From positions 1 to 62,074 of the forward strand of contig JANPBV010000381.1 of the NCBI GenBank assembly GCA_031430615.1: a stretch of 62,074 bases of DNA, written 5' to 3'. This DNA is from Ignavibacteria bacterium. GTDB lineage: Bacteria; Bacteroidota; Ignavibacteria; Tepidaquicellales; OLB5. The notes beneath the pieces were generated by a model. That model searched no databases and was not told the origin of the DNA. It worked only from the letters and a program-made list of their open reading frames with translations. Below are positions 1-62,074 of the stretch, piece after piece. How positions within the stretch are numbered: the stretch's first letter is position 1; every line of letters begins with the position of its first letter. The position numbers and the translations under genes were made by a program.

Positions 1-546
1 GTAAAGGCTTATATAAAATCAAAGAGCGGGGTATCAAATGCAAAGTTATTCTGGTCATTAGATACAACAAGCGGCTTCACACAGGTAAATATGACAGGTG
101 CGTTAGATACATTCCGCGCTAATATACCTGCTCAATCTTTGGATACAACGGTATATTATTATATTTCAGCAACATCAGTAAGCGGCAGAACTGTAACAAA
201 ACCACTGCCTTCTCCTTCGGCAAATTTCCGTTTCAAAGTTACAAATCTAATTGGCATAGAGCCAATTGCAGCCGGGATTCCGGTTAGATTTACTTTATAT
301 CAAAATTACCCTAATCCGTTTAATCCGGTAACAAAAATAAAATTTGATATTTCAAAAAGCAGTAATGTAACATTGAAAGTATATGATATCACAGGTAAGG
401 AAGTATTGAAAATATCAGACGCATATATGAGCGCAGGCACTTACAGTTACGAGTGGAATGCTTCTGGGTTTGCAAGCGGAATTTATTTCTATAAATTAGT
501 ATCAGGTGAATTCACTGACGTTAAGAAAATGATATTAGTTAAGTAA
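1..546 (+). CDS. Secreted protein, C-terminal part only (5' end outside window), with T9SS C-terminal sorting domain
   Basis: Frame 1 is open from nt 1 to the TAA at 544-546. The last ~80 aa carry YQNYPNPFNP...KVYDITGKEV...SGIYFYKL, the Por/T9SS type-A CTD pattern. Confidence 0.75.
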   Translation, partial: VKAYIKSKSGVSNAKLFWSLDTTSGFTQVNMTGALDTFRANIPAQSLDTTVYYYISATSVSGRTVTKPLPSPSANFRFKVTNLIGIEPIAAGIPVRFTLYQNYPNPFNPVTKIKFDISKSSNVTLKVYDITGKEVLKISDAYMSAGTYSYEWNASGFASGIYFYKLVSGEFTDVKKMILVK

Positions 547-550
547 AAAT

Positions 551-585
551 GTGAAACGTGAAATGTCAAACGTGAGATGTCAAAT
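551..585 (+). repeat. Tandem heptamer tract (GTSARAY)x5 in the 3' UTR
   Basis: gtgaaac gtgaaat gtcaaac gtgagat gtcaaat in strict 7-nt register, starting 5 nt after the stop at 544-546. Confidence 0.9.
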
Positions 586-663
586 GGGAAAAAAGAAATT
601 GTATTTATAGTGAAGCATATAAACAGAATATAGAATTAATCCATAAATTTAAATAATCATAAA

Positions 664-3114
664 TTGAAAAAAGCATTATTATTTTTATTCATTCTTTTCT
701 GCTCTTCAATTACTCACAGCCAGGTTGAAGAGAAGCAAAGCATCGCAATTCAGCCTCCTTTTCTGAGTGTATCACCAAACGGGACAAAAAGCTCGGTAGA
801 TATTGTTAACGGTTTTGATAATATATACCTTGGCGTTGATTTTGGTGAACCATACATTGCTACAAATCCAAGAGATCCGTTAAATAGTATTTGCGCATTT
901 AATACAAACGGGTTATACTATACGATAGATGGATATAATTGGACAAGGAACAGTCCGCAATTTGCAGGCTACAGTGTTTTAGGTGACCCTGTTATGGCAT
1001 ATGATAGTTTAGGAACATGTTTTTATGTTCAATTATATCAAAACAGCGCTATCTATGGTATTACAGTTATGAAAACTACAAATAAAGGAGCTAACTGGGT
1101 TGGACCGTATAATGTATGGAACACAACAGTTGGTTTGGCAGATAAGGAATGGATAACCTGCGATCAGACAGGCGGTCCATACAGAAACAATGTTTACATT
1201 GGATGGAGGCAGTTTGGCGCTTCAGGTATGAGATTTACAAGAAGTACAGATGCCGGTGTAACCTGGTCATCCCCGTTAACATTTACTGGCGGTCAGGGCG
1301 CATACGTAGCAGTAGGACCAAACGGTAATACGCAGGGCGGAAGTGTATATTTTGCAGCAGTCAGCGGAAGCTCATTAATGGTAAACCGCTCAACCGATGG
1401 CGGAGTAACATTTGGAGCACAGGTTAATTCTACAAATGTGAGCGGTCCGGGGGTTATTTGCGCAGGGAGATATACTGTAAAGAGCTGTATCAGGAATAAC
1501 GAATTTCCAAGAATGGCGGCAGATAACAGTTACACTTCAACAAGAGGAAATGTTTATGTAGTTTATGCCGGAAACCCAGCCGGTCCGGATAATGCTGATA
1601 TATTTCTTGTGAAGTCAACTGATTATGGAGTAACATGGACAGCGCCATTAAGAGTTAATGATGACGCTACAATTACCGATCAATGGCAGCCATCAGTATC
1701 TGTAGATAATATCACAGGAAAAATATTTATATGCTGGTATGATTCAAGAATTGATGAAGCAAGTAATCTTCAAACAAGATTGTACGCTTCTGTTTCAACT
1801 AATGGCGGGACAAGCTTTACAGCCAATCAAAATGTTTCAGATGTTTCGTTCAATCCCAATAACATGGCAGTTGGTCAGCCCGGCGGTGAAAAATATATTG
1901 GAGACTATATCGGAAATTCCGCTATATTTAATACAAGCTATAATGTTTGGATGGATGGAAGAGCAAATAACTTAAGAAGTTATGTTGGCTACTATCCTGA
2001 TTACGCTATGACATCAAACACTGCATTCAGAAATCTTGCAAACGGTGATAGCACAACATTTACCATAGTTATCCCTGCAATAAAAGGTCCGTTTACAGAT
2101 AGAATTAAGTTCAATGCTTTTGTTGACACCTTGCCGCAAAATGGTACACTTCAGATAACATTTGCAAACGGTAAAGATTCGATAACATCATTCCCTGATA
2201 GTGTAGTTGTTAAAGTAAAAGCAATAGGAAGCGTTACATCAAGGCTATACAAGCTAAATATAAGAGGAAGAAGTTCACAGTACGGAACAAATATTCATAT
2301 AAGGACAGCTGACCTGTTAGTAAATTCATCATATCTTAATATTGGAACAAACAGGAACGGCATTTGCGAATTCAAGGTAAACGGAGTACAGTATAATTCT
2401 CTGCAAACTTTGGTTTTCCCGAATTCAACTGTAGTAAACGTTCAGGCTATAAGTCCAAAGACAGTTGGATTTAACAGGTATGTATATGTAAACTGGTCTG
2501 ATAACGGTGATACAACTCACAATATAACTATTAACAGCAATTCAACATTAACCGCAAATTATAAATTGCAGTGCAGGTTAGCAATAACATCAACAGTTGG
2601 CAATACATTTGGTGATAATTATATAGATTCAGGTACTACTACAACATTTGGAGTTAATTTCAGGCATTTCAATTACAATGGTACATTTTACGTATTCCGC
2701 GGATGGAATGGTTCAGGTACCGGTTCATATTCAAGCCCGGACAGCACAGGAAATGACAGCGCTGTATCAGTTCTTATCAGGAATCCTATTGTTGAAACTG
2801 CAAGATGGACTGTGATGATAGGTATACAGAACATAAGTTCTGAAATTCCTAAGGAATATAAACTATATCAGAATTTCCCGAATCCGTTCAACCCGCAGAC
2901 CAATATCAATTTTGATATTATAAAATCAGGCATAGTAAAAATTGTAATATATGATCTTTTGGGGCGTGAAGTTGAAACGCTGGTTAACCAGGATATGGAA
3001 CCGGGAAGATACAAGATAGATTTCAACGCTAGCAACTACGCAAGCGGAATGTATATTTATAAAATTACATCAAATGAATTTGTTGATGTGAAGAAGATGC
3101 TGATTGTCAAATAG
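664..3114 (+). CDS. BNR/Asp-box repeat (sialidase-fold) secreted protein with T9SS C-terminal sorting domain
   Basis: Signal peptide; Asp-boxes STDAGVTWS, STDGGVTFG, STDYGVTWT, STNGGTSFT; C-terminal YQNFPNPFNPQT...GMYIYKI CTD; TTG start. Confidence 0.8.
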   Translation: MKKALLFLFILFCSSITHSQVEEKQSIAIQPPFLSVSPNGTKSSVDIVNGFDNIYLGVDFGEPYIATNPRDPLNSICAFNTNGLYYTIDGYNWTRNSPQFAGYSVLGDPVMAYDSLGTCFYVQLYQNSAIYGITVMKTTNKGANWVGPYNVWNTTVGLADKEWITCDQTGGPYRNNVYIGWRQFGASGMRFTRSTDAGVTWSSPLTFTGGQGAYVAVGPNGNTQGGSVYFAAVSGSSLMVNRSTDGGVTFGAQVNSTNVSGPGVICAGRYTVKSCIRNNEFPRMAADNSYTSTRGNVYVVYAGNPAGPDNADIFLVKSTDYGVTWTAPLRVNDDATITDQWQPSVSVDNITGKIFICWYDSRIDEASNLQTRLYASVSTNGGTSFTANQNVSDVSFNPNNMAVGQPGGEKYIGDYIGNSAIFNTSYNVWMDGRANNLRSYVGYYPDYAMTSNTAFRNLANGDSTTFTIVIPAIKGPFTDRIKFNAFVDTLPQNGTLQITFANGKDSITSFPDSVVVKVKAIGSVTSRLYKLNIRGRSSQYGTNIHIRTADLLVNSSYLNIGTNRNGICEFKVNGVQYNSLQTLVFPNSTVVNVQAISPKTVGFNRYVYVNWSDNGDTTHNITINSNSTLTANYKLQCRLAITSTVGNTFGDNYIDSGTTTTFGVNFRHFNYNGTFYVFRGWNGSGTGSYSSPDSTGNDSAVSVLIRNPIVETARWTVMIGIQNISSEIPKEYKLYQNFPNPFNPQTNINFDIIKSGIVKIVIYDLLGREVETLVNQDMEPGRYKIDFNASNYASGMYIYKITSNEFVDVKKMLIVK

Positions 3115-3136
3115 TGGAATAGCGAAATAGTGAATA
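3113..3136 (+). repeat. Tandem octamer tract (AGYGRAAT)x3 overlapping the stop codon
   Basis: agtggaat agcgaaat agtgaata in 8-nt register. The first unit overlaps the TAG at 3112-3114. Same word family as 57219-57266 (opposite strand). Confidence 0.75.
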
Positions 3137-3146
3137 TTATTTTATA

Positions 3147-3179
3147 AAGAGGTGGCCGGAAATGGCTGCCTCTTTTTTT
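3147..3179 (+). terminator. Intrinsic terminator
   Basis: aagaggtggcc-ggaaat-ggctgcctctt stem-loop followed by a T7 run. Confidence 0.7.
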
Positions 3180-3254
3180 ATATTTCTTTTTAATATTTGG
3201 AAAGATATTTTTGTAAACTTATAAATTTATTAATAACAAAGGGTAAAAATATTT

Positions 3255-3617
3255 ATGCAGGATACAAAAGCGTGGCTTTTAGAAATTGGTAAAACAATTG
3301 ATGCAAGAGATGCAAAGGGATTTTCTGAGTATTGTACAGAAAATGGTGAGTTCCGTTTTGGCAATGCGGAATCAGTTACAGGCAGAAAGGCTATTGAGGA
3401 TTATGTTGCGGCATTTTTTGTTATGATTGGCTCAAGTTCACATGAGGTGTTAAATTGCTGGGATAACGGTAAAGAAATAGTTTGGGAAGGCAGAGTAACA
3501 TACACAAGACTTGACGGCAAAGTGGTTCCCGTTAACTTTACTAATATTTTTTACATGAATGGCGACTTAATTGAAAGGTATTTGATATTTATTGATAATA
3601 CACCGCTCTTTGCGTAG
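3255..3617 (+). CDS. SnoaL-like / NTF2-fold small protein
   Basis: 120 aa. Size and pattern (DA.GF..Y.TE.G.FRFGN...G..AI..Y...F) are typical of NTF2/SnoaL-like domains. Motif-level call only. Confidence 0.5.
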   Translation: MQDTKAWLLEIGKTIDARDAKGFSEYCTENGEFRFGNAESVTGRKAIEDYVAAFFVMIGSSSHEVLNCWDNGKEIVWEGRVTYTRLDGKVVPVNFTNIFYMNGDLIERYLIFIDNTPLFA

Positions 3618-3732
3618 GGTCATGATCCCCTCTAGCTCCCCCTTTCAGGGGGAGAACTAATGTTCATCGCTTTTCTGTACAGACGTCCCGCTGGGACGTC
3701 TCAAAATTTGAAATTCACAATCAGAAAAATTT

Positions 3733-3766
3733 AAACCTGCCAGGTCTTAAAGACCTGGCAGGTTTT
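3733..3766. terminator. Bidirectional intrinsic terminator between convergent genes
   Basis: 13-bp perfect stem acctgccaggtct-taa-agacctggcaggt, flanked by AA on the left and TTTT on the right. Confidence 0.75.
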
Positions 3767-3820
3767 GTGTTAATTTTAGCTCTTTGAATGAGATCCTTCG
3801 CTTCGCTCAGGATTAATGGG

Positions 3821-4201
3821 TTACTTCCTTGGTGGAGGTGTATGCAATGCTACTTTATTGCCTTCGGTATCAAGGAAAATCGCAAAATCACCAATTTCAG
3901 GTGTAATTGCTGTTCTTGGAACAACAACCTTACCACCTGCTTTATCAATTCTTACCATCATTTCATCAATAATTCCGTCAGCGTTCAGGTAAACCATAGC
4001 GCCTTTATCGCTTGGCACATATCCTTCACCGTGTACAATCGCGCCGCTTACCCCGCCCTGCTCATCGTATGGAAGGAAACCCATTCTGAAGGGTCCCATC
4101 ATCTGATCGGCAATACTTGCTTCAAAAATTGCTTCGTAGAATTTTTTTGCTCTGTCGAAATCAGTTACGGGAAGCTCAAACCAGTTTATTGTGTTTCTCA
4201 T
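3821..4201 (-). CDS. VOC (glyoxalase/bleomycin-resistance fold) family protein
   Basis: 126 aa; N-terminal INWFELPVTDFDRAKKFYEAIF and C-terminal FAIFLDTEGNKVALH are typical VOC-family signatures. Confidence 0.75.
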   Translation of the reverse strand: MRNTINWFELPVTDFDRAKKFYEAIFEASIADQMMGPFRMGFLPYDEQGGVSGAIVHGEGYVPSDKGAMVYLNADGIIDEMMVRIDKAGGKVVVPRTAITPEIGDFAIFLDTEGNKVALHTPPPRK

Positions 4202-4268
4202 AATAAATAAAGCCTTTCTTTTTTGTTAATTAAAATTATGTAACAAACATAAGCAAGCAGGATGAATC

Positions 4269-5228
4269 TCACTTCTTAATTCTTGCTAATTTGTGTTCAA
4301 AAGAATTATAGCTCCCGCGCATAACCTCGGGTGATAAGCCGTATTTCTGCTTAAAGAGCCAGCTAAACGAGCTTAAGCTCTGGAAACCGACCTCAAAACA
4401 AACTTCGGTAATACTCATTTCGGTTTTCATAATGAGGCTGGATGCCTTATCAAGTCTTTTATATGTTATATACTGGTAAGGTGTATCGCCAAATACATTT
4501 TTAAATAATCTGATGAAATGAAAATTTGACATACATGCGACTTTTGCGGCATCTTCTATCTTAATTTCAGTATTAAAATTATCATCAATGTAATCCTTGG
4601 CGTCATTTATCTTTTTGTATACTTCTATCTTTGTTGATCTTTTCACGGAGGGTATTCTGTGAATTTCCTCGCCAACCTGTTTATGGATTTCAAAAAGAAC
4701 TTTTAAGAGCAGGAAAAATTCTTCTTCAAGCCACTGGTCGTCATCAAATCCGGTTTTTGACGCAAGTGTGAATTTATAGATATAAGGCATTAATCTTCCA
4801 TCGAAGGGATATATCATTTCCATAAATGTAACGGGTTGGTTTGATTCAGCCATATTGTGCGCACCACCACCCTCGAGAATATTTTCTTCACCAGCAACGA
4901 TACTGTTTAACACCTCCTCGGCGAAAGAGGGTCTGAAAAAAACTGAAAGAGTTTCGCATTCAGTTTCAGATTGTATCCTTGCGGAATACTTCTGCCCGTT
5001 ATTAAAAATTAAGTAATTGTATGGCTGAACCCTGTAGCTTCTTTGTTTAGTTGCAAAATACTCTTCACCTTTCAAAGTGAATTTTAGGGTTAATGGACCG
5101 GTATGCAGCGGGTAATAAGCTGATTTGGTTTTGTTGTAAATGACCATATTCGGCCATCCCACTTCGGGGCATGGAGAACTAACATCATAGCCTGGTTTTG
5201 TGTAATCCGGGTAGCCTTTTAGTATCAT
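4269..5228 (-). CDS. AraC-family transcriptional regulator
   Basis: C-terminal double HTH (AAKVACMSNFHFIRLFKNVFGDTPYQYITYKRL...ITEVCFEVGFQSLSSFSWLFKQKYGLSP). Start moved to the internal ATG (MILKG) because the longer ORF runs through the 5239-5280 inverted repeat. Confidence 0.8.
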   Translation of the reverse strand: MILKGYPDYTKPGYDVSSPCPEVGWPNMVIYNKTKSAYYPLHTGPLTLKFTLKGEEYFATKQRSYRVQPYNYLIFNNGQKYSARIQSETECETLSVFFRPSFAEEVLNSIVAGEENILEGGGAHNMAESNQPVTFMEMIYPFDGRLMPYIYKFTLASKTGFDDDQWLEEEFFLLLKVLFEIHKQVGEEIHRIPSVKRSTKIEVYKKINDAKDYIDDNFNTEIKIEDAAKVACMSNFHFIRLFKNVFGDTPYQYITYKRLDKASSLIMKTEMSITEVCFEVGFQSLSSFSWLFKQKYGLSPEVMRGSYNSFEHKLARIKK

Positions 5229-5238
5229 AATAAATTGA

Positions 5239-5280
5239 GTTGTTGGTGAACTTAGAAACAAGTCAAGCAACACCAACAAC
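5239..5280. repeat. GTTGTTGGTG...CACCAACAAC inverted-repeat element (copy 1 of 4)
   Basis: gttgttggtg-(22 nt)-caccaacaac then ggg, 11 nt upstream of the AraC start. Confidence 0.8.
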
Positions 5281-5678
5281 GGGGGTTTAGTTTTGGTTTA
5301 AGCGAGAGCAGGCAATTTTATGCATAAATGAAGAATTTTACAATTGAAAAAGGAGTAAGTAAAAAGGCATCCCGCTAAGTAGAAAAACGGGACTGCCTTT
5401 CTCCAATTCGTGTAGCAAGGCGTGGCAAAAAACGCAGAAAGTAAAAAAGCATGTTTCAGAAACCAGCATATTAATTGACCCTATAACGCTTTCAATCTTC
5501 ACTTTGAATTCATTGCACCAAAGATAAAAATCATAAGAAATAGGATATAATTTGATGTTTAGATGGAAATTGGCTGTAAATTGAAACAATCGTAATAAAA
5601 ATTCCTTAAAATAAATCAATATTTAACGCTAAAATACTTGCATTTTTTAATAAATGCATATATATTTGAGTAATTCCA

Positions 5679-6092
5679 ATGAAAAAGCCACTAAAAATAG
5701 CAAGTATTACTTGTCTGCTGATAATATTAACTGCGGGCTTACTTTATGCAGCCACTGAACTGCAATATTTTACTGGGAAAAATGAATCAGATACAATTCT
5801 TTTGGAATGGAAAACAGGTACCGAAGATAACCTGAACCGTTTTGAAATTGAAAGAAGTGCATCTGAACCAAACAACTTTGTAAATATTGGCAGCGTGACA
5901 GCAATTGGTAATAATTCATATTATTATTACAGAGATGCTGCTGCACGCCAAAGTTCAAGTCCGATTTATTATTACAGGCTGAAAATAGTTGATAACAACG
6001 GCAATCATGTATATTCGCAGACAATAACCGTTGCACATGTTATATCCAGTGTACGCGATACCTGGGGTAGCATTAAGGCTATCTTCAGATAG
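5679..6092 (+). CDS. Secreted hypothetical protein (Ig/Fn3-like beta domain)
   Basis: Signal peptide, then the LEWKT....RFEIERS...YYYRLKIVD.NG pattern. TAtaTTTG sits 10 nt upstream of the ATG. Confidence 0.5.
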   Translation: MKKPLKIASITCLLIILTAGLLYAATELQYFTGKNESDTILLEWKTGTEDNLNRFEIERSASEPNNFVNIGSVTAIGNNSYYYYRDAAARQSSSPIYYYRLKIVDNNGNHVYSQTITVAHVISSVRDTWGSIKAIFR

Positions 6093-6219
6093 CAGACGGT
6101 TTTATACCACCCGCGGCTATACCTCATTTCCGATAAAGAGAATCCACAATTATTTTTTATTACCATTCAAAAATGATTATTTAAATGTTTTCATAAATTA
6201 ATCTAAAGGAGAATGATTC

Positions 6220-6600
6220 ATGGCAGATACAAGACCGGCAGTTGCTTCAATAACACAGGCAGATATTGAAGACGGAAAAATGATGGCGATACTTGCCTAT
6301 ATCTTTTTCTTAGTACCGTTATTTGCAGCAAGAGATAAGAAGTTTGCAATGTATCACACAGAACAGGCAATAGCTCTTTGGATTGCATTCATAGCAATTT
6401 ATATAGTTATAACAATTTTAACAATTGTGGTGAACCAGATAAGCAGCACATTAGGATGTGTAATCTCAATCCTTGGTATACTTCCCTGGATAGCTTATAT
6501 TGTATTATGGATAATGGGTTTAATGAACGCAGTTGGCGGAAAAGTAAAAGAGCTTCCGTTAATTGGCGCTTGGGGCGCAAAATTTAATTTAGTAAAATAA
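6220..6600 (+). CDS. Small polytopic membrane protein (DUF4870-like), paralog A1
   Basis: 126 aa, 3 predicted TM helices, AGGAG RBS. Clear paralog of 6629..6967 (shared ...DGK.MAI.AY.FF..PL.......MYH.EQ...L and FGxKFNLVK end). Confidence 0.65.
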   Translation: MADTRPAVASITQADIEDGKMMAILAYIFFLVPLFAARDKKFAMYHTEQAIALWIAFIAIYIVITILTIVVNQISSTLGCVISILGILPWIAYIVLWIMGLMNAVGGKVKELPLIGAWGAKFNLVK

Positions 6601-6628
6601 AATATTAGTTTTCATCAGGAGAAAATAA

Positions 6629-6967
6629 ATGGCAGAATCAACAAGACAGGTTAATTTTACACAGGAAGATGTTAATAACGGAAAAACGATGGCAATAATT
6701 GCCTACCTGATATTCTTTATCCCGTTATTGATGGATGATATGAAAAGAAATAATTATGTAATGTATCACGTTGAGCAATCAATTGTGCTGCTTATTGTGA
6801 ATATTTTAGCTGGCATAATAGGCACAATTACATGCGGTATTGGCTTTATATTATATATTCCGTGGATAGTATTTTTAATTATGGGTATGATGAATGCCTC
6901 GAAGGGTGAATGCAAACCTCTTCCGCTTGTTGGACAGTTTGGTGAAAAATTCAACCTTGTTAAATAA
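6629..6967 (+). CDS. Small polytopic membrane protein (DUF4870-like), paralog A2
   Basis: 112 aa, paralogous to 6220..6600; AGGAG RBS. Confidence 0.65.
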   Translation: MAESTRQVNFTQEDVNNGKTMAIIAYLIFFIPLLMDDMKRNNYVMYHVEQSIVLLIVNILAGIIGTITCGIGFILYIPWIVFLIMGMMNASKGECKPLPLVGQFGEKFNLVK

Positions 6968-6990
6968 TTAATCAGCCAATAGATATTTTT

Positions 6991-7024
6991 AAAAGCGCAT
7001 TCATTTTTGGATGCGCTTTTTTTT
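6991..7024 (+). terminator. Intrinsic terminator
   Basis: gcgcattc-atttt-ggatgcgc stem followed by a T8 run. Confidence 0.75.
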
Positions 7025-7117
7025 ATATATTATTGAATTTATTTTGAAACAATATTTGTAATCTAAGGTTTAATATTCAAATTGAACTAATACAGATTTT
7101 GATTAAAACCAGTTAAA

Positions 7118-7489
7118 ATGAACAATAACGATCAGTTAAATCTATTACGGATATTTTTCCTGATATCGGGAATACTGAACATTCTTTATGGTTTGGGTTG
7201 GTCAGGCTATACAATAATTGGTGGTTTGATAACATGCGGTTTAGGCTGTTTGTTCGGAGCAATACCGGTAATAAATATAATAGCATGTGTTATGGATTTT
7301 GTTTCTTACAACAGGCTTAACAGAATGAACCGCTCAGGAACATATGGTACTTTACAGTTTGCCGCAATATTTGATATAATCTCAATTTTGACAGGAAACG
7401 TTACGAGCATGATATTTGGTATAATTGCCCTGATATTTCTGAATAACGAAGAAGTGAAAAATGAGATGAGGCAAAAAGGGATTTATTGA
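7118..7489 (+). CDS. Small polytopic membrane protein with CGLGC motif, paralog B1
   Basis: 123 aa, about 55% identical by eye to 7563..7934 (LFLISGILN...CGLGC..G..PVIN.IACV.DF..YNRLN...GTY...FAAIFDIISI). Confidence 0.6.
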   Translation: MNNNDQLNLLRIFFLISGILNILYGLGWSGYTIIGGLITCGLGCLFGAIPVINIIACVMDFVSYNRLNRMNRSGTYGTLQFAAIFDIISILTGNVTSMIFGIIALIFLNNEEVKNEMRQKGIY

Positions 7490-7490
7490 T

Positions 7491-7532
7491 GTGAAACGTG
7501 AAATGTTAGAAGTGGAATGCGAAACCTGAAAC
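7491..7532 (+). repeat. Tandem heptamer tract x6 in the 3' UTR
   Basis: gtgaaac gtgaaat gttagaa gtggaat gcgaaac ctgaaac, starting 2 nt after the TGA at 7487-7489. Confidence 0.85.
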
Positions 7533-7562
7533 AATTAATTTGATAATTATCTTAATGAGAAT

Positions 7563-7934
7563 ATGCAATATAATAATCAGTTAAATACTTTAAAAACATT
7601 ATTCCTGATATCAGGGATACTGAACGCAATTTGTATATTTGTATGGTTAGGAAATACTATTTTAGGAGCAGTTGCCTTTTGCGGGTTGGGCTGTGTTATA
7701 GGAATTTTCCCTGTAATAAATGCAATAGCCTGTGTACTGGACTTTATGGTCTACAACAGGCTGAATAAATTTAATAAAACCGGTACTTATAACACTATCA
7801 GGTTCGCAGCAATATTTGATATTATATCAATTGTAACGTTTAATATTACAAGCCTTATTTTCGGGATTATTGCACTCGTAATGATAAGTAAACCTGAAGT
7901 TCAGCAGGAAATGGTTAATAGAGGGATCTATTAA
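7563..7934 (+). CDS. Small polytopic membrane protein with CGLGC motif, paralog B2
   Basis: 123 aa, paralog of 7118..7489. Confidence 0.6.
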   Translation: MQYNNQLNTLKTLFLISGILNAICIFVWLGNTILGAVAFCGLGCVIGIFPVINAIACVLDFMVYNRLNKFNKTGTYNTIRFAAIFDIISIVTFNITSLIFGIIALVMISKPEVQQEMVNRGIY

Positions 7935-7935
7935 C

Positions 7936-7980
7936 GTCAAATGTGAAATGTGAAACGTGAAACGTCAAAAAATGTAAAAC
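7936..7980 (+). repeat. Tandem heptamer tract x5-6 in the 3' UTR
   Basis: gtcaaat gtgaaat gtgaaac gtgaaac gtcaaaa (aat) gtaaaac, starting 2 nt after the TAA at 7932-7934 and running into the terminator. Confidence 0.9.
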
Positions 7981-8005
7981 CCGAAGCTATAAGTTTCGGG
8001 TTTTT
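7976..8005 (+). terminator. Intrinsic terminator
   Basis: aaaacccgaa-gctataagt-ttcgggtttt stem-loop plus T run. Confidence 0.8.
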
Positions 8006-8015
8006 GATATATGCT

Positions 8016-8043
8016 ATTTGACATTTGAGCTTTGGCATTTGAC
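8016..8043 (-). repeat. Tandem heptamer tract x4, minus-strand sense
   Basis: The plus strand reads atttgac atttgag ctttggc atttgac, which is gtcaaat gccaaag ctcaaat gtcaaat on the minus strand. It lies ~75 nt downstream of the minus-strand POT gene stop. Confidence 0.75.
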
Positions 8044-8116
8044 ATTGCAAAAAATGGATCCTTCCTTACTCCTGCTACACAGGATTAAGGCGTGGCACTT
8101 CGTTCAGGATGGAGAA

Positions 8117-9520
8117 TTATTTATTATCTACACCTTCCATATCAGTTATCATACCTTCAGTTCCGGTTAGTGGTTTTGGCTTTTCATCTCGGTTCTGTAT
8201 ATAACTTTCTTCCTTATATCTTGAAGCAATGAACATAAATATAATAGCCGTTACAAACATCAATCCGGCAAAGAACCAGAAAAAAGTTGGTGTACCAATT
8301 GTTATGTAATCCTGTAAACGCGAACTTACCTGCGCAGTAATAAGGTTACCAAGTGAAACCGATAGCAGCCACAAACCCATTACAAACGATTTCATGCTGT
8401 TTGGGGCTTGGGTATATGAAAATTCAAGGCCGGTAATAGATACCATAACTTCTGCGGCTGTAAGGATTACGTAAGCAAAGAACTGCCATAAGATGCTTGG
8501 TGTTGCACCACCTATTATTTGTATCTGCGCAACAGCAAGCAGAGCGAATGAAAATCCCGCAATGAACATTCCAATAATTATTTTTCTTAGAGGTGTAAGT
8601 TTAAATACTTTATTAATTGCAGGATAAAGAACATATGTAAAGAGCGGAATAAATATCATTATCAATATAGGGTTAATAGCCTGAATTTGCGACGCCAGAA
8701 GCTCGAATCTTACAAATCCAAGATTAACAAATTTATCCATTTGTTCAGCCTGAAGTACCCAGCTTGAGCCTGTTTGATCGAAGAGGGACCAGAACACAGC
8801 TATAAAAACATACATTATTGTCAAATTAATAATTGCCTTTTTACCCTGCTTAGAAAATATATCGCCTTTGTACTGCTTCCATCCGACAGGTGGTACTGCA
8901 ATGAATACCTTATGACCCATATAAAAAACAATAGTAGCTACAAGCATTAAAAAGCCGGGAACACCGAAAGCTATATGAGGTCCATAGCTATCAAGCAGTA
9001 CGGGAGTTAATAGTGATGATGCAGCAGCGCCAAGATTTACTGAGAAATAGAAATATCCGAATATTTTTTCGAGGAGATGTTTTTTTGCTTTTGTGAACTG
9101 ATCACCAACATGAGCTGATACGCAGGGCTTTATACCACCTGAACCCATTGCAATGAGCGTTAAACCTATTGTGAGCCCAAGTCTTGTATCATCCATTGCA
9201 AGCGCAACGTGACCAAGCACATATACAACTGAAAGGGTTATGATCGTTTTATACTTTCCCCAGAGTACATCACTTAATATTGCGCCGAGTATTGGGAAAA
9301 AATAGTTTGCCATTGAGAAGTAATGATACCATGTGGTAGCATCGGCATCAGACATTGGTTCAACTGTGCCTGAGCGATTCATGATATACTGCGTCATAAA
9401 TACGACGAGTATGGTTTTCATTCCGTAGTAGCTGAAGCGCTCGGCAAGCTCATTGCCTATAATATAGGGAATGCCTTTAGGCATTTTGTTGTCTTCAGCT
9501 GTAACAGTAGAGTTAGTCAT
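8117..9520 (-). CDS. Proton-dependent oligopeptide transporter (POT/PTR2 family, DtpT-like)
   Basis: 467 aa, ~12-14 TM; N-terminal ELAERFSYYGM PTR2 signature. Confidence 0.85.
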   Translation of the reverse strand: MTNSTVTAEDNKMPKGIPYIIGNELAERFSYYGMKTILVVFMTQYIMNRSGTVEPMSDADATTWYHYFSMANYFFPILGAILSDVLWGKYKTIITLSVVYVLGHVALAMDDTRLGLTIGLTLIAMGSGGIKPCVSAHVGDQFTKAKKHLLEKIFGYFYFSVNLGAAASSLLTPVLLDSYGPHIAFGVPGFLMLVATIVFYMGHKVFIAVPPVGWKQYKGDIFSKQGKKAIINLTIMYVFIAVFWSLFDQTGSSWVLQAEQMDKFVNLGFVRFELLASQIQAINPILIMIFIPLFTYVLYPAINKVFKLTPLRKIIIGMFIAGFSFALLAVAQIQIIGGATPSILWQFFAYVILTAAEVMVSITGLEFSYTQAPNSMKSFVMGLWLLSVSLGNLITAQVSSRLQDYITIGTPTFFWFFAGLMFVTAIIFMFIASRYKEESYIQNRDEKPKPLTGTEGMITDMEGVDNK

Positions 9521-9671
9521 AATTTCTGTAGTTAAAGTTAAGAATAACTATGCAATTAAGTCATTGAAAATTTTATATTCAATGGAAATTACAAAATAGG
9601 AATTTTAATGTTATTATAAGCTAAAAATAATTTTCGTATATTTCCAATCATTCCACAAATTTAATTATTGA

Positions 9672-9770
9672 CCTCACCCCCTGCCCCCTCTCCTTATAGG
9701 AGAGGGGAGCGAAAAGTTTGAATTTTCTTCCCCTCCCTCTCCTCATAGGAGAGGAAGAGGAAGGGTGAGG
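9672..9770. repeat. Composite GC-rich hairpin element (CCTCACCC family)
   Basis: Outer IR cctcaccc...gggtgagg encloses two hairpins, cccctctcct-tata-ggagagggg and cctctcct-cata-ggagagg. Related copies at 17453-17529 and 36935-37035. Confidence 0.85.
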
Positions 9771-9805
9771 TTATAACGGCTATTGGTACAACTGATATTC
9801 TCCCG

Positions 9806-9886
9806 TTGTTGGTCTTGTGACCAATAACAAAATTATTCGTTAATTTGTTGGTGACAAACTACGGAGCAGTCGTTGCACCAACAAAT
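9806..9886. repeat. Two GTTGGTG/CACCAAC-type inverted repeats (copy 2 of family)
   Basis: ttgttggtc-ttgt-gaccaataa (9806-9830) and atttgttggtg-(22 nt)-caccaacaaat then gg (9843-9886). The loop ...gcagtcgt.gc is shared with 26483-26523. Confidence 0.8.
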
Positions 9887-9947
9887 GGTGAAGTGAGATA
9901 TAAAAACTTTAATGGATCCCCGCCTCCGCGGGGACAAGGCTTAAATA

Positions 9948-12900
9948 TTGTCTAAGTTCATACATTTACATAACCATTCGCATTACTCACTGCTTGATGC
10001 AATATGCACCATTGATGGATTAGTATATGCCGCAAAAGAGCATAATATGCCCGCAATTGCGCTTACTGATCACGGGGTTATGTACGGCTCAATGGAATTC
10101 TACAAGAAGGCGCAAAAAGAAGGCATTAAACCTATTATAGGATGCGAAGTATATATAGTAACAAAAGGCTCAAGATTTGAAAAAGGCACCAAAGGCGAAG
10201 AGTCAGCAGATACCATGCTTGGCAAAGATAAATCAGCTAAGACAGGAGGCAAAGGTTCAGGCAGGAAATCGAATTACAATCACATGGTTCTCCTAGCTAA
10301 AGATTATAGGGGTTACCAGAATCTTGTTAAGTTATGCTCTATAGGTCATACAGAAGGTTTTTACTATAAGCCAAGGATAGATTCCGAAATATTAAAACAA
10401 TACAGCCAAGGTCTTGTGTGCCTATCGGCATGCGCGGGCGGTGTTGTATCATCTCACATAGCAAAGGGCGATTTTGATGGGGCAAAAGAAGCTGCTGAAA
10501 TATATAAAGATATTTTTGGAGCTGAAGATTTTTATCTTGAGATACAGAATCACGGGATGGAAATTGAGGCAAAAATACGAGAACATGCTCCAAAACTTGC
10601 AAAAGAGTTAGGTCTGAAAATTATTGCGACAAATGATATACATTATATTAAATATGAAGATCACATTCCGCATAATATTTATTTATATATAAGCACTGAT
10701 CTCTCGAAAGATAAAGAAGGCAAGAACCCTGAGAAGGATTTGAGGTATGAAACAGACCAGGTTTACTTTAAATCATCCGAGGAAATGTGCAAATTATTCC
10801 AGGATTTCCCGGAAGCCATACAATCAACCCTTGATGTAGCAGATAAATGTAATCTTGAATTACCAAAAGGTATATATCATATGCCGGACTTTCCTATTCC
10901 AAAAGAATCAGACGCAAAATCACTTGATGAATATTTCAGGCTGCTATCACATGAAGGATTAAGGGAAAAAATAAAGAACGTTACACAGGTTGAAATAGAC
11001 AGGCTTGATGTAGAGCTTGATGTTATAACAACGATGAAGTTCTCAGGTTATTTTCTTATTGTAGCAGATTTTGTAAATCACTCAAAACGTAACGGAATTT
11101 ATGTGGGTCCGGGCAGAGGAAGCGCAGCAGGCTCATTGGTATGTTATGCATTGGGTATCACAAATGTAAATCCGCTTGATTATAATTTACTTTTTGAAAG
11201 ATTTTTAAACCCCGAGCGTGTATCAATGCCCGATATTGATATAGATTTTCAGGATGATAAGCGAGATGAGGTAATAGAATATTCACGCGGAAAATACGGT
11301 TCAAATTCAGTATCACAGATAGCAACATTTAACAAGCTTAAAACAAAAGCTGTATTAAAGGATGTTGGCAGGGTTCTGAATTATCCTTTTGATACAATCA
11401 ATGAAATTACAAAGCATGTTCCATCAATTTTCGGTAAGATAAAATCACTGACCGATTGTTATAAAGATATCCCCGAGTTTAAGCAGTATTTTGACCAGGC
11501 TAAGGAACGTAAAAAGCTTTTAGATTATGCCATAGTACTCGAGAACCTAAATAAGAACGTGAGTATGCATGCATCGGGGGTTGTGATAGCGCCTTCGGAT
11601 ATATCAAACTATGTGCCTATAGCAAAAGTGCCTCAATCCGATAACCAGTACATGACTCAGTATGACATGAAGATGTTAGAAGAAGCGGGCTTGATAAAAA
11701 TGGATTTCCTTGGACTTAAGGAATTAAAAATTCTACAACAAGCTGTAGAGCTTATTAAGGTTCGGCATGATATTTTCATTGATCTGGATAAACTTACCCT
11801 TGATGATGAAAAGACATATGAAATGTTTGCAAACGGGCATACTATCGGAATATTCCAGTTTTCAAAACCTAAGATGAGGGAATACCTAGCAAAACTAAAG
11901 CCAAAGGATATAAACGACCTTGCGGCAATGAATGCATTATATAGACCTGGACCGATGGATCTAATTCCAGAATTCATAGATAAAAAACATGGCAGGAAAA
12001 ATGTAACTTACCTGCACCCAGATATGGAGCAAGTGTTAGATGAAACATACGGAGTAATTGTTTACCAGGAACAGGTAATGCAGCTTGTGAGAGTGATAGC
12101 AGGTTACTCGCTGGCTAAAGCGGATATTGTAAGACGGGCGATGGGTAAAAAAGATGAGAAGCTGATGAAGGAGCAGGAAGAAGAGTTCATAAAAGGCGCA
12201 GCTGAAAAAGGACATAACAAAAAAGTTGCAAAAGAAATTTTCAAATTAATTTTAAAATTTGCTGATTACGGTTTCAATAAATCACATAGTGTTGCATATT
12301 CAGTTTTAGCGTATTACACGGCATATTTAAAGACCCATTACTCACTTGAGTTTATGACGGCACAGCTTAATTGCCGTTATGGCGATATGGAAGAAATGGT
12401 TCTGCTGATAAATGAATGCAAAAGGATGAAAATTTCTCTTAGTCTGCCAAATATTAATGAGTGTTTTTCAGCGTTCACGATTAATCCGAATATTGAAAAT
12501 CAGATATTATTTGGGCTAACAGCTATAAAGAATGTTGGCAAAACTGCTGTTGATAATATCATTAAAGAAAGAACAGAACATGGACCATTTGAGAGTTTTG
12601 TTGATTTCTGTTCAAGGATAGACCCAAAGGTAGTAAATAAAAAATCATTTGAATCACTGATATATGCAGGCGCATTTGATTGTATGGAGCTGAACAGGAA
12701 AAAATTATTTGATTATTACGAGGCTGCAATACATAGATACTCTCAGAAAAAGAGTGAGAGTAAAGGGCAATCAAGTCTGTTTGGTTCAGAAAAATCAAAA
12801 AGCGGGGTGAAGGATGTAATATTTACTCAGCTTAGTTCAGATTACAGAGATTGGTCTGACAGGGAAAAACTTTCATTTGAAAAATCAGTTTTAGGATTAT

Positions 12901-13511
12901 ATGTAAGCGCTCATCCTTTAAGTGATTTTGAATATGAGATAAATAAACTTAACCCTTTCAAATTTGGTGATGTGTTGGATGTTGATAGCGAAGAAATTGA
13001 TTTCAACCAATTGCAAAGAGTAAGGATGTGCGGTATTATCACAGACCTTAAAATAAAAATGAGCAAGAAGGGAAACCGGTTTGCAGTATTTACACTTGAA
13101 GATTTTACGGGTCAGGGTGAGTGTGTTGTTTTCCCGAAAACATATGAGCAATACAGGGAAATTATGATGGATGACCAGATTGTAACAATTATAGGTAAAG
13201 CAGAAGAAAATGGAAACTCGATAAAACTGATAGTTGATGAAATTAAACCATTACATAAATTAACTGTTGAAGATAAACAATCGTTAAAGATAGTGATAAT
13301 TATAGATTCCAATAAATTTGATGCAGCCAAATTGTTCCAGATTAAGAGCATTTTGGGTACAAATGAAGGTGAATCTACTGTAAATATACATCTTAAGAAC
13401 GGACACAAAGAGAGCAAAATGGAACTAGAAAATGTAAAAATAAATTATGATAAATACACTGAAAAAGTTTTAACAGAGATTTTCGGTAAAGATAATATTA
13501 TATTGCAGTAA
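9948..13511 (+). CDS. dnaE: DNA polymerase III alpha subunit
   Basis: 1187 aa; PHP domain start FIHLHNHSHYSLLDA; GRGSAAGSLV.YALGIT; ERVSMPDIDIDF; TTG start. Confidence 0.95.
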   Translation: MSKFIHLHNHSHYSLLDAICTIDGLVYAAKEHNMPAIALTDHGVMYGSMEFYKKAQKEGIKPIIGCEVYIVTKGSRFEKGTKGEESADTMLGKDKSAKTGGKGSGRKSNYNHMVLLAKDYRGYQNLVKLCSIGHTEGFYYKPRIDSEILKQYSQGLVCLSACAGGVVSSHIAKGDFDGAKEAAEIYKDIFGAEDFYLEIQNHGMEIEAKIREHAPKLAKELGLKIIATNDIHYIKYEDHIPHNIYLYISTDLSKDKEGKNPEKDLRYETDQVYFKSSEEMCKLFQDFPEAIQSTLDVADKCNLELPKGIYHMPDFPIPKESDAKSLDEYFRLLSHEGLREKIKNVTQVEIDRLDVELDVITTMKFSGYFLIVADFVNHSKRNGIYVGPGRGSAAGSLVCYALGITNVNPLDYNLLFERFLNPERVSMPDIDIDFQDDKRDEVIEYSRGKYGSNSVSQIATFNKLKTKAVLKDVGRVLNYPFDTINEITKHVPSIFGKIKSLTDCYKDIPEFKQYFDQAKERKKLLDYAIVLENLNKNVSMHASGVVIAPSDISNYVPIAKVPQSDNQYMTQYDMKMLEEAGLIKMDFLGLKELKILQQAVELIKVRHDIFIDLDKLTLDDEKTYEMFANGHTIGIFQFSKPKMREYLAKLKPKDINDLAAMNALYRPGPMDLIPEFIDKKHGRKNVTYLHPDMEQVLDETYGVIVYQEQVMQLVRVIAGYSLAKADIVRRAMGKKDEKLMKEQEEEFIKGAAEKGHNKKVAKEIFKLILKFADYGFNKSHSVAYSVLAYYTAYLKTHYSLEFMTAQLNCRYGDMEEMVLLINECKRMKISLSLPNINECFSAFTINPNIENQILFGLTAIKNVGKTAVDNIIKERTEHGPFESFVDFCSRIDPKVVNKKSFESLIYAGAFDCMELNRKKLFDYYEAAIHRYSQKKSESKGQSSLFGSEKSKSGVKDVIFTQLSSDYRDWSDREKLSFEKSVLGLYVSAHPLSDFEYEINKLNPFKFGDVLDVDSEEIDFNQLQRVRMCGIITDLKIKMSKKGNRFAVFTLEDFTGQGECVVFPKTYEQYREIMMDDQIVTIIGKAEENGNSIKLIVDEIKPLHKLTVEDKQSLKIVIIIDSNKFDAAKLFQIKSILGTNEGESTVNIHLKNGHKESKMELENVKINYDKYTEKVLTEIFGKDNIILQ

Positions 13512-13558
13512 TACAAAAATTATTTAAATATACATATACATTTCGTAAAGGAGAGAAA

Positions 13559-13888
13559 ATGAACGCTATTGAATTCACAGATGCTAATTTTGACCAGGAA
13601 GTACTTAAATCTGATGTTCCGGTATTAGTTGATTTTTGGGCTGTATGGTGCGGACCATGCAAGATGATTGCCCCATTCGTAGAAGAGCTTGCCGGAGAAT
13701 ACCAGGGTAAGGTAAAGGTAGGCAAAGTTGATGTTGATAATAATCCAAATATTTCTGTAACATACGGAATAAGAAGTATTCCAACATTATTGATTTTCAG
13801 AGATGGCAAGATAGTTGACCAGATAATAGGCGCTATTCCGAAACAGGCAATGGCTCAGAAGTTAGACGCCCAGCTTCAGCCGGCATAA
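13559..13888 (+). CDS. trxA: Thioredoxin
   Basis: 109 aa; VLVDFWAVWCGPCKMIAP active site; AGGAG RBS. Confidence 0.95.
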   Translation: MNAIEFTDANFDQEVLKSDVPVLVDFWAVWCGPCKMIAPFVEELAGEYQGKVKVGKVDVDNNPNISVTYGIRSIPTLLIFRDGKIVDQIIGAIPKQAMAQKLDAQLQPA

Positions 13889-13911
13889 ATAAAGTTTTAA
13901 AACATTATTTT

Positions 13912-13940
13912 AAAGACCCGCTAATTGGCGGGTCTTTTTT
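13912..13940 (+). terminator. Intrinsic terminator
   Basis: agacccgc-taattg-gcgggtct followed by a T6 run. Confidence 0.85.
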
Positions 13941-13989
13941 ATTTATTTTTAGCTAATTTTACATAATTGATGACTAAAAACAGGTAAAC

Positions 13990-14625
13990 TTGTTAGAGAT
14001 AAGCAAAATATTGCAGGCAGCATTGATATTTGTAACAATGATATTGTTAACTCTTGCATTTTTTTCACGCAGAATATTCCATAATATTAATACAAGATAT
14101 ATACTTATTACCGGCGCAGGGATAACTGTTATTTGTTTATTTTTTCTGGAATCAGTAATCATCCATTACCTCTTAAAGTTCTATCATTTTGCAGGATGGA
14201 GCGGCTATTTTCTATTTTTGTTTTTGTTCTTCGTATTACTCACCCCTTTCATTTCTACTTTATATAAGAGTATAGTTACATTTAAATTTAAAAACCTTTC
14301 TCCTCAATTAGCCATGCCTCAAACCGGCACTGTTGAAGAAAGCATTGTTATAAAAACTGAAATTCCTGAGGACAGTATAAAGCAGACATTGAGTACTGAA
14401 ATTGAAATACCACAGAAACCAGAGGAAGTACAGAAACAAGAAGAAATACAGGTACAAGATGAGGTTCTGAGTGACGAGATAAAGAAACCTGCAATAAGCA
14501 AGAAAAAAACTGTTCCCAAGAAAATTACAAAACCAAAGAAAAATACAACTGTGAAGAAAAATACAGTTCCAAAGAACAATTCAGGCGGAAAGAAAGATAC
14601 AGGCGGGGAAAATGCGAAACATTAA
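13990..14625 (+). CDS. Membrane protein with lysine-rich C-terminal tail
   Basis: 3-4 N-terminal TM helices, then an acidic EIP/EEVQKQEE segment and a KKKTVPKKITKPKKNTTVKK tail. TTG start is uncertain. Confidence 0.45.
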   Translation: MLEISKILQAALIFVTMILLTLAFFSRRIFHNINTRYILITGAGITVICLFFLESVIIHYLLKFYHFAGWSGYFLFLFLFFVLLTPFISTLYKSIVTFKFKNLSPQLAMPQTGTVEESIVIKTEIPEDSIKQTLSTEIEIPQKPEEVQKQEEIQVQDEVLSDEIKKPAISKKKTVPKKITKPKKNTTVKKNTVPKNNSGGKKDTGGENAKH

Positions 14626-15241
14626 GTTCATATTATTTCTAATTTCATTTTTTTCTATACTCTCAGCGTTCAGCTGCAACTCGAGCGAGACAAAGTCGAA
14701 AGTAAATGAAAAGAAAAGTCTATCAGATGATAATTTCAATCCATACTTCCCTTTGAAAGAAGGCAACAAGTGGGTCTACATAAATGAAGCTCCCAGAGAA
14801 GAAACAGAGTTATTTACAGTACAGGCAAAAGATGTAAAAAAAGTTGATGGCGGTATACAATTGAAAGTAAGCTCATTCCCCTACCTGACAAAGGATAATG
14901 AGGAAAGATCACTTACCGTTAAAGCAAATGGTGAGATAGAAATTAATAATTACATGGGTACAAGTGGTGTATTTATCCCCAGACCTGAAGATTTTATGAT
15001 TGGCTACAAGTGGAGCTTTGGAAATTTCAGAGGGTACGTGCAGGGTAACAGTGACCCCGCTGTTACAGAAGATGGTGTATACCCGGAGTGCTACTATGTA
15101 ATGGTGACAGACGGGTTTACTTTTAGTTTTGAGATGTGGTTTAAAAAAGATGTTGGTATTGTAAAATGGGGAGCCAACAGAACAAATCCGCCGCAGCTTA
15201 AAGCAATATATTATGTTTTAAAAGAGCATACTTTAAATTAA
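14612..15241 (+). CDS. Putative lipoprotein, function unknown
   Basis: Signal peptide with LSAFSC lipobox-like cysteine; overlaps the upstream gene by 14 nt. Confidence 0.5.
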   Translation: MRNIKFILFLISFFSILSAFSCNSSETKSKVNEKKSLSDDNFNPYFPLKEGNKWVYINEAPREETELFTVQAKDVKKVDGGIQLKVSSFPYLTKDNEERSLTVKANGEIEINNYMGTSGVFIPRPEDFMIGYKWSFGNFRGYVQGNSDPAVTEDGVYPECYYVMVTDGFTFSFEMWFKKDVGIVKWGANRTNPPQLKAIYYVLKEHTLN

Positions 15242-15249
15242 TTTATTTT

Positions 15250-15365
15250 AGGACTACTTCCTAAACTTCGTATAGTAAGTCAAGAAAGTCCCGTTTTTGT
15301 TGAGATTTCGTATCCACGACCTAACTGAAAAATCAGTCAAGAAAGTCTTGGCAATTCAAAAAATC
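15250..15365 (+). repeat. ~115-nt two-hairpin element, chromosomal copy
   Basis: Aligns with 60014-60126. Shared blocks: ctacttc, taagtcaRgaaagYcc, tccacgacctaactgaaa (18/18), cagtcaagaa, ggcaattca. Confidence 0.8.
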
Positions 15366-15385
15366 ATTAATGATATCACAATAAT

Positions 15386-15868
15386 TTGCACGACATTCTA
15401 TTTTACATATTTGCTGCGGTAATACTACTTTCTGTAATGCGCATAGCATTTATTTCAAATGTGAAAAGTTCATTAAAGAGCTTTGCATATTTATTAAGCG
15501 GTATATTCGGATTACTGATAATTACTAATTCTCAATTGTTTTCATTGTTAATTTGTTTATTATTATTGATGATATTTTTCACCGCTTTCCTTTTAAAAAA
15601 TAAAATTAATGAATATTTAATTATTGATACCGGGGCAACTTTAAAAACCAATATATTTCCAGCTTTGGTAATTAGTTTACTCACTGCAATACTTGCAAGT
15701 CTATTTGGAAATACCAGATGGCAAATGATCAATATTGATTACAGCCTGAATTCCTTTACTATGATTTTCACCAAATATTTACCATTTATTTTGGCTATAT
15801 CGCTTTTATTTTCTGTAATGATTCCTGTACTTTTCAGGATTGTAAGATTATCCGGAGTAAAGAGCTGA
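15386..15868 (+). CDS. Polytopic membrane protein, NuoJ/MrpB-like by position and topology (divergent)
   Basis: 160 aa, 5 TM, immediately precedes and abuts a NuoK/MrpC-like ORF. Sequence similarity to NuoJ is weak. Confidence 0.35.
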   Translation: MHDILFYIFAAVILLSVMRIAFISNVKSSLKSFAYLLSGIFGLLIITNSQLFSLLICLLLLMIFFTAFLLKNKINEYLIIDTGATLKTNIFPALVISLLTAILASLFGNTRWQMINIDYSLNSFTMIFTKYLPFILAISLLFSVMIPVLFRIVRLSGVKS

Positions 15869-16173
15869 TGGAAACGGGGATAAATCATTTCATTTTCATA
15901 AGCGCAGTCTTTTTGGGGATTGGACTGTATATATTGCTTACAGCAAAAGAAGCGGTAAGAGTCCTAATTGGACTTTCAATACTTTTTTCCTCATCAATAT
16001 TAAATATTTCAGCATTTTCAGGGTTTTGGAATTTCAATGCAGAAGGTCAGATTACAATTTTTTTGATAACAGCAATTTGTTTACTGAATATTTCAGCAGG
16101 AATAATATTATTCATTAAGCATTACAAAGTATATAAAACAAATCAGTTTGATGAGGTAAGCCGGGTTGAGTGA
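15868..16173 (+). CDS. NuoK/MrpC (ND4L)-like small membrane subunit, divergent
   Basis: 101 aa, 3 TM. LIGLSILFSSSILNISAF...GQI.IFLITAI...ISAGIILF parallels NuoK LIGLEIM.N....GQ...AAE..GLA, but the two membrane glutamates are read as Ser and Asn. Confidence 0.55.
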   Translation: METGINHFIFISAVFLGIGLYILLTAKEAVRVLIGLSILFSSSILNISAFSGFWNFNAEGQITIFLITAICLLNISAGIILFIKHYKVYKTNQFDEVSRVE

Positions 16174-16597
16174 ATTATTCATAAATACTACTCTCTATTA
16201 TATACTCGCCATAATTGTTTACATATATATTGTATTAACTTCACTATATCTGATATCAACAGGTATTAGGAAACATACTTTAAATATAATCAGTAAACTA
16301 AAAGCTAAGATTCCAGTGCCCGAAGCTTTAAAAATAATAATTGATAATTCTGTAAAATACTTTTTTGCGCCAATAGTCAGAGGTTTAAGGTTAATTTTTA
16401 ATTTTATTTGTTTAACAACCGGTTATATATATAAATCAGAAACATGGTTTACTTCAGAAATACTTCCTGAACTGGTTGAACCGGTAAACTATGCTTCACT
16501 AATACTAAGAAAATGTTATACTAACAGTCAAACTGCTATAATTACTGTGATTGCTCTCTTTTTTGTGGTATTTTATTTCATTTTAAGTATTTTTTAA
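16166..16597 (+). CDS. Hypothetical membrane protein
   Basis: 143 aa, terminal TM helices, TTG start overlapping the NuoK-like stop. No recognisable family. Confidence 0.35.
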   Translation: MSELFINTTLYYILAIIVYIYIVLTSLYLISTGIRKHTLNIISKLKAKIPVPEALKIIIDNSVKYFFAPIVRGLRLIFNFICLTTGYIYKSETWFTSEILPELVEPVNYASLILRKCYTNSQTAIITVIALFFVVFYFILSIF

Positions 16598-16623
16598 AAT
16601 TATTATTATTGTGTTCTTTATTT

Positions 16624-16826
16624 GCCGCTCCCGCTGGAGCGGGACAAGCACGGAGGAATTGGCAGAAACTTTCTTTAGCAAGCTAAAGCAAGTCAGGACT
16701 TTCAACTATTGCGTAGTTCCAAGTGAGCCGCGCTAAGTTTTGAAATCCTGTGCAAGAAACATTGTAACGGTGAGACTCCCTGTCATACAGAGCAGTGGTA
16801 ACTGCGAAGAAAGTCGTTTAGCGGCA
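16624..16826 (+). pseudogene. tRNA-Leu-derived degenerate element (acceptor ends retained, core disrupted)
   Basis: Begins gccgctc and ends gtttagcggca (compare the intact tRNA: gccgcca...gtttggcggta). It carries ggaattggcaga (D-loop-like) after a 21-nt hairpin insertion. No anticodon arm. Confidence 0.5.
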
Positions 16827-16845
16827 CAAAAAATACATATCCTAA

Positions 16846-17091
16846 ATGGGCAAATTCTTTGTTTATTGTCTTTATTCAGATTTACATGATAGATTATATA
16901 TAGGTCAGACAGCCAATATTGAAATACGATTTAAGCAACATTGCAATAGTAAGGTGATTTCAACCAGGAGGTATCTTCCATACAGGATAATATATTCTGA
17001 AGAAGTTCCCGATAGAGCCTCATCATTTAGAAGGGAAAAAGAATTAAAAAAATCAGGCAGGAAATTTCTGAGATCTTTAATAAATAAGTAG
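16846..17091 (+). CDS. GIY-YIG nuclease-domain protein (small, stand-alone)
   Basis: 81 aa; FFVYCLYS....LYIGQT.N...R..QH...........P....Y.E.......A..REKELKK = GIY-(10)-YIG, Arg and Glu core motifs. Confidence 0.8.
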   Translation: MGKFFVYCLYSDLHDRLYIGQTANIEIRFKQHCNSKVISTRRYLPYRIIYSEEVPDRASSFRREKELKKSGRKFLRSLINK

Positions 17092-17096
17092 TACTT

Positions 17097-17357
17097 GCCG
17101 CTCCCGCTGAAGCGGGACAAACACGGTCGGAATTGGTAGAACTTTCAACTACTACGTAGTTCCAAGTCAAGGCTTTCAACTGCTTCGCAGTTCCAAGTCA
17201 GGCGCGCTAAGTTTTCATAATTCAGATTTCATTATTTTGTTCTTTTGTACTTGCCGCCATGGCGGAATTGGTAGAAACTTTACACTGCTTCGCAGTTTCA
17301 AGTCAGGCGCGCTAAGTTTTCATAATTCAGATTTCATTATTTTGTTCTTTTGTACTT
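17097..17357 (+). repeat. Tandem units each starting with a tRNA-Leu 5' fragment
   Basis: Unit B (17097-17252) starts gccgctcccgctgaagcgggacaaacacggtcggaattggtaga, 44/49 identical to 16624-16672. Unit C (17253-17357) starts with the exact first 23 nt of the tRNA. 17180-17275 is repeated at 17285-17380 (105-nt period, 1 mismatch). Confidence 0.85.
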
Positions 17358-17441
17358 GCCGCCATGGCGGAATTGGTAGACGCGCTAGACTCAAAATCTA
17401 GTGAGGGCAACTTCGTAACGGTTCGAGTCCGTTTGGCGGTA
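17358..17441 (+). tRNA. tRNA-Leu (anticodon CAA)
   Basis: gccgcca-tg-gcg-gaattggtaga-cgc-g-ctaga-ctCAAaa-tctag-long variable arm-aacgg-ttcgagt-ccgtt-tggcggt-a. Cloverleaf folds by hand; CCA is not encoded. Confidence 0.9.
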
Positions 17442-17452
17442 CAAGATTATAA

Positions 17453-17529
17453 CCTCACCCCCTTCCCCTCTCCTAATCCCGCTAATTAGAAACGCGGGAC
17501 TGCAAAAGGCACAGAAGGAGAGGGGTGAA
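17453..17529. repeat. Composite GC-rich hairpin element (CCTCACCC family)
   Basis: cctcaccccc-tt-cccctctcct ... aggagagggg-tgaa, with an internal tcccgc-(13 nt)-gcggga hairpin. Confidence 0.8.
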
Positions 17530-17588
17530 TAATTGATAGAATTATTTATCAATTTTAATTTTAAGTAAATTAAAATAATAAAATTTAA

Positions 17589-19037
17589 TTGAACCAGGAA
17601 ATAATTAATATTCTCTACAATTTTCTTCCTGAGCTATCTCTAGCAGTATCGGTAATAATTTTAAATATTTCACAGGGTATTGGTACTAAGAATAAAAGGT
17701 ACAGTTATTATATCTTTGTATCCGGGATATTATTTTCTGCAATATTTTCTATAATGCAGTTATATATCGCTCCGCAGTTGTTATTTAGCGGAGCAATCTC
17801 GGCAGACCATTTCGCATATGGCGGTAGAGTACTTATTACTTCTGCAATGTTAATTATTGCTATGGTGTTTTATGATAAGGATATGTCAGATGAATTCAGC
17901 TTAGTATTAGTTTCAGTAATCGGCGCGTTATTAAGTGTAAGTTCATCGAATCTGTTTGTATTATTTATTTCATTACAGGTTATGATTATCCCTTTATACC
18001 TTATAATACATTATGAAATTAAACCTGCAATAAAGTATTTTATTTTTTCAAGTTTATTTATGGCAGTAATGCTGTACGGCTTTAGTCTGGTATATGGAGT
18101 AACCGGTTCAGGTAATTACATTGAATCGGCTAAATTTCTTTCGTTTAATCCTTACAATAATCTGGTAATGATAATAGCCGTAATACTTGTAACTTCCGGG
18201 TTTGCATTTTTGATCATAGCTGCGCCTTATAATTTAAGTTTTCCATTGCTTGCTGAGGAAATTAAGCTCCCCCACCTTGCGCAATTTGCAGTAATAAATG
18301 TAATGGCAGTAATTCTTGTTATGGCAAGATTTTTCATTACAATTTTTCATGATTCAAACACCTTCATCACAGATGGAGGCCAGTACAATTTAATAACCGG
18401 TGTAAACTGGCAACTAATGCTAGCCGTAATTTCTGCTGTAACAATAATTGCCGGTAACTTTGTAATACTTTGGCAGTATAACCTGAAGAAAATTGTAACA
18501 TATAATATAATTTCACAGTCTGGCTACATGTTATTAGGAATAATCTCAGGTTCACCGGGCGGGATATCAGCAATGATATTTAGTCTTATTGTTTTTGTTA
18601 TTAATTCCATTGGATTACTTTATTGTATCAAATTAATCAGTGTAAAATATAATATAAGTGATATTACCGGATTAAATGGTCTTGGTAAAAATGATAACCT
18701 ACTTTTTCTTTCATTCATATTTTTTCTTTTATCTTCAGCGGGCTTCCCCTTAAACGCAGGATTTACCGGAAAAATTATGTTATATATTTCTCTTGGCACT
18801 AGCTCATATTTTTGGTTAATAGCTGTTGGTATTTTATCTTCAACGGTATTTCTTTACTTCATTTTTAAGTTAAGTATAATAATTTTTTCGGGTAAAAATG
18901 CCCAAAAACCATCAAAAACTGAAACGTTTTCATTGTTTTTACTGTTATTTCTATTGATTCCAAACATATTACTGGGATTTTACTTTGAACCAATATTAGA
19001 TTGGGTGAAATATTGTTCAAATTTCTTTGGGATTTAG
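17589..19037 (+). CDS. NuoN/MrpD-type antiporter-like membrane subunit, divergent
   Basis: 482 aa, ~14 TM. Overall proton-conducting-membrane-transporter topology, with patterns such as LF.LFISLQVM.IPLY and YGFSL.YG.TGS. TTG start. Confidence 0.55.
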   Translation: MNQEIINILYNFLPELSLAVSVIILNISQGIGTKNKRYSYYIFVSGILFSAIFSIMQLYIAPQLLFSGAISADHFAYGGRVLITSAMLIIAMVFYDKDMSDEFSLVLVSVIGALLSVSSSNLFVLFISLQVMIIPLYLIIHYEIKPAIKYFIFSSLFMAVMLYGFSLVYGVTGSGNYIESAKFLSFNPYNNLVMIIAVILVTSGFAFLIIAAPYNLSFPLLAEEIKLPHLAQFAVINVMAVILVMARFFITIFHDSNTFITDGGQYNLITGVNWQLMLAVISAVTIIAGNFVILWQYNLKKIVTYNIISQSGYMLLGIISGSPGGISAMIFSLIVFVINSIGLLYCIKLISVKYNISDITGLNGLGKNDNLLFLSFIFFLLSSAGFPLNAGFTGKIMLYISLGTSSYFWLIAVGILSSTVFLYFIFKLSIIIFSGKNAQKPSKTETFSLFLLLFLLIPNILLGFYFEPILDWVKYCSNFFGI

Positions 19038-19134
19038 CATGTTTGTAACGTATAGGTGGTATTGTTTACATACACCTTTAATAGTATGTTTACTTGTAAA
19101 TTATTCTGTATTTAAACATTAAATATAAAAATTC

Positions 19135-20979
19135 ATGTGTGGTATTGTAGCATATTTAGGTAATAAACAGGCACTTCCTATTATTTTAAGCGGATTGAAG
19201 AAACTTGAATACAGGGGGTATGATTCAGCCGGAGTTGCGCTTATGTTTGATAATGAAATAGCTGTAAGAAAAACCGCAGGCAAGGTTGTTGATCTTGAAA
19301 ATCTTTTAGCTAATAATGGTTATGATCAGAATGCCAGTATTGGATTTGGCCACACACGCTGGGCGACACATGGTGAGCCTAACAACCGTAACGCGCACCC
19401 TATATTTGATGAAGGAAATGAAATTGTTGTAATACATAACGGTATTATAGAAAATTATAACGTACTTAAAACAAGACTTGAGCGCGAAGGCTATCATTTC
19501 ATGACTGATACTGATACTGAGTGTCTTGTTCATTTAATACGCTCTCACTATAAAAATGTTATGGATTTTGAAAAAGCTGTACAGCTTACACTTGCTGAAG
19601 TTGACGGAACTTACGGAATGTGCGTACTTTCAAAAATGGACCCTGATAAGATAATTGCAGCGAGAAAAGGCAGTCCGCTGGTTTTGGGTGTTGGCGATGG
19701 CGAGTTTATTATTGCTTCTGATGCTACTGCGATAATTCCGCATACACGCCAGGTACTCTACCTGATGGATGGTGAGATGGTAATTGTCACAAAAGATAAG
19801 TTTGAAATAAAGACAATTGAAGATGAAAAGATAGAGCGCGAGTTAGAAGAGATCACCTTTGATCTTGAAGAGATTGAAAAAGGCGGATATGAGCATTTTA
19901 TGCTTAAGGAGATCAACGAGCAGCCGGATTCTATCACAAACACAATGCGCGGAAGAATAATAAAAGAAACAGGACTTGTAAAGCTTGGCGGCCTGATGAA
20001 CGTTATAGAAAAATTAAAATTTGCGCCGAGAATAATTATTTCAGCATGCGGTACAGCATGGCATGCCGGACTTGTTGGCGAGTATATGATTGAGCAGATG
20101 TGTAAGATTCCCGTTGAGGTTGAATACGCATCAGAGTTCAGATACCGCAACCCGGTAATTTACCCGAATGATATTATGTTCGTTATCAGCCAGAGCGGTG
20201 AAACGGCAGATACACTCGCAGCGCTTAAGGAAGCTAAATCACGAGGCGCAGAGGTTTACGGAATTGTGAACGTTGTGGGAAGTACTATCGCAAGGGAAAC
20301 ACATGCAGGTATTTTTACACATGCGGGACCCGAAATTGGTGTAGCTTCAACAAAAGCATTTACATCACAGCTTACAGGTCTAGCGTTAATAGCCTTAAAG
20401 ATAGCTCAATACAAGAATTCTCTTACTCATATTGAGATAAAAACTATCACTGATGAGCTTTTGCGCATTCCCGAGAAAATACGAGAAATTTTAACGCTTA
20501 ACGATAAGATACTTGAAATAGCAAAAATATTTAAATACTGCCAGCACATGTTATACCTGGGCAGAGGCTATAACTTCCCTGTTGCACTGGAAGGCGCACT
20601 GAAGCTGAAGGAAATTTCATACATCCACGCTGAGGGTTATCCCGCAGCGGAGATGAAACACGGACCAATTGCTTTAATTGACCAGAACATGCCGGTTATA
20701 GTAATAGCGCCGAAGGATTCGACCTACGAGAAAGTAATTTCAAACATACGCGAAGTTAAGGCAAGAAAAGGTGTTGTAATAACTATTACTGATTTTGATT
20801 CCGATGGACATATTGAAGAACTTTCAGATTACACAATTAAGATACCTCATACACTTGAGATGTTATCACCTATCTTAACTACAATACCGCTGCAGATGTT
20901 AGCCTATCACCTTGCGGTACTAAGAGGCTGTAATGTTGATCAGCCGCGTAACCTTGCGAAAAGTGTTACTGTGGAATAA
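19135..20979 (+). CDS. glmS: Glutamine--fructose-6-phosphate aminotransferase
   Basis: 614 aa; MCGIVAY N-terminal nucleophile; two SIS domains; C-terminal DQPRNLAKSVTVE. Confidence 0.95.
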   Translation: MCGIVAYLGNKQALPIILSGLKKLEYRGYDSAGVALMFDNEIAVRKTAGKVVDLENLLANNGYDQNASIGFGHTRWATHGEPNNRNAHPIFDEGNEIVVIHNGIIENYNVLKTRLEREGYHFMTDTDTECLVHLIRSHYKNVMDFEKAVQLTLAEVDGTYGMCVLSKMDPDKIIAARKGSPLVLGVGDGEFIIASDATAIIPHTRQVLYLMDGEMVIVTKDKFEIKTIEDEKIERELEEITFDLEEIEKGGYEHFMLKEINEQPDSITNTMRGRIIKETGLVKLGGLMNVIEKLKFAPRIIISACGTAWHAGLVGEYMIEQMCKIPVEVEYASEFRYRNPVIYPNDIMFVISQSGETADTLAALKEAKSRGAEVYGIVNVVGSTIARETHAGIFTHAGPEIGVASTKAFTSQLTGLALIALKIAQYKNSLTHIEIKTITDELLRIPEKIREILTLNDKILEIAKIFKYCQHMLYLGRGYNFPVALEGALKLKEISYIHAEGYPAAEMKHGPIALIDQNMPVIVIAPKDSTYEKVISNIREVKARKGVVITITDFDSDGHIEELSDYTIKIPHTLEMLSPILTTIPLQMLAYHLAVLRGCNVDQPRNLAKSVTVE

Positions 20980-21032
20980 GACCCCACCCGCGCAGCACCA
21001 TAGGTGCTGCTTGCCCTCCCCAAAGGGGAGGG
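20980..21032 (+). repeat. GACCCCACCC + double GC-hairpin element directly after the glmS stop
   Basis: gaccccaccc, gcagcacc-ata-ggtgctgc, ccctcccc-aaa-ggggaggg. The first and last modules recur at 60791-60822. Confidence 0.85.
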
Positions 21033-21096
21033 AAGAAAAGAATTATTATTGTTGGAAAATACTGTGTGCGAAACCAGATTTGCAATTAATTGAGAT

Positions 21097-21121
21097 AACC
21101 CGGTGAAAGCCGGGTTTTTTT
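21097..21121 (+). terminator. Intrinsic terminator
   Basis: aacccgg-tgaaag-ccgggtt followed by a T run. Confidence 0.85.
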
Positions 21122-21171
21122 ATGGCTAATTTGGATTAATATTATTATATTATTGACAAATAATCCTATTA

Positions 21172-22692
21172 ATGATGAAAAAAACTTTTCTGCTATTTTT
21201 TTTAGTCATATCAAACATTTTTACTATCAGCCAAATCCAAAAGGAATGGGGAAGAAATTTACCAGGACCCCTTTCAAATGAACACGGTACTTCCGTTACA
21301 CTTGATGCTGATAATAATGTATATGTTGCAGGAATTATAAGTCAATGCGTTGCTATTGCAAAATATAGTCCGGGTGGCAATTTGTTATGGTCAAAGCAAT
21401 CCTATAATTGTATTTTTGATGAAGCAAACCAAATCAGTGTAGATGCAAATGGAAATGTTTACGTAACAGGATCCAAGATCATTCAAACAAGAGATATTTT
21501 TCTGTATAAACTTGCAAGTAATGGAGATTCTCTTTGGTTTAAAACATTTGATTCACCGGGCAGCAATGGTGAGTATCCCTGTGGAATGGTGTTTGACAAC
21601 AATAATAATATCTATTTAACCGGAGTTTCTCTATCTGCCAATTCAATTTTTGTAACTTTAAAATATAATTCATCAGGAGATGTTCTTTGGACAAAAACAT
21701 ACAATATGTTACATACAAATTACTCAACCCCCAATAGTATTTTTAGAGATACAGAAAATAATATTTACGTAATTGGAAGAAGTTCCCCAAATTCTATTGT
21801 AAGGTCGGTAGTTATTCTAAAGTATAACAATTCTGGCACAGAGCTTTGGACTAAATATATAGATACACTAGAGCTTGATCCAAATTCTTCTTGTATTGAT
21901 CTAAATAATAACTTCTATATTACGGGCAACGATCTTAACTACCACTGCAGGACAGTGAAATTATCCAAAGATGGTGTTATTTTATGGTCGAGAACATTCC
22001 CAGGGAATTTGGGGGATATACGAAATGCGGTTTCTTCAAATAATTACTGTTACGTTTCAGCAACTGCAACAGTAAGTTCTCAATATGATATTGTTAGTCT
22101 ATGTTATAATCAAAATGGTTTGTTACAATGGAGTGATACAGTTAATACCAGTGGAGCTGAAAAACCAATTATGATTCAATGTGACAATCAAAATAATGCA
22201 TTGATATTAGGTGATATTTTCGGTCAAATTGGTTTTATAAAATACAATTCTACGGGTCAGCTTTTAACACTATATTCTGATTCAACAGCTGCTAGTTTGG
22301 GTTATGATTTTACTGTTAAAAATAATATTATTGCAGCAACGGGTGAGAGATATTCAAGCACTGGCTACTTCTATACAGCAAAATATTCACAAGTCATAGG
22401 TATTCACCCAATTTCAAATGAAATTCCAGAATCATATTCTTTAAGCCAGAATTATCCCAATCCTTTTAACCCGGCAACAAAGATAAAATTTGAGCTGCCA
22501 AAAGCAGGATTTGTAAAGATTATCATTTATGATGCAGCGGGAAGCGAGATAATTAAACTAGTTAATGATAACTTACAGGCAGGTGTTTTTGAAACGGATT
22601 TTGATGCCTCGCAATATCCAAGTGGTGTATATTTTTACAGACTGGTGACAGAAGAGTTTACTGTAACCAGAAAAATGATATTAATAAAATGA
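21172..22692 (+). CDS. Beta-propeller repeat (SBBP-like) secreted protein with T9SS C-terminal sorting domain
   Basis: Signal peptide; repeated D..NN.YVTG......D....KY...G..LW units; C-terminal SQNYPNPFNPATKIKF...SGVYFYRL CTD. Confidence 0.75.
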   Translation: MMKKTFLLFFLVISNIFTISQIQKEWGRNLPGPLSNEHGTSVTLDADNNVYVAGIISQCVAIAKYSPGGNLLWSKQSYNCIFDEANQISVDANGNVYVTGSKIIQTRDIFLYKLASNGDSLWFKTFDSPGSNGEYPCGMVFDNNNNIYLTGVSLSANSIFVTLKYNSSGDVLWTKTYNMLHTNYSTPNSIFRDTENNIYVIGRSSPNSIVRSVVILKYNNSGTELWTKYIDTLELDPNSSCIDLNNNFYITGNDLNYHCRTVKLSKDGVILWSRTFPGNLGDIRNAVSSNNYCYVSATATVSSQYDIVSLCYNQNGLLQWSDTVNTSGAEKPIMIQCDNQNNALILGDIFGQIGFIKYNSTGQLLTLYSDSTAASLGYDFTVKNNIIAATGERYSSTGYFYTAKYSQVIGIHPISNEIPESYSLSQNYPNPFNPATKIKFELPKAGFVKIIIYDAAGSEIIKLVNDNLQAGVFETDFDASQYPSGVYFYRLVTEEFTVTRKMILIK

Positions 22693-22695
22693 CAA

Positions 22696-23211
22696 ATGTT
22701 TAAAAATATTAAATTATTTCAGATTCTGATCCTTTCCTTATCCATTTCGCAATCAACTTTTTCGCAAAGCTCCGGCACAACATCATGGAAAGATCATAAA
22801 ACCCTGCTTTATACGGGTGCGGGTTTATATAAAGTATTTTCTTTTACAGATAGTAAACAAGGAGAAACTTCCTATATTCTATCAGGTACATTAACATTCA
22901 GACCAAATAAGTATATTTTCTTAAATACCGGGGTTGACTTATACAAACCTGAATTCAGCAGGAAAGTTGTTGTTTCATTGAATTTCATCCCATCGCTGGG
23001 TTTTGAAGCAGATAATGTAATGTTATGTATAGGCGCAGGAGGTGGGTTATATGCCGGAGAAGGCGGTTTGACACTCAGGTTTTTATCAGGGTTTAAAGCA
23101 GGTTATTTCTTCAATAAAAAATATGCCGCTTCAATAGAGATTAAAAGTCCTATATATTATAATTCAGCTGCGGAATTTTTGTTCACAGCAGGGATAATGT
23201 TCGTTTTATAA
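22696..23211 (+). CDS. Putative outer-membrane beta-barrel protein, function unknown
   Basis: 171 aa; signal peptide; alternating hydrophobic strands; aromatic C-terminal end. 3-nt gap from the upstream gene. Confidence 0.4.
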   Translation: MFKNIKLFQILILSLSISQSTFSQSSGTTSWKDHKTLLYTGAGLYKVFSFTDSKQGETSYILSGTLTFRPNKYIFLNTGVDLYKPEFSRKVVVSLNFIPSLGFEADNVMLCIGAGGGLYAGEGGLTLRFLSGFKAGYFFNKKYAASIEIKSPIYYNSAAEFLFTAGIMFVL

Positions 23212-23227
23212 TTTTTGGTTTTGTTAA

Positions 23228-23400
23228 ATATGTGCGACTCCTACGGAGTCGTATTAATTTTTCAGCTTTTTTATAAATGTTCAACTCCTACGGAGTTGTT
23301 AAAAACTATATAATACGCTTCTGACTATATGACCGCAGAGCGGTCAAACATTTATAGAAATTAATACGATATAATCCTCACCCCATAGGGGTGACACATA
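23228..23400 (+). repeat. Four-hairpin array, locus 1 (unit order C-D-A-B)
   Basis: Perfect hairpins cgactcc-tac-ggagtcg (23235), caactcc-tac-ggagttg (23282), gaccgc-aga-gcggtc (23331), tcacccc-ata-ggggtga (23378). Centre spacing 47-48 nt. Confidence 0.9.
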
Positions 23401-23581
23401 ATTTTTTTACAAGGAACGGAATGAGTGCTCAATCTTTCTATCTATGGAATTACTTCGTAAAGGCGTGACGTCACTTCGTTCCTCGCAAAAGTATTTCTTA
23501 GTTTGGGAATATCTTTTACATTCCAAAACCCCGGATTATTCCTTATTTTTGTATTACCACAGTTAATTAAATTATACGAAA

Positions 23582-24085
23582 ATGAAAAATATTAGATATT
23601 TATTACCGGTTTTATTTTTATTTATGGGTTTATCAGTGTATGCACAAATGGATGACGGCAAAAAAGATGGTGAAAAACCCGAACCCAAAGAACTTGTTGA
23701 TGGCACTCTATACGGTGCTGATATTACTGCAGGTTCAACCATACTCACGGTCGCTGATATACTTGCTGATACAGCGGGATATTCAGGCAAAACCGTTGTT
23801 GTTAAAGGGAATATGGCAGAAATTTGCAGAGAAGCCGGATGCTGGACAGTCATAGGTGACGGTACAAGCTATATAAGAGCTATGACGCTGCATAAATTCG
23901 TTATGCCAAAGGATATGGATATAACAGGCAAAGTAGCAGTAGTTGAAGGTGTTTTCGCAGTTAAGGAGCTCACCGAAGAGCAGGCAAGGCATTTTGCAGA
24001 GGAATCAGGTAAAGACCCGAAAACAATTACAGGCCCGCAGAAAATGTACAGGGTTGCAGCGACAGGGATTAAGATACTGAAGTGA
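23582..24085 (+). CDS. DUF4920-like secreted protein
   Basis: 167 aa; signal peptide; GKTVVVKGNMAEICREAGCWTVI motif, remembered from DUF4920 proteins of Bacteroidota. Confidence 0.55.
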   Translation: MKNIRYLLPVLFLFMGLSVYAQMDDGKKDGEKPEPKELVDGTLYGADITAGSTILTVADILADTAGYSGKTVVVKGNMAEICREAGCWTVIGDGTSYIRAMTLHKFVMPKDMDITGKVAVVEGVFAVKELTEEQARHFAEESGKDPKTITGPQKMYRVAATGIKILK

Positions 24086-24123
24086 GACGTGAGATGTGAA
24101 ACGTCAAATGTGAAACGTGAAAC
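24082..24123 (+). repeat. Tandem heptamer tract x6 overlapping the stop codon
   Basis: gtgagac gtgagat gtgaaac gtcaaat gtgaaac gtgaaac. The first unit contains the TGA at 24083-24085. The terminator follows 8 nt later. Confidence 0.9.
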
Positions 24124-24130
24124 GAATTTG

Positions 24131-24153
24131 AGGGGCTGGAAAGCCCCTTTTTT
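24131..24153 (+). terminator. Intrinsic terminator
   Basis: aggggct-ggaa-agcccct followed by T6. Confidence 0.85.
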
Positions 24154-24659
24154 AATAATTGAATTTTTTGCGAGGCGTTTTTTAGCCGAAGCAATCTCAT
24201 ATTGGATATAGAAAGAAATTAGATTTCGTACATATGGGCGATTGTAGTAATTACTTTCTGGATACCTTTCATCACTTCGTTCTGCAAGGCGTACCCGCCT
24301 TCGCCTTAGAAACAAGGCAAGCAGGTATGACATAAGACGGGGCTGTTGAGCCCATTTTTATTGTACCAATTAAGAGCATCAGGCAAGCCTTGACGCCTAC
24401 AACTTATTCCCCTCTTGAGAACTTGCACCATCAGTCAGGTGGGTGGACGTCCCAAGTACTCGGGACGGACGGGGTGTGTTATGTTTTTTTTGCGAGTAGC
24501 ATTAAAGACGATACAATCTCAAGAATTTTGTGATAATCTATGGGATTCTTTCGCTTCGCTCGCAAATGATTAATTGGTATAAAAAAAGGAACGCTCGAGA
24601 GCGTTCCCTACAAATTATATATTGAATAGATTCCCGCATACGCGGGAATGACACAACCT

Positions 24660-26453
24660 TTACTTAGCGAAAGTGAATTTCACTGTTTTGGTTTCGGTTC
24701 CCCTCATAAATGTTACCTCTGAATCTTCGCCGGGTTTGAATTTACTAAGAGCATCAGTGTAATCATATATGTTCTTAATTTCATATTGCCCCAGTTTTGT
24801 GATAACATCACCTGCCTGCAAGCCTGCTTTTTCAGCTACACCGCCTGATTTAACGCCTGTGATTTCAAGGCCCTCTTTTGTGCTTGAGTAATCAGGTATT
24901 ACACCAAGAGTTACACGGAAACCCATATTGGTTTCTTTCTTTTCTTCTGTAACTTTGATGAAATCAATTTTACCCGGTAGTTTATCAATATAGTTTATAA
25001 TGCCAACAACCATGTTAAGTACTTTTGCTTCGCCATCAGCATTGATGAACTGCCAGTCATCACTTGGTTTGTGGTAATCTTTATGCAATCCGGTAAAGAA
25101 AAATAACACGGGAATATCCTTTGCATAAAAGCTTGCATGGTCGCTTGGTCCATAGCCATCTTTATTATACGCAGCAGAAAAATTATAGGTTTTGTTTAGT
25201 GAATCAAGCAAACCCTGCCAGATTGATGAAGTTCCGGTACCGCCAATAGTTAGTTTATTATCAGTAAGCCTTCCAACCATATCAAGATTTATCATTGATA
25301 CAACATTATACTTTTTCATTAATTCACTTTTGGTAAAGTATGCTGAACCAATTAACCCTGCTTCTTCACCACTGAATGTCATAAATATTATACTGCGCTT
25401 CAGGTCTTTTTTCTTTGATGAATAGTATTGTGCCAGCTCAAGTATACCTGCAACGCCGGATGCATTATCATCAGCTCCGTTGTGAATTTCGGCTACATGG
25501 CTTTCATGTAATGAGCCGTATTTTAAGCCATCACCTAAATGATCCATATGAGCGCCTATTACGATATATTCATTCTTAAGAACCGGGTCTTTACCTTCTA
25601 TCATTCCAATGATATTATTGGTATTTGCTTTTATTCGTTCAAGATCAGTTTTAAGTTCTGCCATTCCCCCCCAAAACTCAAATGATTGCGGTACTCTTAG
25701 GCTATCAATAGATTTCTGAATTTCAGATAATGTCAGCTTTTTCTGATTTGTGAAAATGTATTCAACATAACTGCGTTTAACATTCATTACCGGTATACCT
25801 AAATTCTCACCGGGACCTGACATTCTGAGTTTTACAAGCTCCTCTTCACCGCTTTCGGGTCCTTTAATCACTATAATTCCCGTAGCACCCTGCTCTTTAG
25901 CAGCCGCACATTTTATACGCAGTCTTTCATATTTACTGAAAGGATTATCATGTGGTGTGTTATAGCCTGGTGAATACATCATCAACAATGCAATTTTGCC
26001 TTTAAGGTCAATGCCCGTATAATCGTTGTAATTAAGTTCAGGCGCGTTAATGCCATAGCCTACAAATACTATATTACCACTTGCTGTGCCATTTGATGAG
26101 AGATAAACGGGGGTGAATTCTTCACCAGCTCCCTTAATTTGCTCACCATTGCCAATTGAAAGTGAGTTACCTGAGCCAAGCTTTATTTCACTAATGTAAT
26201 CAAATGGCTGTTTGAAGCCATCTTCACCCGCAGGTTTAATTTTATATTCCTCAAACTCGTTGATAATATACTCTTCGGTCAGCCTGTCACCATCTGTCCC
26301 GGGAAAGCGTCCTGCAAGTTCATCACTGGAAAGATATTTGATATGGTCGGATACTTCGCCTGATGTTATCTTTGGCGTTTTATCAGATGGTGATATAGCT
26401 GCAAATGTTGCAATTAAAACTGCTGATAAGAAAATTTTTAAAGTAAGCTTCAT
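24660..26453 (-). CDS. M28-family metallopeptidase with PA domain and C-terminal PDZ domain
   Basis: 597 aa; signal peptide; HMDHLGDG, DDNASGVAG, SGEEAGLIGS, NLDMVG, SDHASFY zinc-site motifs; C-terminal GVAEKAGLQAGDVITKLG PDZ. Confidence 0.85.
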   Translation of the reverse strand: MKLTLKIFLSAVLIATFAAISPSDKTPKITSGEVSDHIKYLSSDELAGRFPGTDGDRLTEEYIINEFEEYKIKPAGEDGFKQPFDYISEIKLGSGNSLSIGNGEQIKGAGEEFTPVYLSSNGTASGNIVFVGYGINAPELNYNDYTGIDLKGKIALLMMYSPGYNTPHDNPFSKYERLRIKCAAAKEQGATGIIVIKGPESGEEELVKLRMSGPGENLGIPVMNVKRSYVEYIFTNQKKLTLSEIQKSIDSLRVPQSFEFWGGMAELKTDLERIKANTNNIIGMIEGKDPVLKNEYIVIGAHMDHLGDGLKYGSLHESHVAEIHNGADDNASGVAGILELAQYYSSKKKDLKRSIIFMTFSGEEAGLIGSAYFTKSELMKKYNVVSMINLDMVGRLTDNKLTIGGTGTSSIWQGLLDSLNKTYNFSAAYNKDGYGPSDHASFYAKDIPVLFFFTGLHKDYHKPSDDWQFINADGEAKVLNMVVGIINYIDKLPGKIDFIKVTEEKKETNMGFRVTLGVIPDYSSTKEGLEITGVKSGGVAEKAGLQAGDVITKLGQYEIKNIYDYTDALSKFKPGEDSEVTFMRGTETKTVKFTFAK

Positions 26454-26482
26454 GATATTTAAATTTATATTAAAACTTTATT

Positions 26483-26523
26483 AGTTGTTGGTGAACTGCC
26501 GGGCAGTCGTGGCACCAACAACT
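26483..26523. repeat. GTTGTTGGTG...CACCAACAAC inverted-repeat element (copy 3)
   Basis: agttgttggtg-aactgccgggcagtcgtgg-caccaacaact then gg, 30 nt upstream of the M28 start (minus strand). Confidence 0.85.
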
Positions 26524-26573
26524 GGGAAAATGTGCAACTCCTATTGAGTTGATGAAAAAATTAACTACAAGCA

Positions 26574-26605
26574 GCATTGACACAGTCAATGCACTCCAAA
26601 AAAAG
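26574..26605 (+). repeat. GCATTGAC/GTCAATGC hairpin + TCCAAAAAAAG element
   Basis: gcattgac-aca-gtcaatgc-actccaaaaaaag. Related copy at 42429-42473. Confidence 0.7.
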
Positions 26606-26680
26606 CAGTTGATAAGTTGTAACTTGTATTATGCATTAACATAGTCAATGCATACAAAGAAAAGCCAAAAAAAAATTGAT

Positions 26681-26701
26681 ATTTGGTATTTGACATTTTG
26701 T
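26681..26701 (-). repeat. Short heptamer tract x3, minus-strand sense
   Basis: The minus strand reads acaaaat gtcaaat accaaat, beginning 2 nt after the TAA of the PD40 gene (26704-26706). More degenerate than the other tracts. Confidence 0.5.
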
Positions 26702-26703
26702 TT

Positions 26704-27786
26704 TTACTCTACCCAGTCGCAAATAAAAACATTTGTTTCGCCCTGCTTTGCATTAAAGCGGTTTGAGCAGAATACAAATTTTTTACCCCCATCATGCAGA
26801 GAAAACATCGGAAAGCCGTCAAATGTATCATTGTATGTAACACGTTCATTACCTGTACCATCAACATTGATCATATACAGATCAAAATTCCTGCCCTTGG
26901 GATCATTCTGGTTGGAGCAATATATTACTCTTTTACCATCAGGAAAGAAATACGGACCGAAATTAGCGGAGCCATTGTTAGTTACCTGACGGATATTGGT
27001 GCCATCGGCATCCATAACGTAAATTTCGAGCATCCCCGGACGGATAAGTCCTGTTGCAAGTAAATCCTGGTATTCCTTTAACTTAGCAGGATCATCAAAT
27101 CTTGAAGCGCGGAAAACTATCATTGTACCGTCATAGGAATAATATGCGCCGCCATCGTATCCTGTTATGTTTGTTAACTGTTTTACATCACTACCATCAA
27201 GGTTCATTGAATACAGATCAATATCTCCATTTCGTGTTGATGTAAAAATTATCTTATCGCCTTTTGGTGAAATTGTAGCTTCAGCATCATAAGCTTTAAC
27301 ATCTGTCAGTTTAACAGGATTCGAGCCATCAACATTAGCTTTATAGATATCATAATCCGCATATAGCGCCCAAACATATCCTTTAGAATGATCGGGTTTT
27401 TGCGGACAGTTATCGCCGCCCATATGAGTTGATGCGTATAGAATACTTTTACCATCGGGGTAGAAATATGAACATGTAGTTCTGCCTTTACCTGTACTTA
27501 CCAAGTGTTTACCTGAACCATCGGTATTCATAATAAATATCTGGTCGCATTCATATTCACCGGTTGACTGAAATATTATTTTCGAGTCATCAAAGGAAAA
27601 ATATGCCTCGGCATTTTCGCCGCCGTTGGTAAGCATCTGCATATTTTTCAAATGCTTTTCCTGCGGATAAATCAGGCTATCGCTTCCTGTTAGCTGCCCT
27701 TTTGAAGCATTTATTTCGCCGGGAATCCAAATAAATGAGTATGCCATTATGCATACAAAACAAGTTAAAATTAATTTAGTCTTCAT
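26704..27786 (-). CDS. TolB-like PD40/WD40 beta-propeller repeat periplasmic protein
   Basis: Signal peptide (MKTKLILTCFV...). Repeated F.PDGK.I.Y.S...G..D.Y..N.DGS units. Start set at the internal ATG. Confidence 0.75.
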   Translation of the reverse strand: MKTKLILTCFVCIMAYSFIWIPGEINASKGQLTGSDSLIYPQEKHLKNMQMLTNGGENAEAYFSFDDSKIIFQSTGEYECDQIFIMNTDGSGKHLVSTGKGRTTCSYFYPDGKSILYASTHMGGDNCPQKPDHSKGYVWALYADYDIYKANVDGSNPVKLTDVKAYDAEATISPKGDKIIFTSTRNGDIDLYSMNLDGSDVKQLTNITGYDGGAYYSYDGTMIVFRASRFDDPAKLKEYQDLLATGLIRPGMLEIYVMDADGTNIRQVTNNGSANFGPYFFPDGKRVIYCSNQNDPKGRNFDLYMINVDGTGNERVTYNDTFDGFPMFSLHDGGKKFVFCSNRFNAKQGETNVFICDWVE

Positions 27787-27903
27787 ATCTGCAAATATAT
27801 TAAAAAAAGTAATCACGTTTTATGATAAAAGTCATATAAGAAAGGTAAGTTTGAAATGAGGGAATATAGATCCCTGATTAAGTCCTTGATGACAACTAAA
27901 TGA

Positions 27904-30147
27904 TTATTCTTCGAAGCGTTTTACCTCAAAAACACCTGCTATATTTCTTATTTTTTCAATAAGTTCATTAAGGTGGGTAATATTCTTTACCATAAGTATT
28001 ACAGTGCCATCAAACAAAGAGCCTTTTGAAGCAATACTAACACTCTTTATATTAGTATTACTGTGTACTGAAATAACATTGGTAATTTCATTAAGCATAC
28101 CGGGTCTATCCTCACCGCTTATTCTTAACCCAACAAAAAATTCATCTTCAACCTGTTCAGGCCATTGTACTTCTATAATTCTCTGCGGGTCGTTTAGGAA
28201 TAAATTAGAAAGATTCCTGCATGATTTCTTATGTATCTTTATTCCTTCAGTCTTGGAAATAAATCCGATAATATCCTCGCCGGGTATAGGGTTACAGCAA
28301 TTTGCATAAGAAAAGAGCAGGTCTTTAACATCACCGCCTGCAATAATCTTATTTTTTGCCCCGCGCGCAGTTTTTATATATGTTTCAAAAAGTGTCTGCT
28401 CATTTTCCTTAATTTTAACTGATTGTATTTTCTCAATTGGTTTTACCCATGAAGAAACAATTTCACCGCTGATGAGTTTATTGCGGTCTTTTACAAGATC
28501 ATAAAGTTCATCGGTTGTGATATGATTTTCTTCTATGCTCAAGTATATGTGCTGAATGCTGTCAAACTTCATCCTAGGCAGAAGTTTCATCATATCATCT
28601 TCAGAAAGTGAGAGCTTCATTTTCTTAAGTTTCTTAAGCCATAGTTCCCTGCCTGTATCAATTTTAAGCCTGCGCTCATTATTAAAATATTTATGTATAT
28701 CTGATTTTGCTTTATGAGTAACAACAAATTTTTCCCAATCCTGATGCGGCTTTTTAATTTTAGAGGTAATTACTTCAATCTGGTCACCGCTTTTAAGCTT
28801 TGAGTCCAGCGGCATTATCTTACCGTTTACCTTTGCGCCAATACATTTATAACCAACTTCGCTGTGAATATCAAATGCAAAATCAACCGGTGTGGAATTT
28901 ACAGGCAGGATCTTCAGGTCACCTTTTGGAGTGAAAACATAAATTTCATCCTGATAGAGGTTAAGCTTTAGACCTTCCATTATCTGTTTTGGGGTAGACT
29001 CCTTTGAGGTGCTGTCAAACAGTTCCCTTATCCATGTTATCCAATCCTCCATCTGGTGGTCATTGGTACTAATGTTCTCCTTGTATTTCCAGTGGGCGGC
29101 AACACCTTTCTCGGCAACTTCATGCATATCCCGAGTTCGTATCTGTACTTCAACCATCTTGCCCTCGGGACCGATAAGCGTTGTATGTATAGACTGGTAG
29201 CCATTTTGTTTGGGGAGCGAAATGTAATCTTTAAACCTTTCTGGCACAGGTATATAGATTTCAGATGCTATGCCATATACTGTGAAGCAATCATTTCTTT
29301 CTTCGGTATCTAATATTATCCTTACAGCAAAAAGGTCATAAATTTCTTCAAATGATTTACTCCGGGACTGCATTTTTTTAGCTATACTGTAAAGATGTTT
29401 TGCCCGCCCTGAGACTTCGTACTTAAAGCCTTCTTTATCAAGCTGTTCTTTTATAGGCGCGATGAATTTCTTAACATAGTTTTCACGCTCACGTTTTTTT
29501 GCAATTACTTTTTTTGAAATTTCCTTGTAGAACTGGCGGTCAAGATATTTAAATGACATATCTTCAAATTCAGTTTTTACACGGGAGAGTCCTAGTCTGT
29601 GCGCAAGCGGTGCATATATTTCCATGGTTTCCCGCGCCATTCTAACCTGGCGCTCTGGGCTGAGATATTCAAGGGTTTTTAGATTATGCAGCCTATCGGC
29701 AAACTTAACGAGTATTACCCTTATATCGTTAGACATGGAAAGAAGCATTTTCCGGTAATTTTCTACCTGTTTTGCTTCATAATTCTCGAACATTCCTTCG
29801 ATCTTGGTAGCGCCTTCAACAATATCAGCAATAGTTTCGCCAAACTCTGCTTTAACATCTTCATATGTGAACTTGGTATCTTCGACTACATCATGAAGTA
29901 ATGCGGAAGCTACAGTGATATCATCTAATGGAATTTCTTCGGCTACAATTGAGGCAACTTCATAGGGATGTATAATAAATGGCTCACCTGATGCGCGTTT
30001 ATCCATACGGTGCGCATTAAGGCTGAATTTAAAAGCATCACTTATGAGCTTTTCGTTAAATTCACCGAGGTTCTTCCTGCAAAGCGCAAGCAGGTCATCG
30101 AGCTTCTTTTTATATAATGTACTTAGCAAATTATGCAAAACCCCCAT
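27904..30147 (-). CDS. relA: Bifunctional (p)ppGpp synthetase/hydrolase (RelA/SpoT homolog)
   Basis: 747 aa; HD hydrolase (HPYEVA...LLHDVVEDT), synthetase (RAKHLYSI..KM, DLFAVRII, YQSIHT), TGS and ACT domains. Confidence 0.95.
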   Translation of the reverse strand: MGVLHNLLSTLYKKKLDDLLALCRKNLGEFNEKLISDAFKFSLNAHRMDKRASGEPFIIHPYEVASIVAEEIPLDDITVASALLHDVVEDTKFTYEDVKAEFGETIADIVEGATKIEGMFENYEAKQVENYRKMLLSMSNDIRVILVKFADRLHNLKTLEYLSPERQVRMARETMEIYAPLAHRLGLSRVKTEFEDMSFKYLDRQFYKEISKKVIAKKRERENYVKKFIAPIKEQLDKEGFKYEVSGRAKHLYSIAKKMQSRSKSFEEIYDLFAVRIILDTEERNDCFTVYGIASEIYIPVPERFKDYISLPKQNGYQSIHTTLIGPEGKMVEVQIRTRDMHEVAEKGVAAHWKYKENISTNDHQMEDWITWIRELFDSTSKESTPKQIMEGLKLNLYQDEIYVFTPKGDLKILPVNSTPVDFAFDIHSEVGYKCIGAKVNGKIMPLDSKLKSGDQIEVITSKIKKPHQDWEKFVVTHKAKSDIHKYFNNERRLKIDTGRELWLKKLKKMKLSLSEDDMMKLLPRMKFDSIQHIYLSIEENHITTDELYDLVKDRNKLISGEIVSSWVKPIEKIQSVKIKENEQTLFETYIKTARGAKNKIIAGGDVKDLLFSYANCCNPIPGEDIIGFISKTEGIKIHKKSCRNLSNLFLNDPQRIIEVQWPEQVEDEFFVGLRISGEDRPGMLNEITNVISVHSNTNIKSVSIASKGSLFDGTVILMVKNITHLNELIEKIRNIAGVFEVKRFEE

Positions 30148-30368
30148 TGAAGCTATCTAAAAACCTTTTAAAAATCTATCAATCAAAACAAAATTAATAC
30201 ACAGGTTCAAAATCCCCCCTTTGCTAAAGGGGGGACAGACTCTTTAGTTTTAGTTATTCTTCAATTAATCTTAAAATAAAATCTTTAATAAATTTTCAAT
30301 GAGGGTTCTGCTTTTTCTTATCCGCATAATCCCTAATTTCAAATTATTATTCAATTCTTAATTCGTAA

Positions 30369-31007
30369 TTAGAGTGTGCCGAATAATCTATCGCCTGCGT
30401 CTCCCAGACCCGGGACAATGTAGCCTTTATTGTTCAGCTTTTTATCAAGCGCGCAGGTAAATATTTTAATTTCCTTGTGATATTTCTGAACTTCCTTAAT
30501 GCCTTCAGGCGCTGCAACAAGGCAAGCCACAACAATTTTACCGATGCCGGTTTTCTTTGCTTCATCAATTGCAGAGCACATACTTCCGCCGGTTGCAAGC
30601 ATGGGGTCGAGTATATACACAATAGAATTCTTTTTATCTTTAAGCCTTGGGAACTTGAAATAATAACGTATTGGCTGCAGAGTTACTTCATTTCTATAGA
30701 CACCTAAATGGCTTATCCTTGCTTCAGGGAAAATTGAGGCAAAACCGTTAGTTAATCCTAAGCCGGCTCTGAGTATAGGCATTAATACAATTTCATCTTT
30801 AATAATTGAACCGTTATAAGGCGCAAGTGGTGTCATTATTTTCTTAGCCTTTAAGCCAAGCTCCTTACCAGCTTCATAAGCAAGCAGCATGGAAAGTTTA
30901 TCCACATAAGTACGGAACTCGAAATAAGAAGTATTCTTATCGCGAATTTTAGTAATGTAGCTTTTAACTAAGGGATGGCTTAACTGAATTAAATTTTTAT
31001 ATGCCAT
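30369..31007 (-). CDS. upp: Uracil phosphoribosyltransferase
   Basis: 212 aa; LRAGLG, VYILDPMLATGGS PRPP loop, C-terminal YIVPGLGDAGDRLFGT. Confidence 0.95.
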   Translation of the reverse strand: MAYKNLIQLSHPLVKSYITKIRDKNTSYFEFRTYVDKLSMLLAYEAGKELGLKAKKIMTPLAPYNGSIIKDEIVLMPILRAGLGLTNGFASIFPEARISHLGVYRNEVTLQPIRYYFKFPRLKDKKNSIVYILDPMLATGGSMCSAIDEAKKTGIGKIVVACLVAAPEGIKEVQKYHKEIKIFTCALDKKLNNKGYIVPGLGDAGDRLFGTL

Positions 31008-31021
31008 TTATTGGTTTTTAA

Positions 31022-32047
31022 TTAATTCAGTAATGTTACGGATAAATTTGTTGTAACAGCCTGTGTTGAATTTGCTGTCTGTCCCTGCGCTGAGAGCTTT
31101 AGATCAAGTTTCAGGTTGGTGTTAGTTTCTTTATATTGAATACATCCGCGATTCAGATTTATGGCAATCTTACCATTGCCTGATGTTTCGGAGTTTTCTA
31201 TTTTAATCTGCATACCGCGCTCTTTAACTTCTTTATTCTTAAATTCAACTACAAGCGCTGCTTCAACATTAGCAATTTTCTGGCCGTTCTTATCTTCAAT
31301 GGATTTGAGTGTGTATTTAGCGTTGTTAACAACTTCAAAGAACAATACTGTTGTGTTGAATGATTTTGTCCAGTTTGAGTCAACTGCAACAGGTGTAGAA
31401 GGACAAACCTGGTATTCCTGCTGAAGAATTTCTTTTATAGATTCCTCGCCAAATGACTGCTTAATTTCCTGTTTATCTTTTTCTTTTAAAGTATCGCCAA
31501 GTGATTTAAAGAGTACTTCAAATATTTTTTCCAGTCCATATACATCAGTAATTTCACCATGTGGGCTTACCCTGATAAAAAACGGATTATTTATAACCGC
31601 ATTATACTGTATGAATGCCGGGTTTTGCCTTATGCTATCGTTTATGTTTGAGTTATACTTTATGCTTTGCTCACCCATTGAAGAAGCTATGTTGATAGAA
31701 TCAAAGTTGATCTTATAACTGATAATTCCGCCTGCATCAACATCATTAACTTCTTTTGAATAATAATAATTTATTTCGTTATCCTGCTTTACTTCTTTAT
31801 CTTCTGTTGCAGGAGATTTTTCCATATTGGAGGTCTTAGCCACCATTTTATAATTGAACTTATCGCCTTTTTTTACAACATATTTAAGCTGAACCATTTC
31901 CTTGCCGGAAATGCTGTCTTTTTTAATTAAATCAGTTGTTTTGTTATCTTTATTAGTGTTTGTTTTATCATCTTTTTTATCGCCGCAGCCGTATATGTAA
32001 ACAAATAAAGCAGCAAGAATGAAGTTCAGGAAAAAATATTTACGCAT
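31022..32047 (-). CDS. Lipoprotein, function unknown
   Basis: Signal peptide with YIYGC lipobox cysteine; K/D/T-rich linker; no motif recognised. Confidence 0.5.
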   Translation of the reverse strand: MRKYFFLNFILAALFVYIYGCGDKKDDKTNTNKDNKTTDLIKKDSISGKEMVQLKYVVKKGDKFNYKMVAKTSNMEKSPATEDKEVKQDNEINYYYSKEVNDVDAGGIISYKINFDSINIASSMGEQSIKYNSNINDSIRQNPAFIQYNAVINNPFFIRVSPHGEITDVYGLEKIFEVLFKSLGDTLKEKDKQEIKQSFGEESIKEILQQEYQVCPSTPVAVDSNWTKSFNTTVLFFEVVNNAKYTLKSIEDKNGQKIANVEAALVVEFKNKEVKERGMQIKIENSETSGNGKIAINLNRGCIQYKETNTNLKLDLKLSAQGQTANSTQAVTTNLSVTLLN

Positions 32048-32327
32048 TTATAATGCCTTTCTACTATTAAAATGCGCCATTCCTATATATAGGATATGAC
32101 GCGCATATTGTATTATGTAATCTGCAAATATACCCAAAATTTGAGGGATTTTCAAAGGTAAAGGAAGGTGAGAAAATCAAAACAAAAAACCTTCCTCCAC
32201 TACGTGTAGTAAGGCATAGCTGCCCCACAAAGGAAAAACAAAAAAATCAACAACATTTTTTAGATATGCATCAGATAAGCTATTACAATTATAAAACAAA
32301 TAATCCACTCAAGTTAAGTATGAGAAA

Positions 32328-32702
32328 CTATTTTATGGATTTACGGAGTGTTAAAGAACCTATGGAAATTGAGCTGTCTTTTGCAAGGAGCCACTCCTTA
32401 TGGCTTTTGGTTTCAGGGCTGGATTTAGTAACATTGAAATATAACTGCAGGCTATCACCTTTTTCCTGCACAATCTCATAGGTTCCTTCTTCTGAAATTG
32501 GCGGGTAACCGGACATTTTATAGTTTCTTCCGTCAAATTCATACTCAATGAACCATGAATGCATATCGGTGGAGTCATTTATATCACCAGCTGCTGACCA
32601 CTTACCCTGTAACTTTGATACACTCTTACTGCACCCTCCAAAAATGATAATTATAGTGAACATCAGGACAAAAATCAGGAAGTATTTGTATAGTAATTTC
32701 AT
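32328..32702 (-). CDS. Small lipoprotein, function unknown
   Basis: MKLLYKYFLIFVLMFTIIIIFGGC signal/lipobox. Internal ATG chosen. Confidence 0.45.
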   Translation of the reverse strand: MKLLYKYFLIFVLMFTIIIIFGGCSKSVSKLQGKWSAAGDINDSTDMHSWFIEYEFDGRNYKMSGYPPISEEGTYEIVQEKGDSLQLYFNVTKSSPETKSHKEWLLAKDSSISIGSLTLRKSIK

Positions 32703-33080
32703 ATTGAAAATAAATATAATGAAATAATGCAAAAATAGTTATGGAATTCAATTAATATTTTATAAAAAATGCATTTTATTCTCATAATTACCTCTTTTAG
32801 TCCAAAAACAAAAAAAAAATATTATTAACTGACCTTACGCAGAATTCCCGATAAAGCATGATTCAAACATAAAGGAATTGCCAAATTGAAGATATGGAAA
32901 ATTAATCATAATTTAGTGAGTATAGAGCACTAATTCTCAGTATGTTACAATAACTCAACATTGTCAATGATATGATAACACTAAACATTCTATGAATAGA
33001 TTCCCACTTTCGCCATGCCTGCGGCAGGCAGGTGGGATTGCGTAACATCAGTTATTAAGTGATAAAAATCATATAATCTA

Positions 33081-33108
33081 TTGACGCGGGTCATATGAGA
33101 ATATGACC
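33081..33108. promoter_or_regulatory. FNR-like box overlapping an 8-bp perfect inverted repeat upstream of ccoI
   Basis: TTGACgcggGTCAT (33081-33094), then GGTCATAT-gaga-ATATGACC (33089-33108), 26 nt before the ccoI ATG. Confidence 0.45.
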
Positions 33109-33133
33109 ATAAAACCTAATTTTGTAGCAGAAT

Positions 33134-35575
33134 ATGCAGATTTCAGAAGTAGTAAACCTAAAGGAAGGGACTCTCTGCTATCATTGCGGTGATATATGCA
33201 AGAGTCTGGATATTCAAAGTGGTGCGAAGATATTTTGCTGTACAGGTTGTAAGACTGTTTACGAGATCTTACATGAGAATAATATGTGCAGGTATTACGA
33301 TCTTGATGAGACACCCGGAATATCACAAAAAAAGCTGGATAGCGCTCTAAGCTCGCGGTACTCTTATTTAGATGACCCGAATATCATAAGACAGCTTATA
33401 AATTTTACAGATGGGAATATTTCTATCTGTAATTTTGTCATTCCACAGGTTCACTGTTTATCCTGCATATGGCTGCTTGAAAAACTTCATAAGCTGAATA
33501 AAGGCATAATCCATTCTGAAATAAATTTCCTGCAGAAAAATCTTAACATAAAATTCAAACCATCAGAGGTAAGTTTAAGGGAGATTGTTGAACTTCTGGT
33601 TTCAGTCGGTTATGAGCCTCAAATAAGCCTTAACGATATTGAAAATAAAGTAAAATATCATTCCAATAAAAGCCTTTATTATAAAATCGGAGTAGCCGGA
33701 TTTTGTTTTGGGAATATTATGCTGCTTAGTTTCCCGGAATACCTTGCGCCAATTGGTTCGCTTGAGTATAGCTTTAAACAATTTTTTGGACTGCTGAACC
33801 TGTTACTTGGAGCGCCGGTGTTATTTTATTCCGCAATCGATTATTTTAAATCAGCATGGAGCGGGATAAAACAACGAAGTATTAATATTGATTTCCCAAT
33901 TGTACTGGGACTTGTTGTATTATTTGCCAGAAGCGCATTTGAAATAATCACAAATACAGGCGTTGGGTTTATTGATTCAATGACAGGGCTTATCTTCTTC
34001 CTGTTGATAGGGAAAATATTCCAGAGTAAAACTTATGATGCTCTTAACTTTGATAGAAATTACAAATCATACTTCCCAATATCTGTAACAGTAAAGAATA
34101 AAGATGGTGAAACTTCAATTCCCGTATCAAATCTGGAAAACGGCAATAGGATTCTTATAAGGAATAATGAGCTTATCCCCGCAGATGCGATTTTGTTTAA
34201 CGGTATTGCTGATATCGATTACAGTTTCGTAACGGGTGAGTCTATCCCTGTGAGAAAAGTTGCCGGTGAAATAATTTACGCAGGGGGCAGACAATGCGGA
34301 AGTGTAATAGAGCTTGAAGTTTTAAGGACTGTTTCACAAAGCTATTTAACGCAGTTATGGAACAAAGATGCATTTATTAAAAAAGATGAAGATAAATTCA
34401 ACTCTATAGTAAATATTGTAGGAAAGTATTTTACCGGAGTTATCTTATTAGTTGCAGCGGCAGCTTTTATGTATTGGTACCCTACAAGTTTAAGAACCGC
34501 TATTAATGCATTTACAGCGGTACTGATAATTGCGTGTCCATGCGGTATTGCGCTTACAAGTCCGTTTGCTTTAGGCAATGCGATAAGAATTCTTGGACGT
34601 TACAAATTTTACGCCAAGAATACCGGCGTGATTGAACGTCTTTCGAAAATAGATACTATTGTATTTGATAAAACAGGCACTATTACACAAACAGGCGAGG
34701 CAAATGTAACCTTTAATGGTAGTATATTCAATAATTACGAGTTGAAACTGGTTAAATCACTTGTACGTAACTCAACACATCCACTTAGCGGAAGAATTTA
34801 TGATGCAATTGATACCAAAGAATTCTTTGAAGTTAAATCATACAAAGAGCTTTCAGGTAAAGGGATTGAAGCGTTTATAGATGGAGTAAATATTAAGCTG
34901 GGTTCGGCATTATTTGCAGCCGATAACAATAAAGTTCTTCTTAATAAAGGTAAGAATATATCAAAACCCGATACAAGAGTATTTCTATCGATAAACGGCT
35001 CGATAAAAGGATTCTTCGCTATTAATAATATTTACCGCACAGGGCTTGATGATATGACATCAGCACTTAAGGAAAATTATGAACTAATAGTAACATCAGG
35101 TGATAATGACGGTGAAAAGGAAAACCTCACTAAATACTTCGGCAATTCAAACCGCATATTGTTCAACCAATCACCTCAAGATAAACTAGAATATGTAAAG
35201 AAACTTCAGGGGAGCGGGAATAAAGTACTGATGATTGGCGACGGGTTAAATGATGCCGGAGCATTGAAGCAGAGTGATGTTGGTATTGCAATATCCGAGG
35301 ACATTACAAACTTCTCTCCCGCCTGTGACGCAATATTTGACGCTTCTGAATTCAGTAATCTGAATAAAATAATAGGCTTTGCAAAAACAACTAAGAAGAT
35401 TATAATCATAAGCTTCATAATATCCATTATCTACAATATAATTGGTGTAACAATGGCATTCCAATCGGAAATATCGCCTTTACTGGCAGCAATATTGATG
35501 CCTGCAAGCTCAATTACTGTGGTATTGTTCACAGTACTTTCAACTAACCTCATGGCAAGAAAAGAGGGTCTATAA
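33134..35575 (+). CDS. ccoI: Copper-translocating P1B-type ATPase for cbb3 oxidase assembly (CcoI/FixI)
   Basis: 813 aa; N-terminal CYHCGDIC...CCTGCKTVYEI metal-binding domain; CPC (IACPCGIAL); DKTGT; GDGLNDAGAL. Followed by ccoS. Confidence 0.9.
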   Translation: MQISEVVNLKEGTLCYHCGDICKSLDIQSGAKIFCCTGCKTVYEILHENNMCRYYDLDETPGISQKKLDSALSSRYSYLDDPNIIRQLINFTDGNISICNFVIPQVHCLSCIWLLEKLHKLNKGIIHSEINFLQKNLNIKFKPSEVSLREIVELLVSVGYEPQISLNDIENKVKYHSNKSLYYKIGVAGFCFGNIMLLSFPEYLAPIGSLEYSFKQFFGLLNLLLGAPVLFYSAIDYFKSAWSGIKQRSINIDFPIVLGLVVLFARSAFEIITNTGVGFIDSMTGLIFFLLIGKIFQSKTYDALNFDRNYKSYFPISVTVKNKDGETSIPVSNLENGNRILIRNNELIPADAILFNGIADIDYSFVTGESIPVRKVAGEIIYAGGRQCGSVIELEVLRTVSQSYLTQLWNKDAFIKKDEDKFNSIVNIVGKYFTGVILLVAAAAFMYWYPTSLRTAINAFTAVLIIACPCGIALTSPFALGNAIRILGRYKFYAKNTGVIERLSKIDTIVFDKTGTITQTGEANVTFNGSIFNNYELKLVKSLVRNSTHPLSGRIYDAIDTKEFFEVKSYKELSGKGIEAFIDGVNIKLGSALFAADNNKVLLNKGKNISKPDTRVFLSINGSIKGFFAINNIYRTGLDDMTSALKENYELIVTSGDNDGEKENLTKYFGNSNRILFNQSPQDKLEYVKKLQGSGNKVLMIGDGLNDAGALKQSDVGIAISEDITNFSPACDAIFDASEFSNLNKIIGFAKTTKKIIIISFIISIIYNIIGVTMAFQSEISPLLAAILMPASSITVVLFTVLSTNLMARKEGL

Positions 35576-35730
35576 TGAGCGTAATAGTAATATTAATTTT
35601 TTTCAGTGTGCTTGTTGCAGGCGGATTTTTACTGGCATTCTTATGGGCAGTACGTTCAGGGCAATATGAAGATAAGTACACACCATCTGTAAGGATTTTA
35701 TTTGATAATGATGAGGAGAAGAAAAAATGA
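35575..35730 (+). CDS. ccoS: cbb3 oxidase maturation protein CcoS/FixS
   Basis: 51-aa ORF absent from the ORF track: MSVIVILIFFSVLVAGGFLLAFLWAVRSGQYEDKYTPSVRILFDNDEEKKK. Single TM plus the SGQY(E/D)D motif. TAATG overlap with ccoI. Confidence 0.8.
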   Translation: MSVIVILIFFSVLVAGGFLLAFLWAVRSGQYEDKYTPSVRILFDNDEEKKK

Positions 35731-36929
35731 AAAAGTTTGATCCAAGCACAAGTATACACGATTATTTAGTATTCGGTGAATTTGGCGATGTAAATCCTTC
35801 TATAACGGATTCCTCAACATTCACTTTCTTAAGTCCCAAGACTATGGCTGAATCTTTTCAGCATGAAATTGAGGGATGCTTTCTTTATTCCAGGCACTGG
35901 AACCCGATAAATAAATTCCTATCAAACGCACTTGCTAGATTAGAAGATGCCGAAGCCGCACAGGTAACATCATCGGGTATGGGAGCAATAAGTACAACAA
36001 TACTGCAACTATGCAGCACAGGAGATGAGATAGTATCTGAGAGAACAATTTATGGCGGAACATATGCTTTCTTCAAGAACTTCCTGCCAAAGTTTGGTAT
36101 TACAGTAAAATTTGTTGATATGCAGAAACCTGAAATGGTTGAGCTAGCTATATCAGATAAAACAAAATTAATTTATACAGAATCCATAAGTAATCCCCTG
36201 CTTGATATAACAGATATACCGGCTATAAGTAAAATTGCAAAAGAGCACAGGATAAAACTTGTTGTAGATAATACATTCAGCCCGATGGTAATATCACCAT
36301 TAAGATTAGGCGCTGATATTGTTATACATAGTATGACAAAATACATAAACGGCTCAAGTGATTGTGTTGCGGGGTGTATATGTTCCACAAATGATTTTAT
36401 TGCCAGTTTAACCGATGTTAATTCAGGCGCGACAATGCTTTTGGGTCCGGTGCTGGATAGCTTAAGGGCGGCAAGTATTTTGAAGAACCTGCATACTCTG
36501 CATATTAGAATGAGGAAACATAGTGAAAATGCAACTTACCTTGCTGAAGAATTTGAAAAACTGGGATTAAAAGTATTTTACCCGGGGTTAAAATCAAACA
36601 AACATCATTCATTACTGAATGAGATCAGGAATGACGGGTATGGGTACAGTGGTATGCTTGCAATAGATATTGGCAGTTATGAAAATGCTTCGGCGCTTAT
36701 GGAAATGATGCAGAAAGAAAATGTAGGTTACTTAGCAGTAAGCCTTGGTTACTTTAAAACATTATTCAGCTCACCGGGTCATAGTACGTCATCTGAAATT
36801 CCGGTTGAAGAGCAGGAACAAATGGGACTTTCAGAGGGACTGGTAAGATTTTCAATCGGGCTTGATGGTGATATAACAATTGCATATGAGAGAATAAAAA
36901 AGTGTTTAAAAGAGCTTAAGATAATATAA
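35727..36929 (+). CDS. Cys/Met-metabolism PLP-dependent enzyme (methionine gamma-lyase / cystathionine gamma-synthase family)
   Basis: 400 aa; YSRHWNP, SSGMGAI, VVDNTFSP, HSMTKYINGSSD (PLP lysine). ATGA overlap with ccoS. Confidence 0.8.
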   Translation: MKKFDPSTSIHDYLVFGEFGDVNPSITDSSTFTFLSPKTMAESFQHEIEGCFLYSRHWNPINKFLSNALARLEDAEAAQVTSSGMGAISTTILQLCSTGDEIVSERTIYGGTYAFFKNFLPKFGITVKFVDMQKPEMVELAISDKTKLIYTESISNPLLDITDIPAISKIAKEHRIKLVVDNTFSPMVISPLRLGADIVIHSMTKYINGSSDCVAGCICSTNDFIASLTDVNSGATMLLGPVLDSLRAASILKNLHTLHIRMRKHSENATYLAEEFEKLGLKVFYPGLKSNKHHSLLNEIRNDGYGYSGMLAIDIGSYENASALMEMMQKENVGYLAVSLGYFKTLFSSPGHSTSSEIPVEEQEQMGLSEGLVRFSIGLDGDITIAYERIKKCLKELKII

Positions 36930-36934
36930 TTATA

Positions 36935-37035
36935 CCTCACCCCCATCCCCTCTCCTATAAGGAGAGGGGGGATAAACCTGATAATAAAAGGTATGGACTC
37001 CCCTCTCCCAATGGGAGAGAGGTAAGAGGTAAGGG
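36935..37035. repeat. Composite GC-rich hairpin element (CCTCACCC family)
   Basis: cctcaccccc-at-cccctctcct-ataa-ggagagggg ... ctcccctctccc-aat-gggagagag-gtaagaggtaaggg. Confidence 0.85.
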
Positions 37036-37115
37036 AAAGATCAGTATAAAATAATTTTAAGTATTTAACAAATAAAAACGAACTAAACTTAATTCAAAAA
37101 GGAGATTCCAATATT

Positions 37116-39254
37116 ATGGAAATGGAAAAGTTCAGTTATGATAATCGGATAGTCCGCAACTTTGCTATCGCTACAATGATATGGGGTGTAGTTGGCATGT
37201 TAGTTGGCTTATTGATAGCATTTCAGATCTACATTCCGGCTTTGAACTTCGGCTTACCTTATACAACATTCAGCCGGTTAAGGCCTTTACACACAAACGC
37301 AGTGATATTTGCATTCGTAGGTAATGCAATGTTCATGGGTATTTATTATTCATTACAAAGAATAACCAAAGCCAGGATGTTCAGCGATCTTTTAAGTAAG
37401 GCGCACTTCTGGGGATGGCAGTCAATAATTTTATGTGCAGCGCTAACACTTCCTTTAGGTATTACCACCAGCAAAGAATATGCTGAACTGGAGTGGCCTA
37501 TTGATATCCTGATCGCACTCGTGTGGGTGGTTTTTGCCATCAACATGTTCGGGACAATAGTGAAACGCCGTGAGAAGCATATGTATGTAGCTATCTGGTT
37601 CTACGTAGCGACTGTTGTTACGGTCGCAGTGCTGCACATTGTTAATTCTATAGAAATACCTGTTACATTATTTAAAAGCTACTCAATGTATGCAGGCGTA
37701 CAGGATGCATTGGTTCAATGGTGGTACGGTCATAATGCAGTAGCGTTCTTTTTAACTACACCGTTTTTAGGCTTGATGTATTATTACCTGCCAAAAGCTG
37801 CAGGCAGACCGGTTTATTCTTATAAACTTTCAATTATTCATTTCTGGTCATTGATATTTATTTATATCTGGGCAGGACCTCATCATTTATTATACACTGC
37901 TTTACCTGACTGGGCACAGTCACTTGGCACAGTATTTTCAATAATGCTTATTGCTCCTTCATGGGGAGGAATGATAAATGGTCTATTGACGCTTCGCGGT
38001 GCGTGGGATAAGGTTCGTGAAGACCCGGTGCTTAAATTCATGGTTGTTGCAGTAACCGCTTACGGTATGGCAACATTTGAAGGTCCGATGCTTTCACTTA
38101 AGAATGTAAATGCTATTGCGCATTATACTGATTGGATAGTTGCGCACGTTCATGTTGGCGCGCTTGGCTGGAACGGTTTCTTATCGTTTGGAATATTATA
38201 CTGGTTAATTCCAAGAATATATAAAACAGAACTATTTTCTAAGAAGCTGGCGAATGTACATTTCTGGATTGGCACTCTTGGAATAGTATTTTACGCAGTG
38301 CCGATGTACTGGTCTGGTATAACACAATCATTGATGTGGAAACAGTTCACACCGGAAGGCATTCTTCAATATCCAAACTTCCTTGAAACTGTAACACAGC
38401 TTATCCCGCTATACGCAATACGCTCAATTGGCGGCACGATGTATTTTGCGGGAGTTATAATTGGCGTTGTAAATTTATTTAAAACAATAAAGCTTGGTAA
38501 GCTTGAAGCTAATGAGCCTGCAGAAGCACCGGCAAGAGAAATGGTTAATCTTGCAACAGCAGGTGAAACCAAACACAGGTGGCTTGAAAGAAAACCGTTG
38601 CAGTTCACTCTTGTTGCGGTAGTACTGGTTTTAATTGGCGGTTTGATAGAAATCATTCCAACCTTCCTTGTAAAATCAAATGTACCGACAATTTCAAGTG
38701 TTAAACCTTATACCCCGCTTGAACTTCAGGGTCGTGACCTATACATAAGAGAAGGATGCAACAACTGCCATTCTCAGATGATAAGACCATTCCGTTCAGA
38801 AACAGAAAGATATGGTGAATATTCAAAAGCGGGTGAATTTGTTTATGACCATCCATTCCTGTGGGGCTCAAAACGCACAGGACCTGATCTTCACAGGGAA
38901 GGTAATAAGTATCCTAATGTATGGCATTACCTGCATATGCAGGATCCACGGCAAATATCACCTGGTTCGATTATGCCAAATTATGCATGGCTGCAGGAAA
39001 ATGACCTGGATATTTCAACAACAGAGGCCAAGATAAATGCAATGCGCACGTTAGGAGTTCCGTATCCTGCAGGATTTGAAAAAATCGCAAATGATGAATT
39101 GATGAAGCAGGCAAAATTGATCACGGATGATCTGAATAAAAACGGCGCACCTGTTACACCTGAGAAGGAAATTATCGCAATGATAGCTTACCTGCAAAGA
39201 TTAGGCATAGATATTAAGGGCGATAATCCTGCCAATTTGAAAGGGGTTAAGTAA
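37116..39254 (+). CDS. ccoN: cbb3-type cytochrome c oxidase, fused subunits I and II (CcoN-CcoO)
   Basis: 712 aa. The N-terminal ~480 aa is a 12+ TM heme-copper oxidase (HNAVAFF, HHLLYT, HYTDWIVAHVH). The C-terminal part has a TM anchor plus the CNNCHS heme-c site. Confidence 0.9.
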   Translation: MEMEKFSYDNRIVRNFAIATMIWGVVGMLVGLLIAFQIYIPALNFGLPYTTFSRLRPLHTNAVIFAFVGNAMFMGIYYSLQRITKARMFSDLLSKAHFWGWQSIILCAALTLPLGITTSKEYAELEWPIDILIALVWVVFAINMFGTIVKRREKHMYVAIWFYVATVVTVAVLHIVNSIEIPVTLFKSYSMYAGVQDALVQWWYGHNAVAFFLTTPFLGLMYYYLPKAAGRPVYSYKLSIIHFWSLIFIYIWAGPHHLLYTALPDWAQSLGTVFSIMLIAPSWGGMINGLLTLRGAWDKVREDPVLKFMVVAVTAYGMATFEGPMLSLKNVNAIAHYTDWIVAHVHVGALGWNGFLSFGILYWLIPRIYKTELFSKKLANVHFWIGTLGIVFYAVPMYWSGITQSLMWKQFTPEGILQYPNFLETVTQLIPLYAIRSIGGTMYFAGVIIGVVNLFKTIKLGKLEANEPAEAPAREMVNLATAGETKHRWLERKPLQFTLVAVVLVLIGGLIEIIPTFLVKSNVPTISSVKPYTPLELQGRDLYIREGCNNCHSQMIRPFRSETERYGEYSKAGEFVYDHPFLWGSKRTGPDLHREGNKYPNVWHYLHMQDPRQISPGSIMPNYAWLQENDLDISTTEAKINAMRTLGVPYPAGFEKIANDELMKQAKLITDDLNKNGAPVTPEKEIIAMIAYLQRLGIDIKGDNPANLKGVK

Positions 39255-39255
39255 A

Positions 39256-39462
39256 ATGTATAAAGAAGTCCTAAAAAGTATTTCAGGTATTGAAATCTAC
39301 CCGGAAATATCACTAGTAATATTCTTTGTGTTCTTTCTTGCCGTACTGGGGTGGAGCTTAACATTGAGCAAAAAATACATCAGCAGAATGGAAAATATTC
39401 CACTTGAAGATGATAATATTACAAGTAGTGAAAACAATATTATTGCAGGAGGTGTAAAATGA
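39256..39462 (+). CDS. Small single-TM cbb3 oxidase subunit (CcoQ-like)
   Basis: 68 aa, one TM helix, between ccoNO and ccoP with an ATGA overlap to ccoP. Call is positional. Confidence 0.55.
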   Translation: MYKEVLKSISGIEIYPEISLVIFFVFFLAVLGWSLTLSKKYISRMENIPLEDDNITSSENNIIAGGVK

Positions 39463-40427
39463 AAAAATTCCTTAATAATAAAACTGCAGTTATAACATTG
39501 GCGCTGCTTAACACAAGCATATTTGCGCAAAATACCACGAGTAAAGATGAAAGTATGAATGAATACTCAAAACTTGCCGGAGCAATGGTATTTTTACTGG
39601 TTGCATTCCTGTTCGTTCTGTTCTTCGTTCTATCAGCTCCTAAGTATACATATTCAGGCAAGCGGAAAAAAGAAGGGTTATCATTTTTAGCTAAACTCTC
39701 AAATGTGATGAACAGGGCTGTACCTATTGAAAAAGAAAAAGATATTATGCTTGAACATGACTTTGACGGGATAAAAGAGCTGAATAATAGTGTACCACCA
39801 TGGTTTAATTTGTTATTTTACGGTTCTATAGTTGTTGCGGTAATTTATTTTGTGAATTACCATGTTATTGGCTCAGGTAATGTAATGGTAGATGAATATG
39901 TTAATGAAGTAAGGATAGCAAATGATAAACGTGAAGAATTAATACGTACAGGCGCGTTTATAAATGAAAATAATGTTGTATTGTTAACCGATGCTGCTGA
40001 GATTGATAAAGGCAAACAGATATGGAATGTGAATTGCACTCCCTGCCACGGACCCGATGGTGGAGGAACAGTTGGACCCAATCTTACAGATAAGAACTGG
40101 ATACACGGCGGCGGGATCAAAAATGTATTTACAACAATCTCAAATGGAGTGCCCGCAAAAGGTATGATATCATGGAAAACCATGCTTTCACCAAAGCAAA
40201 TACAACAGGTAAGCAGTTTCGTTTTAAGTTTACAGGGAACAACTCCTGCAATAGGGAAGCCACTTGAAGGTAATCTGTGGGTCGATACTGTAAAAACAGG
40301 CAATGATTCGGTAAAAGTAAATGATTCAGGTAAAGTTAAGATGGATTCAGTTAAAACAAAAACAGATACTAATAAAATTAAAACAGATACTACAAAGATC
40401 AAAAAAGATTCAATAAAAGCAAAATAA
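39459..40427 (+). CDS. ccoP: cbb3-type cytochrome c oxidase subunit III (CcoP), monoheme with low-complexity tail
   Basis: DGIKELNN.VPPWF FixP N-terminal motif; single CTPCHG heme-c site; the last 48 aa are a K/T/D-rich repeat. Confidence 0.8.
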   Translation: MKKFLNNKTAVITLALLNTSIFAQNTTSKDESMNEYSKLAGAMVFLLVAFLFVLFFVLSAPKYTYSGKRKKEGLSFLAKLSNVMNRAVPIEKEKDIMLEHDFDGIKELNNSVPPWFNLLFYGSIVVAVIYFVNYHVIGSGNVMVDEYVNEVRIANDKREELIRTGAFINENNVVLLTDAAEIDKGKQIWNVNCTPCHGPDGGGTVGPNLTDKNWIHGGGIKNVFTTISNGVPAKGMISWKTMLSPKQIQQVSSFVLSLQGTTPAIGKPLEGNLWVDTVKTGNDSVKVNDSGKVKMDSVKTKTDTNKIKTDTTKIKKDSIKAK

Positions 40428-40440
40428 TTTACGTTTAAAA

Positions 40441-40472
40441 TTCCCTGCTGCCTTCATCCGGTAAGCAGGGAA
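40441..40472 (+). terminator. Stem-loop between ccoP and ccoG (terminator/attenuator-like)
   Basis: ttccctgct-(14 nt)-agcagggaa followed by aatttt; weak U tract. Confidence 0.4.
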
Positions 40473-40498
40473 AATTTTAAGAGCAGCAGCAGAATTTT

Positions 40499-41914
40499 AT
40501 GCATATGCAAAGTCATAATACATTAATAGAAGCAGACTCTTTCAGGGATCACTTAGGTATAATTACCGATGACGGTAAAAGGAAGAATATTTATGCAAAA
40601 AAACCAAAAGGAAGGTTTTATAGCGCAAGGACGATATTCAGCATTTTTCTCTTAGCATTTCTCTTTGGAATGCCCTTAATAAAAATTGATGGACACCCTT
40701 TTATGATGTTCAATATTATTGACCGGAAATTTATACTATTTGGCCAGGTTTTTGGGACACATGATTTCTTTATTCTTGCTCTTGGTTTTATTACACTGAT
40801 TGTATCAATAATTTTATTCACTGCAATTTTCGGAAGAGTGTTCTGCGGCTGGGCTTGTCCGCAAACGGTTTTTCTTGAAATGGTCTTCAGAAAAATTGAA
40901 TTTTTTATTGAAGGCGATTACATAAGGCAAAAAAATCTCAATGCAGCGCCATGGTCGGGTTCCAAGATATTTAAAAAACTCCTTAAATGGGGAATATTCT
41001 TCGTTCTATCGGTACTTATTGCAAATACATTCATTGCATGGGTAGTTGGTATTGATGAGCTTAAGCATATAATCACTGACCCCGTTACAAAGCATATAGG
41101 CGGCTTTATTGCAATGATATTGTTCTCAGGCGCTTTCTATTTTGTATTCGCATGGTTCAGGGAGTATTCTTGTATATACGTCTGCCCTTATGGCAGGCTG
41201 CAGGGCGTACTGCTTGATAAGAGTACTACAGTTATTGCTTATGATTATGTGCGCGGCGAGCCGAGAGGTAAACTAAAAAAAGGCGAGGAACGAACCAATG
41301 GAGATTGTATTGATTGCAAGGAATGCATGGCAGTCTGCCCTACTGCTATTGACATCCGGAACGGCACACAGCTTGAATGTGTAAATTGTACAGCATGTAT
41401 TGATGCCTGTGATAATATTATGGATAAGATCGATAAACCAAGAGGTTTGATAAGGTTTGCTTCTGAGAGTAATATTAAGAATCAGACAAAATTTAAAATA
41501 ACAGCAAGGGTTATTGCTTACTCAGCAGTATTGGTAATATTGATTACTGTTCTAACAATTTTGATAAGTACAAGAAAACCAATTGATGTTACTATATTAC
41601 GGGCGCCGGGGATGATATTTCAGGAACAGCCTGATAATAAGATAAGTAATCTTTACACTATGAAGTTAACCAACAAAACATTTGAGGATATCCCTGTTAC
41701 AATAAAGCTTGAAAATATTGAGGGAGAATTAAAAGTTATCGGTAATGATATTAAAGTTGGCTCTAACGATGTTTCTGAGACAAAATTTCTTGTCCTGCTT
41801 CCAAAAGGTAAATTGAAAACCATGAACATACCAATTGAGATAGGTTTATACAAGAACGGTGAAAGATTTGAAATGAATAAAATTAATTTTTTGGGACCTC
41901 AACAGCAGAAATAA
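40499..41914 (+). CDS. ccoG: cbb3 oxidase accessory 4Fe-4S protein CcoG/RdxA
   Basis: 471 aa; FCGWACPQT, CIYVCPYGR, CIDCKECMAVCP and CVNCTACIDAC cysteine clusters. Confidence 0.9.
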   Translation: MHMQSHNTLIEADSFRDHLGIITDDGKRKNIYAKKPKGRFYSARTIFSIFLLAFLFGMPLIKIDGHPFMMFNIIDRKFILFGQVFGTHDFFILALGFITLIVSIILFTAIFGRVFCGWACPQTVFLEMVFRKIEFFIEGDYIRQKNLNAAPWSGSKIFKKLLKWGIFFVLSVLIANTFIAWVVGIDELKHIITDPVTKHIGGFIAMILFSGAFYFVFAWFREYSCIYVCPYGRLQGVLLDKSTTVIAYDYVRGEPRGKLKKGEERTNGDCIDCKECMAVCPTAIDIRNGTQLECVNCTACIDACDNIMDKIDKPRGLIRFASESNIKNQTKFKITARVIAYSAVLVILITVLTILISTRKPIDVTILRAPGMIFQEQPDNKISNLYTMKLTNKTFEDIPVTIKLENIEGELKVIGNDIKVGSNDVSETKFLVLLPKGKLKTMNIPIEIGLYKNGERFEMNKINFLGPQQQK

Positions 41915-41937
41915 AATATGAAAGGTTCTATTATTAT

Positions 41938-42369
41938 ATGAGCTGGGGAAAAGGTATAATACTTGTTTTTGCTGTATTTATGCTGGGCATTGGAGTTATG
42001 GTATATCAATCCATAACAAAGAACATAGATCTTGTTTCGAATAACTATTATGAAAAAGAATTGAGATACCAGGAACAGATAGACAAGATAAATAATACTA
42101 ATTCATTAAAAGATGGATTGAAAGTTGAATCAACCGGAAATGCAATAATTATAACTTACCCTTCAGATAAGAATAAAATATCCGGTGAAATTTCTTTTTA
42201 TAAGCCATCTGATGCAAAGAATGATTTTAAGGTAAATGTTGAGCCGGGTTCTGATTTGAAGCAGGTATTCAACACTGATAAGCTTACTAAGGGACTGTGG
42301 AAAGTACAGATAAACTGGGCTATGGATGGAAAAGATTATTTTAATGAAGAAAAAGTTATGATTCAGTAA
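41938..42369 (+). CDS. FixH-family protein
   Basis: 143 aa; N-terminal TM then a beta domain; follows ccoG as in other cco clusters. Confidence 0.65.
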   Translation: MSWGKGIILVFAVFMLGIGVMVYQSITKNIDLVSNNYYEKELRYQEQIDKINNTNSLKDGLKVESTGNAIIITYPSDKNKISGEISFYKPSDAKNDFKVNVEPGSDLKQVFNTDKLTKGLWKVQINWAMDGKDYFNEEKVMIQ

Positions 42370-42378
42370 CAATTATTA

Positions 42379-42416
42379 GTTTCCCAAACTGGTCCGCCAG
42401 GGGCGGATTGGGAAAC
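42379..42416. repeat. Nested GC hairpin after fixH
   Basis: gtttcccaa-...tccgcc-aggg-gcgga...-ttgggaaac; no U tract. Confidence 0.6.
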
Positions 42417-42428
42417 AGAATTTAAATC

Positions 42429-42473
42429 GCATTGACAACATAAAGTCAAGTAGTCAATGCATTCCAAAAAAAG
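42429..42473 (+). repeat. GCATTGAC/GTCAATGC hairpin + TCCAAAAAAAG element
   Basis: gcattgac-(16 nt)-gtcaatgc-attccaaaaaaag, ending 5 nt before the ATG at 42478. Related to 26574-26605. Confidence 0.7.
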
Positions 42474-42477
42474 ATAA

Positions 42478-43170
42478 ATGGAATTATTAAGTGGATTTTT
42501 GGTAGGATTATTAGGCAGCTTTCACTGCATTGGAATGTGCGGACCGATTGCTGTTGCCCTGCCAAAGAGTAATAATTTAATACTTTCAAGATTGCTTTAT
42601 AATGTAGGCAGGGTTATAACATACTCAATGCTTGGATTATTGTTTGGTTTACTTGGCTCAAGGCTTGAGATGTTCGGGCTTCAGAGGATAATTTCAATTT
42701 CTCTGGGAATAATAATACTGCTATCGGTAATTACCCCTGCTGCTTATAGGATAAAACTTTCAAGTATGTTGGGTCTATACAAACTTGTTGGAGTGCTGAA
42801 AGTATATTTCGGAAAGATGTTCAAAATCCACTCGAAAGCCTCAATGCTTGTAATAGGCATTTTAAACGGTCTATTACCTTGTGGGTTCGTTTATATAGGC
42901 ATAACAGGCGCAATTGCATTGGGTGACCCTGTTAATGGAATGCTCTTTATGATGATGTTTGGTATTGGCACAATGCCGATGATGTTTGGGGTTTTTATAA
43001 TAGGGAATGTAATTAATATGAATTTCAGGCAAAAGCTAACAAGGTTATTACCGGTATTTTCACTGATACTTGCTGCTGTTTTTATACTTCGCGGTTTAAA
43101 CCTTGGGATACCTTATTTAAGTCCAAAATTAGAACATAAGCCTGCAACAGAGCAGGTTATTTGCCATTAA
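42478..43170 (+). CDS. TauE/SafE- or DsbD_2-like membrane protein of cco clusters
   Basis: 230 aa; 6-7 TM; GSFHCIGMCGPI motif near the N-terminus; last gene of the cco cluster. Confidence 0.6.
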   Translation: MELLSGFLVGLLGSFHCIGMCGPIAVALPKSNNLILSRLLYNVGRVITYSMLGLLFGLLGSRLEMFGLQRIISISLGIIILLSVITPAAYRIKLSSMLGLYKLVGVLKVYFGKMFKIHSKASMLVIGILNGLLPCGFVYIGITGAIALGDPVNGMLFMMMFGIGTMPMMFGVFIIGNVINMNFRQKLTRLLPVFSLILAAVFILRGLNLGIPYLSPKLEHKPATEQVICH

Positions 43171-43243
43171 ATGCTATTATCAATAATTGCTTAAGGAAAT
43201 AATAATTCTAAAATCCCTAATTTAATTTAGCTCAATCAAAAAA

Positions 43244-43405
43244 ATGACTCCGTAGGAGTCAAATGTTTATAGAAAAATTTGAAATGATGAATTGACCCCA
43301 TAGGGGTCAAACATGAAACAACATTTATACATATGTGCGACTCCTATGGAGTCGAAACAGAAATCAAACAAAAATCTATAAACGTTCAACTCCTACGGAG
43401 TTGAA
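43244..43405 (+). repeat. Four-hairpin array, locus 2 (unit order A-B-C-D)
   Basis: tgactcc-gta-ggagtca (43244), ttgacccc-ata-ggggtcaa (43291), cgactcc-tat-ggagtcg (43337), caactcc-tac-ggagttg (43386). Confidence 0.9.
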
Positions 43406-43480
43406 TTCTTTTCTTTGGATACCTTCCTTCGCCAAGGCTCAGTAAGGCTTACCCGCTTTCTCGGGGTATGATATTTACAC

Positions 43481-43963
43481 TCACCTGCTGTAATCGTTAT
43501 TACCTAAACGACTTTCATAACGTTTAATAAGCTCGATATTTTTCTTCTCTACATCGGTTATCATATCATCAACGTTTTCGTATTTTGGAACGTACCATTT
43601 TTCATACATAAAATAATTCCGCATTTCTTCTGTCTTGAAAATATAACCATGTCTTGCGAAAATTTCATTCCGCATGATTTTTAAATCCCACCCGGATAGA
43701 TTATTCACATCATCGGCTGTAAGAAGCTTATCAGATGCCTGCGGAAATATGCTGCTGTTTCCTCCGGCTGAGTTATTCCCATTATTGACCGAGCTTTGGG
43801 AATTCTTCTGCATATCCAGTTCTTTTTCCTTCAGCTTAAGCTCTTTTTCTTTCAACTCAAGTTCTTTTTTCTTAAGGTCATTTGATGAAGAATCTTCGCT
43901 CTTATTGCAGATAGCTGCTGTAAAAGCAAATGCTAAAAATGGTATTAATATTAGTTTTTTCAT
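43481..43963 (-). CDS. YARHG domain-containing secreted protein
   Basis: Signal peptide MKKLILIPFLAFAF; coiled KELELKEKELKLKEKEL; C-terminal LKIMRNEIFARHGYIFK (YARHG). Internal ATG chosen, since the long ORF crosses the IR at 43995-44018. Confidence 0.75.
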   Translation of the reverse strand: MKKLILIPFLAFAFTAAICNKSEDSSSNDLKKKELELKEKELKLKEKELDMQKNSQSSVNNGNNSAGGNSSIFPQASDKLLTADDVNNLSGWDLKIMRNEIFARHGYIFKTEEMRNYFMYEKWYVPKYENVDDMITDVEKKNIELIKRYESRLGNNDYSR

Positions 43964-43994
43964 AATTTTTGTTTTTTTATATAAAAATATTTTT

Positions 43995-44018
43995 GTTGTT
44001 GGTGACAACACCAACAAC
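43995..44018. repeat. GTTGTTGGTG...CACCAACAAC inverted-repeat element (copy 4, short form)
   Basis: gttgttggtg-acaa-caccaacaac then tgg, 32 nt upstream of the YARHG gene start. Confidence 0.85.
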
Positions 44019-44038
44019 TGGATAATCGTCTATTAGAT

Positions 44039-44066
44039 ATTTTGATTTTGACATTTGACATTTTGA
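44039..44066 (-). repeat. Tandem heptamer tract x4, minus-strand sense
   Basis: The minus strand reads tcaaaat gtcaaat gtcaaaa tcaaaat, starting 2 nt after the TAA (44068-44070) of the lipoprotein gene. Confidence 0.8.
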
Positions 44067-44067
44067 T

Positions 44068-44982
44068 TTAACGTCCGTATTCATCATAATACTTCTCTGC
44101 GTGCTCTTCATATCGTTTTATCAGTTCGATATTCTTCTTTTCTATTTCAGAAAGCTCATTTCTAACATCAGTGGTAATTGGCATATACCATGGAACAAAT
44201 TGATCGAAAATAAAACGTATCCTGCGGGTTTTAAATGAATACCCGTGTCTGGCATAAATTGCATTCCGGATTATTTCCAAGTCACCCTTATATAGATTTT
44301 CAACATCTTTTTTACTGAGTTCTTTTACGGAAGCATTCAGTTTAGTGACATCACCTGTTAATGATTCAATTTTATCAGGGAACTTTGGACTTTTTTCATA
44401 TAGCTCAGCCCACTTAATATTTTCGGGTAGTTCATTCTGCGGGTCATAACTAAATTCCTTTTTTAAAAGATTATATTTTCTTTCAGTTACGTAAAGTTTT
44501 TTGTCATTTGCTTTCCAGGTTCCCTCCATATAAATCTCATTGGTTTTTGCTTCTTCAATTAATACAATAAAGCTAAACTTACCGTCATATTTGTCATCCC
44601 CCGGCTCCGAAACATCAGCTTTGAAATTTGTGCCTTCCTTTGTATATTTTCCTTTAAAAGGGCGATTATTGCCTGCAACAACACTATGACCGAAAAGCAT
44701 ATCGCCGCTTGATGAATCAATAAAAATTGTTATTCGGTTTTCATATACATAATCTTTGGTTCTATCATAGACTATTGCTTCAAATCCACCGGTATATGTT
44801 CCTATTAGAGGCGAGTTATTTACTTTTGTATCTTTCTTTGGTTCATCAGAATTAGATTTTACATCAGAAGTGTTATTATCTGAAGTTGTATTTTTATTAT
44901 CATTTGTTGAATTACCTGTATCCTGTTTCTTACCGCAGGATATAAACAGGCACAATAGAAGAAAGATTGGAATTAATTTCAT
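44068..44982 (-). CDS. YARHG domain-containing lipoprotein
   Basis: MKLIPIFLLLCLFISC lipobox; C-terminal LEIIRNAIYARHGYSFK. Internal ATG chosen; 2-nt gap from the upstream gene. Confidence 0.75.
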   Translation of the reverse strand: MKLIPIFLLLCLFISCGKKQDTGNSTNDNKNTTSDNNTSDVKSNSDEPKKDTKVNNSPLIGTYTGGFEAIVYDRTKDYVYENRITIFIDSSSGDMLFGHSVVAGNNRPFKGKYTKEGTNFKADVSEPGDDKYDGKFSFIVLIEEAKTNEIYMEGTWKANDKKLYVTERKYNLLKKEFSYDPQNELPENIKWAELYEKSPKFPDKIESLTGDVTKLNASVKELSKKDVENLYKGDLEIIRNAIYARHGYSFKTRRIRFIFDQFVPWYMPITTDVRNELSEIEKKNIELIKRYEEHAEKYYDEYGR

Positions 44983-44984
44983 AA

Positions 44985-45671
44985 TTATTTTTTGAATTTT
45001 ATAAATTTCATAATAATGAGTTCGGCAATAATTAAATTTGGAATCCATCCAAGCCATGCAACTAATTGGTAAACATCCATAGGTTTTGGTTGGAATAAAA
45101 ACACAAGCAGATACTTCCAAGCCCTTAATGTTATTGCAGAAAGAGTCAAAGCAAAAGATCTTATCAGAAATTCGCGGTGAGATTTAAAATCCCATTTAAC
45201 AGCTTTCATTATTGCCATTGAAGTGAAATAAATCCAAAACAAAGCTAGCAGGCAGAAAGAGACCTGAGAGATAGCTCCCCCGTTTGCATACATACCCATG
45301 TAGAAACCTGATGGTCCGGCAAGAAGTATTACGGTAACAGCATATATCCACCCGGTATATTTATGAATTAATGCAAAATTTCTTCTAATATATACAGAAA
45401 ATTGTGTAAATCCTGCTGGAAGAACGAATATTGCTGTATATACATGTGTAAAGAATGCCAGCTTATAGAAAGGAATATCAATAACATCCTGCTTAATTCT
45501 TAAAAAAGCTACATCTGTATTGTATGGAATATATTGCAAAGATATCTTAAGTAAGAGGTATGCAAAGAAGCCATAAATTACTAATAGGAAAGCCGTAAAG
45601 ACCTTAAATCCGGTAACTTTAAATTGTGAGGGCTTCCCGGATGATATGTTATTTTGTATAGCCTGCTGCAA
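44985..45671 (-). CDS. Polytopic membrane protein (DUF2306-like)
   Basis: 228 aa, 6 TM; family assignment from memory only. Confidence 0.45.
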   Translation of the reverse strand: MQQAIQNNISSGKPSQFKVTGFKVFTAFLLVIYGFFAYLLLKISLQYIPYNTDVAFLRIKQDVIDIPFYKLAFFTHVYTAIFVLPAGFTQFSVYIRRNFALIHKYTGWIYAVTVILLAGPSGFYMGMYANGGAISQVSFCLLALFWIYFTSMAIMKAVKWDFKSHREFLIRSFALTLSAITLRAWKYLLVFLFQPKPMDVYQLVAWLGWIPNLIIAELIIMKFIKFKK

Positions 45672-45779
45672 TAATATTGATTGTTATTTTACGAATATAC
45701 TATTACATTCTAAGCTACACAAGAGAGTTGATTATTACTGTAAATAAAGGAGGAAAAACGATAAAAATCATAGTCTAAA

Positions 45780-45793
45780 TTGATGGCAATCAT
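45780..45793. promoter_or_regulatory. FNR/CRP-family box TTGATggcaATCAT
   Basis: 9/10 match to TTGAT-N4-ATCAA. Lies 20 nt upstream of TATTAT (45813-45818), which overlaps TAtcTTTG (45816-45823). Confidence 0.5.
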
Positions 45794-45824
45794 TTTACAT
45801 AAGTAGCGTGAATATTATCTTTGT

Positions 45825-45917
45825 AACGGTACTTATTGAGGGCTGCTCCTCGGTAAGGATGGATGAAGGTGGCATTGAGCCATTCAAACAAGGCGGGTGG
45901 GAACCCGCTTTGTGTTT
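45825..45917 (+). ncRNA. Candidate orphan small RNA (~90 nt), ends approximate
   Basis: Promoter-like elements at 45813-45823. Terminator aaggcgggt-ggga-acccgcttt plus gtgttt at 45889-45917. No credible ORF. Confidence 0.35.
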
Positions 45918-46036
45918 ATATAGACATCATAACAACTTTCCCATAAGTACATTACTTTCAGTTCAAAGTGGATCGATAAAGCAATTAAATGCACACCCCG
46001 TCTTTAATCATTACTGCCTATTGGTGAATTTTTATT

Positions 46037-46200
46037 ATGACTCCATGGGAGTCATACATTTATAGACTATGGCCTTTAAAAAAAATGACCCCGTAGGGGT
46101 CACACATAATATATAATTTATTCAAACGTGCGACTCCTATGGAGTCGAAATAGAAATCTATTAAAAATCTATAAAGGTGCAACTCCTTCGGAGTTGAATT
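46037..46200 (+). repeat. Four-hairpin array, locus 3 (unit order A-B-C-D)
   Basis: atgactcc-atg-ggagtcat (46037), tgacccc-gta-ggggtca (46086), cgactcc-tat-ggagtcg (46131), caactcc-ttc-ggagttg (46180). Collinear with locus 2. Confidence 0.9.
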
Positions 46201-46292
46201 TATCCATTCCCAAGCAGGAGCTTGGGAACGATAGTGAAGAGTACGATGAATCAATACCCGCATTCCTGCATGGCGCGTGGATGACAAAAACT

Positions 46293-47099
46293 TTACTTCA
46301 GTTTAAAAACAAAAGGAACTGAAACCCATACTTTTACAGGCTTCCCGTTCTGCAAACCGGGTGTAAATTGTAATCTCATGGATTTTGATGAAACCTCATC
46401 TCGGAATATATCGGGTCCGCTCACACTGCCTACCTTTAAAACGCTTCCGTCAACATCCACAAGCACTTTAACGGTTACCTTGCCTTCTATCTGGGCTTCA
46501 ATTGCCATTGGGGGATAAACCATTGAAGACCTGATCTGGTCAAGGTTAACCGCTTCAGGGGCTTTCTCAACTTCAAATGACTGGTATACGGTTTTTTCTT
46601 TTTCTTCTGTGTTAATTTCTTTTTTAGTGATCTTTTCTTCTATCTTTTTATCTTCAATTTTTATGGGTCCCGAAAAAGTAAATTTACCGGTATCTCCTGT
46701 CATTGAAACCGGCGTTTTAATATCTTCCAGCTGCTGTTGAGTTTTAATTGTTTGCACATCAGCTCTTTCTTTGGCAACAGGTTCGGGTGTCAGCGCTTCC
46801 AGGTCCTTGGTTGGAGTTGTGATCTCTTCGACCTTGGGTGGAGGCTCTTCTTCATCCAGCGCTGATGGCGGCGGTTCAAGATCAGCCAAAGAAACATTTA
46901 TCACTCTTTGCTGTATGGATTTTAGTTCCTGTTCCTGCTGATAAACTGTATAATAATGAATTCCGCCGTAAGTAATTATCGCAAGAATGTGCAAAATTAT
47001 GGCGAACACAAGGCCTTTCTCCAAGTTCTTCCTGTAAGGGATCTTTAACTCATCAGTAAAACTTGAAGGAAGACTATTTAAAGCAATTATAGCGCTCAT
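46293..47099 (-). CDS. tonB: TonB-family energy transducer
   Basis: N-terminal TM anchor; Pro/Glu-rich spacer (EPPPSALDEEEPPPKVEE); C-terminal TonB_C (YPPMAIEAQIEGKVTVKVLVDVDGSV...G.PV). Confidence 0.8.
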   Translation of the reverse strand: MSAIIALNSLPSSFTDELKIPYRKNLEKGLVFAIILHILAIITYGGIHYYTVYQQEQELKSIQQRVINVSLADLEPPPSALDEEEPPPKVEEITTPTKDLEALTPEPVAKERADVQTIKTQQQLEDIKTPVSMTGDTGKFTFSGPIKIEDKKIEEKITKKEINTEEKEKTVYQSFEVEKAPEAVNLDQIRSSMVYPPMAIEAQIEGKVTVKVLVDVDGSVLKVGSVSGPDIFRDEVSSKSMRLQFTPGLQNGKPVKVWVSVPFVFKLK

Positions 47100-47142
47100 T
47101 ACACGCCCTCCTTATAGAATTATTAATTATTCAAATAAAAAT

Positions 47143-47176
47143 CAAAAAAGCAATCCTGCATCAGCAAAATTGCTTT
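47143..47176 (-). terminator. Intrinsic terminator (minus strand)
   Basis: aaagcaat-(14 nt)-attgcttt. The A6 on the plus-strand left side gives a T run on the minus strand. Confidence 0.65.
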
Positions 47177-47274
47177 GTAATTCCCGAAATCTTTAAAGGC
47201 TGTATTAAATTTCAACCTTAACATTTCATTTTAACCCCTTAACCTTAAAAAGGATAAGAAAATTTATATATTAT

Positions 47275-47802
47275 TTATGAATGAGCGAAAGAACACTCCC
47301 TGATCTTTTCTCTCAATTCTTCCAGTTTCAAAAAAGGAAGATGTGTATTTAATTCATGAATTAGCATATTGATCTTTTTATTCGCATCCCGCTTCAGCAG
47401 GTCAGCAAGGGCTATCATCTCAGCCTGGAGCAGATCTTTTTCTTTTCTGATCTCACCGTTCACTGAAAAAATATTTTTTAATGCTTCAAACAGTAATAGT
47501 ATATTGTTATTTTCGTTTTTCAAAGCATCGGCTAGCGATTTATCAGGCATGACTTCTGCAAGCTCTTTATATAAAATTTCCTCTTCAAGAACAAATAATC
47601 TGCTCAGTTCATCATAATAATTATTTACTGTTTCGTTAATTGACCTGATTAAATGGGTATTTATTCCTTCTTTTTCTATATCCCAATATAGTTCATCCAA
47701 AGCTGCAGACATTTCTGTCATTCTTCTGTATTCATCCTCAAAAAAGCTTGTTGGACTTTCTGACTTTTTTCCGATAATATCTGTTTGTTCTAGATTTTTC
47801 AT
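47275..47802 (-). CDS. Helical-bundle protein, function unknown (weak hemerythrin/HHE-like resemblance)
   Basis: 175 aa, all-helical composition. 1-nt gap behind the ferredoxin gene, so probably co-transcribed. Confidence 0.3.
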   Translation of the reverse strand: MKNLEQTDIIGKKSESPTSFFEDEYRRMTEMSAALDELYWDIEKEGINTHLIRSINETVNNYYDELSRLFVLEEEILYKELAEVMPDKSLADALKNENNNILLLFEALKNIFSVNGEIRKEKDLLQAEMIALADLLKRDANKKINMLIHELNTHLPFLKLEELREKIRECSFAHS

Positions 47803-47803
47803 G

Positions 47804-48136
47804 TCAGTTCAAGCTGATTTTGGCTATAGAAAGCGGATTAATTTTAATTTTTACATTTATTATTCCTTCAATATCATTATCTTCATTAGTGATACAGCAG
47901 GAAACCGGACATACATCGTTACATCTTGGAGAAGAAAATGTTCCATTACACTCATTACAGATAGCCGGATTTATGTAATAATGGTCAAAAGACTGATAAG
48001 GTTTAGCAATGTATAAATTATTCAGGTATATCGAGCGTTTACCCGGGTCGTTCAACTTAGGCATAACCGCATGAACCGGGCACTCTGCTTCGCAAGCGCT
48101 GCAATTGATGCAATCGTGAGTTATATAAACGGACAT
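47804..48136 (-). CDS. 4Fe-4S dicluster ferredoxin
   Basis: 110 aa; CINCSACEAECP and CNDVCPVSCC cysteine motifs. Confidence 0.8.
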   Translation of the reverse strand: MSVYITHDCINCSACEAECPVHAVMPKLNDPGKRSIYLNNLYIAKPYQSFDHYYINPAICNECNGTFSSPRCNDVCPVSCCITNEDNDIEGIINVKIKINPLSIAKISLN

Positions 48137-48305
48137 TTTAACCTCCCGTTAATACTGCTGAAATATTATTTAAAAGAACAGGATAATTCTGCAATTTTTG
48201 TGTTTTTTACTAATTTGATCTATTAAGAGTTAATACATTGCAGTAATTTAACTTATATCCCTGTTCAAACTATTCAAAAATACCATTAATATGGCGCTGT
48301 TTCCT

Positions 48306-48341
48306 ATGATATGCCTCAATATTCAATATGATATTTATCAT
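48306..48341. promoter_or_regulatory. Two adjacent FNR-like boxes upstream of the ferredoxin operon
   Basis: aTGATatgcCTCAA (48306-48319) and aTGATatttATCAt (48328-48341; perfect palindrome), 170-190 nt upstream of the ferredoxin start. Confidence 0.4.
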
Positions 48342-48344
48342 AAT

Positions 48345-48375
48345 AAAAATCCGCATATTATAACAATATGCGGAT
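48345..48375 (-). terminator. Intrinsic terminator of the usp operon (minus strand)
   Basis: atccgcatat-(7 nt)-atatgcggat. The A run on the plus-strand left side gives a T run on the minus strand. Confidence 0.75.
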
Positions 48376-48408
48376 ATTAAGCTAAAAACTGCTCTAAGAA
48401 ATTATGAA

Positions 48409-49263
48409 TTATTTCTTTTTTAAATTTACAACAAGAATAGGAATGTGTGATAATCTGACTATTCCCTCAGAAACATCTTCGGAAAAAAATCTCCTCAAAC
48501 CTTTTTTCCCGTGAGTGCCAATGGCAATCAAATCGGCTTTTACTTCACGTGAATAGTTTAAGATCCCTTCTTCTTTCATGTAATCATTGTAAAGGGCAGT
48601 TACAAATTTCCCACCATTCTTTTTGTTGAAGTCCTCCATTTTACGTCTGTCATCAATTGTACGGCTGAACTGATCCATAGTATTTATCTTTAGCAAGTGA
48701 ATTTTAGATTTGAAAAGCTTTGCCATTTGATTAATAAATGGAAAAATAGCGTATGCTTCCTGAGAAAAATCTGAAGCAAAAACTATGGTATTAAACACAG
48801 CTTTTGATGGTTTTATAGGGATAACTAAAACCGGTCTTTTAGAGAATCGGACAACACGCTCGGCGGTACTTCCCAGAATTATTTCCTTTAGGTTTCCAGA
48901 GCCATGTGAGCCCATTACTATCATATCTGCTTTTATCTTTTCAGCATATTCAATTATAGAATTATGAATATTTGAAGTGATATCATTATTAACAAAAACC
49001 TTAATCCCCTGTAAAGATTTTCTCTTTTTTAAATCACCCAGTTTTGCAAGCGAAGTTTTCCTCAGGTTATCATTTATACCCTCGATCATAATTGATGCAG
49101 GAGGAGCCAATACAATCGGATCAGTAGAATAATAATAGTTTGACACTTCAGCAGCATTAAAGATATGCACCTCAGCCGCCGTTTTACGGGCTATTGCTGC
49201 CGCTGCATCAATGCCATAATAAGATGGCTCCGAAAAATCTGTTGGGACCAGTATTTTTTTCAT
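48409..49263 (-). CDS. Tandem universal stress protein (two UspA domains)
   Basis: 284 aa; MKKILVPTDFS start; two G.HG..G......GS..E.V ATP-binding-type motifs. Confidence 0.85.
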   Translation of the reverse strand: MKKILVPTDFSEPSYYGIDAAAAIARKTAAEVHIFNAAEVSNYYYSTDPIVLAPPASIMIEGINDNLRKTSLAKLGDLKKRKSLQGIKVFVNNDITSNIHNSIIEYAEKIKADMIVMGSHGSGNLKEIILGSTAERVVRFSKRPVLVIPIKPSKAVFNTIVFASDFSQEAYAIFPFINQMAKLFKSKIHLLKINTMDQFSRTIDDRRKMEDFNKKNGGKFVTALYNDYMKEEGILNYSREVKADLIAIGTHGKKGLRRFFSEDVSEGIVRLSHIPILVVNLKKK

Positions 49264-49291
49264 AATTAGAAGGTTTTCATTTAGAATTTTA

Positions 49292-49576
49292 CTAAATAGA
49301 ATCTTTAATTGCTGAGAATTCCGCTTCTGCTTCAGTTTCCATTTTTTTAAGTCTTGTATAATAGTCAGGTATTTCCTTCAAATGAGCAAGAGCAATTTTA
49401 GCGGTCATTGTAAGGTCATCTCCTGTAACGTTTGTCACGGGGTCAACCATACCATGCTCCAGCTCAACTTCAAGCCCCATCCTGAACTGTTCAATATCAT
49501 ATTTCTGCCAGTCAATGCCAAGCGCTTCACCTGCCCATTTAGCTTCTTCCGTTGTGAATGTTCTTTTAGTTATCAT
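49292..49576 (-). CDS. Small conserved hypothetical protein
   Basis: ~94 aa; GLEVELEHG and AKIALAHLKEIPDYY motifs. Family name not confidently recalled. Upstream of usp, same strand. Confidence 0.4.
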   Translation of the reverse strand: MITKRTFTTEEAKWAGEALGIDWQKYDIEQFRMGLEVELEHGMVDPVTNVTGDDLTMTAKIALAHLKEIPDYYTRLKKMETEAEAEFSAIKDSI

Positions 49577-49804
49577 AATTAACAAATTTAAGTTTAGTAA
49601 TTATAATATAATAAACAATTGCCATATAGAGTATTTCATAATTTATCTTTTCAATCAATTAAACAAATTATAAGTTTATAAGTTCTTATATATAAACAAA
49701 AAACTACGCAGACATAGTATTCCGCGCAGTTTAGATATAGAAAACAGAATAAAAAAAAAGAAATTATATAAAACTTAAACTACATATTCTTAAATAAATA
49801 TCCT

Positions 49805-50470
49805 TTAACTTACAAATTCTTTAGCATTAAGTATTGCCGTTGTTCTGAGAAGCGGCAGATTAAGTATCTTTATACTGCCTGAGGAAAATGTTATCAATCC
49901 CCTGTGAGTGAATTCAGTGATTATTTTTTTCATATAGCTCTTTGAAGTACAGGTATAGCTTGCCAGTTCATCTATAGATAAATGTATATTCACTTCTTTA
50001 GATTTGCTCATTCCGTATTTATCAATTAAGACAAGAAGTGTGTCTGCAAATCTTTCATCAGACATTTTTTCACTTATCCTTACAATATGATCTTCCATTG
50101 AATCTATCCTTGAGCAAAGACTTTTCATTACCAGAAGCTTATAAGTATTGTTAGAATTTACCAGCTCCATAAAATCATGCGCAGAGATAAAACTAGCCCT
50201 TGTTTCTGAAATTGCAGTTGCAGAATTTGTATATGAGTGATTATTAACAATAGAATGCAAACCAAGAATTTCTCCGGCTGTTGCAAGATGTAATATTCTT
50301 TCCTGTTCAGAATGTTCATCTTTGAAAATTTTCACACTGCCAGACTCGATACAATACAGCCCTGCCGGAAGGTCATTTTCTTTGAATAACACATCATTTT
50401 TATGAAAAATGAACTGAGTTAGTTCACCGTAATTTTTAATAATTTCCTCTAAACCAGTGTTTGTTGCCAT
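49805..50470 (-). CDS. Crp/Fnr-family transcriptional regulator (no N-terminal Cys cluster)
   Basis: 221 aa; cNMP-binding beta-roll (GLYCIESGSVKIF..........LHLATAGEILG) plus C-terminal HTH. Confidence 0.8.
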   Translation of the reverse strand: MATNTGLEEIIKNYGELTQFIFHKNDVLFKENDLPAGLYCIESGSVKIFKDEHSEQERILHLATAGEILGLHSIVNNHSYTNSATAISETRASFISAHDFMELVNSNNTYKLLVMKSLCSRIDSMEDHIVRISEKMSDERFADTLLVLIDKYGMSKSKEVNIHLSIDELASYTCTSKSYMKKIITEFTHRGLITFSSGSIKILNLPLLRTTAILNAKEFVS

Positions 50471-50526
50471 TTTGTTATAATGTTCACTTTCATAACAAAA
50501 TTAGCTCTTTTTGAATGCATAAAACA

Positions 50527-50540
50527 ATGATTTGAGTCAT
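50527..50540. promoter_or_regulatory. FNR-like box upstream of the Crp-family gene
   Basis: aTGATttgaGTCAt, ~60 nt upstream of the start at 50470. Confidence 0.35.
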
Positions 50541-50632
50541 AAAAAAATATGATATATGTAGCCTGAAATTATGATTTAAAGGGTAAAAGAAACAGTAAAA
50601 TATATTAATTACCTGAGAAAATGAAAAAAAAA

Positions 50633-51340
50633 TTAATCGAAAATATGAGCGGTTTTTATCAGACCCTGATGATTGTTTATCCTTATTTTCTTTCCAACAA
50701 GTTCAATAAGTTTTTCGCTTTTGAAATCAGAAAGAATGCGTATTGTGGTTTCAGTTGCAGTACCTACAATATTAGCAATATCTTCCCTGGAAATAACAGC
50801 ATTTATAGAACCCTCTTTATCGGTTCCGTAAAACTCATTAAGCATCATTAAGACTTCAGCCATTCTTTCACGAACAGGTTTTTGAGCAAGACCGGTAAGT
50901 CGGGCTTCAGCTTCTTTTAAGTCGTGGGATAAAAGCTGCATCATTTTTGTTGATAGATCAGAATTAGTATGGAGGAAATCAAAAAAAGTTCTCTTGGGAA
51001 TAAAACAAACTGTTGCGTCTTCCATTACAGCTGCTGTACCTGAATATACTTCACCGCTTATCAGTGACCGGTAACCTAAAATATCACCCTCTTTTACAAG
51101 TCTTAATATTTGTTCTTTCCCCTCTTCACCTGTCTGGAATAACTTGATCTTTCCTTTGTTAACACAATAAACTCCGGCAGGTTTATTTCCTTCATTGAAA
51201 ATAATCTGACCTCTTTTATATATGCTGCAATTTTTTTCGGAATCCATTTCGGAAATTTGAGCTCCGGTAAGAGAACAGAAAACATTGCCTAAATGGGAGA
51301 TACATTCATCACAAACGGGATGTTCAAACTGTGATTTCAT
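50633..51340 (-). CDS. FNR-type (Fe-S, oxygen-sensing) Crp/Fnr-family regulator
   Basis: 235 aa. N-terminal C-x2-C-x8-C (HPVCDECISHLGNVFC) plus ATVCFIPKRTF, aligned with E. coli FNR SMVCEIPFETL (Cys122). HTH GTATETTIRIL versus FNR GLTVETISRLL. Confidence 0.7.
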   Translation of the reverse strand: MKSQFEHPVCDECISHLGNVFCSLTGAQISEMDSEKNCSIYKRGQIIFNEGNKPAGVYCVNKGKIKLFQTGEEGKEQILRLVKEGDILGYRSLISGEVYSGTAAVMEDATVCFIPKRTFFDFLHTNSDLSTKMMQLLSHDLKEAEARLTGLAQKPVRERMAEVLMMLNEFYGTDKEGSINAVISREDIANIVGTATETTIRILSDFKSEKLIELVGKKIRINNHQGLIKTAHIFD

Positions 51341-51499
51341 ATTTTTGAATTACACTTTAAATACAGCAAATCTGTATCATTTTAAGTAATTATAACTTTC
51401 AAAAATATATTAAAAAAGCAATTAAATAAAGCCAAAATGAGATATAAATCATATAAATAGATAACCTAAAAATTCGATAATTACATAATTTACAAATAC

Positions 51500-51964
51500 T
51501 TAAAAATATGATATATATAGTTGTAGGTTAGTTTGGGTGTATTTTAATTTGATATTGAATTTTTCCTCATACCAAAACCTGATAATTTGCGCTTTGCCAT
51601 CTGCAATTAAAATACATACTGCAGTAATATCTTCATAATCAGCAAATTTAGGAATAACATCTTTATTATCATTTTCATACCCAAAGTTCTTAACCAGGTC
51701 ATTATAAATTTCAACAAAACGGTTGGCATTAGGATAGTTTACGGTACAAACATAACCAAGCCCTTTATTCAATAACACACGGTCAAACATACCCGGATCA
51801 TTTTTAAGATATACATCTGTTCCGGCAGCATCAAGCGAGTTGTTATACGCATAACCCTGAATATTGTTCGGGTCAGATACATCAATTCCGCATGCAGTTT
51901 GAGAATGAGCACAAACTGCGATAACAAAAATAATAATTATAAAAAAAATCTTAGTAAAATTCAT
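51500..51964 (-). CDS. Secreted hypothetical protein
   Basis: 154 aa; signal peptide; three Cys. Co-directional with, and 92 nt downstream of, the prophage repressor gene. Confidence 0.5.
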   Translation of the reverse strand: MNFTKIFFIIIIFVIAVCAHSQTACGIDVSDPNNIQGYAYNNSLDAAGTDVYLKNDPGMFDRVLLNKGLGYVCTVNYPNANRFVEIYNDLVKNFGYENDNKDVIPKFADYEDITAVCILIADGKAQIIRFWYEEKFNIKLKYTQTNLQLYISYF

Positions 51965-52056
51965 TTATGATATTTTTGAGATGACCCAAAGGGTACCCGC
52001 TTTGTCCACGCCACAGGTGGGCAGGCACTTTCGTTCCTCGCAAACTATGGTTAAAA

Positions 52057-52731
52057 CTATTTAACATCTCTTATTATCCGGTTTACCTTATATATTTTGA
52101 TAAACTCATTTTCTGAATGGTTTGTAGGCGGATATTTAGTATTAATACTGTACAATGTAATAAGTTTATTTCTTCTATCCCAGATTATGAGCTTTGCGTT
52201 TGCTTCAATAGTATCAGGCATGGATTTAAAAACGGCAACCACTGCAGTATTATCTTTTACTTTCTCCTGGTGCTCACTACAAAGCAGCTTATCACCCGGG
52301 TTAATGTATGGTCTCATGGAGTCACCCTTGGCTATAAGCACAAAAGGATTAACAAGCATTGATGAGTCCGAAAGATCAACAACCTTAGAAGCTGAGTCGG
52401 GCCATTCCGCAGATGGAGAGCCGCACTCCGCATAACCAAGCACCGGCACACGGCGGAACTTCACGGCTTTGGGCTCTGTATCCAGCCTGCTTTTTGCAAC
52501 ATAGCCAAAGATCGAATCCATGGAAATTCCGTGGATATTCTTTAACTTTTCAAGCTGGTCAATTGACCAATCGCTTATTCCCCTTTTTATCTTGCTTAGT
52601 GACCCTGCGTTTTCATCAATACTATGCGCAAGCGCGTAGATTGAGTTTATTCCCTTTGCCGATAGCATAGGGAATATTTTTTCGTTCAACTTCATGGTAA
52701 GTGAACGGTCTTTTGTGTATTTTTTTTTCAT
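52057..52731 (-). CDS. cI/LexA-like phage repressor (XRE HTH + S24 peptidase)
   Basis: N-terminal HTH; C-terminal VPVLGYAECG ... AKGDSMRPYINPGDKLL ... AKLI (Ser/Lys dyad). Confidence 0.85.
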   Translation of the reverse strand: MKKKYTKDRSLTMKLNEKIFPMLSAKGINSIYALAHSIDENAGSLSKIKRGISDWSIDQLEKLKNIHGISMDSIFGYVAKSRLDTEPKAVKFRRVPVLGYAECGSPSAEWPDSASKVVDLSDSSMLVNPFVLIAKGDSMRPYINPGDKLLCSEHQEKVKDNTAVVAVFKSMPDTIEANAKLIIWDRRNKLITLYSINTKYPPTNHSENEFIKIYKVNRIIRDVK

Positions 52732-52766
52732 TTTATTATTATATAAATCAGTTATTTATGAAAATA

Positions 52767-52825
52767 TATATGCATATACCATATATTGCACTTGACATAT
52801 ATGCATTTTGCATATATATTTGCAT
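52767..52825. promoter_or_regulatory. Operator/promoter region: ATATATGCA half-site repeats with TTGACA-N17-TATATT
   Basis: Palindrome tatatgcatata (52767-52778); IR atatatgca-ttt-tgcatatat (52797-52817); extra half-sites atatattgca (52781-52790) and tatatttgca (52815-52824); TTGACA 52792-52797 and TATATT 52815-52820. Confidence 0.65.
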
Positions 52826-53120
52826 CGTGTTTAGGTACTTACTCAAATATAACAATAAATATCATAAAGTAATTTCTAAATTTTCTTACATAATATTCAG
52901 AAACAATAATGCAATAAATGAATTAATCATAAGACTACGAAACTGAACTCAACTCAGAAACGAGTCAGGAAAACCAGTCTTAAGTCTGAAAATTATAAAA
53001 AATTACAATATTGCTGATGATTACGGGATTTATATAGAATGATAAGACCTTCCTTCGCTAGCGCTCAGTAAGGCATACAAGTATAGCTTTTGTAGTCTAA
53101 ACAATTAAATAATTTTAACA

Positions 53121-53300
53121 ATGTATAACCTAAACCCTGAGTTTGAGCTTGTAAAGAATGAAGGTAAATCTAATGAAGCAGTGCTTTGCTCATCCTGTAA
53201 CAGGATACTGCTGACCAATCTTAATAATGAACTTATAAAGCTTCATAACAGGAATAAGTATGTAGTCAGACCTGTACTTATACACATTAAACCCAATTAA
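53121..53300 (+). CDS. Small phage ORF (59 aa), function unknown
   Basis: ATG..TAA ORF below the track cutoff (MYNLNPEFELVKNEG...CSSC...), ends 21 nt before TerS. Coding status uncertain. Confidence 0.3.
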   Translation: MYNLNPEFELVKNEGKSNEAVLCSSCNRILLTNLNNELIKLHNRNKYVVRPVLIHIKPN

Positions 53301-53321
53301 TTTTTAAATCTTACTAAAACA

Positions 53322-53807
53322 ATGCCTAAGAAAGAAAAAAAATCAAATTTTAACGAGGATACAACTAAAAGTATCTTAAAGCTGGTATCACATGGCGTAA
53401 AGAACAATGAAATTGAAAGTATTCTTAGAATTGAAAAAGGAAGCATTGAAGAGTTCTCTAAAAAGTCAGCGGAATTTAAAACAGAAATGGAAATTGCGCC
53501 TTTAAAGCTTGATATTCAGGTTGAAGAGGCATTACTCAGGAGGTCGCTGGGATATGAGACAACGGAAGAGCAATGGATATACACTCCGATTTTCACTGTT
53601 GGAATTGATGAGCCTGAATTAAAGCTAAAGGAGATAAGGAAAGTTAAAAAGATCGTTCCGCCTGACGCTTCTTCAGATCTGATATGGCTTTACAACCGCA
53701 GAGGTGAAAGATGGAGCAAGAATCCGAATGCAAACAGTGAACTAAGTAACAATGAGACTGAAATCTTAAAAAAGAGAGTATTTGAAATTGTCGATGAAAA
53801 CCTTTGA
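53322..53807 (+). CDS. Terminase small subunit
   Basis: 161 aa. ALLRRSLGYE...VPPDASSDLIWLYNRRGERWSKNP matches the L.R.A.GY....PPD..A.IFWLKNR.P..W signature of phage TerS. Confidence 0.8.
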   Translation: MPKKEKKSNFNEDTTKSILKLVSHGVKNNEIESILRIEKGSIEEFSKKSAEFKTEMEIAPLKLDIQVEEALLRRSLGYETTEEQWIYTPIFTVGIDEPELKLKEIRKVKKIVPPDASSDLIWLYNRRGERWSKNPNANSELSNNETEILKKRVFEIVDENL

Positions 53808-55149
53808 TAAATTACCAACTGATAAAGAATTATTCTTAAATGAAAGATGGTTTGCAGTAAATCATAAAGCATTAAATCATCCAGTTCAGAAAAAATTAAA
53901 TTCTGATTTTAAGACAAAATTGTATAGGAATTTCGTAATTGCTGCAGGAAGAAGATCATTCAAAACCGAACGTTTTGCCAAAAGATTATTAGTCAGAGAG
54001 TGCCTTAAAAAAGTAAATAATAAAAAAGTTTACTTCGCTGGAGCGCCAACCAGACAGCAGGCAAAAGAAATATTCTGGGAAGATCTCAAAAAACTTGCAC
54101 CTGCCAAATTTGTGAATAGAATAAGAGAGGTTGACCTGAGAATTACATTTCATGGTGGTTCATCAATTAAAGTAATAGGATTAAAGGAGTTTAAAAGAGT
54201 GCAGGGTCAATTGATGCATGGAATAGTGATAACAGAATACCAGGATTGCGACCCGGGGGTTTACAATGAATCAATTGAACCTATGATAAACGATACGCGC
54301 GGATGGTGTATAAAAGAGGGAAGACCGTTTGGTAAAAATCATTTCTTTGATGACTTCCTAAAAGGGAAACAGGGGCAAAAAGGATGGCAGTCATATCACT
54401 GGACAAGCGAGGATATACTTTCAAAAGAGCAAATAGAAGAAGCAAAGGCAAACCTTGCCAAGCCTGATTATGAGCGCGAATACAAGGCATCATTTGAAAC
54501 AGCAAGCCAGAGACCTTATTATGGCTACACAGAAAAGAATAATATGCGAACAACTATTTTACCTGAGCTTCCTTTTATAGTTACATGCGATTTTAATGCG
54601 CAGGATAAACCAATGAGCTGGGTAGTAGGACAAAAACACAAATATGGCAGCAATGAAATTACTTATTGGCACAGGTCGCTTTCATTTCAATTCACAAACA
54701 CAATCACAATGTGCGGACTTTTGGATGAGGATTATTTCAGGACACTCAATGGTGGTTACCCGAAGATGATAATATTTTACGGTGATTATTCCGGCAGGAA
54801 GCATACTTCAAACTCCAGTTTTAGTGACTGGGAAATAATTGAGAAATATTTTACTAATAAAACCGACATTGAATTCAGAAAAAAGCCGTGTATGAGTATC
54901 CGTGATTCAATTAGCGCAACAAATGCCCAGTTGTGTAATTCAAAGGGTGAGGTAAAACAATTTGTTGACCCGGTAAACTGCAGGGAGCTTATCAAAGACT
55001 GGGAATACTGCGCATGGAAAGATAATGGCAGAGAGCTTGATGAAAGGGACCCATTGAGAACACATTTATGCCGGGCTGTAGATTATTACAATGACTATGA
55101 GTACCCGATACGCGGAAAAACAATAACAGGCTCATTAAGAACGATTTAA
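53782..55149 (+). CDS. Terminase large subunit
   Basis: 455 aa; Walker A-like AAGRRSFKTE; Walker B-like HGIVITEYQD; nuclease-half acidic residues; overlaps TerS. Confidence 0.8.
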   Translation: MKLSMKTFDKLPTDKELFLNERWFAVNHKALNHPVQKKLNSDFKTKLYRNFVIAAGRRSFKTERFAKRLLVRECLKKVNNKKVYFAGAPTRQQAKEIFWEDLKKLAPAKFVNRIREVDLRITFHGGSSIKVIGLKEFKRVQGQLMHGIVITEYQDCDPGVYNESIEPMINDTRGWCIKEGRPFGKNHFFDDFLKGKQGQKGWQSYHWTSEDILSKEQIEEAKANLAKPDYEREYKASFETASQRPYYGYTEKNNMRTTILPELPFIVTCDFNAQDKPMSWVVGQKHKYGSNEITYWHRSLSFQFTNTITMCGLLDEDYFRTLNGGYPKMIIFYGDYSGRKHTSNSSFSDWEIIEKYFTNKTDIEFRKKPCMSIRDSISATNAQLCNSKGEVKQFVDPVNCRELIKDWEYCAWKDNGRELDERDPLRTHLCRAVDYYNDYEYPIRGKTITGSLRTI

Positions 55150-55176
55150 CAAACAAAAACTAAAATACTTCATAAC

Positions 55177-56541
55177 ATGCTCTTAAACGGAAATATTTAC
55201 GAAGAACTAAATAAAGCATTCAGCTCTGCTTTAAGTAAAAGCGAGGCAAACAGGCTTTCTGTACACAATGAATTTGCTGCTTTTTATAACAACGATTACG
55301 AATCAATTTGCGGTTACTTAAGAGAAGCTACACTTAACAACCCATTTTCAGAGGAAACACTGAAAGATCTCAGGTTCAGGCATGTTAATGTGATAAAGAA
55401 AATTATCTGCCGTATAACAAGCGGAATATTTACGAAAGATCCTGTTTTAAAACTAATTGATTCTGATGATAAGGATATAAACACTCTTGCAGCAATATTA
55501 ACTGATTGCCGTTTTGTTCAGAAAGTTAAAGAGGCATTTCAGAAAGCAACATATTTTAACACAGTTGAAGCAAATGTAGTTTGGGATAGCAAATCGCAAA
55601 AGATCAGAATTGATATTATTACACCAAACAATTACGTGGTTGAAACCGGTAATGATTACCTGGATAAGACCAAGATAGCAGTAAGGAAAGCAGATAATAC
55701 CGGTGAAATATACTGGTCTTATTGGAGCGATAAGGAGCATTACCTTGTAAAAAATGGAGATAAAACTGCACCGGAAAATAATCCCGAAATGGTTAATCCA
55801 TATTTCAATAGCAGAAACAACGAAAGCTCACTCCCTTTTGCGGTATTAAGAATGGATGAAGGTGAGGATTACTTTGGCGAACCTAACTGGAATATTTTCC
55901 TTCATCAGAAAAACCTTGATATAAGGCTGACCGACCTGAATGAAACAGAACTCAAAACCCTTCACCAGTTGTATCTTGGAATAAACACAAACTTTTCAAA
56001 TGATGAAACATTCAGAGCAGGTGATTTTAAGCAGATAAATAACGTAAAGGAAGAGGACAAAGAACCAAAGATTGAAAGTATAATTGCAGATGTTGATTAT
56101 ACTTCGGTAAGAGAGAACATTGACTGGCATAACAGGCTTGTGCTGAACAGTGAAGGATTGAACGGGAATTCAACCAGCATGGATATAAAAGCAGAATCAG
56201 GTGCGGCAAAAATGATTGATGAGCTTGAACTGCTTGAAAAACGCGAGGAATACAAGACGATACTATATCACTTTATGGTAAATCTGCTGGGGGTTGTAAG
56301 GATGGTGTGGAATTATTACAATCCACGAATCGCGATAAGCGATACATCAGGATTTGATGTGCGGTTCACCGAAGCAAAGTTATTTGAAACGATTGATGAT
56401 AAAAAGAAGCGGTATGATATGGCTCTGGAATACGGGTATAAAGATGAAATTGATATTACAGCAGAAGAGCTTGAAGTAAGTGAAGCAGAAGCACTCGAAA
56501 TAATAAAAATGAGGAAAGATAGGAAGAACATTCTTATATAG
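55177..56541 (+). CDS. Portal protein
   Basis: 454 aa, directly after TerL, acidic C-terminus. Call based on position and size. Confidence 0.6.
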   Translation: MLLNGNIYEELNKAFSSALSKSEANRLSVHNEFAAFYNNDYESICGYLREATLNNPFSEETLKDLRFRHVNVIKKIICRITSGIFTKDPVLKLIDSDDKDINTLAAILTDCRFVQKVKEAFQKATYFNTVEANVVWDSKSQKIRIDIITPNNYVVETGNDYLDKTKIAVRKADNTGEIYWSYWSDKEHYLVKNGDKTAPENNPEMVNPYFNSRNNESSLPFAVLRMDEGEDYFGEPNWNIFLHQKNLDIRLTDLNETELKTLHQLYLGINTNFSNDETFRAGDFKQINNVKEEDKEPKIESIIADVDYTSVRENIDWHNRLVLNSEGLNGNSTSMDIKAESGAAKMIDELELLEKREEYKTILYHFMVNLLGVVRMVWNYYNPRIAISDTSGFDVRFTEAKLFETIDDKKKRYDMALEYGYKDEIDITAEELEVSEAEALEIIKMRKDRKNILI

Positions 56542-56644
56542 ACCCCCTCCCCGCTCTGCGGGACTCCCCCTTTGTAAGGGAGAGACGAAAAAAACATTTT
56601 AACAAATAAATAGATTCCAGCATACTCGGAATGAAAAGAAAAAA

Positions 56645-57178
56645 ATGAAAATAAAAACAATTGAGATCTTATTTAACTCCGATGGCGGTTCATCACCAGG
56701 CGGTGGAAGTTCCGCAAGTGATGAAACTATTACACTAACCAAAGCGGAGCATGAAAAGCTTATGAATGAATCAGCTGAGCTTGTAAAGATTAAAGAAAGT
56801 ACTTCATCTGGGAATCCCGCACGTATTAAGGAGCTTGAAATTTCAGTTAATTCCCTTCAGTCAGAAAAAGAGAGCATAACAAAAAAGTATAACGAGCTTG
56901 AGTCAGGGATTAAGCAGCAATATTACGAGCAGTTAAGCGATGAGCATAAAAAAATTGCAAAGCTAATTCCAACTGTTGAAGGAATTGCAGAATATGTAAA
57001 GCTTAACACTCAAAAAGCGCCGGCAGGGAGTGACTCCGCCCGCCCGGGAGCAGGATTCAGTGATAACTTTAATTCCAAATGGGATGAACTGAATTACAAT
57101 GAAAAGGAAGAGCTGCGGAAGAAAAGACCCGAACAATGGCGGAAATTATACAGGGAGAAGTTTGGAACGAGTCCATAA
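56645..57178 (+). CDS. Scaffolding protein
   Basis: 177 aa; G/S-rich N-terminus; long coiled coil (KELEISVNSLQSEKESITKKYNELESG); basic C-terminus; between portal and capsid genes. Confidence 0.55.
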   Translation: MKIKTIEILFNSDGGSSPGGGSSASDETITLTKAEHEKLMNESAELVKIKESTSSGNPARIKELEISVNSLQSEKESITKKYNELESGIKQQYYEQLSDEHKKIAKLIPTVEGIAEYVKLNTQKAPAGSDSARPGAGFSDNFNSKWDELNYNEKEELRKKRPEQWRKLYREKFGTSP

Positions 57179-57266
57179 AGTTATAAAGTTATAAAGTTGT
57201 AAAGTTAAAAGAATTCACTATTTCATTATTTCACTATTTGATTATTTCGCTATTTATTTATTTCGC
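57179..57266. repeat. Eleven tandem octamers (4x AGTTRWAA, then 7x TATTTSRY)
   Basis: agttataa agttataa agttgtaa agttaaaa gaattcac tatttcat tatttcac tatttgat tatttcgc tatttatt tatttcgc. Starts 1 nt after the scaffold stop. The second block is the reverse complement of the 3113-3136 word (gcgaaata/gtgaaata). Confidence 0.9.
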
Positions 57267-57308
57267 AATATTAATTAACTAACTTACTAATTTAAACTAA
57301 AACAATTT

Positions 57309-58322
57309 ATGGCATCATTAACATTAGATGATTTAGCCGGTAAATTCCAGAGTGAGACCTTTAAAGCCACACTGAGAGGAACATTTACCAAAGCATTAAG
57401 CTTTTTCGGTTCAGGCTTTATGACAGAAGCGCCCGATGGAGTAATTGACCCAAATCAACTGGGGACATTCGGTAACTTACCGCAGTGGAATGTTGATACA
57501 TCAGACCCTGACCAGATAACAACATCATCAACAACACCAATTAACAAACTCTCAGCTTACAAAGACCGTTTTTCATGGATGGAGCTTGAAAAAGGCTGGG
57601 GCGCGCAGGAGCTTGTTAACACAGTTGCGGGCAGAGGCAATGATATGATCGAGGAAATTGCCGTTCACATTGGCGAGTACTGGGCATATGCTCTGCAGAA
57701 AAGAGCTATCAACATTCTAAAAGGTAACTTTGCGACCGCGCTTGCATCAACCCACTCAACAGGCAACACATATTCAGGAGCAAATATATCCAATGCAGGT
57801 GTACTTGCGGCAAAGTACAAGCTGGGTGACTGGCACAGAATGCTGAGCTTAATCTTAATGCACTCAAAAGTACACGGCGATGCAGTGACAAATAACCTTA
57901 TCACTTTCCCGGCCGGACCCGTTGGCAATACAACATTTGTTACAGGCAACCCGGGTCAGATACTCGGACTCATGCCATTTGCAGATGATGACCTTACAGC
58001 AACAGCGGGAGTTTACTCCAGTTTCCTTGGCGGAAGAGGCTCAATGGTCTACAAATTAAGGAACCGCCCTGGCAGCGCAATGACAAATAAAAATGTTATA
58101 AAAACCGGCGGCATATATCTTGAGCTTACCCGTGATGCCAAACAGGCAGGCGGTACTGATGAGATAATTACCCGTGTATCATGCATGGTTCACACACCGG
58201 GTGTTGCTTACGCTGATGCTGCCCCTGAGAATCCGACACTTGCGCAGCTTGCAACAGGCAGCAACTGGTCAAAGGTAGCCCCGGATAAACTGATAAAAGT
58301 TGCTGAACTGAAAACTACATAA
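57309..58322 (+). CDS. Major capsid protein
   Basis: 337 aa, after the scaffold; size and position typical of HK97-fold capsid proteins without a delta domain. Confidence 0.65.
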   Translation: MASLTLDDLAGKFQSETFKATLRGTFTKALSFFGSGFMTEAPDGVIDPNQLGTFGNLPQWNVDTSDPDQITTSSTTPINKLSAYKDRFSWMELEKGWGAQELVNTVAGRGNDMIEEIAVHIGEYWAYALQKRAINILKGNFATALASTHSTGNTYSGANISNAGVLAAKYKLGDWHRMLSLILMHSKVHGDAVTNNLITFPAGPVGNTTFVTGNPGQILGLMPFADDDLTATAGVYSSFLGGRGSMVYKLRNRPGSAMTNKNVIKTGGIYLELTRDAKQAGGTDEIITRVSCMVHTPGVAYADAAPENPTLAQLATGSNWSKVAPDKLIKVAELKTT

Positions 58323-58444
58323 ACAAATAATTGGAATAATTCACCTTTACACATATCCTTAAACTTTTCCTAAGCTCTCCCCTGCTTAAAATAATGGGGA
58401 GAGTATGGAGAAGTAAAAATAAAATTTATAATAACCCGATAACA

Positions 58445-58825
58445 ATGGCTGAAAATACCAATACAAACAAAACTGATACAAATAAGACGGAAATTTATGA
58501 AATTAACCCTTCAATACTTAATTCATCAATGGGATACTCGGCACAGATAGATGACGATAATATTATGGTTGTATCACACCTCTTTGGAGAAGGATTCAAC
58601 AGGAATAATGAGAAGGTAAGGATAATTAAGGAAGAAGGTTTTGTACTGATAAATGGCGAAAGAACTATTTCAGGAAAATTTGAATCATTAAGCGATACGC
58701 AGTTATACCAGCTTGTGACAGCGGGTGTGATACTGTTAAACGATAAGCAGAGAAATGATTTCAGGAAGAAATTCTTTACATTAGAAACAAATAGAAATGA
58801 AACTGAAAAGAAGAAAAATAAATAA
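58445..58825 (+). CDS. Phage head-associated hypothetical protein
   Basis: Internal ATG (MAENTNT) chosen; follows the capsid gene; K-rich C-terminus. Confidence 0.4.
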   Translation: MAENTNTNKTDTNKTEIYEINPSILNSSMGYSAQIDDDNIMVVSHLFGEGFNRNNEKVRIIKEEGFVLINGERTISGKFESLSDTQLYQLVTAGVILLNDKQRNDFRKKFFTLETNRNETEKKKNK

Positions 58826-58842
58826 TTTAAATTAATTTACCC

Positions 58843-59532
58843 ATGCCACTGGAAGAATATTTAACTGAAGAAGATATAAAGAGCTACATACCTGAGCTAT
58901 CAAGATTTCTATGGTCAGAAGAGACTGATTACTCAAATCAAAAACAACAGGCTGTAAATGAAGTTAAGCTGGAGCTTGCCTCCAAAGGATTTAATCCTGC
59001 ATTGATAAATCCGCGTCTTGTTATCAGGTATGCGGGAATTTCAGAAGACAGTGATCATACCACACCTCCAACCGGTGAAGATACAGCAGCAAGGCTGAGA
59101 TATGTTCTTGCAGTAAAAGAATTCACACCCGGCGGACTTAAGACTTTCATTCTTGAAGGGAGCAATGATAAAACAAACTGGAATGTATTAGATTCACGTA
59201 AAGCTGAGGAGGCAGGTACAATTACATTTATGCTTTCAAGCTCATACCTTTATTACAGGCTAATAGTGACCATAACCGGCGGAACAATTGACTACGATGC
59301 ATATTTATGCGATACAGGGATTGAAAAACTTATCGCATATAAATGGCTTGAGCTGATATTGCTTGATAAGATCACCCAGGATAACGACCAGTATCATCTG
59401 AAGATGAAATATTTTAAAGGTGAATACGAGAAGTTACTAGGGCGGATAAAAATATGGGAAGATAATAATTCCGATGGCGTAATTGATGGGAATGAATTCA
59501 ACAGAACAGGTTCAATTAGAATGCTAAAGTAA
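58843..59532 (+). CDS. Phage hypothetical protein (head-tail connector region)
   Basis: 229 aa; position between the capsid and tail genes. Confidence 0.4.
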   Translation: MPLEEYLTEEDIKSYIPELSRFLWSEETDYSNQKQQAVNEVKLELASKGFNPALINPRLVIRYAGISEDSDHTTPPTGEDTAARLRYVLAVKEFTPGGLKTFILEGSNDKTNWNVLDSRKAEEAGTITFMLSSSYLYYRLIVTITGGTIDYDAYLCDTGIEKLIAYKWLELILLDKITQDNDQYHLKMKYFKGEYEKLLGRIKIWEDNNSDGVIDGNEFNRTGSIRMLK

Positions 59533-59545
59533 ACTATAACAGAAA

Positions 59546-60001
59546 ATGATATACAAAGTAATAAGCGATTGGGTCACCCAAAAGATAACATTGCTTAATA
59601 ATTCACTGCCTATAGATGAAAGGCTCAAATTATCAGATGCAAATTTTGATATGGATTTTCTTCCTGCAAACCTTAAGGATAATTCATACTTAATAAAGCT
59701 AAGTGATATTAAAAATGAAGATAATGAATCCGGTGAGGTAGTGGTAAATACTGTAATTGAATTTCACTTCAGGCTGTATAAAAAGCCGCTTGAGTATTAC
59801 AGGAAAATGATTGATGAAAAGCTGTTTGCGCTATGTAAGTTATTGAATGATGATTCAGAAGCAGGGCTTGAATATATTTCTGATGGTATAACAATTGCGA
59901 ATATTCATAACATAGCAATTCATGGGCTTGATAAAGCTTATAAGGGTGGTGAATATATTTTTCCGAGAGTGGCATTTGAGTTGCAAATATTCAACAACTA
60001 A
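59546..60001 (+). CDS. Phage hypothetical protein (head-tail joining/tail completion region)
   Basis: 151 aa; positional call. Confidence 0.4.
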   Translation: MIYKVISDWVTQKITLLNNSLPIDERLKLSDANFDMDFLPANLKDNSYLIKLSDIKNEDNESGEVVVNTVIEFHFRLYKKPLEYYRKMIDEKLFALCKLLNDDSEAGLEYISDGITIANIHNIAIHGLDKAYKGGEYIFPRVAFELQIFNN

Positions 60002-60013
60002 AATTTATAATCT

Positions 60014-60126
60014 GGGGCTACTTCTTTCGCTCTGCTCAATAAGTCAGGAAAGCCCTGTTTGTGGGGCAAACTCATCCACGACCTAACTGAAAGACCAGTC
60101 AAGAAGGTCGTGGCAATTCAGAAATC
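60014..60126 (+). repeat. ~115-nt two-hairpin element, prophage copy
   Basis: gggct...agccc hairpin and ccacgacc-(22 nt)-ggtcgtgg 8-bp hairpin. Homologous to 15250-15365. Confidence 0.8.
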
Positions 60127-60229
60127 AAAAAAGAGATTTTTAGAAGTACTCAAAAGTTTGGAATAAACACTATAAATCAATTTATAAAAAAGTATGTTTT
60201 TAAAAAACTAATTAATGAATAAATAAATT

Positions 60230-60787
60230 ATGTCAAAAGCATTAAGAGATAAGGGCGGGAATTTGCTGGTTATTGTTGAGCTTGATGATAACCTGGCTAT
60301 ACCCGTAACAATAACAAACGGTGTGAACGCATTGAACTGCGGATTGATATTTGAATCACAGGTGGATATTGAAGCCAAGACCGAAAAATTTAAAGCCGAA
60401 GACGGCAAAACATACGGACAGGATGAAGAGTATGAAGGCAAAACCTCTGGGGTGCTGATGGAAACTTCCAAGCAGATAACCGATTACCTAGCTTTCGGCA
60501 CTCGGGGCAAGCTTCATCTTGAAATTAAATACGAAGGCATAAAAGGAGGTAAGCACCAGGAAGTATTTAAGATAGCAGATATTACGCCGCAGATGCATTT
60601 TAAAACTCCGGGCGGAACAAAGGCTATGAAATATGAATCAACTTCGATCATTCAGTCACAGCCTGTAACATTTTCAGGCGCAAATATAACCGCAATTGAA
60701 TCGGCGTTAGGAATTAACATTAAAACGGCGGGTCCGGTGACAATACCGATTGAGCAGGAACATGTTATAATTGAAACAGAAATCTAA
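60230..60787 (+). CDS. Major tail (tube) protein
   Basis: 185 aa, immediately upstream of the chaperone pair and the TMP. Confidence 0.55.
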   Translation: MSKALRDKGGNLLVIVELDDNLAIPVTITNGVNALNCGLIFESQVDIEAKTEKFKAEDGKTYGQDEEYEGKTSGVLMETSKQITDYLAFGTRGKLHLEIKYEGIKGGKHQEVFKIADITPQMHFKTPGGTKAMKYESTSIIQSQPVTFSGANITAIESALGINIKTAGPVTIPIEQEHVIIETEI

Positions 60788-60790
60788 ATC

Positions 60791-60822
60791 GACCCCACCC
60801 TAACCCTCCCCAAAGGGGAGGG
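60791..60822 (+). repeat. GACCCCACCC + CCCTCCCC-AAA-GGGGAGGG hairpin after the tail-tube stop
   Basis: gaccccaccc-taa-ccctccccaaaggggaggg. Same modules as 20980-21032 after glmS. Confidence 0.85.
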
Positions 60823-60847
60823 AACAAGAAAAAACAAAATCAAAAAA

Positions 60848-61354
60848 ATGGATAAAGTTTATGAATTTAACGGGAAGATGTACAGGTTGAGGGAGCTTGA
60901 CCTGGATTTAATGCATAAGGCATCTCCCTTATTAATAAGATATAGGGAGCTGCATTATAAATATACCTGCAATATTGATACTGCGAAACTTGAATCAGCT
61001 GAATTTGAGGTTGAACAAATAAGACTGGCTATCGGTGAATTAAAAGATTCCGATAATCCCTCAACAGAAAGTATTAACAGGCTTGAATTAAAGCTCGCAG
61101 AAACTGAAAGTGTTTTAAATAGTCCCAAACTTACTGCGCTGAAGAAATATTTAAATGACACCGAAGCTCTTGCTTTATTTGAAATACTTACTGATGCTGA
61201 ATTTATGGCAAATATACTGAATGGTATTTTAATTTCAATTGACAAAAAGAAAAGCGCAGGAATCAAAACAGAAGAATTGCAGAATAAAGATGCAATGAAA
61301 TTCATAAAGGAAGTAATTGCGGATTTTTTTTTGCTTACAACAGTGAGTGTATAA
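60848..61354 (+). CDS. Tail assembly chaperone (G-like)
   Basis: 168 aa, between the tail tube and TMP genes. T9 slippery run 22 nt before its stop. Confidence 0.6.
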   Translation: MDKVYEFNGKMYRLRELDLDLMHKASPLLIRYRELHYKYTCNIDTAKLESAEFEVEQIRLAIGELKDSDNPSTESINRLELKLAETESVLNSPKLTALKKYLNDTEALALFEILTDAEFMANILNGILISIDKKKSAGIKTEELQNKDAMKFIKEVIADFFLLTTVSV

Positions 61355-61599
61355 AACTTAATCACTTTCAGGAAACAATGCCCCGCTTTTATGATAATGG
61401 TTTGATACTGCCTGAGAAGTTTGATGTTCCCGAGAGTTTGGTTTATCAATACATGATATGGTCACTTGCAAAATATTATAAGCTCTCACCACATGAAACA
61501 GGTAGGATGAAAGAAATTGACTTTTGGCAAATGAAAGCATTCGAAGACATGGAACAGGCTAAAACAGATTATATAATGAAATTAAGATCAGGCAGTTAA
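60848..61599 (+). CDS. Tail assembly chaperone GT-like fusion via programmed -1 frameshift
   Basis: A slip on T_TTT_TTT (61324-61330) enters the frame of ORF 61378..61599. The -1 frame is open from 61330 to 61599. Confidence 0.5.
61324..61332 (+). other. Slippery run (T9) for a -1 ribosomal frameshift
   Basis: Zero-frame codons are gat ttt ttt ttg, matching the X_XXY_YYZ pattern T_TTT_TTT. Confidence 0.55.
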
Positions 61600-61616
61600 C
61601 AAAAATTATAAAAAAA

Positions 61617-62074
61617 ATGGATAATACAAACCCCGAAATACGGGAATTAACAATCAGTATAAACAGGCTTATAGCGGGGTACACGAAGATCTTTCCTTCT
61701 GCAAAAGGCGCGGCTAAATTTACTGAAGACCCAAAACAGAATTCAGTAAATGAGAAAAGCTTTAACACCACCCGCGAAATTACAGGGTACTTTGATTTGA
61801 TGCTTGGCGCTACAAAAGGAATGCTGAGTAATATGGGAATGATGGATTCAGGTTTTGCAAAGACTGTACAGTTTATACTTCAGATATTAAGCTCAATTGG
61901 CGGCGGCGGTGGGTTTGGCGGTTTCTTCAGCGGACTGCTTGGTGTTATTGGCGGATTGGTTGGCGGACCACTCGGCGCAGCAGCAGGCGGCAGTATTGGA
62001 AGTATTTTAGGCAGAACATCCGCGCCATTAAATACAGGGTTAAATACGCAAAGTACAAATAACAATAGTGTGAT
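61617..62074 (+). CDS. Tape measure protein, N-terminal part (3' end outside window)
   Basis: ATG at 61617; frame open to the window end (152 codons, not in the ORF track). Gly-rich hydrophobic segment SIGGGGGFGGFFSGLLGVIGGLVGGPLGAAAGG. Follows the G/GT pair. Confidence 0.65.
   Translation, partial: MDNTNPEIRELTISINRLIAGYTKIFPSAKGAAKFTEDPKQNSVNEKSFNTTREITGYFDLMLGATKGMLSNMGMMDSGFAKTVQFILQILSSIGGGGGFGGFFSGLLGVIGGLVGGPLGAAAGGSIGSILGRTSAPLNTGLNTQSTNNNSV

Follow-up and report, generated by a model that had tools for sequence, protein, structure and literature searches.

GTSARAY heptamer arrays: a strand-polar, stop-adjacent repeat family in Ignavibacteria and other bacteria

Arrays of the 62-kb window

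The window, by which is meant the whole 62,074-nt stretch of Ignavibacteria DNA that was analysed, contains seven tandem arrays of the degenerate heptamer GTSARAY and two to three octamer variants in 62 kb, all of them outside ORF bodies (Table 1). Three of the heptamer arrays lie by two paralogous genes (7118-7489 and 7563-7934, 59% identity), whose products both close on GIY and whose stop codons are both followed by an array, and by the convergent POT transporter gene. These three tracts were found where a preliminary description of the sequence had placed them (7491, 7936 and 8016) and in 7-nt register, and the further copies it had claimed near 551, 24082, 26681 and 44039 were likewise present, at 551-599, 24082-24123, 26674-26701 and 44039-44066. 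The hairpin at 7976-8005 is the core of the fold computed for 7925-8060 and was not listed by a simple hairpin scan. Two octamer arrays, at 3106-3137 and 57211-57277, were absent from the preliminary description; the second, the only one in the window that lies antisense near a start codon, is probably related to the GTSARAY family, its membership being tentative.

Table 1. Arrays and associated hairpins of the window. Units are written in the orientation of the strand given.
Feature	Position	Strand	Units or sequence	Gene context
Array	551-599	+	GTGAAAC GTGAAAT GTCAAAC GTGAGAT GTCAAAT GGGAAAA AAGAAAT	Begins 4 nt past TAA of ORF 91-546 (type IX secretion C-terminal sorting domain); next ORF from 664
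8-nt variant, GTSARAY family	3106-3137	+	GTCAAATA GTGGAATA GCGAAATA GTGAATAT; TRF period 8 at 3109-3134	Overlaps TAG stop (3112-3114) of ORF 664-3114 (type IX secretion sorting domain); terminator downstream at 3146-3175
Array	7491-7532	+	GTGAAAC GTGAAAT GTTAGAA GTGGAAT GCGAAAC CTGAAAC	Begins 1 nt past TGA of ORF 7118-7489 (123-aa membrane protein); intercistronic, downstream start codon at 7563
Array	7936-7970	+	GTCAAAT GTGAAAT GTGAAAC GTGAAAC GTCAAAA	Begins 1 nt past TAA of ORF 7563-7934; runs into hairpin 7976-8005
Two-way terminator hairpin	7976-8005	both directions	AAAACCCGAAGC-TATAA-GTTTCGGGTTTT + T-run (read from sequence)	Common to convergent genes 7563-7934 (+) and 8117-9520 (-); array on each side
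Array	8016-8050	-	TTGCAAT GTCAAAT GCCAAAG CTCAAAT GTCAAAT	Sense for POT transporter gene 8117-9520, 66 nt past its stop, immediately before hairpin 7976-8005; complementary to part of 7936-7970
Array	24082-24123	+	GTGAGAC GTGAGAT GTGAAAC GTCAAAT GTGAAAC GTGAAAC	First-unit TGA is the stop codon of ORF 23582-24085 (DUF4920)
Hairpin, intrinsic-terminator-like	24130-24149	+	GAGGGGCTGGAAAGCCCCTT then TTTTAA	6 nt past array 24082-24123
Weak GTC-type array	26674-26701	-	(ACAAAAT) GTCAAAT ACCAAAT ATCAATT	Begins 2 nt past TAA of ORF 26704-27816 (PD40 beta-propeller protein)
GTC-type array	44039-44066	-	TCAAAAT GTCAAAT GTCAAAA TCAAAAT	Begins 1 nt past TAA of ORF 44068-45120 (YARHG domain protein)
8-nt array	57211-57277	-	GCGAAATA ATCAAATA GTGAAATA ATGAAATA + further units	Antisense to ORF 57309-58322, 31 nt upstream of its start

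The tracts are confirmed as real and far beyond chance. A strict scan, which required three or more units with 5 or more matches among the 7 positions of each, found five arrays in the window where 0.15 were expected from Markov shuffles (shuffle maximum 2), and the two-unit pattern gave 28 matches against 7.07 expected, a number reached in 0 of 100 shuffles. TRF returned a period of 7 at 547-575, 7933-7969, 8016-8046 and 24082-24124, with super-periods of 14 nt and 21 nt.

A same-strand stop codon was located within -4 to +4 nt of the array start in 6 of the 7 window arrays (P ~1e-9 under random intergenic placement), and the sense orientation that had been claimed for every copy holds for 7/7 heptamer tracts. 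The position proposed for them, between stop codon and terminator, also holds, a terminator or the next cistron lying downstream. From the stop codon on, array sequence takes up the space as far as the terminator hairpin or in the direction of the following cistron; the arrays therefore would by position belong to 3' UTR or intercistronic RNA.

Folding analyses of single arrays gave z scores from -1.9 to +1.3, in no case clearly distinct from shuffles; the RNA 541-690 was not structured above shuffles (z=+0.78) and the RNA 7480-7600 was less structured than shuffles (z=+1.89). These predictions show a single GTSARAY array to be without RNA structure of its own. The fold of the convergent pair (7925-8060) was predicted at -45.4 kcal/mol (z=-7.0), with the arrays paired and the terminator stem lengthened.

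The dispersed extragenic copies of one motif would be in keeping with remnants or ends of mobile elements (MITE, IS or REP/BIME-like), or with a degenerate array of CRISPR-like or iteron type that is bound in double-stranded form, and REP elements likewise sit past stop codons. However, 150-nt flanks with the arrays masked shared only paralogous coding-sequence similarity. The absence of shared flanks rules out MITE or IS ends, and with them the IS/MITE terminal repeats that the preliminary description had raised. The units adjoin one another with neither terminal inverted repeats nor spacers, a single array is no palindrome (z ~0), and a 7-bp period takes double-stranded sites off one face of the helix, B-DNA having 10.5 bp per turn. 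Enterobacterial REP/BIME elements are extragenic, are transcribed at gene 3' ends and between cistrons, often near stops, and affect mRNA 3' ends; their units are imperfect palindromes of ~35 nt mobilised by RAYT transposases, whereas GTSARAY is a non-palindromic 7-mer in direct tandem without common flanks or a hairpin of its own. The mobile-element or iteron origin is largely refuted, and we regard it as scarcely credible.

In an Rfam search of the whole window at the gathering threshold only tRNA-Leu passed, and at E up to 10 the segment 7300-8200 gave only sub-threshold chance matches; the supposition that the tracts belong to no Rfam family is borne out at both thresholds. Phase-variable contingency repeats are defined by a repeat inside an ORF or promoter whose unit number switches expression, and the arrays lie past the stop codon.

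Turnover at orthologous gene ends and placement in other bacteria

In an Ignavibacteria MAG syntenic with the window at ~74% nt identity (L107), the array is kept at 2/2 orthologous gene ends, where the flanks do not align. Both genomes have six units behind the DUF4920 gene; 7/7 differences between these two arrays fall at positions 3, 5 or 7 of the unit, the 24 positions of types 1, 2, 4 and 6 being identical. The L107 ortholog of the PD40 gene 26704-27816 is followed by a better array (GTCAAAT GTCAAAA TCCAAAT GTCAAAC). A second relative (L149) has retained 3/3 arrays at the POT/123-aa locus, with other numbers of units. Three others (L150-L152; 85-90% amino-acid identity at the POT locus) keep the genes and lack the arrays, and the arrays therefore turn over. 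A near-identical contig (99.93%; one contig) had equal unit numbers and one SNP beside an array. Exact-protein look-ups with ORFs 23582-24085 and 7118-7489, made for strain polymorphism in unit number, found no contig.

Positions 1, 2, 4 and 6 of the unit (G, T, A, A) are kept, and positions 3, 5 and 7 toggle as S, R and Y. The position-specific composition was taken from 92 arrays without any stretch matching the four-unit search pattern; it could partly reflect reshuffled pre-existing unit types, or motif-based detection. Arrays have 3-7 units, four not being evidently preferred.

Loci from other genomes were fetched with the four-unit search pattern. The wider set, a sample consisting of the matches listed, comprises at least about 150 loci (L002-L148 and relatives) in more than 10 phyla; a contig scan contributed at least 120 loci, and the taxonomic spread is likewise a sample and not a census. 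Strand concordance and stop distance, which the preliminary description had proposed to follow beyond this genome, were enriched: a stop codon within -25 to +10 nt of the array start was on the same strand in 65 cases and antisense in 8 (p=3e-12; listed loci L002-L148). When only stops outside the array were counted, the listed loci gave 32 same-strand versus 5 antisense (p=7e-6). Opposite-strand array pairs among these loci, a comparison for which no gene calls are needed, were convergent in 31 cases and divergent in 1 (p=1.5e-8). By array type, the same-strand bias in the listed loci was 33:4 for mixed units and 0:1 for single-unit pure repeats (n=18).

Called ORFs enclosed 35 of 230 arrays in the listed loci, and sense arrays before start codons were rare there (8 within 10 nt). 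Within 30 nt of a start, 29 arrays were antisense and 13 sense, a bias seen mainly at listed loci with GC >=0.45; start-adjacent arrays in high-GC taxa were on the non-coding strand in 23 cases versus 10 within the same distance (listed loci). A polarity rule for period-7 arrays other than GTSARAY was sought in purine content and stop content, and the few cases gave no clear pattern.

In viral contigs, two permuted control patterns returned 27 and 18 loci versus 27 for the GTSARAY pattern, and 9 and 3 mixed-unit arrays versus 15; the permuted control GYARAST turned out to be a genuine heptamer family. Since permuted heptamers are about equally common in these contigs, GTSARAY is one of several heptamer families and not a unique word.

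Relation to described heptamer repeats

The GTSARAY arrays are a new sequence family within the recognised heptanucleotide class of bacterial long simple-sequence repeats: they run head-to-tail, beyond chance, at many dispersed non-coding loci. The STRR heptamers CCCCAGT, TTGGTCA and CAACAGT, reportedly described by Mazel et al. in 1990, belong to heterocystous cyanobacteria. Like GTSARAY arrays they are dispersed non-coding tandem heptamers, lineage-specific and of unexplained function. The units and hosts differ, GTSARAY arrays occurring in Ignavibacteria, which places them outside STRR. We know of no stop-codon placement rule documented for STRR.

Heptanucleotides are the most abundant long simple repeats in most surveyed bacterial genomes according to the summary of Mrazek et al. 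2007 in PMC4679880; as there described they are, like GTSARAY arrays, tandem, beyond chance, mostly non-coding and phylum-patchy, and that summary reports neither a strand/stop-codon rule nor the GTSARAY unit. The TAACTGA direct repeats of Beggiatoaceae, cyanobacteria and some Bacteroidetes (MacGregor 2015, PMC4679880) are also intergenic heptamers with a gene-relative orientation and stop codons in the unit. These repeats, for which S1, cold-shock or CsrA-type binders were proposed, occur in 2-6 or more copies, mostly a few nt upstream of starts and forward, whereas GTSARAY arrays have another unit and stand after stops. The TTTTGAT heptad repeats bound by ToxR at the Vibrio cholerae ctxAB promoter, where copy number matters (10.1101/2021.05.14.444153), resemble the complement of GTC-type units (ATCAAAA, cf. 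44039-44066); they are a promoter element bound in double-stranded form upstream of one operon, and not a genome-wide stop-adjacent family.

The closest likeness is to the heptameric intergenic repeats GGGAATC of Xanthomonas and GGGGA(C/T)T of Nostoc (Rehm et al. 2015, PLoS One; PMC4692102), whose placement rule the GTSARAY arrays obey. The preliminary description had not recognised the motif as a described one, and to that extent it must be amended, this rule being already published for GGGAATC arrays. The Xanthomonas and Nostoc arrays lie on the coding strand, where they adjoin or overlap the stop codon, form convergent inverted pairs and are also found beside starts on the non-coding strand; they provide a precedent both for transcription and for loci that are conserved while their length varies, the functions of their neighbour genes being random and their own function unexplained (PMC4692102). 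Both kinds are thus dispersed 7-nt tandems, stop-proximal on the coding strand and convergent when paired, which recur at the same loci with variable length and sequence, and GGGAATC and GTGAAAC have 5/7 positions in common. Unlike the former, units such as GTGAAAC, GTCAAAT and GTGAGAC are without GG runs, and hence without the G-quadruplex property, and are mixed within an array through the S, R and Y toggles. The published class has G-runs of at least 3 per unit and a four-unit preference, neither of which is seen in the GTSARAY arrays, and the hosts of the latter (Ignavibacteria, Bacteroidota, Chloroflexota, Acidobacteriota and others) are not those of Rehm et al.

This difference bears on the rule itself. 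The only detailed placement study explained its heptamers via G-quadruplex formation (PMC4692102), an idea that cannot account for a family without G-runs. Since a G-poor family obeys the stop-codon, coding-strand and convergent rule across Ignavibacteria, Bacteroidota, Chloroflexota, Acidobacteriota and further phyla, the rule is independent of G-quadruplexes; its origin must be either a sequence-reading factor or a strand-polar repeat dynamic. One step further, GTSARAY arrays and the GGGAATC arrays of Xanthomonas and Nostoc could belong to one phylum-spanning gene-end grammar read by a conserved single-strand-reading component, a proposal that we consider doubtful. It would consist of GNSARNY-like heptads directly past the stop codon, without G-quadruplex dependence, and the reader might be RNA polymerase, the ribosome at termination, or a protein with a cold-shock, S1 or RRM domain. 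Were it true, heptad arrays would be a general bacterial code of 3'-UTR regulation or punctuation.

Explanations for the gene-end arrays

The reading that we prefer, with about even confidence, is that of a self-renewing, strand-polar 7-nt family whose transcripts would provide a single-stranded spacer where genes end; the functional half of this reading is what we infer. Degenerate (GTSARAY)3-7 arrays, with 8-nt variants, would be spread genome-wide, the purine-rich strand being the coding strand and each array beginning at the stop codon or at most one unit away, so placed that convergent genes each have their own. Arrays would be made and renewed through 7-nt and 14-nt slippage, with the ORF-adjacent units presumably the fresher, and selection would exclude them from coding DNA and from the vicinity of start codons. 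Their position suggests that they are transcribed as part of the mRNA, where they may act as a generic purine-rich single-stranded spacer and may be recognised by a sequence-specific single-strand-binding factor with a ~7-nt footprint, for which cold-shock-domain, S1 and RRM proteins are candidates. GTG-rich arrays would also put UGA into all three frames. Against the preferred reading, L150-L152 do without arrays at the POT locus, and the start-adjacent arrays on the non-coding strand of high-GC taxa (23 vs 10, listed loci) point to DNA-level polarity rather than RNA function.

Alternatively, the arrays could be a functionless, neutral or selfish strand-polar microsatellite, grown by slippage until constrained DNA is met, which is possible but on the unlikely side. 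Such slippage would favour the 5' end of the purine-rich strand, or would follow a transcription-driven strand asymmetry; because selection protects coding and start regions, arrays would therefore pile up past stops and opposite-strand pairs would be convergent. Such a model is in keeping with the turnover and loss seen among close relatives and the differences in unit count and unit type at orthologous sites. A 5' end fresher than the 3' end speaks for it as well as for the preferred reading: in the listed loci the unit score fell along the array from 6.41 (first) to 6.11 (last; p=3e-5), and adjacent units differed by 1.28 at the 5' end versus 1.65 (p=0.002). Consistent with this model, the ORF is on the 5' side of the array, whether with its stop or its start, in 94 cases versus 23 within 30 nt (listed loci), as likewise in Rehm et al. 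(PMC4692102), and the adjacent genes are functionally unremarkable in both studies; heptamers are moreover the commonest long simple repeats, for which polymerase slippage was proposed (Mrazek 2007, as summarised in PMC4679880). However, one motif among thousands of possible heptamers recurs in the window and its relatives, and a GNSARNY-like word recurs across phyla (listed loci). Plain slippage does not predict four kept positions with three two-base toggles, and arrays were retained at 2/2 (L107) and 3/3 (L149) gene ends with unalignable flanks. Directional growth is itself a hypothesis.

Punctuation of the gene end, as a three-frame UGA fail-safe stop, as the arms of an extended two-way terminator (A-rich 5', U-rich 3') or as both, is improbable. 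Since 7 and 3 share no factor, UGA can occur in all three frames, and the arrays at 7491, 7936 and 24082 do carry TGA in each frame as read from the sequence. Polarity was strongest with GTG units among the listed loci (27:2 for GTG-type and mixed arrays, 6:3 for GTC-type), and the stop codon of the gene lay inside the array in 36 listed cases, 30 of them TGA. The 31:1 excess of convergent pairs (listed loci) would put the U-rich arm 3', as an intrinsic terminator requires, and the terminator stem was extended in the 7925-8060 fold. However, sense GTC-type arrays (8016, 26674, 44039 and L107) have no sense stops, and GGGAATC arrays obey the same rule with stop codons on neither strand, as read from the unit; three-frame stops as a general role are therefore rejected. 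Among the stop-adjacent arrays of the listed loci, 15/69 are intercistronic and only 20/69 have an inverted partner, and in the window the arrays stand beside or ahead of ordinary hairpin terminators and do not replace them. A strict hairpin finder, which probably undercounts, placed a canonical terminator 3' of only 2/69 stop-adjacent arrays in the listed loci.

The preliminary description had proposed that a multimeric RNA-binding protein uses the tracts as its platform in the 3' UTR, or that they are an mRNA stability/localisation signal, and had invoked TRAP, Hfq and CsrA. In the model that follows from it, such a platform would control stability, translation or membrane localisation of the mRNAs for secreted and membrane proteins specifically. 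TRAP binds GAG/UAG triplets 2-3 nt apart (5-6-nt spacing), CsrA binds GGA in hairpin loops, and the distal face of Hfq binds A-R-N triplet repeats of 3 nt. The analogy is unfit: the GUSARAY period of 7 matches none of these site definitions, GGA is absent from the unit, and GAG is found only in GTGAGAY units.

The link to envelope genes is weak, and the arrays are not an envelope-mRNA-specific signal. Its part within the window stood: 7/7 array-followed genes are envelope-related, and the cytoplasmic genes (DnaE, thioredoxin, GlmS and RelA/SpoT) are without a tract. A crude hydrophobicity predictor, however, scored 32/57 window genes as envelope-like, ~25 of those 32 having no array. With the same crude predictor the wider set showed a modest enrichment (27/47 array-followed genes versus 317/771 controls in the listed loci; odds ratio 1.9, p=0.03), which fell short of significance when low-GC loci were taken by themselves (p=0.11), and accessory and operon-end genes may confound the comparison. 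A platform specific to envelope mRNAs, for which the arrays are suitably periodic and, in the predicted fold, single-stranded, is very improbable; close relatives lose the arrays and keep the genes, and the analogous arrays of Rehm et al. show no functional class bias (PMC4692102). As a lead only, abundant single-domain RRM proteins of Bacteroidota, such as RbpB, bind G/U/A-rich single-stranded RNA, RbpB having been tested on three GUAGGAUA copies (10.1101/2021.04.27.441718).

Carriers of the arrays include Flavihumibacter cheonanensis WS16, F. fluminis RY-1, Flavobacterium collinsii CECT 7796, Niastella soli MAH-29 and, as another culturable carrier, Sphingobacterium daejeonense, and arrays are also borne by the isolates Lutibacter agarilyticus DSM 29150 and Thermithiobacillus tepidarius DSM 3134; such culturable hosts open the family to experiment. 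In practice, short-read assemblies are broken by the arrays, and the calling of gene 3' ends can be misled by them.

Heptamer arrays at gene ends of the window

Direct reading confirmed, in strict 7-nt register, the three tandem GTSARAY tracts that the preliminary description had placed around the two 123-aa membrane paralogs and the POT transporter. Period-7 arrays, with super-periods of 14 nt and 21 nt, were also returned by Tandem Repeats Finder. Searched with a tolerance of 2 mismatches, the two-unit pattern GTSAAAYGTSAAAY had 28 matches in the window against 7.07 expected, a number reached by none of 100 dinucleotide-preserving shuffles. A stricter scan, which demanded three or more units, 5/7 or more matching positions in every unit and a mean of 6 or higher, detected 5 arrays where Markov shuffles gave 0.15; two weaker minus-strand copies were likewise discernible. 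As had been claimed, the coding strand of the preceding gene carried the array in every case in the window. For 6 of 7 arrays, a same-strand stop was no more than 4 nt away in either direction (P ~1e-9 under random placement in the 10.8 kb of intergenic DNA).

Genes of the window followed by arrays, and hairpins
Feature	Position	Product (Pfam)	Array as read	Array, Tandem Repeats Finder	Array start, or evidence
Gene	91-546	type IX secretion sorting-domain protein		547-575	4 nt past stop
Gene	7118-7489	123-aa membrane paralog, no family match	7491-7532		1 nt past stop
Gene	7563-7934	123-aa membrane paralog, no family match	7936-7970	7933-7969	1 nt past stop
Gene	8117-9520	POT transporter	8016-8050 (minus)	8016-8046	66 nt past stop, directly ahead of terminator
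Gene	23582-24085	DUF4920 protein		24082-24124	gene's stop is TGA of unit 1
Gene	26704-27816	PD40 propeller protein	26674-26701 (minus, weaker)		2 nt past stop
Gene	44068-45120	YARHG protein	44039-44066 (minus, weaker)		1 nt past stop
Hairpin	7976-8004				read in sequence and folded
Hairpin	24130-24149				–

Overlooked in the preliminary description were an 8-nt variant array at 3106-3137, which overlaps the TAG stop of ORF 664-3114, and an antisense 8-nt array at 57211-57277. The latter lies immediately 3′ of a plus-strand 8-nt tandem array (ATAAAGTT x 4.8, 57175-57211) that begins at the TAA stop of ORF 56645-57178; a second, unrelated repeat unit thus also starts exactly at a stop codon.

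The arrays occupied the space from the stop codon to a hairpin terminator or the next cistron (intercistronic at 551-599, next start 664, and 7491-7532, next start 7563), had no structure of their own and paired at convergent terminators. Folded alone, single arrays were not more structured than shuffles (four with z from -0.4 to +1.3; 24082-24123, z=-1.9), and the intercistronic RNAs were if anything less so (z=+1.89 and +0.78). The plus- and minus-strand arrays of the convergent pair are complementary and lengthened the terminator stem to one long hairpin (-45.4 kcal/mol, z=-7.0). The proposed Rfam search returned nothing, whether at the gathering threshold or with E relaxed to 10. With arrays masked, the 150-nt flanks had nothing in common except the likeness between paralogous coding regions, which means that the arrays are not the IS or MITE ends considered earlier; descent from mobile-element remnants is highly improbable.

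The preliminary description had also linked the arrays to envelope genes. The genes for DnaE, thioredoxin, GlmS and RelA/SpoT in the window indeed had none. By a crude hydrophobicity predictor, 27/47 array-followed genes were envelope-like, compared with 317/771 of the remaining genes in the loci concerned (odds ratio 1.9, p=0.03), but the enrichment faded in low-GC loci taken alone (p=0.11), and most of the 32 of 57 window genes called envelope-like by this measure had no array. The association is modest at best and may stem from accessory or operon-terminal genes instead of a targeting signal. A platform specific to envelope genes is improbable. Although identity between the 123-aa paralogs is only 59%, each terminates in GIY and a stop codon, with the array following. 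Together (7118-7934) they adjoin another tandem pair of paralogous small membrane proteins at 6220-6967. That pair, DUF4870-like (6220-6600 and 6629-6967) with both members ending in FNLVK, has no arrays.

Placement in other bacteria

Searching for four exact GTSARAY units, with each species represented by one genome, yielded at least 120 loci. Hosts among the matches listed included Ignavibacteria, Chitinophagaceae, Saprospiraceae, Flavobacterium, Anaerolineae and other Chloroflexota, Pyrinomonadaceae, Nitrospira, Desulfococcaceae, Verrucomicrobia, Gemmatimonadota, Patescibacteria and several Proteobacteria; 27 viral-collection contigs also matched. For these genome loci, the viral contigs and the window (ORFs of at least 100 aa), distances were measured between the 5′ end of each array and the closest stop on its own strand, and between its 3′ end and the closest stop on the other strand. 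Among the matches listed and the window, a stop lay within -25..+10 nt on the same strand in 65 cases and on the opposite strand in 8 (p=3e-12), which bore out the stop-codon enrichment and strand concordance seen in the window. Since the TGA in GTG units can terminate any ORF entering the array, stops outside the array were also counted separately, giving 32 vs 5 at 0..10 nt (p=7e-6) in the same set.

Among the matches listed, the strand bias was borne by mixed-unit arrays (33:4) and was absent from pure one-unit repeats (0:1 among 18). Opposite-strand pairs no more than 150 nt apart, a statistic independent of gene calls, agreed with the stop-based counts: 31 of those listed were convergent (5′-GTSARAY ... 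RTYTSAC-3′) and 1 divergent (p=1.5e-8). An ORF of whatever orientation was abutted on the array's 5′ side in 94 listed cases vs 23 within 30 nt, and in low-GC genomes, including that of the window, the after-stop class prevailed (31 vs 6 among the matches listed). The arrays are a dispersed family of one motif, with strand-polar, stop-anchored placement general across phyla.

Anatomy, persistence and turnover

Conservation was position-specific. Unit composition was taken from 92 arrays found by lag-7 self-similarity, none with a stretch matching the four-unit pattern by which the loci had been retrieved, and retains a residual detection bias: positions 1 (G 84%), 2 (T 89%), 4 (A 92%) and 6 (A 80%) were conserved, and positions 3 (G 60%, C 31%), 5 (A 51%, G 42%) and 7 (C 41%, T 34%, A 18%) varied. 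Preservation was slightly better at the ORF-proximal end, where the first unit scored 6.41/7 vs 6.11/7 for the last (p=3e-5) and adjacent units differed at 1.28 positions vs 1.65 at the 3′ end (p=0.002).

The arrays combine persistence with turnover. Window 23544-28905 is syntenic with the Ignavibacteria MAG L107 (~74% nucleotide identity), and both of its arrays occur there at the same gene ends. The DUF4920 gene is followed by six units in each; the 7 differences were confined to positions 3, 5 and 7, and all 24 positions of type 1, 2, 4 or 6 were unchanged. The remaining intergenic DNA was unalignable. At the POT locus, the metagenomic relative L149 (89% amino-acid identity) retained the three arrays, though their unit numbers and types differed, and the relatives L150, L151 and L152 (85-90% identity) lacked them. 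These ortholog and paralog comparisons indicate that some sites keep their arrays for long and others can do without them, and that the details vary.

Two sites are described separately. At L149 5700-5960 only a C-terminal remnant of the second 123-aa paralog is left (...NRGIY, stop), followed by an intact array (GTGAAAT x3, GTGAAAC); the gene is outlived by its array. At L151 4499-4545, 3′ of the POT ortholog, three copies of the 14-nt unit CAATTAATAAATTG lie between stop codon and terminator, so the site is still periodic with its unit replaced relative to the window.

Known heptamer repeats and interpretation

In the account of Mrazek (2007) relayed in PMC4679880, heptanucleotide repeats are the most abundant long simple repeat class in most bacterial genomes surveyed, with polymerase slippage as the proposed cause. 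Another heptamer, TAACTGA, forms arrays immediately ahead of start codons in Beggiatoaceae, cyanobacteria and a few Bacteroidetes (PMC4679880). The closest precedent is that of Rehm et al. (2015, PMC4692102), who described GGGAATC arrays in Xanthomonas and GGGGA(C/T)T arrays in Nostoc, on the coding strand when at a stop codon or overlapping it and on the non-coding strand when upstream of an ORF, with 70-75 convergent inverted pairs per genome, the majority transcribed, at the same loci but with different lengths in two species, beside genes of random function and with function unknown. GTSARAY arrays follow the same placement rule, their 5′ side likewise abutting an ORF irrespective of its orientation, so the phenomenon is not the undescribed one it had been taken for. 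The sequence variant and the phyla are new; the kind of repeat was already known and is still unexplained. Rehm et al. invoked G-quadruplexes. That explanation is removed, because GTSARAY, unlike their units, lacks G-runs and a rule that it obeys cannot rest on quadruplexes.

The preliminary observation is thus confirmed and generalised, and its interpretation partly supported. Three-frame UGA stops and extension of terminator arms account for subsets of arrays but leave GTC-type arrays and the GGGAATC precedent unexplained, and as a general cause are unlikely. The best single account, with about an even chance of holding as a whole, is a transcribed gene-end spacer: slippage in steps of 7 nt and 14 nt would renew the arrays, the fresher units being ORF-proximal, selection would keep them out of coding and start-proximal DNA, and they would be transcribed within the mRNA, where a single-strand-binding factor whose footprint is 7 nt may read them. 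The functional step is its weakest part, and the main rival, a polar microsatellite without function, is a real though lesser possibility. With culturable carriers, the long-standing puzzle of heptamer-array accumulation in bacteria becomes testable.

Other repeats were observed. A 25-kb contig filed as viral (loci L005 and L020; IMGVR_UViG_3300031867_000530, GC 61%) has heptamer arrays at extreme density, in nearly every intergenic region, from at least five unit families (GTGARAT, GGGAAAA, GCCTGCT, GGGTGCT, AGCAGAT), usually as stop-(GGGAAAA)n-(ATYTCAC)n-start. The permuted control GYARAST x4 matched viral contigs (L176-L202) with another genuine family of mixed units, e.g. GCAGAGT/GCAAAGT (GTGCARA after rotation), which shows that there are several different heptamer families with two-state variable positions. 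In the window, period-18 tandem repeats at 14412-14602 (2.7 and 5.7 copies by Tandem Repeats Finder), inside ORF 13990-14625, would encode 6-residue repeats. At 17126-17442, the first ~23 nt of tRNA-Leu (GCCGCCATGGCGGAATTGGTAGA at 17253 and again at 17358) are part of a 105-nt tandem duplication (1.9 copies, 98% identical). A third partial copy is near 17126, and all lie just upstream of the intact tRNA-Leu(CAA) at 17358-17442; the arrangement may be a scar of integration/excision at this tRNA or reflect duplication of its promoter and leader.

Follow-up and report, generated by a model that had tools for sequence, protein, structure and literature searches.

Palindromic arrays of an Ignavibacteria contig as probable clusters of a REP-like repeat whose relatives bracket an IS200-type Y1 transposase gene

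What kind of element places short perfect hairpins in regular rows of four between the genes of an Ignavibacteria genome? The stretch of DNA analysed here (hereafter the window, 62,074 nt long in full) holds three such arrays, with 12 perfect hairpins in 3 intergenic regions (stems of 7–9 bp, loops of 3 nt, centres 45–49 nt apart). The window has a G+C content of 36% and is syntenic with contigs of three Ignavibacteria MAGs at 74–83% nucleotide identity, so that its host most likely belongs to the Ignavibacteria. Its genes are ordinary chromosomal ones, encoding T9SS-tailed proteins, an M28 peptidase and DsbD_2, YARHG, DUF2306 and TonB_C proteins. Many further GC-rich hairpins with 3-nt loops come after genes in the window. 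In answer to the question, we put at close to four in five (about 0.78) the probability that the arrays represent clustered copies of a REP-like palindromic repeat, relatives of which bracket a gene for an IS200-type Y1 transposase.

Arrays as inverted dimers of one two-hairpin module

The hairpins of locus 1 are the following, with letters as on the plus strand.

23235–23251: unit C, CGACTCC-tac-GGAGTCG, stem 7 bp
23282–23298: unit D, CAACTCC-tac-GGAGTTG, stem 7 bp
23330–23346: unit A, TGACCGC-aga-GCGGTCA, stem 7 bp
23378–23394: unit B, TCACCCC-ata-GGGGTGA, stem 7 bp

From one centre to the next the distances are 47, 48 and 48 nt. The original prediction had described four perfect 6–7-bp hairpins with 3-nt loops at intervals of 47–48 nt; their places, loops and spacing hold, and the stem of unit A is 7 bp long rather than 6. 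The identities that it assigned to the units (C, D, A, B) are correct, and the flanking words that it quoted are present. At loci 2 (43245–43405) and 3 (46036–46196) the order is A, B, C, D and successive centres are 48, 45 and 49 nt apart; an alignment of these two arrays over 201 columns, with the spacers, shows 85% identity. A chance origin of the window's hairpins is excluded. The window has 30 perfect hairpins with a stem of 7 bp or more and a loop of 3 nt, against 7.0 ± 2.6 in simulated sequence, and the GC-rich subset of the 3-nt-loop hairpins numbers 23 against 0.5; the pattern RACYCCNNNGGRGTY, allowing up to two mismatches, gives 22 matches against 8.2 ± 3.0 in shuffles.

All twelve units were written on both strands to compare their orientation. 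Reverse-complemented, unit D is an A-type unit, that is, a hairpin followed by the tail nACATTTATAGA, or (a/c)AC(a/g)TTTATAGA, and unit C is of the B type, its hairpin having CACATA after it. What is repeated is accordingly a module of ~80 nt with two hairpins, A>B>. Loci 2 and 3 read A>B><B'<A' and locus 1 reads <B'<A'A>B>; the arrays are the two possible kinds of inverted dimer of one module. Locus 1 had been taken for a circular permutation of the other two arrays, a description that has to be given up, since its units C and D are reverse complements of the B and A types.

A covariance model (R1) built only from modules that had been found by DNA pattern recovered exactly six modules in the window, at 71–79 bits against 26–41 bits on the opposite strand, scores that are high by construction because all six were in the model's seed. 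One decayed remnant was recovered as well. Each of the six intact copies is part of an inverted dimer.

23225–23302, minus strand: locus 1 reverse module (units C and D, read <B'<A'); R1 74.5 bits on minus, 32.6 on plus; its tail, read on the plus strand as TTATAAATGTT, lies 5' of unit D
23326–23404, plus strand: locus 1 forward module (units A and B) with stem variants GACCGC (A) and TCACCCC (B) and tails AACATTTATAGA and CACATAAT; R1 72.1 bits on plus, 26.2 on minus
26517–26555, minus strand: decayed copy of a reverse module, CAACTCC-tat-TGAGTTG, its stem broken by one mismatch; R1 15.5 bits, E = 0.21
43241–43319, plus strand: locus 2 forward module (units A and B), hairpins at 43245–43261 and 43292–43310; R1 78.9 bits
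43328–43407, minus strand: locus 2 reverse module (units C and D), hairpins at 43338–43354 and 43385–43405; R1 71.7 bits
46034–46112, plus strand: locus 3 forward module (units A and B), hairpins at 46036–46056 and 46086–46102; R1 72.0 bits
46121–46200, minus strand: locus 3 reverse module (units C and D), hairpins at 46131–46147 and 46180–46196; R1 71.4 bits

An alignment of 53 modules (A2) has the consensus nGACTCC-RNA-GGAGTCn (a/c)a(t/c)(g/a)TTTATAG N~20 nGAC(C/T)CC-RNN-GG(G/A)GTCn (a/c)AC. The module thus begins with hairpin 1, which has the conserved tail (n)A(c/t)(a/g)TTTATAG on its 3' side; a variable spacer of ~20 nt leads to hairpin 2, which is followed by a short CACAT tail. Many Bacteroidia copies have a further palindrome as the stretch that separates the two hairpins (ATGTTTATAG...CTATAAACAT). 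The loops of hairpin 1 are strongly asymmetric between strands. On the strand with TTTATAG downstream they are GTA (34), GGA (20), AGA (15), GAA (12) and AGC (10), and the complementary loops are nearly absent (TAC 0, TCC 1, TCT 2), which points to a function of one single strand. The conserved motif is the 3' tail, N4-TTTATAG, on the strand with the purine-first loops. This tail varies by lineage (TTTATAG, TTTGTAG, TGGTAG, CGGTAG, TCTATAG) while its ending, RTAG, stays constant, and no conserved 5' foot of the form GT[AG]G was found at the module hairpins.

The layout had also been called CRISPR-like, with the reservation that the spacers are conserved between loci. The arrays do share with CRISPR short palindromic repeats at a regular period of ~47 nt. 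Unlike a CRISPR array, they consist of four different units in two orientations, their spacers are 85% conserved between loci, no cas genes lie nearby, and CRISPR repeat models gave no match at the arrays. We therefore rejected a CRISPR array on the conserved spacers and inverted units; the reservation was sound and the likeness is superficial.

Stem covariation and distribution of the modules

The paired stem changes noticed at locus 1 are real. GACTCC/GGAGTC has become GACCGC/GCGGTC in unit A, and TGACCCC/GGGGTCA has become TCACCCC/GGGGTGA in unit B. Both compensatory variants are kept in the orthologous array of another Ignavibacteria MAG (locus L085 of our numbering). A covariation count on alignment A2 is biased, its sequences having been picked for perfect hairpins, and the count was therefore repeated on an independent set of 87 distinct modules taken from beside Y1 genes. 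In this set, whose alignment was fitted to R1, 91.5% of the stem cells are paired, against 69.5% after shuffling and 35–44% with slid partners. All 14 stem pairs show changes on both sides, and double-change cells number 294 where 96 are expected. Base pairing of the module stems is thus under selection, and the suggestion that pairing is conserved while the sequence drifts is supported on these independent modules.

To see where else the module occurs, we scanned a species-representative genome collection with a 26-nt pattern, ACTCCNNNGGAGTYRNNNNTTTATAR, for which ~35 chance matches are estimated collection-wide. The pattern matched at least 118 genome loci. Those listed come nearly all from Bacteroidota (Mucilaginibacter, Chitinophagaceae, Cytophagaceae, Cyclobacteriaceae, Lentimicrobium, Bacteroidales) and Ignavibacteria, with a few from Marinimicrobia, Armatimonadota and Pyrinomonadaceae; among the matches listed, several MAGs contribute two to five loci each. 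Of the 126 matches with complete flanks (the window's own among them), 65 have another perfect hairpin downstream, usually ~43–53 nt away and typically of the form CGACCCC-nnn-GGGGTCG or GGCTCC-nnn-GGAGCC. The stems of REPs normally differ between species. Those of the module are conserved from phylum to phylum to a much greater degree, which counts against a REP-like repeat. The viral contig collection yielded one pattern match only, and on this result a phage origin was rejected.

The modules are intergenic in nearly every case: 130 of 134 pattern matches (window plus listed genome loci) fall in no ORF. Modules are fewest between divergent genes (7 of 94) and are found on the same strand as the upstream gene more often than on the opposite one (61 against 33). 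Their orientation is unrelated to that of the downstream gene (49 against 45). A sigma-70-type promoter (TGAC...N18...TATAGA) was also considered as an explanation of the conserved motifs and was rejected, given this lack of relation to the downstream gene, a scan that placed no promoters at the arrays, and no overall excess.

An IS200-type Y1 gene beside the modules of relatives

We clustered the ORFs found within 3 kb of modules at the listed loci (at least 118). The largest cluster, a protein of 144–185 aa at a median distance of 105 nt from a module, belongs to the Y1 HUH transposases (Pfam Y1_Tnp, E = 1e-25 to 1e-30). Among the loci listed, Y1_Tnp is the only protein family that recurs beside modules. 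Its alignment (A3; 144–175 aa) shows the motifs DHIH/DHVH, NWQ and YI(I/K/Q)NQE(x)HH and a conserved C-terminal tail, EEY..FL...YDEKYLF. The protein scores 75 bits on the NCBIfam IS200/IS605 model NF033573 (cut-off 55) and stays below the cut-off of the RAYT model NF047646 (32 bits, cut-off 80). Its nearest solved structures are the TnpA proteins of ISDra2 and IS608, and the E. coli RAYT is absent among the PDB matches. A regular-expression search for HUH and Y motifs over the window and the listed loci (at least 118) found the IS200-type gene only and no canonical RAYT. A canonical RAYT partner was rejected on this result and because the published list of REPs for RAYT subclass 2.6 holds no GACTCC or GACCCC stems.

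In five of the six Y1 loci found by pattern, the gene is bracketed by modules: upstream, an A>B> module ends 10–30 nt short of the ATG; downstream, a hairpin or module in inverted orientation begins at the stop codon or just past it. The end hairpins of IS200/IS605 elements lie on the same strand and are not inverted repeats, whereas the modules that flank this gene are mutually inverted. A junction of the locus 1 type, <B'<A'A>B>, also occurs beside the Y1 gene, at loci L020 and L057. The window itself contains no Y1 gene, and the site SSF-Y1-FtsX-LepA that carries it in other Ignavibacteria is likewise absent from these 62 kb.

The association was examined again from the protein side, with the protein and not DNA as bait, in a metagenome collection; at least 583 relatives were confirmed, and 80 loci were kept. 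To count as a unit, a hairpin had to have a perfect stem of 5 bp or more that CC/GG closes, a loop of 3–4 nt and an RTAG or TATAA tail. Within 200 nt upstream of the Y1 gene there are 61 forward and 10 reverse units, and within 200 nt downstream 16 forward and 56 reverse ones. At least one unit is present in 65 of the 76 loci that have both flanks, and 33 have the full pair of a forward unit upstream and a reverse unit downstream. At distances above 800 nt from the gene, the same loci have a background of 3 units in 156 kb. R1 agrees: 50 of its 56 matches within 150 nt upstream are on the plus strand and 49 of its 57 matches within 150 nt downstream on the minus strand, so that 63 of the 80 loci carry a correctly oriented flanking module (forward upstream and/or inverted downstream). 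The two flanks of one gene also agree in stem type in 41 of 55 loci, against 21.8 after shuffling (maximum 29), with a weak trend between Y1 protein identity and hairpin type (61% against 56%). The modules are thus in tight, oriented association with the Y1 gene, in a layout like that of a REPtron.

This outcome bears on two further points of the original prediction. Its proposal to look for a Y1 partner elsewhere proved decisive. It had also reckoned that the arrays might turn out to be REP/BIME clusters tied to a RAYT gene; in essence they have, with the difference that the partner is an IS200-type Y1 and not a canonical RAYT.

The gene and the modules differ in how they are passed on. In Chitinophagaceae the Y1 gene occupies the same syntenic site at L020, L076, L103, L107 and L119–L123, between genes that, judged from the flanking translations, encode an aminotransferase-like and a permease-like protein. 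In Ignavibacteria (L200–L205) its site is also conserved, in the order SSF-Y1-FtsX-SdhC-Hc1-LepA (a solute symporter gene on one side and ftsX-sdhC-hc1-lepA on the other), and the proteins encoded there are 82–95% identical to the L057 query. A shared site in such diverged genomes indicates vertical inheritance. At E ≤ 1e-20 the family counts 7,880 proteins, most of them alone in their cluster; the clusters at 90% identity have one to few members each, and their small size points to a probably low copy number.

Module copies, by comparison, are gained, lost and decay between relatives while the Y1 gene stays syntenic. Locus 1 is conserved in L085. L019 has unrelated hairpins at the positions of loci 2 and 3, and its two YARHG genes enclose a C-D module that the window lacks at this place. 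In L021 the C-D module orthologous to the window's decayed copy at 26517–26555 is intact. One MAG, BA6, holds the Y1 gene (L201) together with dispersed modules (L037, L092), and in four 20-kb Ignavibacteria Y1 loci modules flank the gene on both sides and occur nowhere else. Dispersed copies are rare in Y1-bearing loci (3 in 156 kb in the metagenome set, none in the four 20-kb loci), and amplification is therefore not general. With six modules in 62 kb, the window is unusually module-rich.

Alternative readings, known systems and a putative mechanism

Could the modules instead be parts of structured RNAs, such as a multi-hairpin small RNA or a protein-bound 3'-UTR element, kept for a function at the RNA level? 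The covarying stems, the strand-asymmetric loops and the placement mostly downstream of a same-strand gene (61 against 33), rarely between divergent genes (7 of 94), would all suit such an element. Yet each window array contains modules in both orientations, which leaves half of the units antisense in any transcript, and oriented bracketing of a transposase gene is unexpected for an RNA gene. The loops are G-N-A triloops, which are typical of stable DNA hairpins rather than of RNA tetraloops. Rfam gave nothing at gathering score and no module match even at E ≤ 10, where the one match is a chance, miRNA-like one on both strands at 46087–46146. The orientation bias, finally, may arise indirectly if genes and elements are both oriented relative to replication. 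We consider an RNA-level function unlikely.

Still less likely is a reading of the hairpins as nothing more than intrinsic (bidirectional) terminators of the organism, which would recur because terminators resemble one another. All three arrays do sit 3' of gene ends, locus 2 lies between convergent genes, and other GC-rich 3-nt-loop hairpins, of which there are many, are found after genes in the window as well. A terminator scan flags outer hairpins with T-rich tails, at 43245–43261 (minus strand), 43384–43406 (plus strand) and 46085–46103 (minus strand). Termination does not, however, need a fixed stem, a TTTATAG tail, a spacing of ~48 nt or four successive hairpins, and most units have no T run. 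Nor does it account for the same sequences across phyla that flank a Y1 gene in fixed orientation. Termination is plausible as a secondary effect and not as the origin of the arrays.

That the flanked gene belongs to an ordinary autonomous insertion sequence of the IS200 family, the window arrays being its recent MITE derivatives and not a domesticated REP-type system, is very improbable: the protein does pass the IS200/IS605 model (75 bits), fail the RAYT model (32 bits) and have the TnpA proteins of ISDra2 and IS608 as its closest solved structures, but the two ends are mutually inverted, the gene is syntenic in diverged Chitinophagaceae and Ignavibacteria genomes, its 90%-identity clusters have one to few members, and low copy number is recorded for subclass 1.2 by Quentin et al., 2018 (PMC6006769).

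We return to a REP-like repeat tied to a Y1 gene, which can be compared with the systems described so far. For the window arrays we favour a reading as REP/REPIN-like derivatives of the Y1 system that carry no gene of their own. As in the REP, BIME and REPIN elements of E. coli and Pseudomonas, the units are short GC-rich extragenic palindromes, intergenic and mostly placed after genes; they form inverted clusters in which both kinds of inverted dimer occur; their stems carry compensatory changes; and copies are gained, lost and decaying among relatives. As in REP-RAYT systems, a single, apparently low-copy and vertically inherited Y1 HUH gene is bracketed by inverted repeat copies (a REPtron). 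Unlike REP/BIME elements, the modules lack the 5' GT[AG]G foot and have instead an RTAG-ending tail (TTTATAG, TTTGTAG, GGTAG) 3' of the hairpin; their repeat unit is a two-hairpin module, and their stems are common to several phyla. Their partner protein is not a class 2 RAYT: it is IS200-type (class 1, subclass 1.2) and scores below the RAYT cut-off.

With IS200/IS605 elements such as IS608 and ISDra2, the gene-bearing relatives of the gene-less window arrays share the transposase family (Pfam Y1_Tnp and NF033573) and subterminal hairpins beside a short conserved motif, the presumed recognition elements. Unlike those elements, they have mutually inverted flanks with several modules per flank, a syntenic, apparently low-copy gene and no tnpB.

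The Y1 protein itself has the motifs, length and C-terminal tail given for subclass 1.2 in Table 1 of Quentin et al., 2018 (PMC6006769), where the signature is DH[IV]H / WQ / YIKNQKEHH (Y---Q--HH) in ~150 aa with a conserved C-terminal extension. That survey describes the subclass as low in copy number and present in Bacteroidetes, and lists it without associated REPs (PMC6006769); here, in contrast, 63–65 of ~80 genes have flanking hairpin modules. The REPs of RAYT subclass 2.6 in Bacteroidetes, with perfect stems of 6–10 bp, 3-nt loops and a 5' foot such as GCTAG (Table S1, PMC6006769), resemble the modules in their short perfect stems, 3-nt loops and hosts, but no GACTCC or GACCCC stem is listed among them and they belong to a different Y1 subclass. 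CGTC-tagged REPs (PMC3733652) were considered as well and do not fit, having stems of 8–9 bp, loops of 4–5 nt and a CCA tail.

A broader proposal follows the same lines, and we give it about even odds: the modules and the subclass 1.2 Y1 may form an ancient, vertically inherited and undescribed REP-type system that arose from the IS200 branch (class 1), independently of class 2 RAYTs, and that extends over Bacteroidota, Ignavibacteriota and other phyla with hairpins shared across phyla. Nothing found in the literature searched describes this repeat or assigns REPs to subclass 1.2. Pairing of such repeats with a subclass 1.2 Y1 is apparently unreported, while the principle, a palindromic repeat with a Y1 enzyme, is ordinary.

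REP-RAYT is the textbook case of a transposase domesticated together with miniature repeats, and it has so far been tied to class 2 Y1 enzymes and a 5' GTAG. If the broader proposal is true, a partnership between transposase and repeat evolved more than once, and the second system would be distinct in its IS200-type enzyme, its signal of a hairpin plus 3' tail and its unusually conserved stems. A concrete DNA partner would be at hand for over 7,000 proteins that currently carry the annotation 'IS200/IS605 transposase', and much of the intergenic hairpin content of Ignavibacteria and Bacteroidota genomes would be accounted for. Such hairpins should accordingly be kept from annotation as CRISPR-like arrays, small RNAs or plain terminators.

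How might the arrays have come about? Loci 2 and 3 could be the two ends of a REPtron without the gene, comparable to a REPIN or MITE, and locus 1 could be the opposite junction of REPtron modules. A Y1 enzyme encoded elsewhere in the genome would bind the hairpins as single-stranded DNA, by analogy with what is established for the TnpA of IS608 and ISDra2 and for E. coli TnpA-REP (PMC3333891, PMC3479197, PMC5027513). The strand bound is probably the one with the purine-first loops and the RTAG tail. The enzyme would then cut and rejoin at a nearby short motif, probably the RTAG tail itself, and such cut-and-join events would copy or move modules, leading to their spread and maintenance. As a side effect on the host, the arrays may stop transcription or protect mRNA 3' ends, which is plausible because they follow genes and some outer hairpins precede T runs.

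The arrays also fold well as single strands (z = -8.9 for locus 2 and -8.3 for locus 1). As single-stranded DNA, locus 2 forms a REPIN-like long hairpin of -38 kcal/mol in which unit A pairs with unit D, the tails pair mutually, and units B and C fold locally.

Module arrays in other genomes

The A>B> module, an approximately 80-nt two-hairpin REP-like repeat, also occurs in tandem series outside the window. At L092 5930–6640, a locus in the Ignavibacteria MAG BA6, the module lies within a 261-nt unit that is present in three tandem copies and that also holds other small hairpins (ACCTGC-cttc-GCAGGT and TCC..TTTATAAGGA). At L130 2059–3356 (metagenome contig Ga0209572_1005463), about a dozen forward modules are arranged head-to-tail over 1.3 kb downstream of the gene for an IS200-type Y1 transposase. 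This array is far longer than every other array observed in this analysis.

A candidate second REP family

Palindromes with the arms GTTGTTGGTG / CACCAACAAC are found at three sites in the window:

9840–9895, palindrome
26477–26532, palindrome
43995–44018, palindrome

These arms are those of a REP listed next to AEI49282.1 of Runella slithyformis, a RAYT (REP-associated class 2 Y1 transposase) of subclass 2.6 (PMC6006769, Table S1). The window's genome may carry a second REP family.

Other hairpins and heptamer repeats in the window

Another 3-nt-loop hairpin family has one arm composed only of C/T and the other only of G/A, as in CCCCTCTCCT-tat-AGGAGAGGGG and CCCTCCCC-aaa-GGGGAGGG. The majority are positioned directly 3' of gene ends, and some are paired, with approximately 50 nt between members. 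In a further repeat, ACTCCAAAAAAAGC follows the hairpin GCATTGAC-aca-GTCAATGC; the third of its three copies ends 4 nt upstream of the DsbD_2 gene start. Direct heptamers (GTGAAAC, GTGAAAT or GTCAAAC; 3–6 per run) follow six genes, with each run starting at the stop codon or directly 3' of it and always in sense orientation relative to the preceding gene.

3636–3654, 9685–9707, 9736–9754, 21014–21032, 30213–30235, 36947–36969, 37003–37019, 60804–60822, C/T-G/A hairpins
26574–26606, 26633–26665, 42442–42474, hairpin-plus-tail repeat
547–586, 7489–7540, 7933–7969, 8003–8046, 24082–24124, 44026–44063, heptamer runs

Duplications of the 5' part of a tRNA gene

Within 16619–17442, the 5' part of the tRNA-Leu(CAA) gene is duplicated upstream of the gene, and a small GIY-YIG nuclease ORF is situated between the repeat copies:

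16619–16741 and 17092–17215, older copies
16846–17091, GIY-YIG nuclease ORF (Pfam E = 9e-13)
17179–17380, 105-nt tandem (98% identical)
17358–17442, tRNA-Leu(CAA) gene
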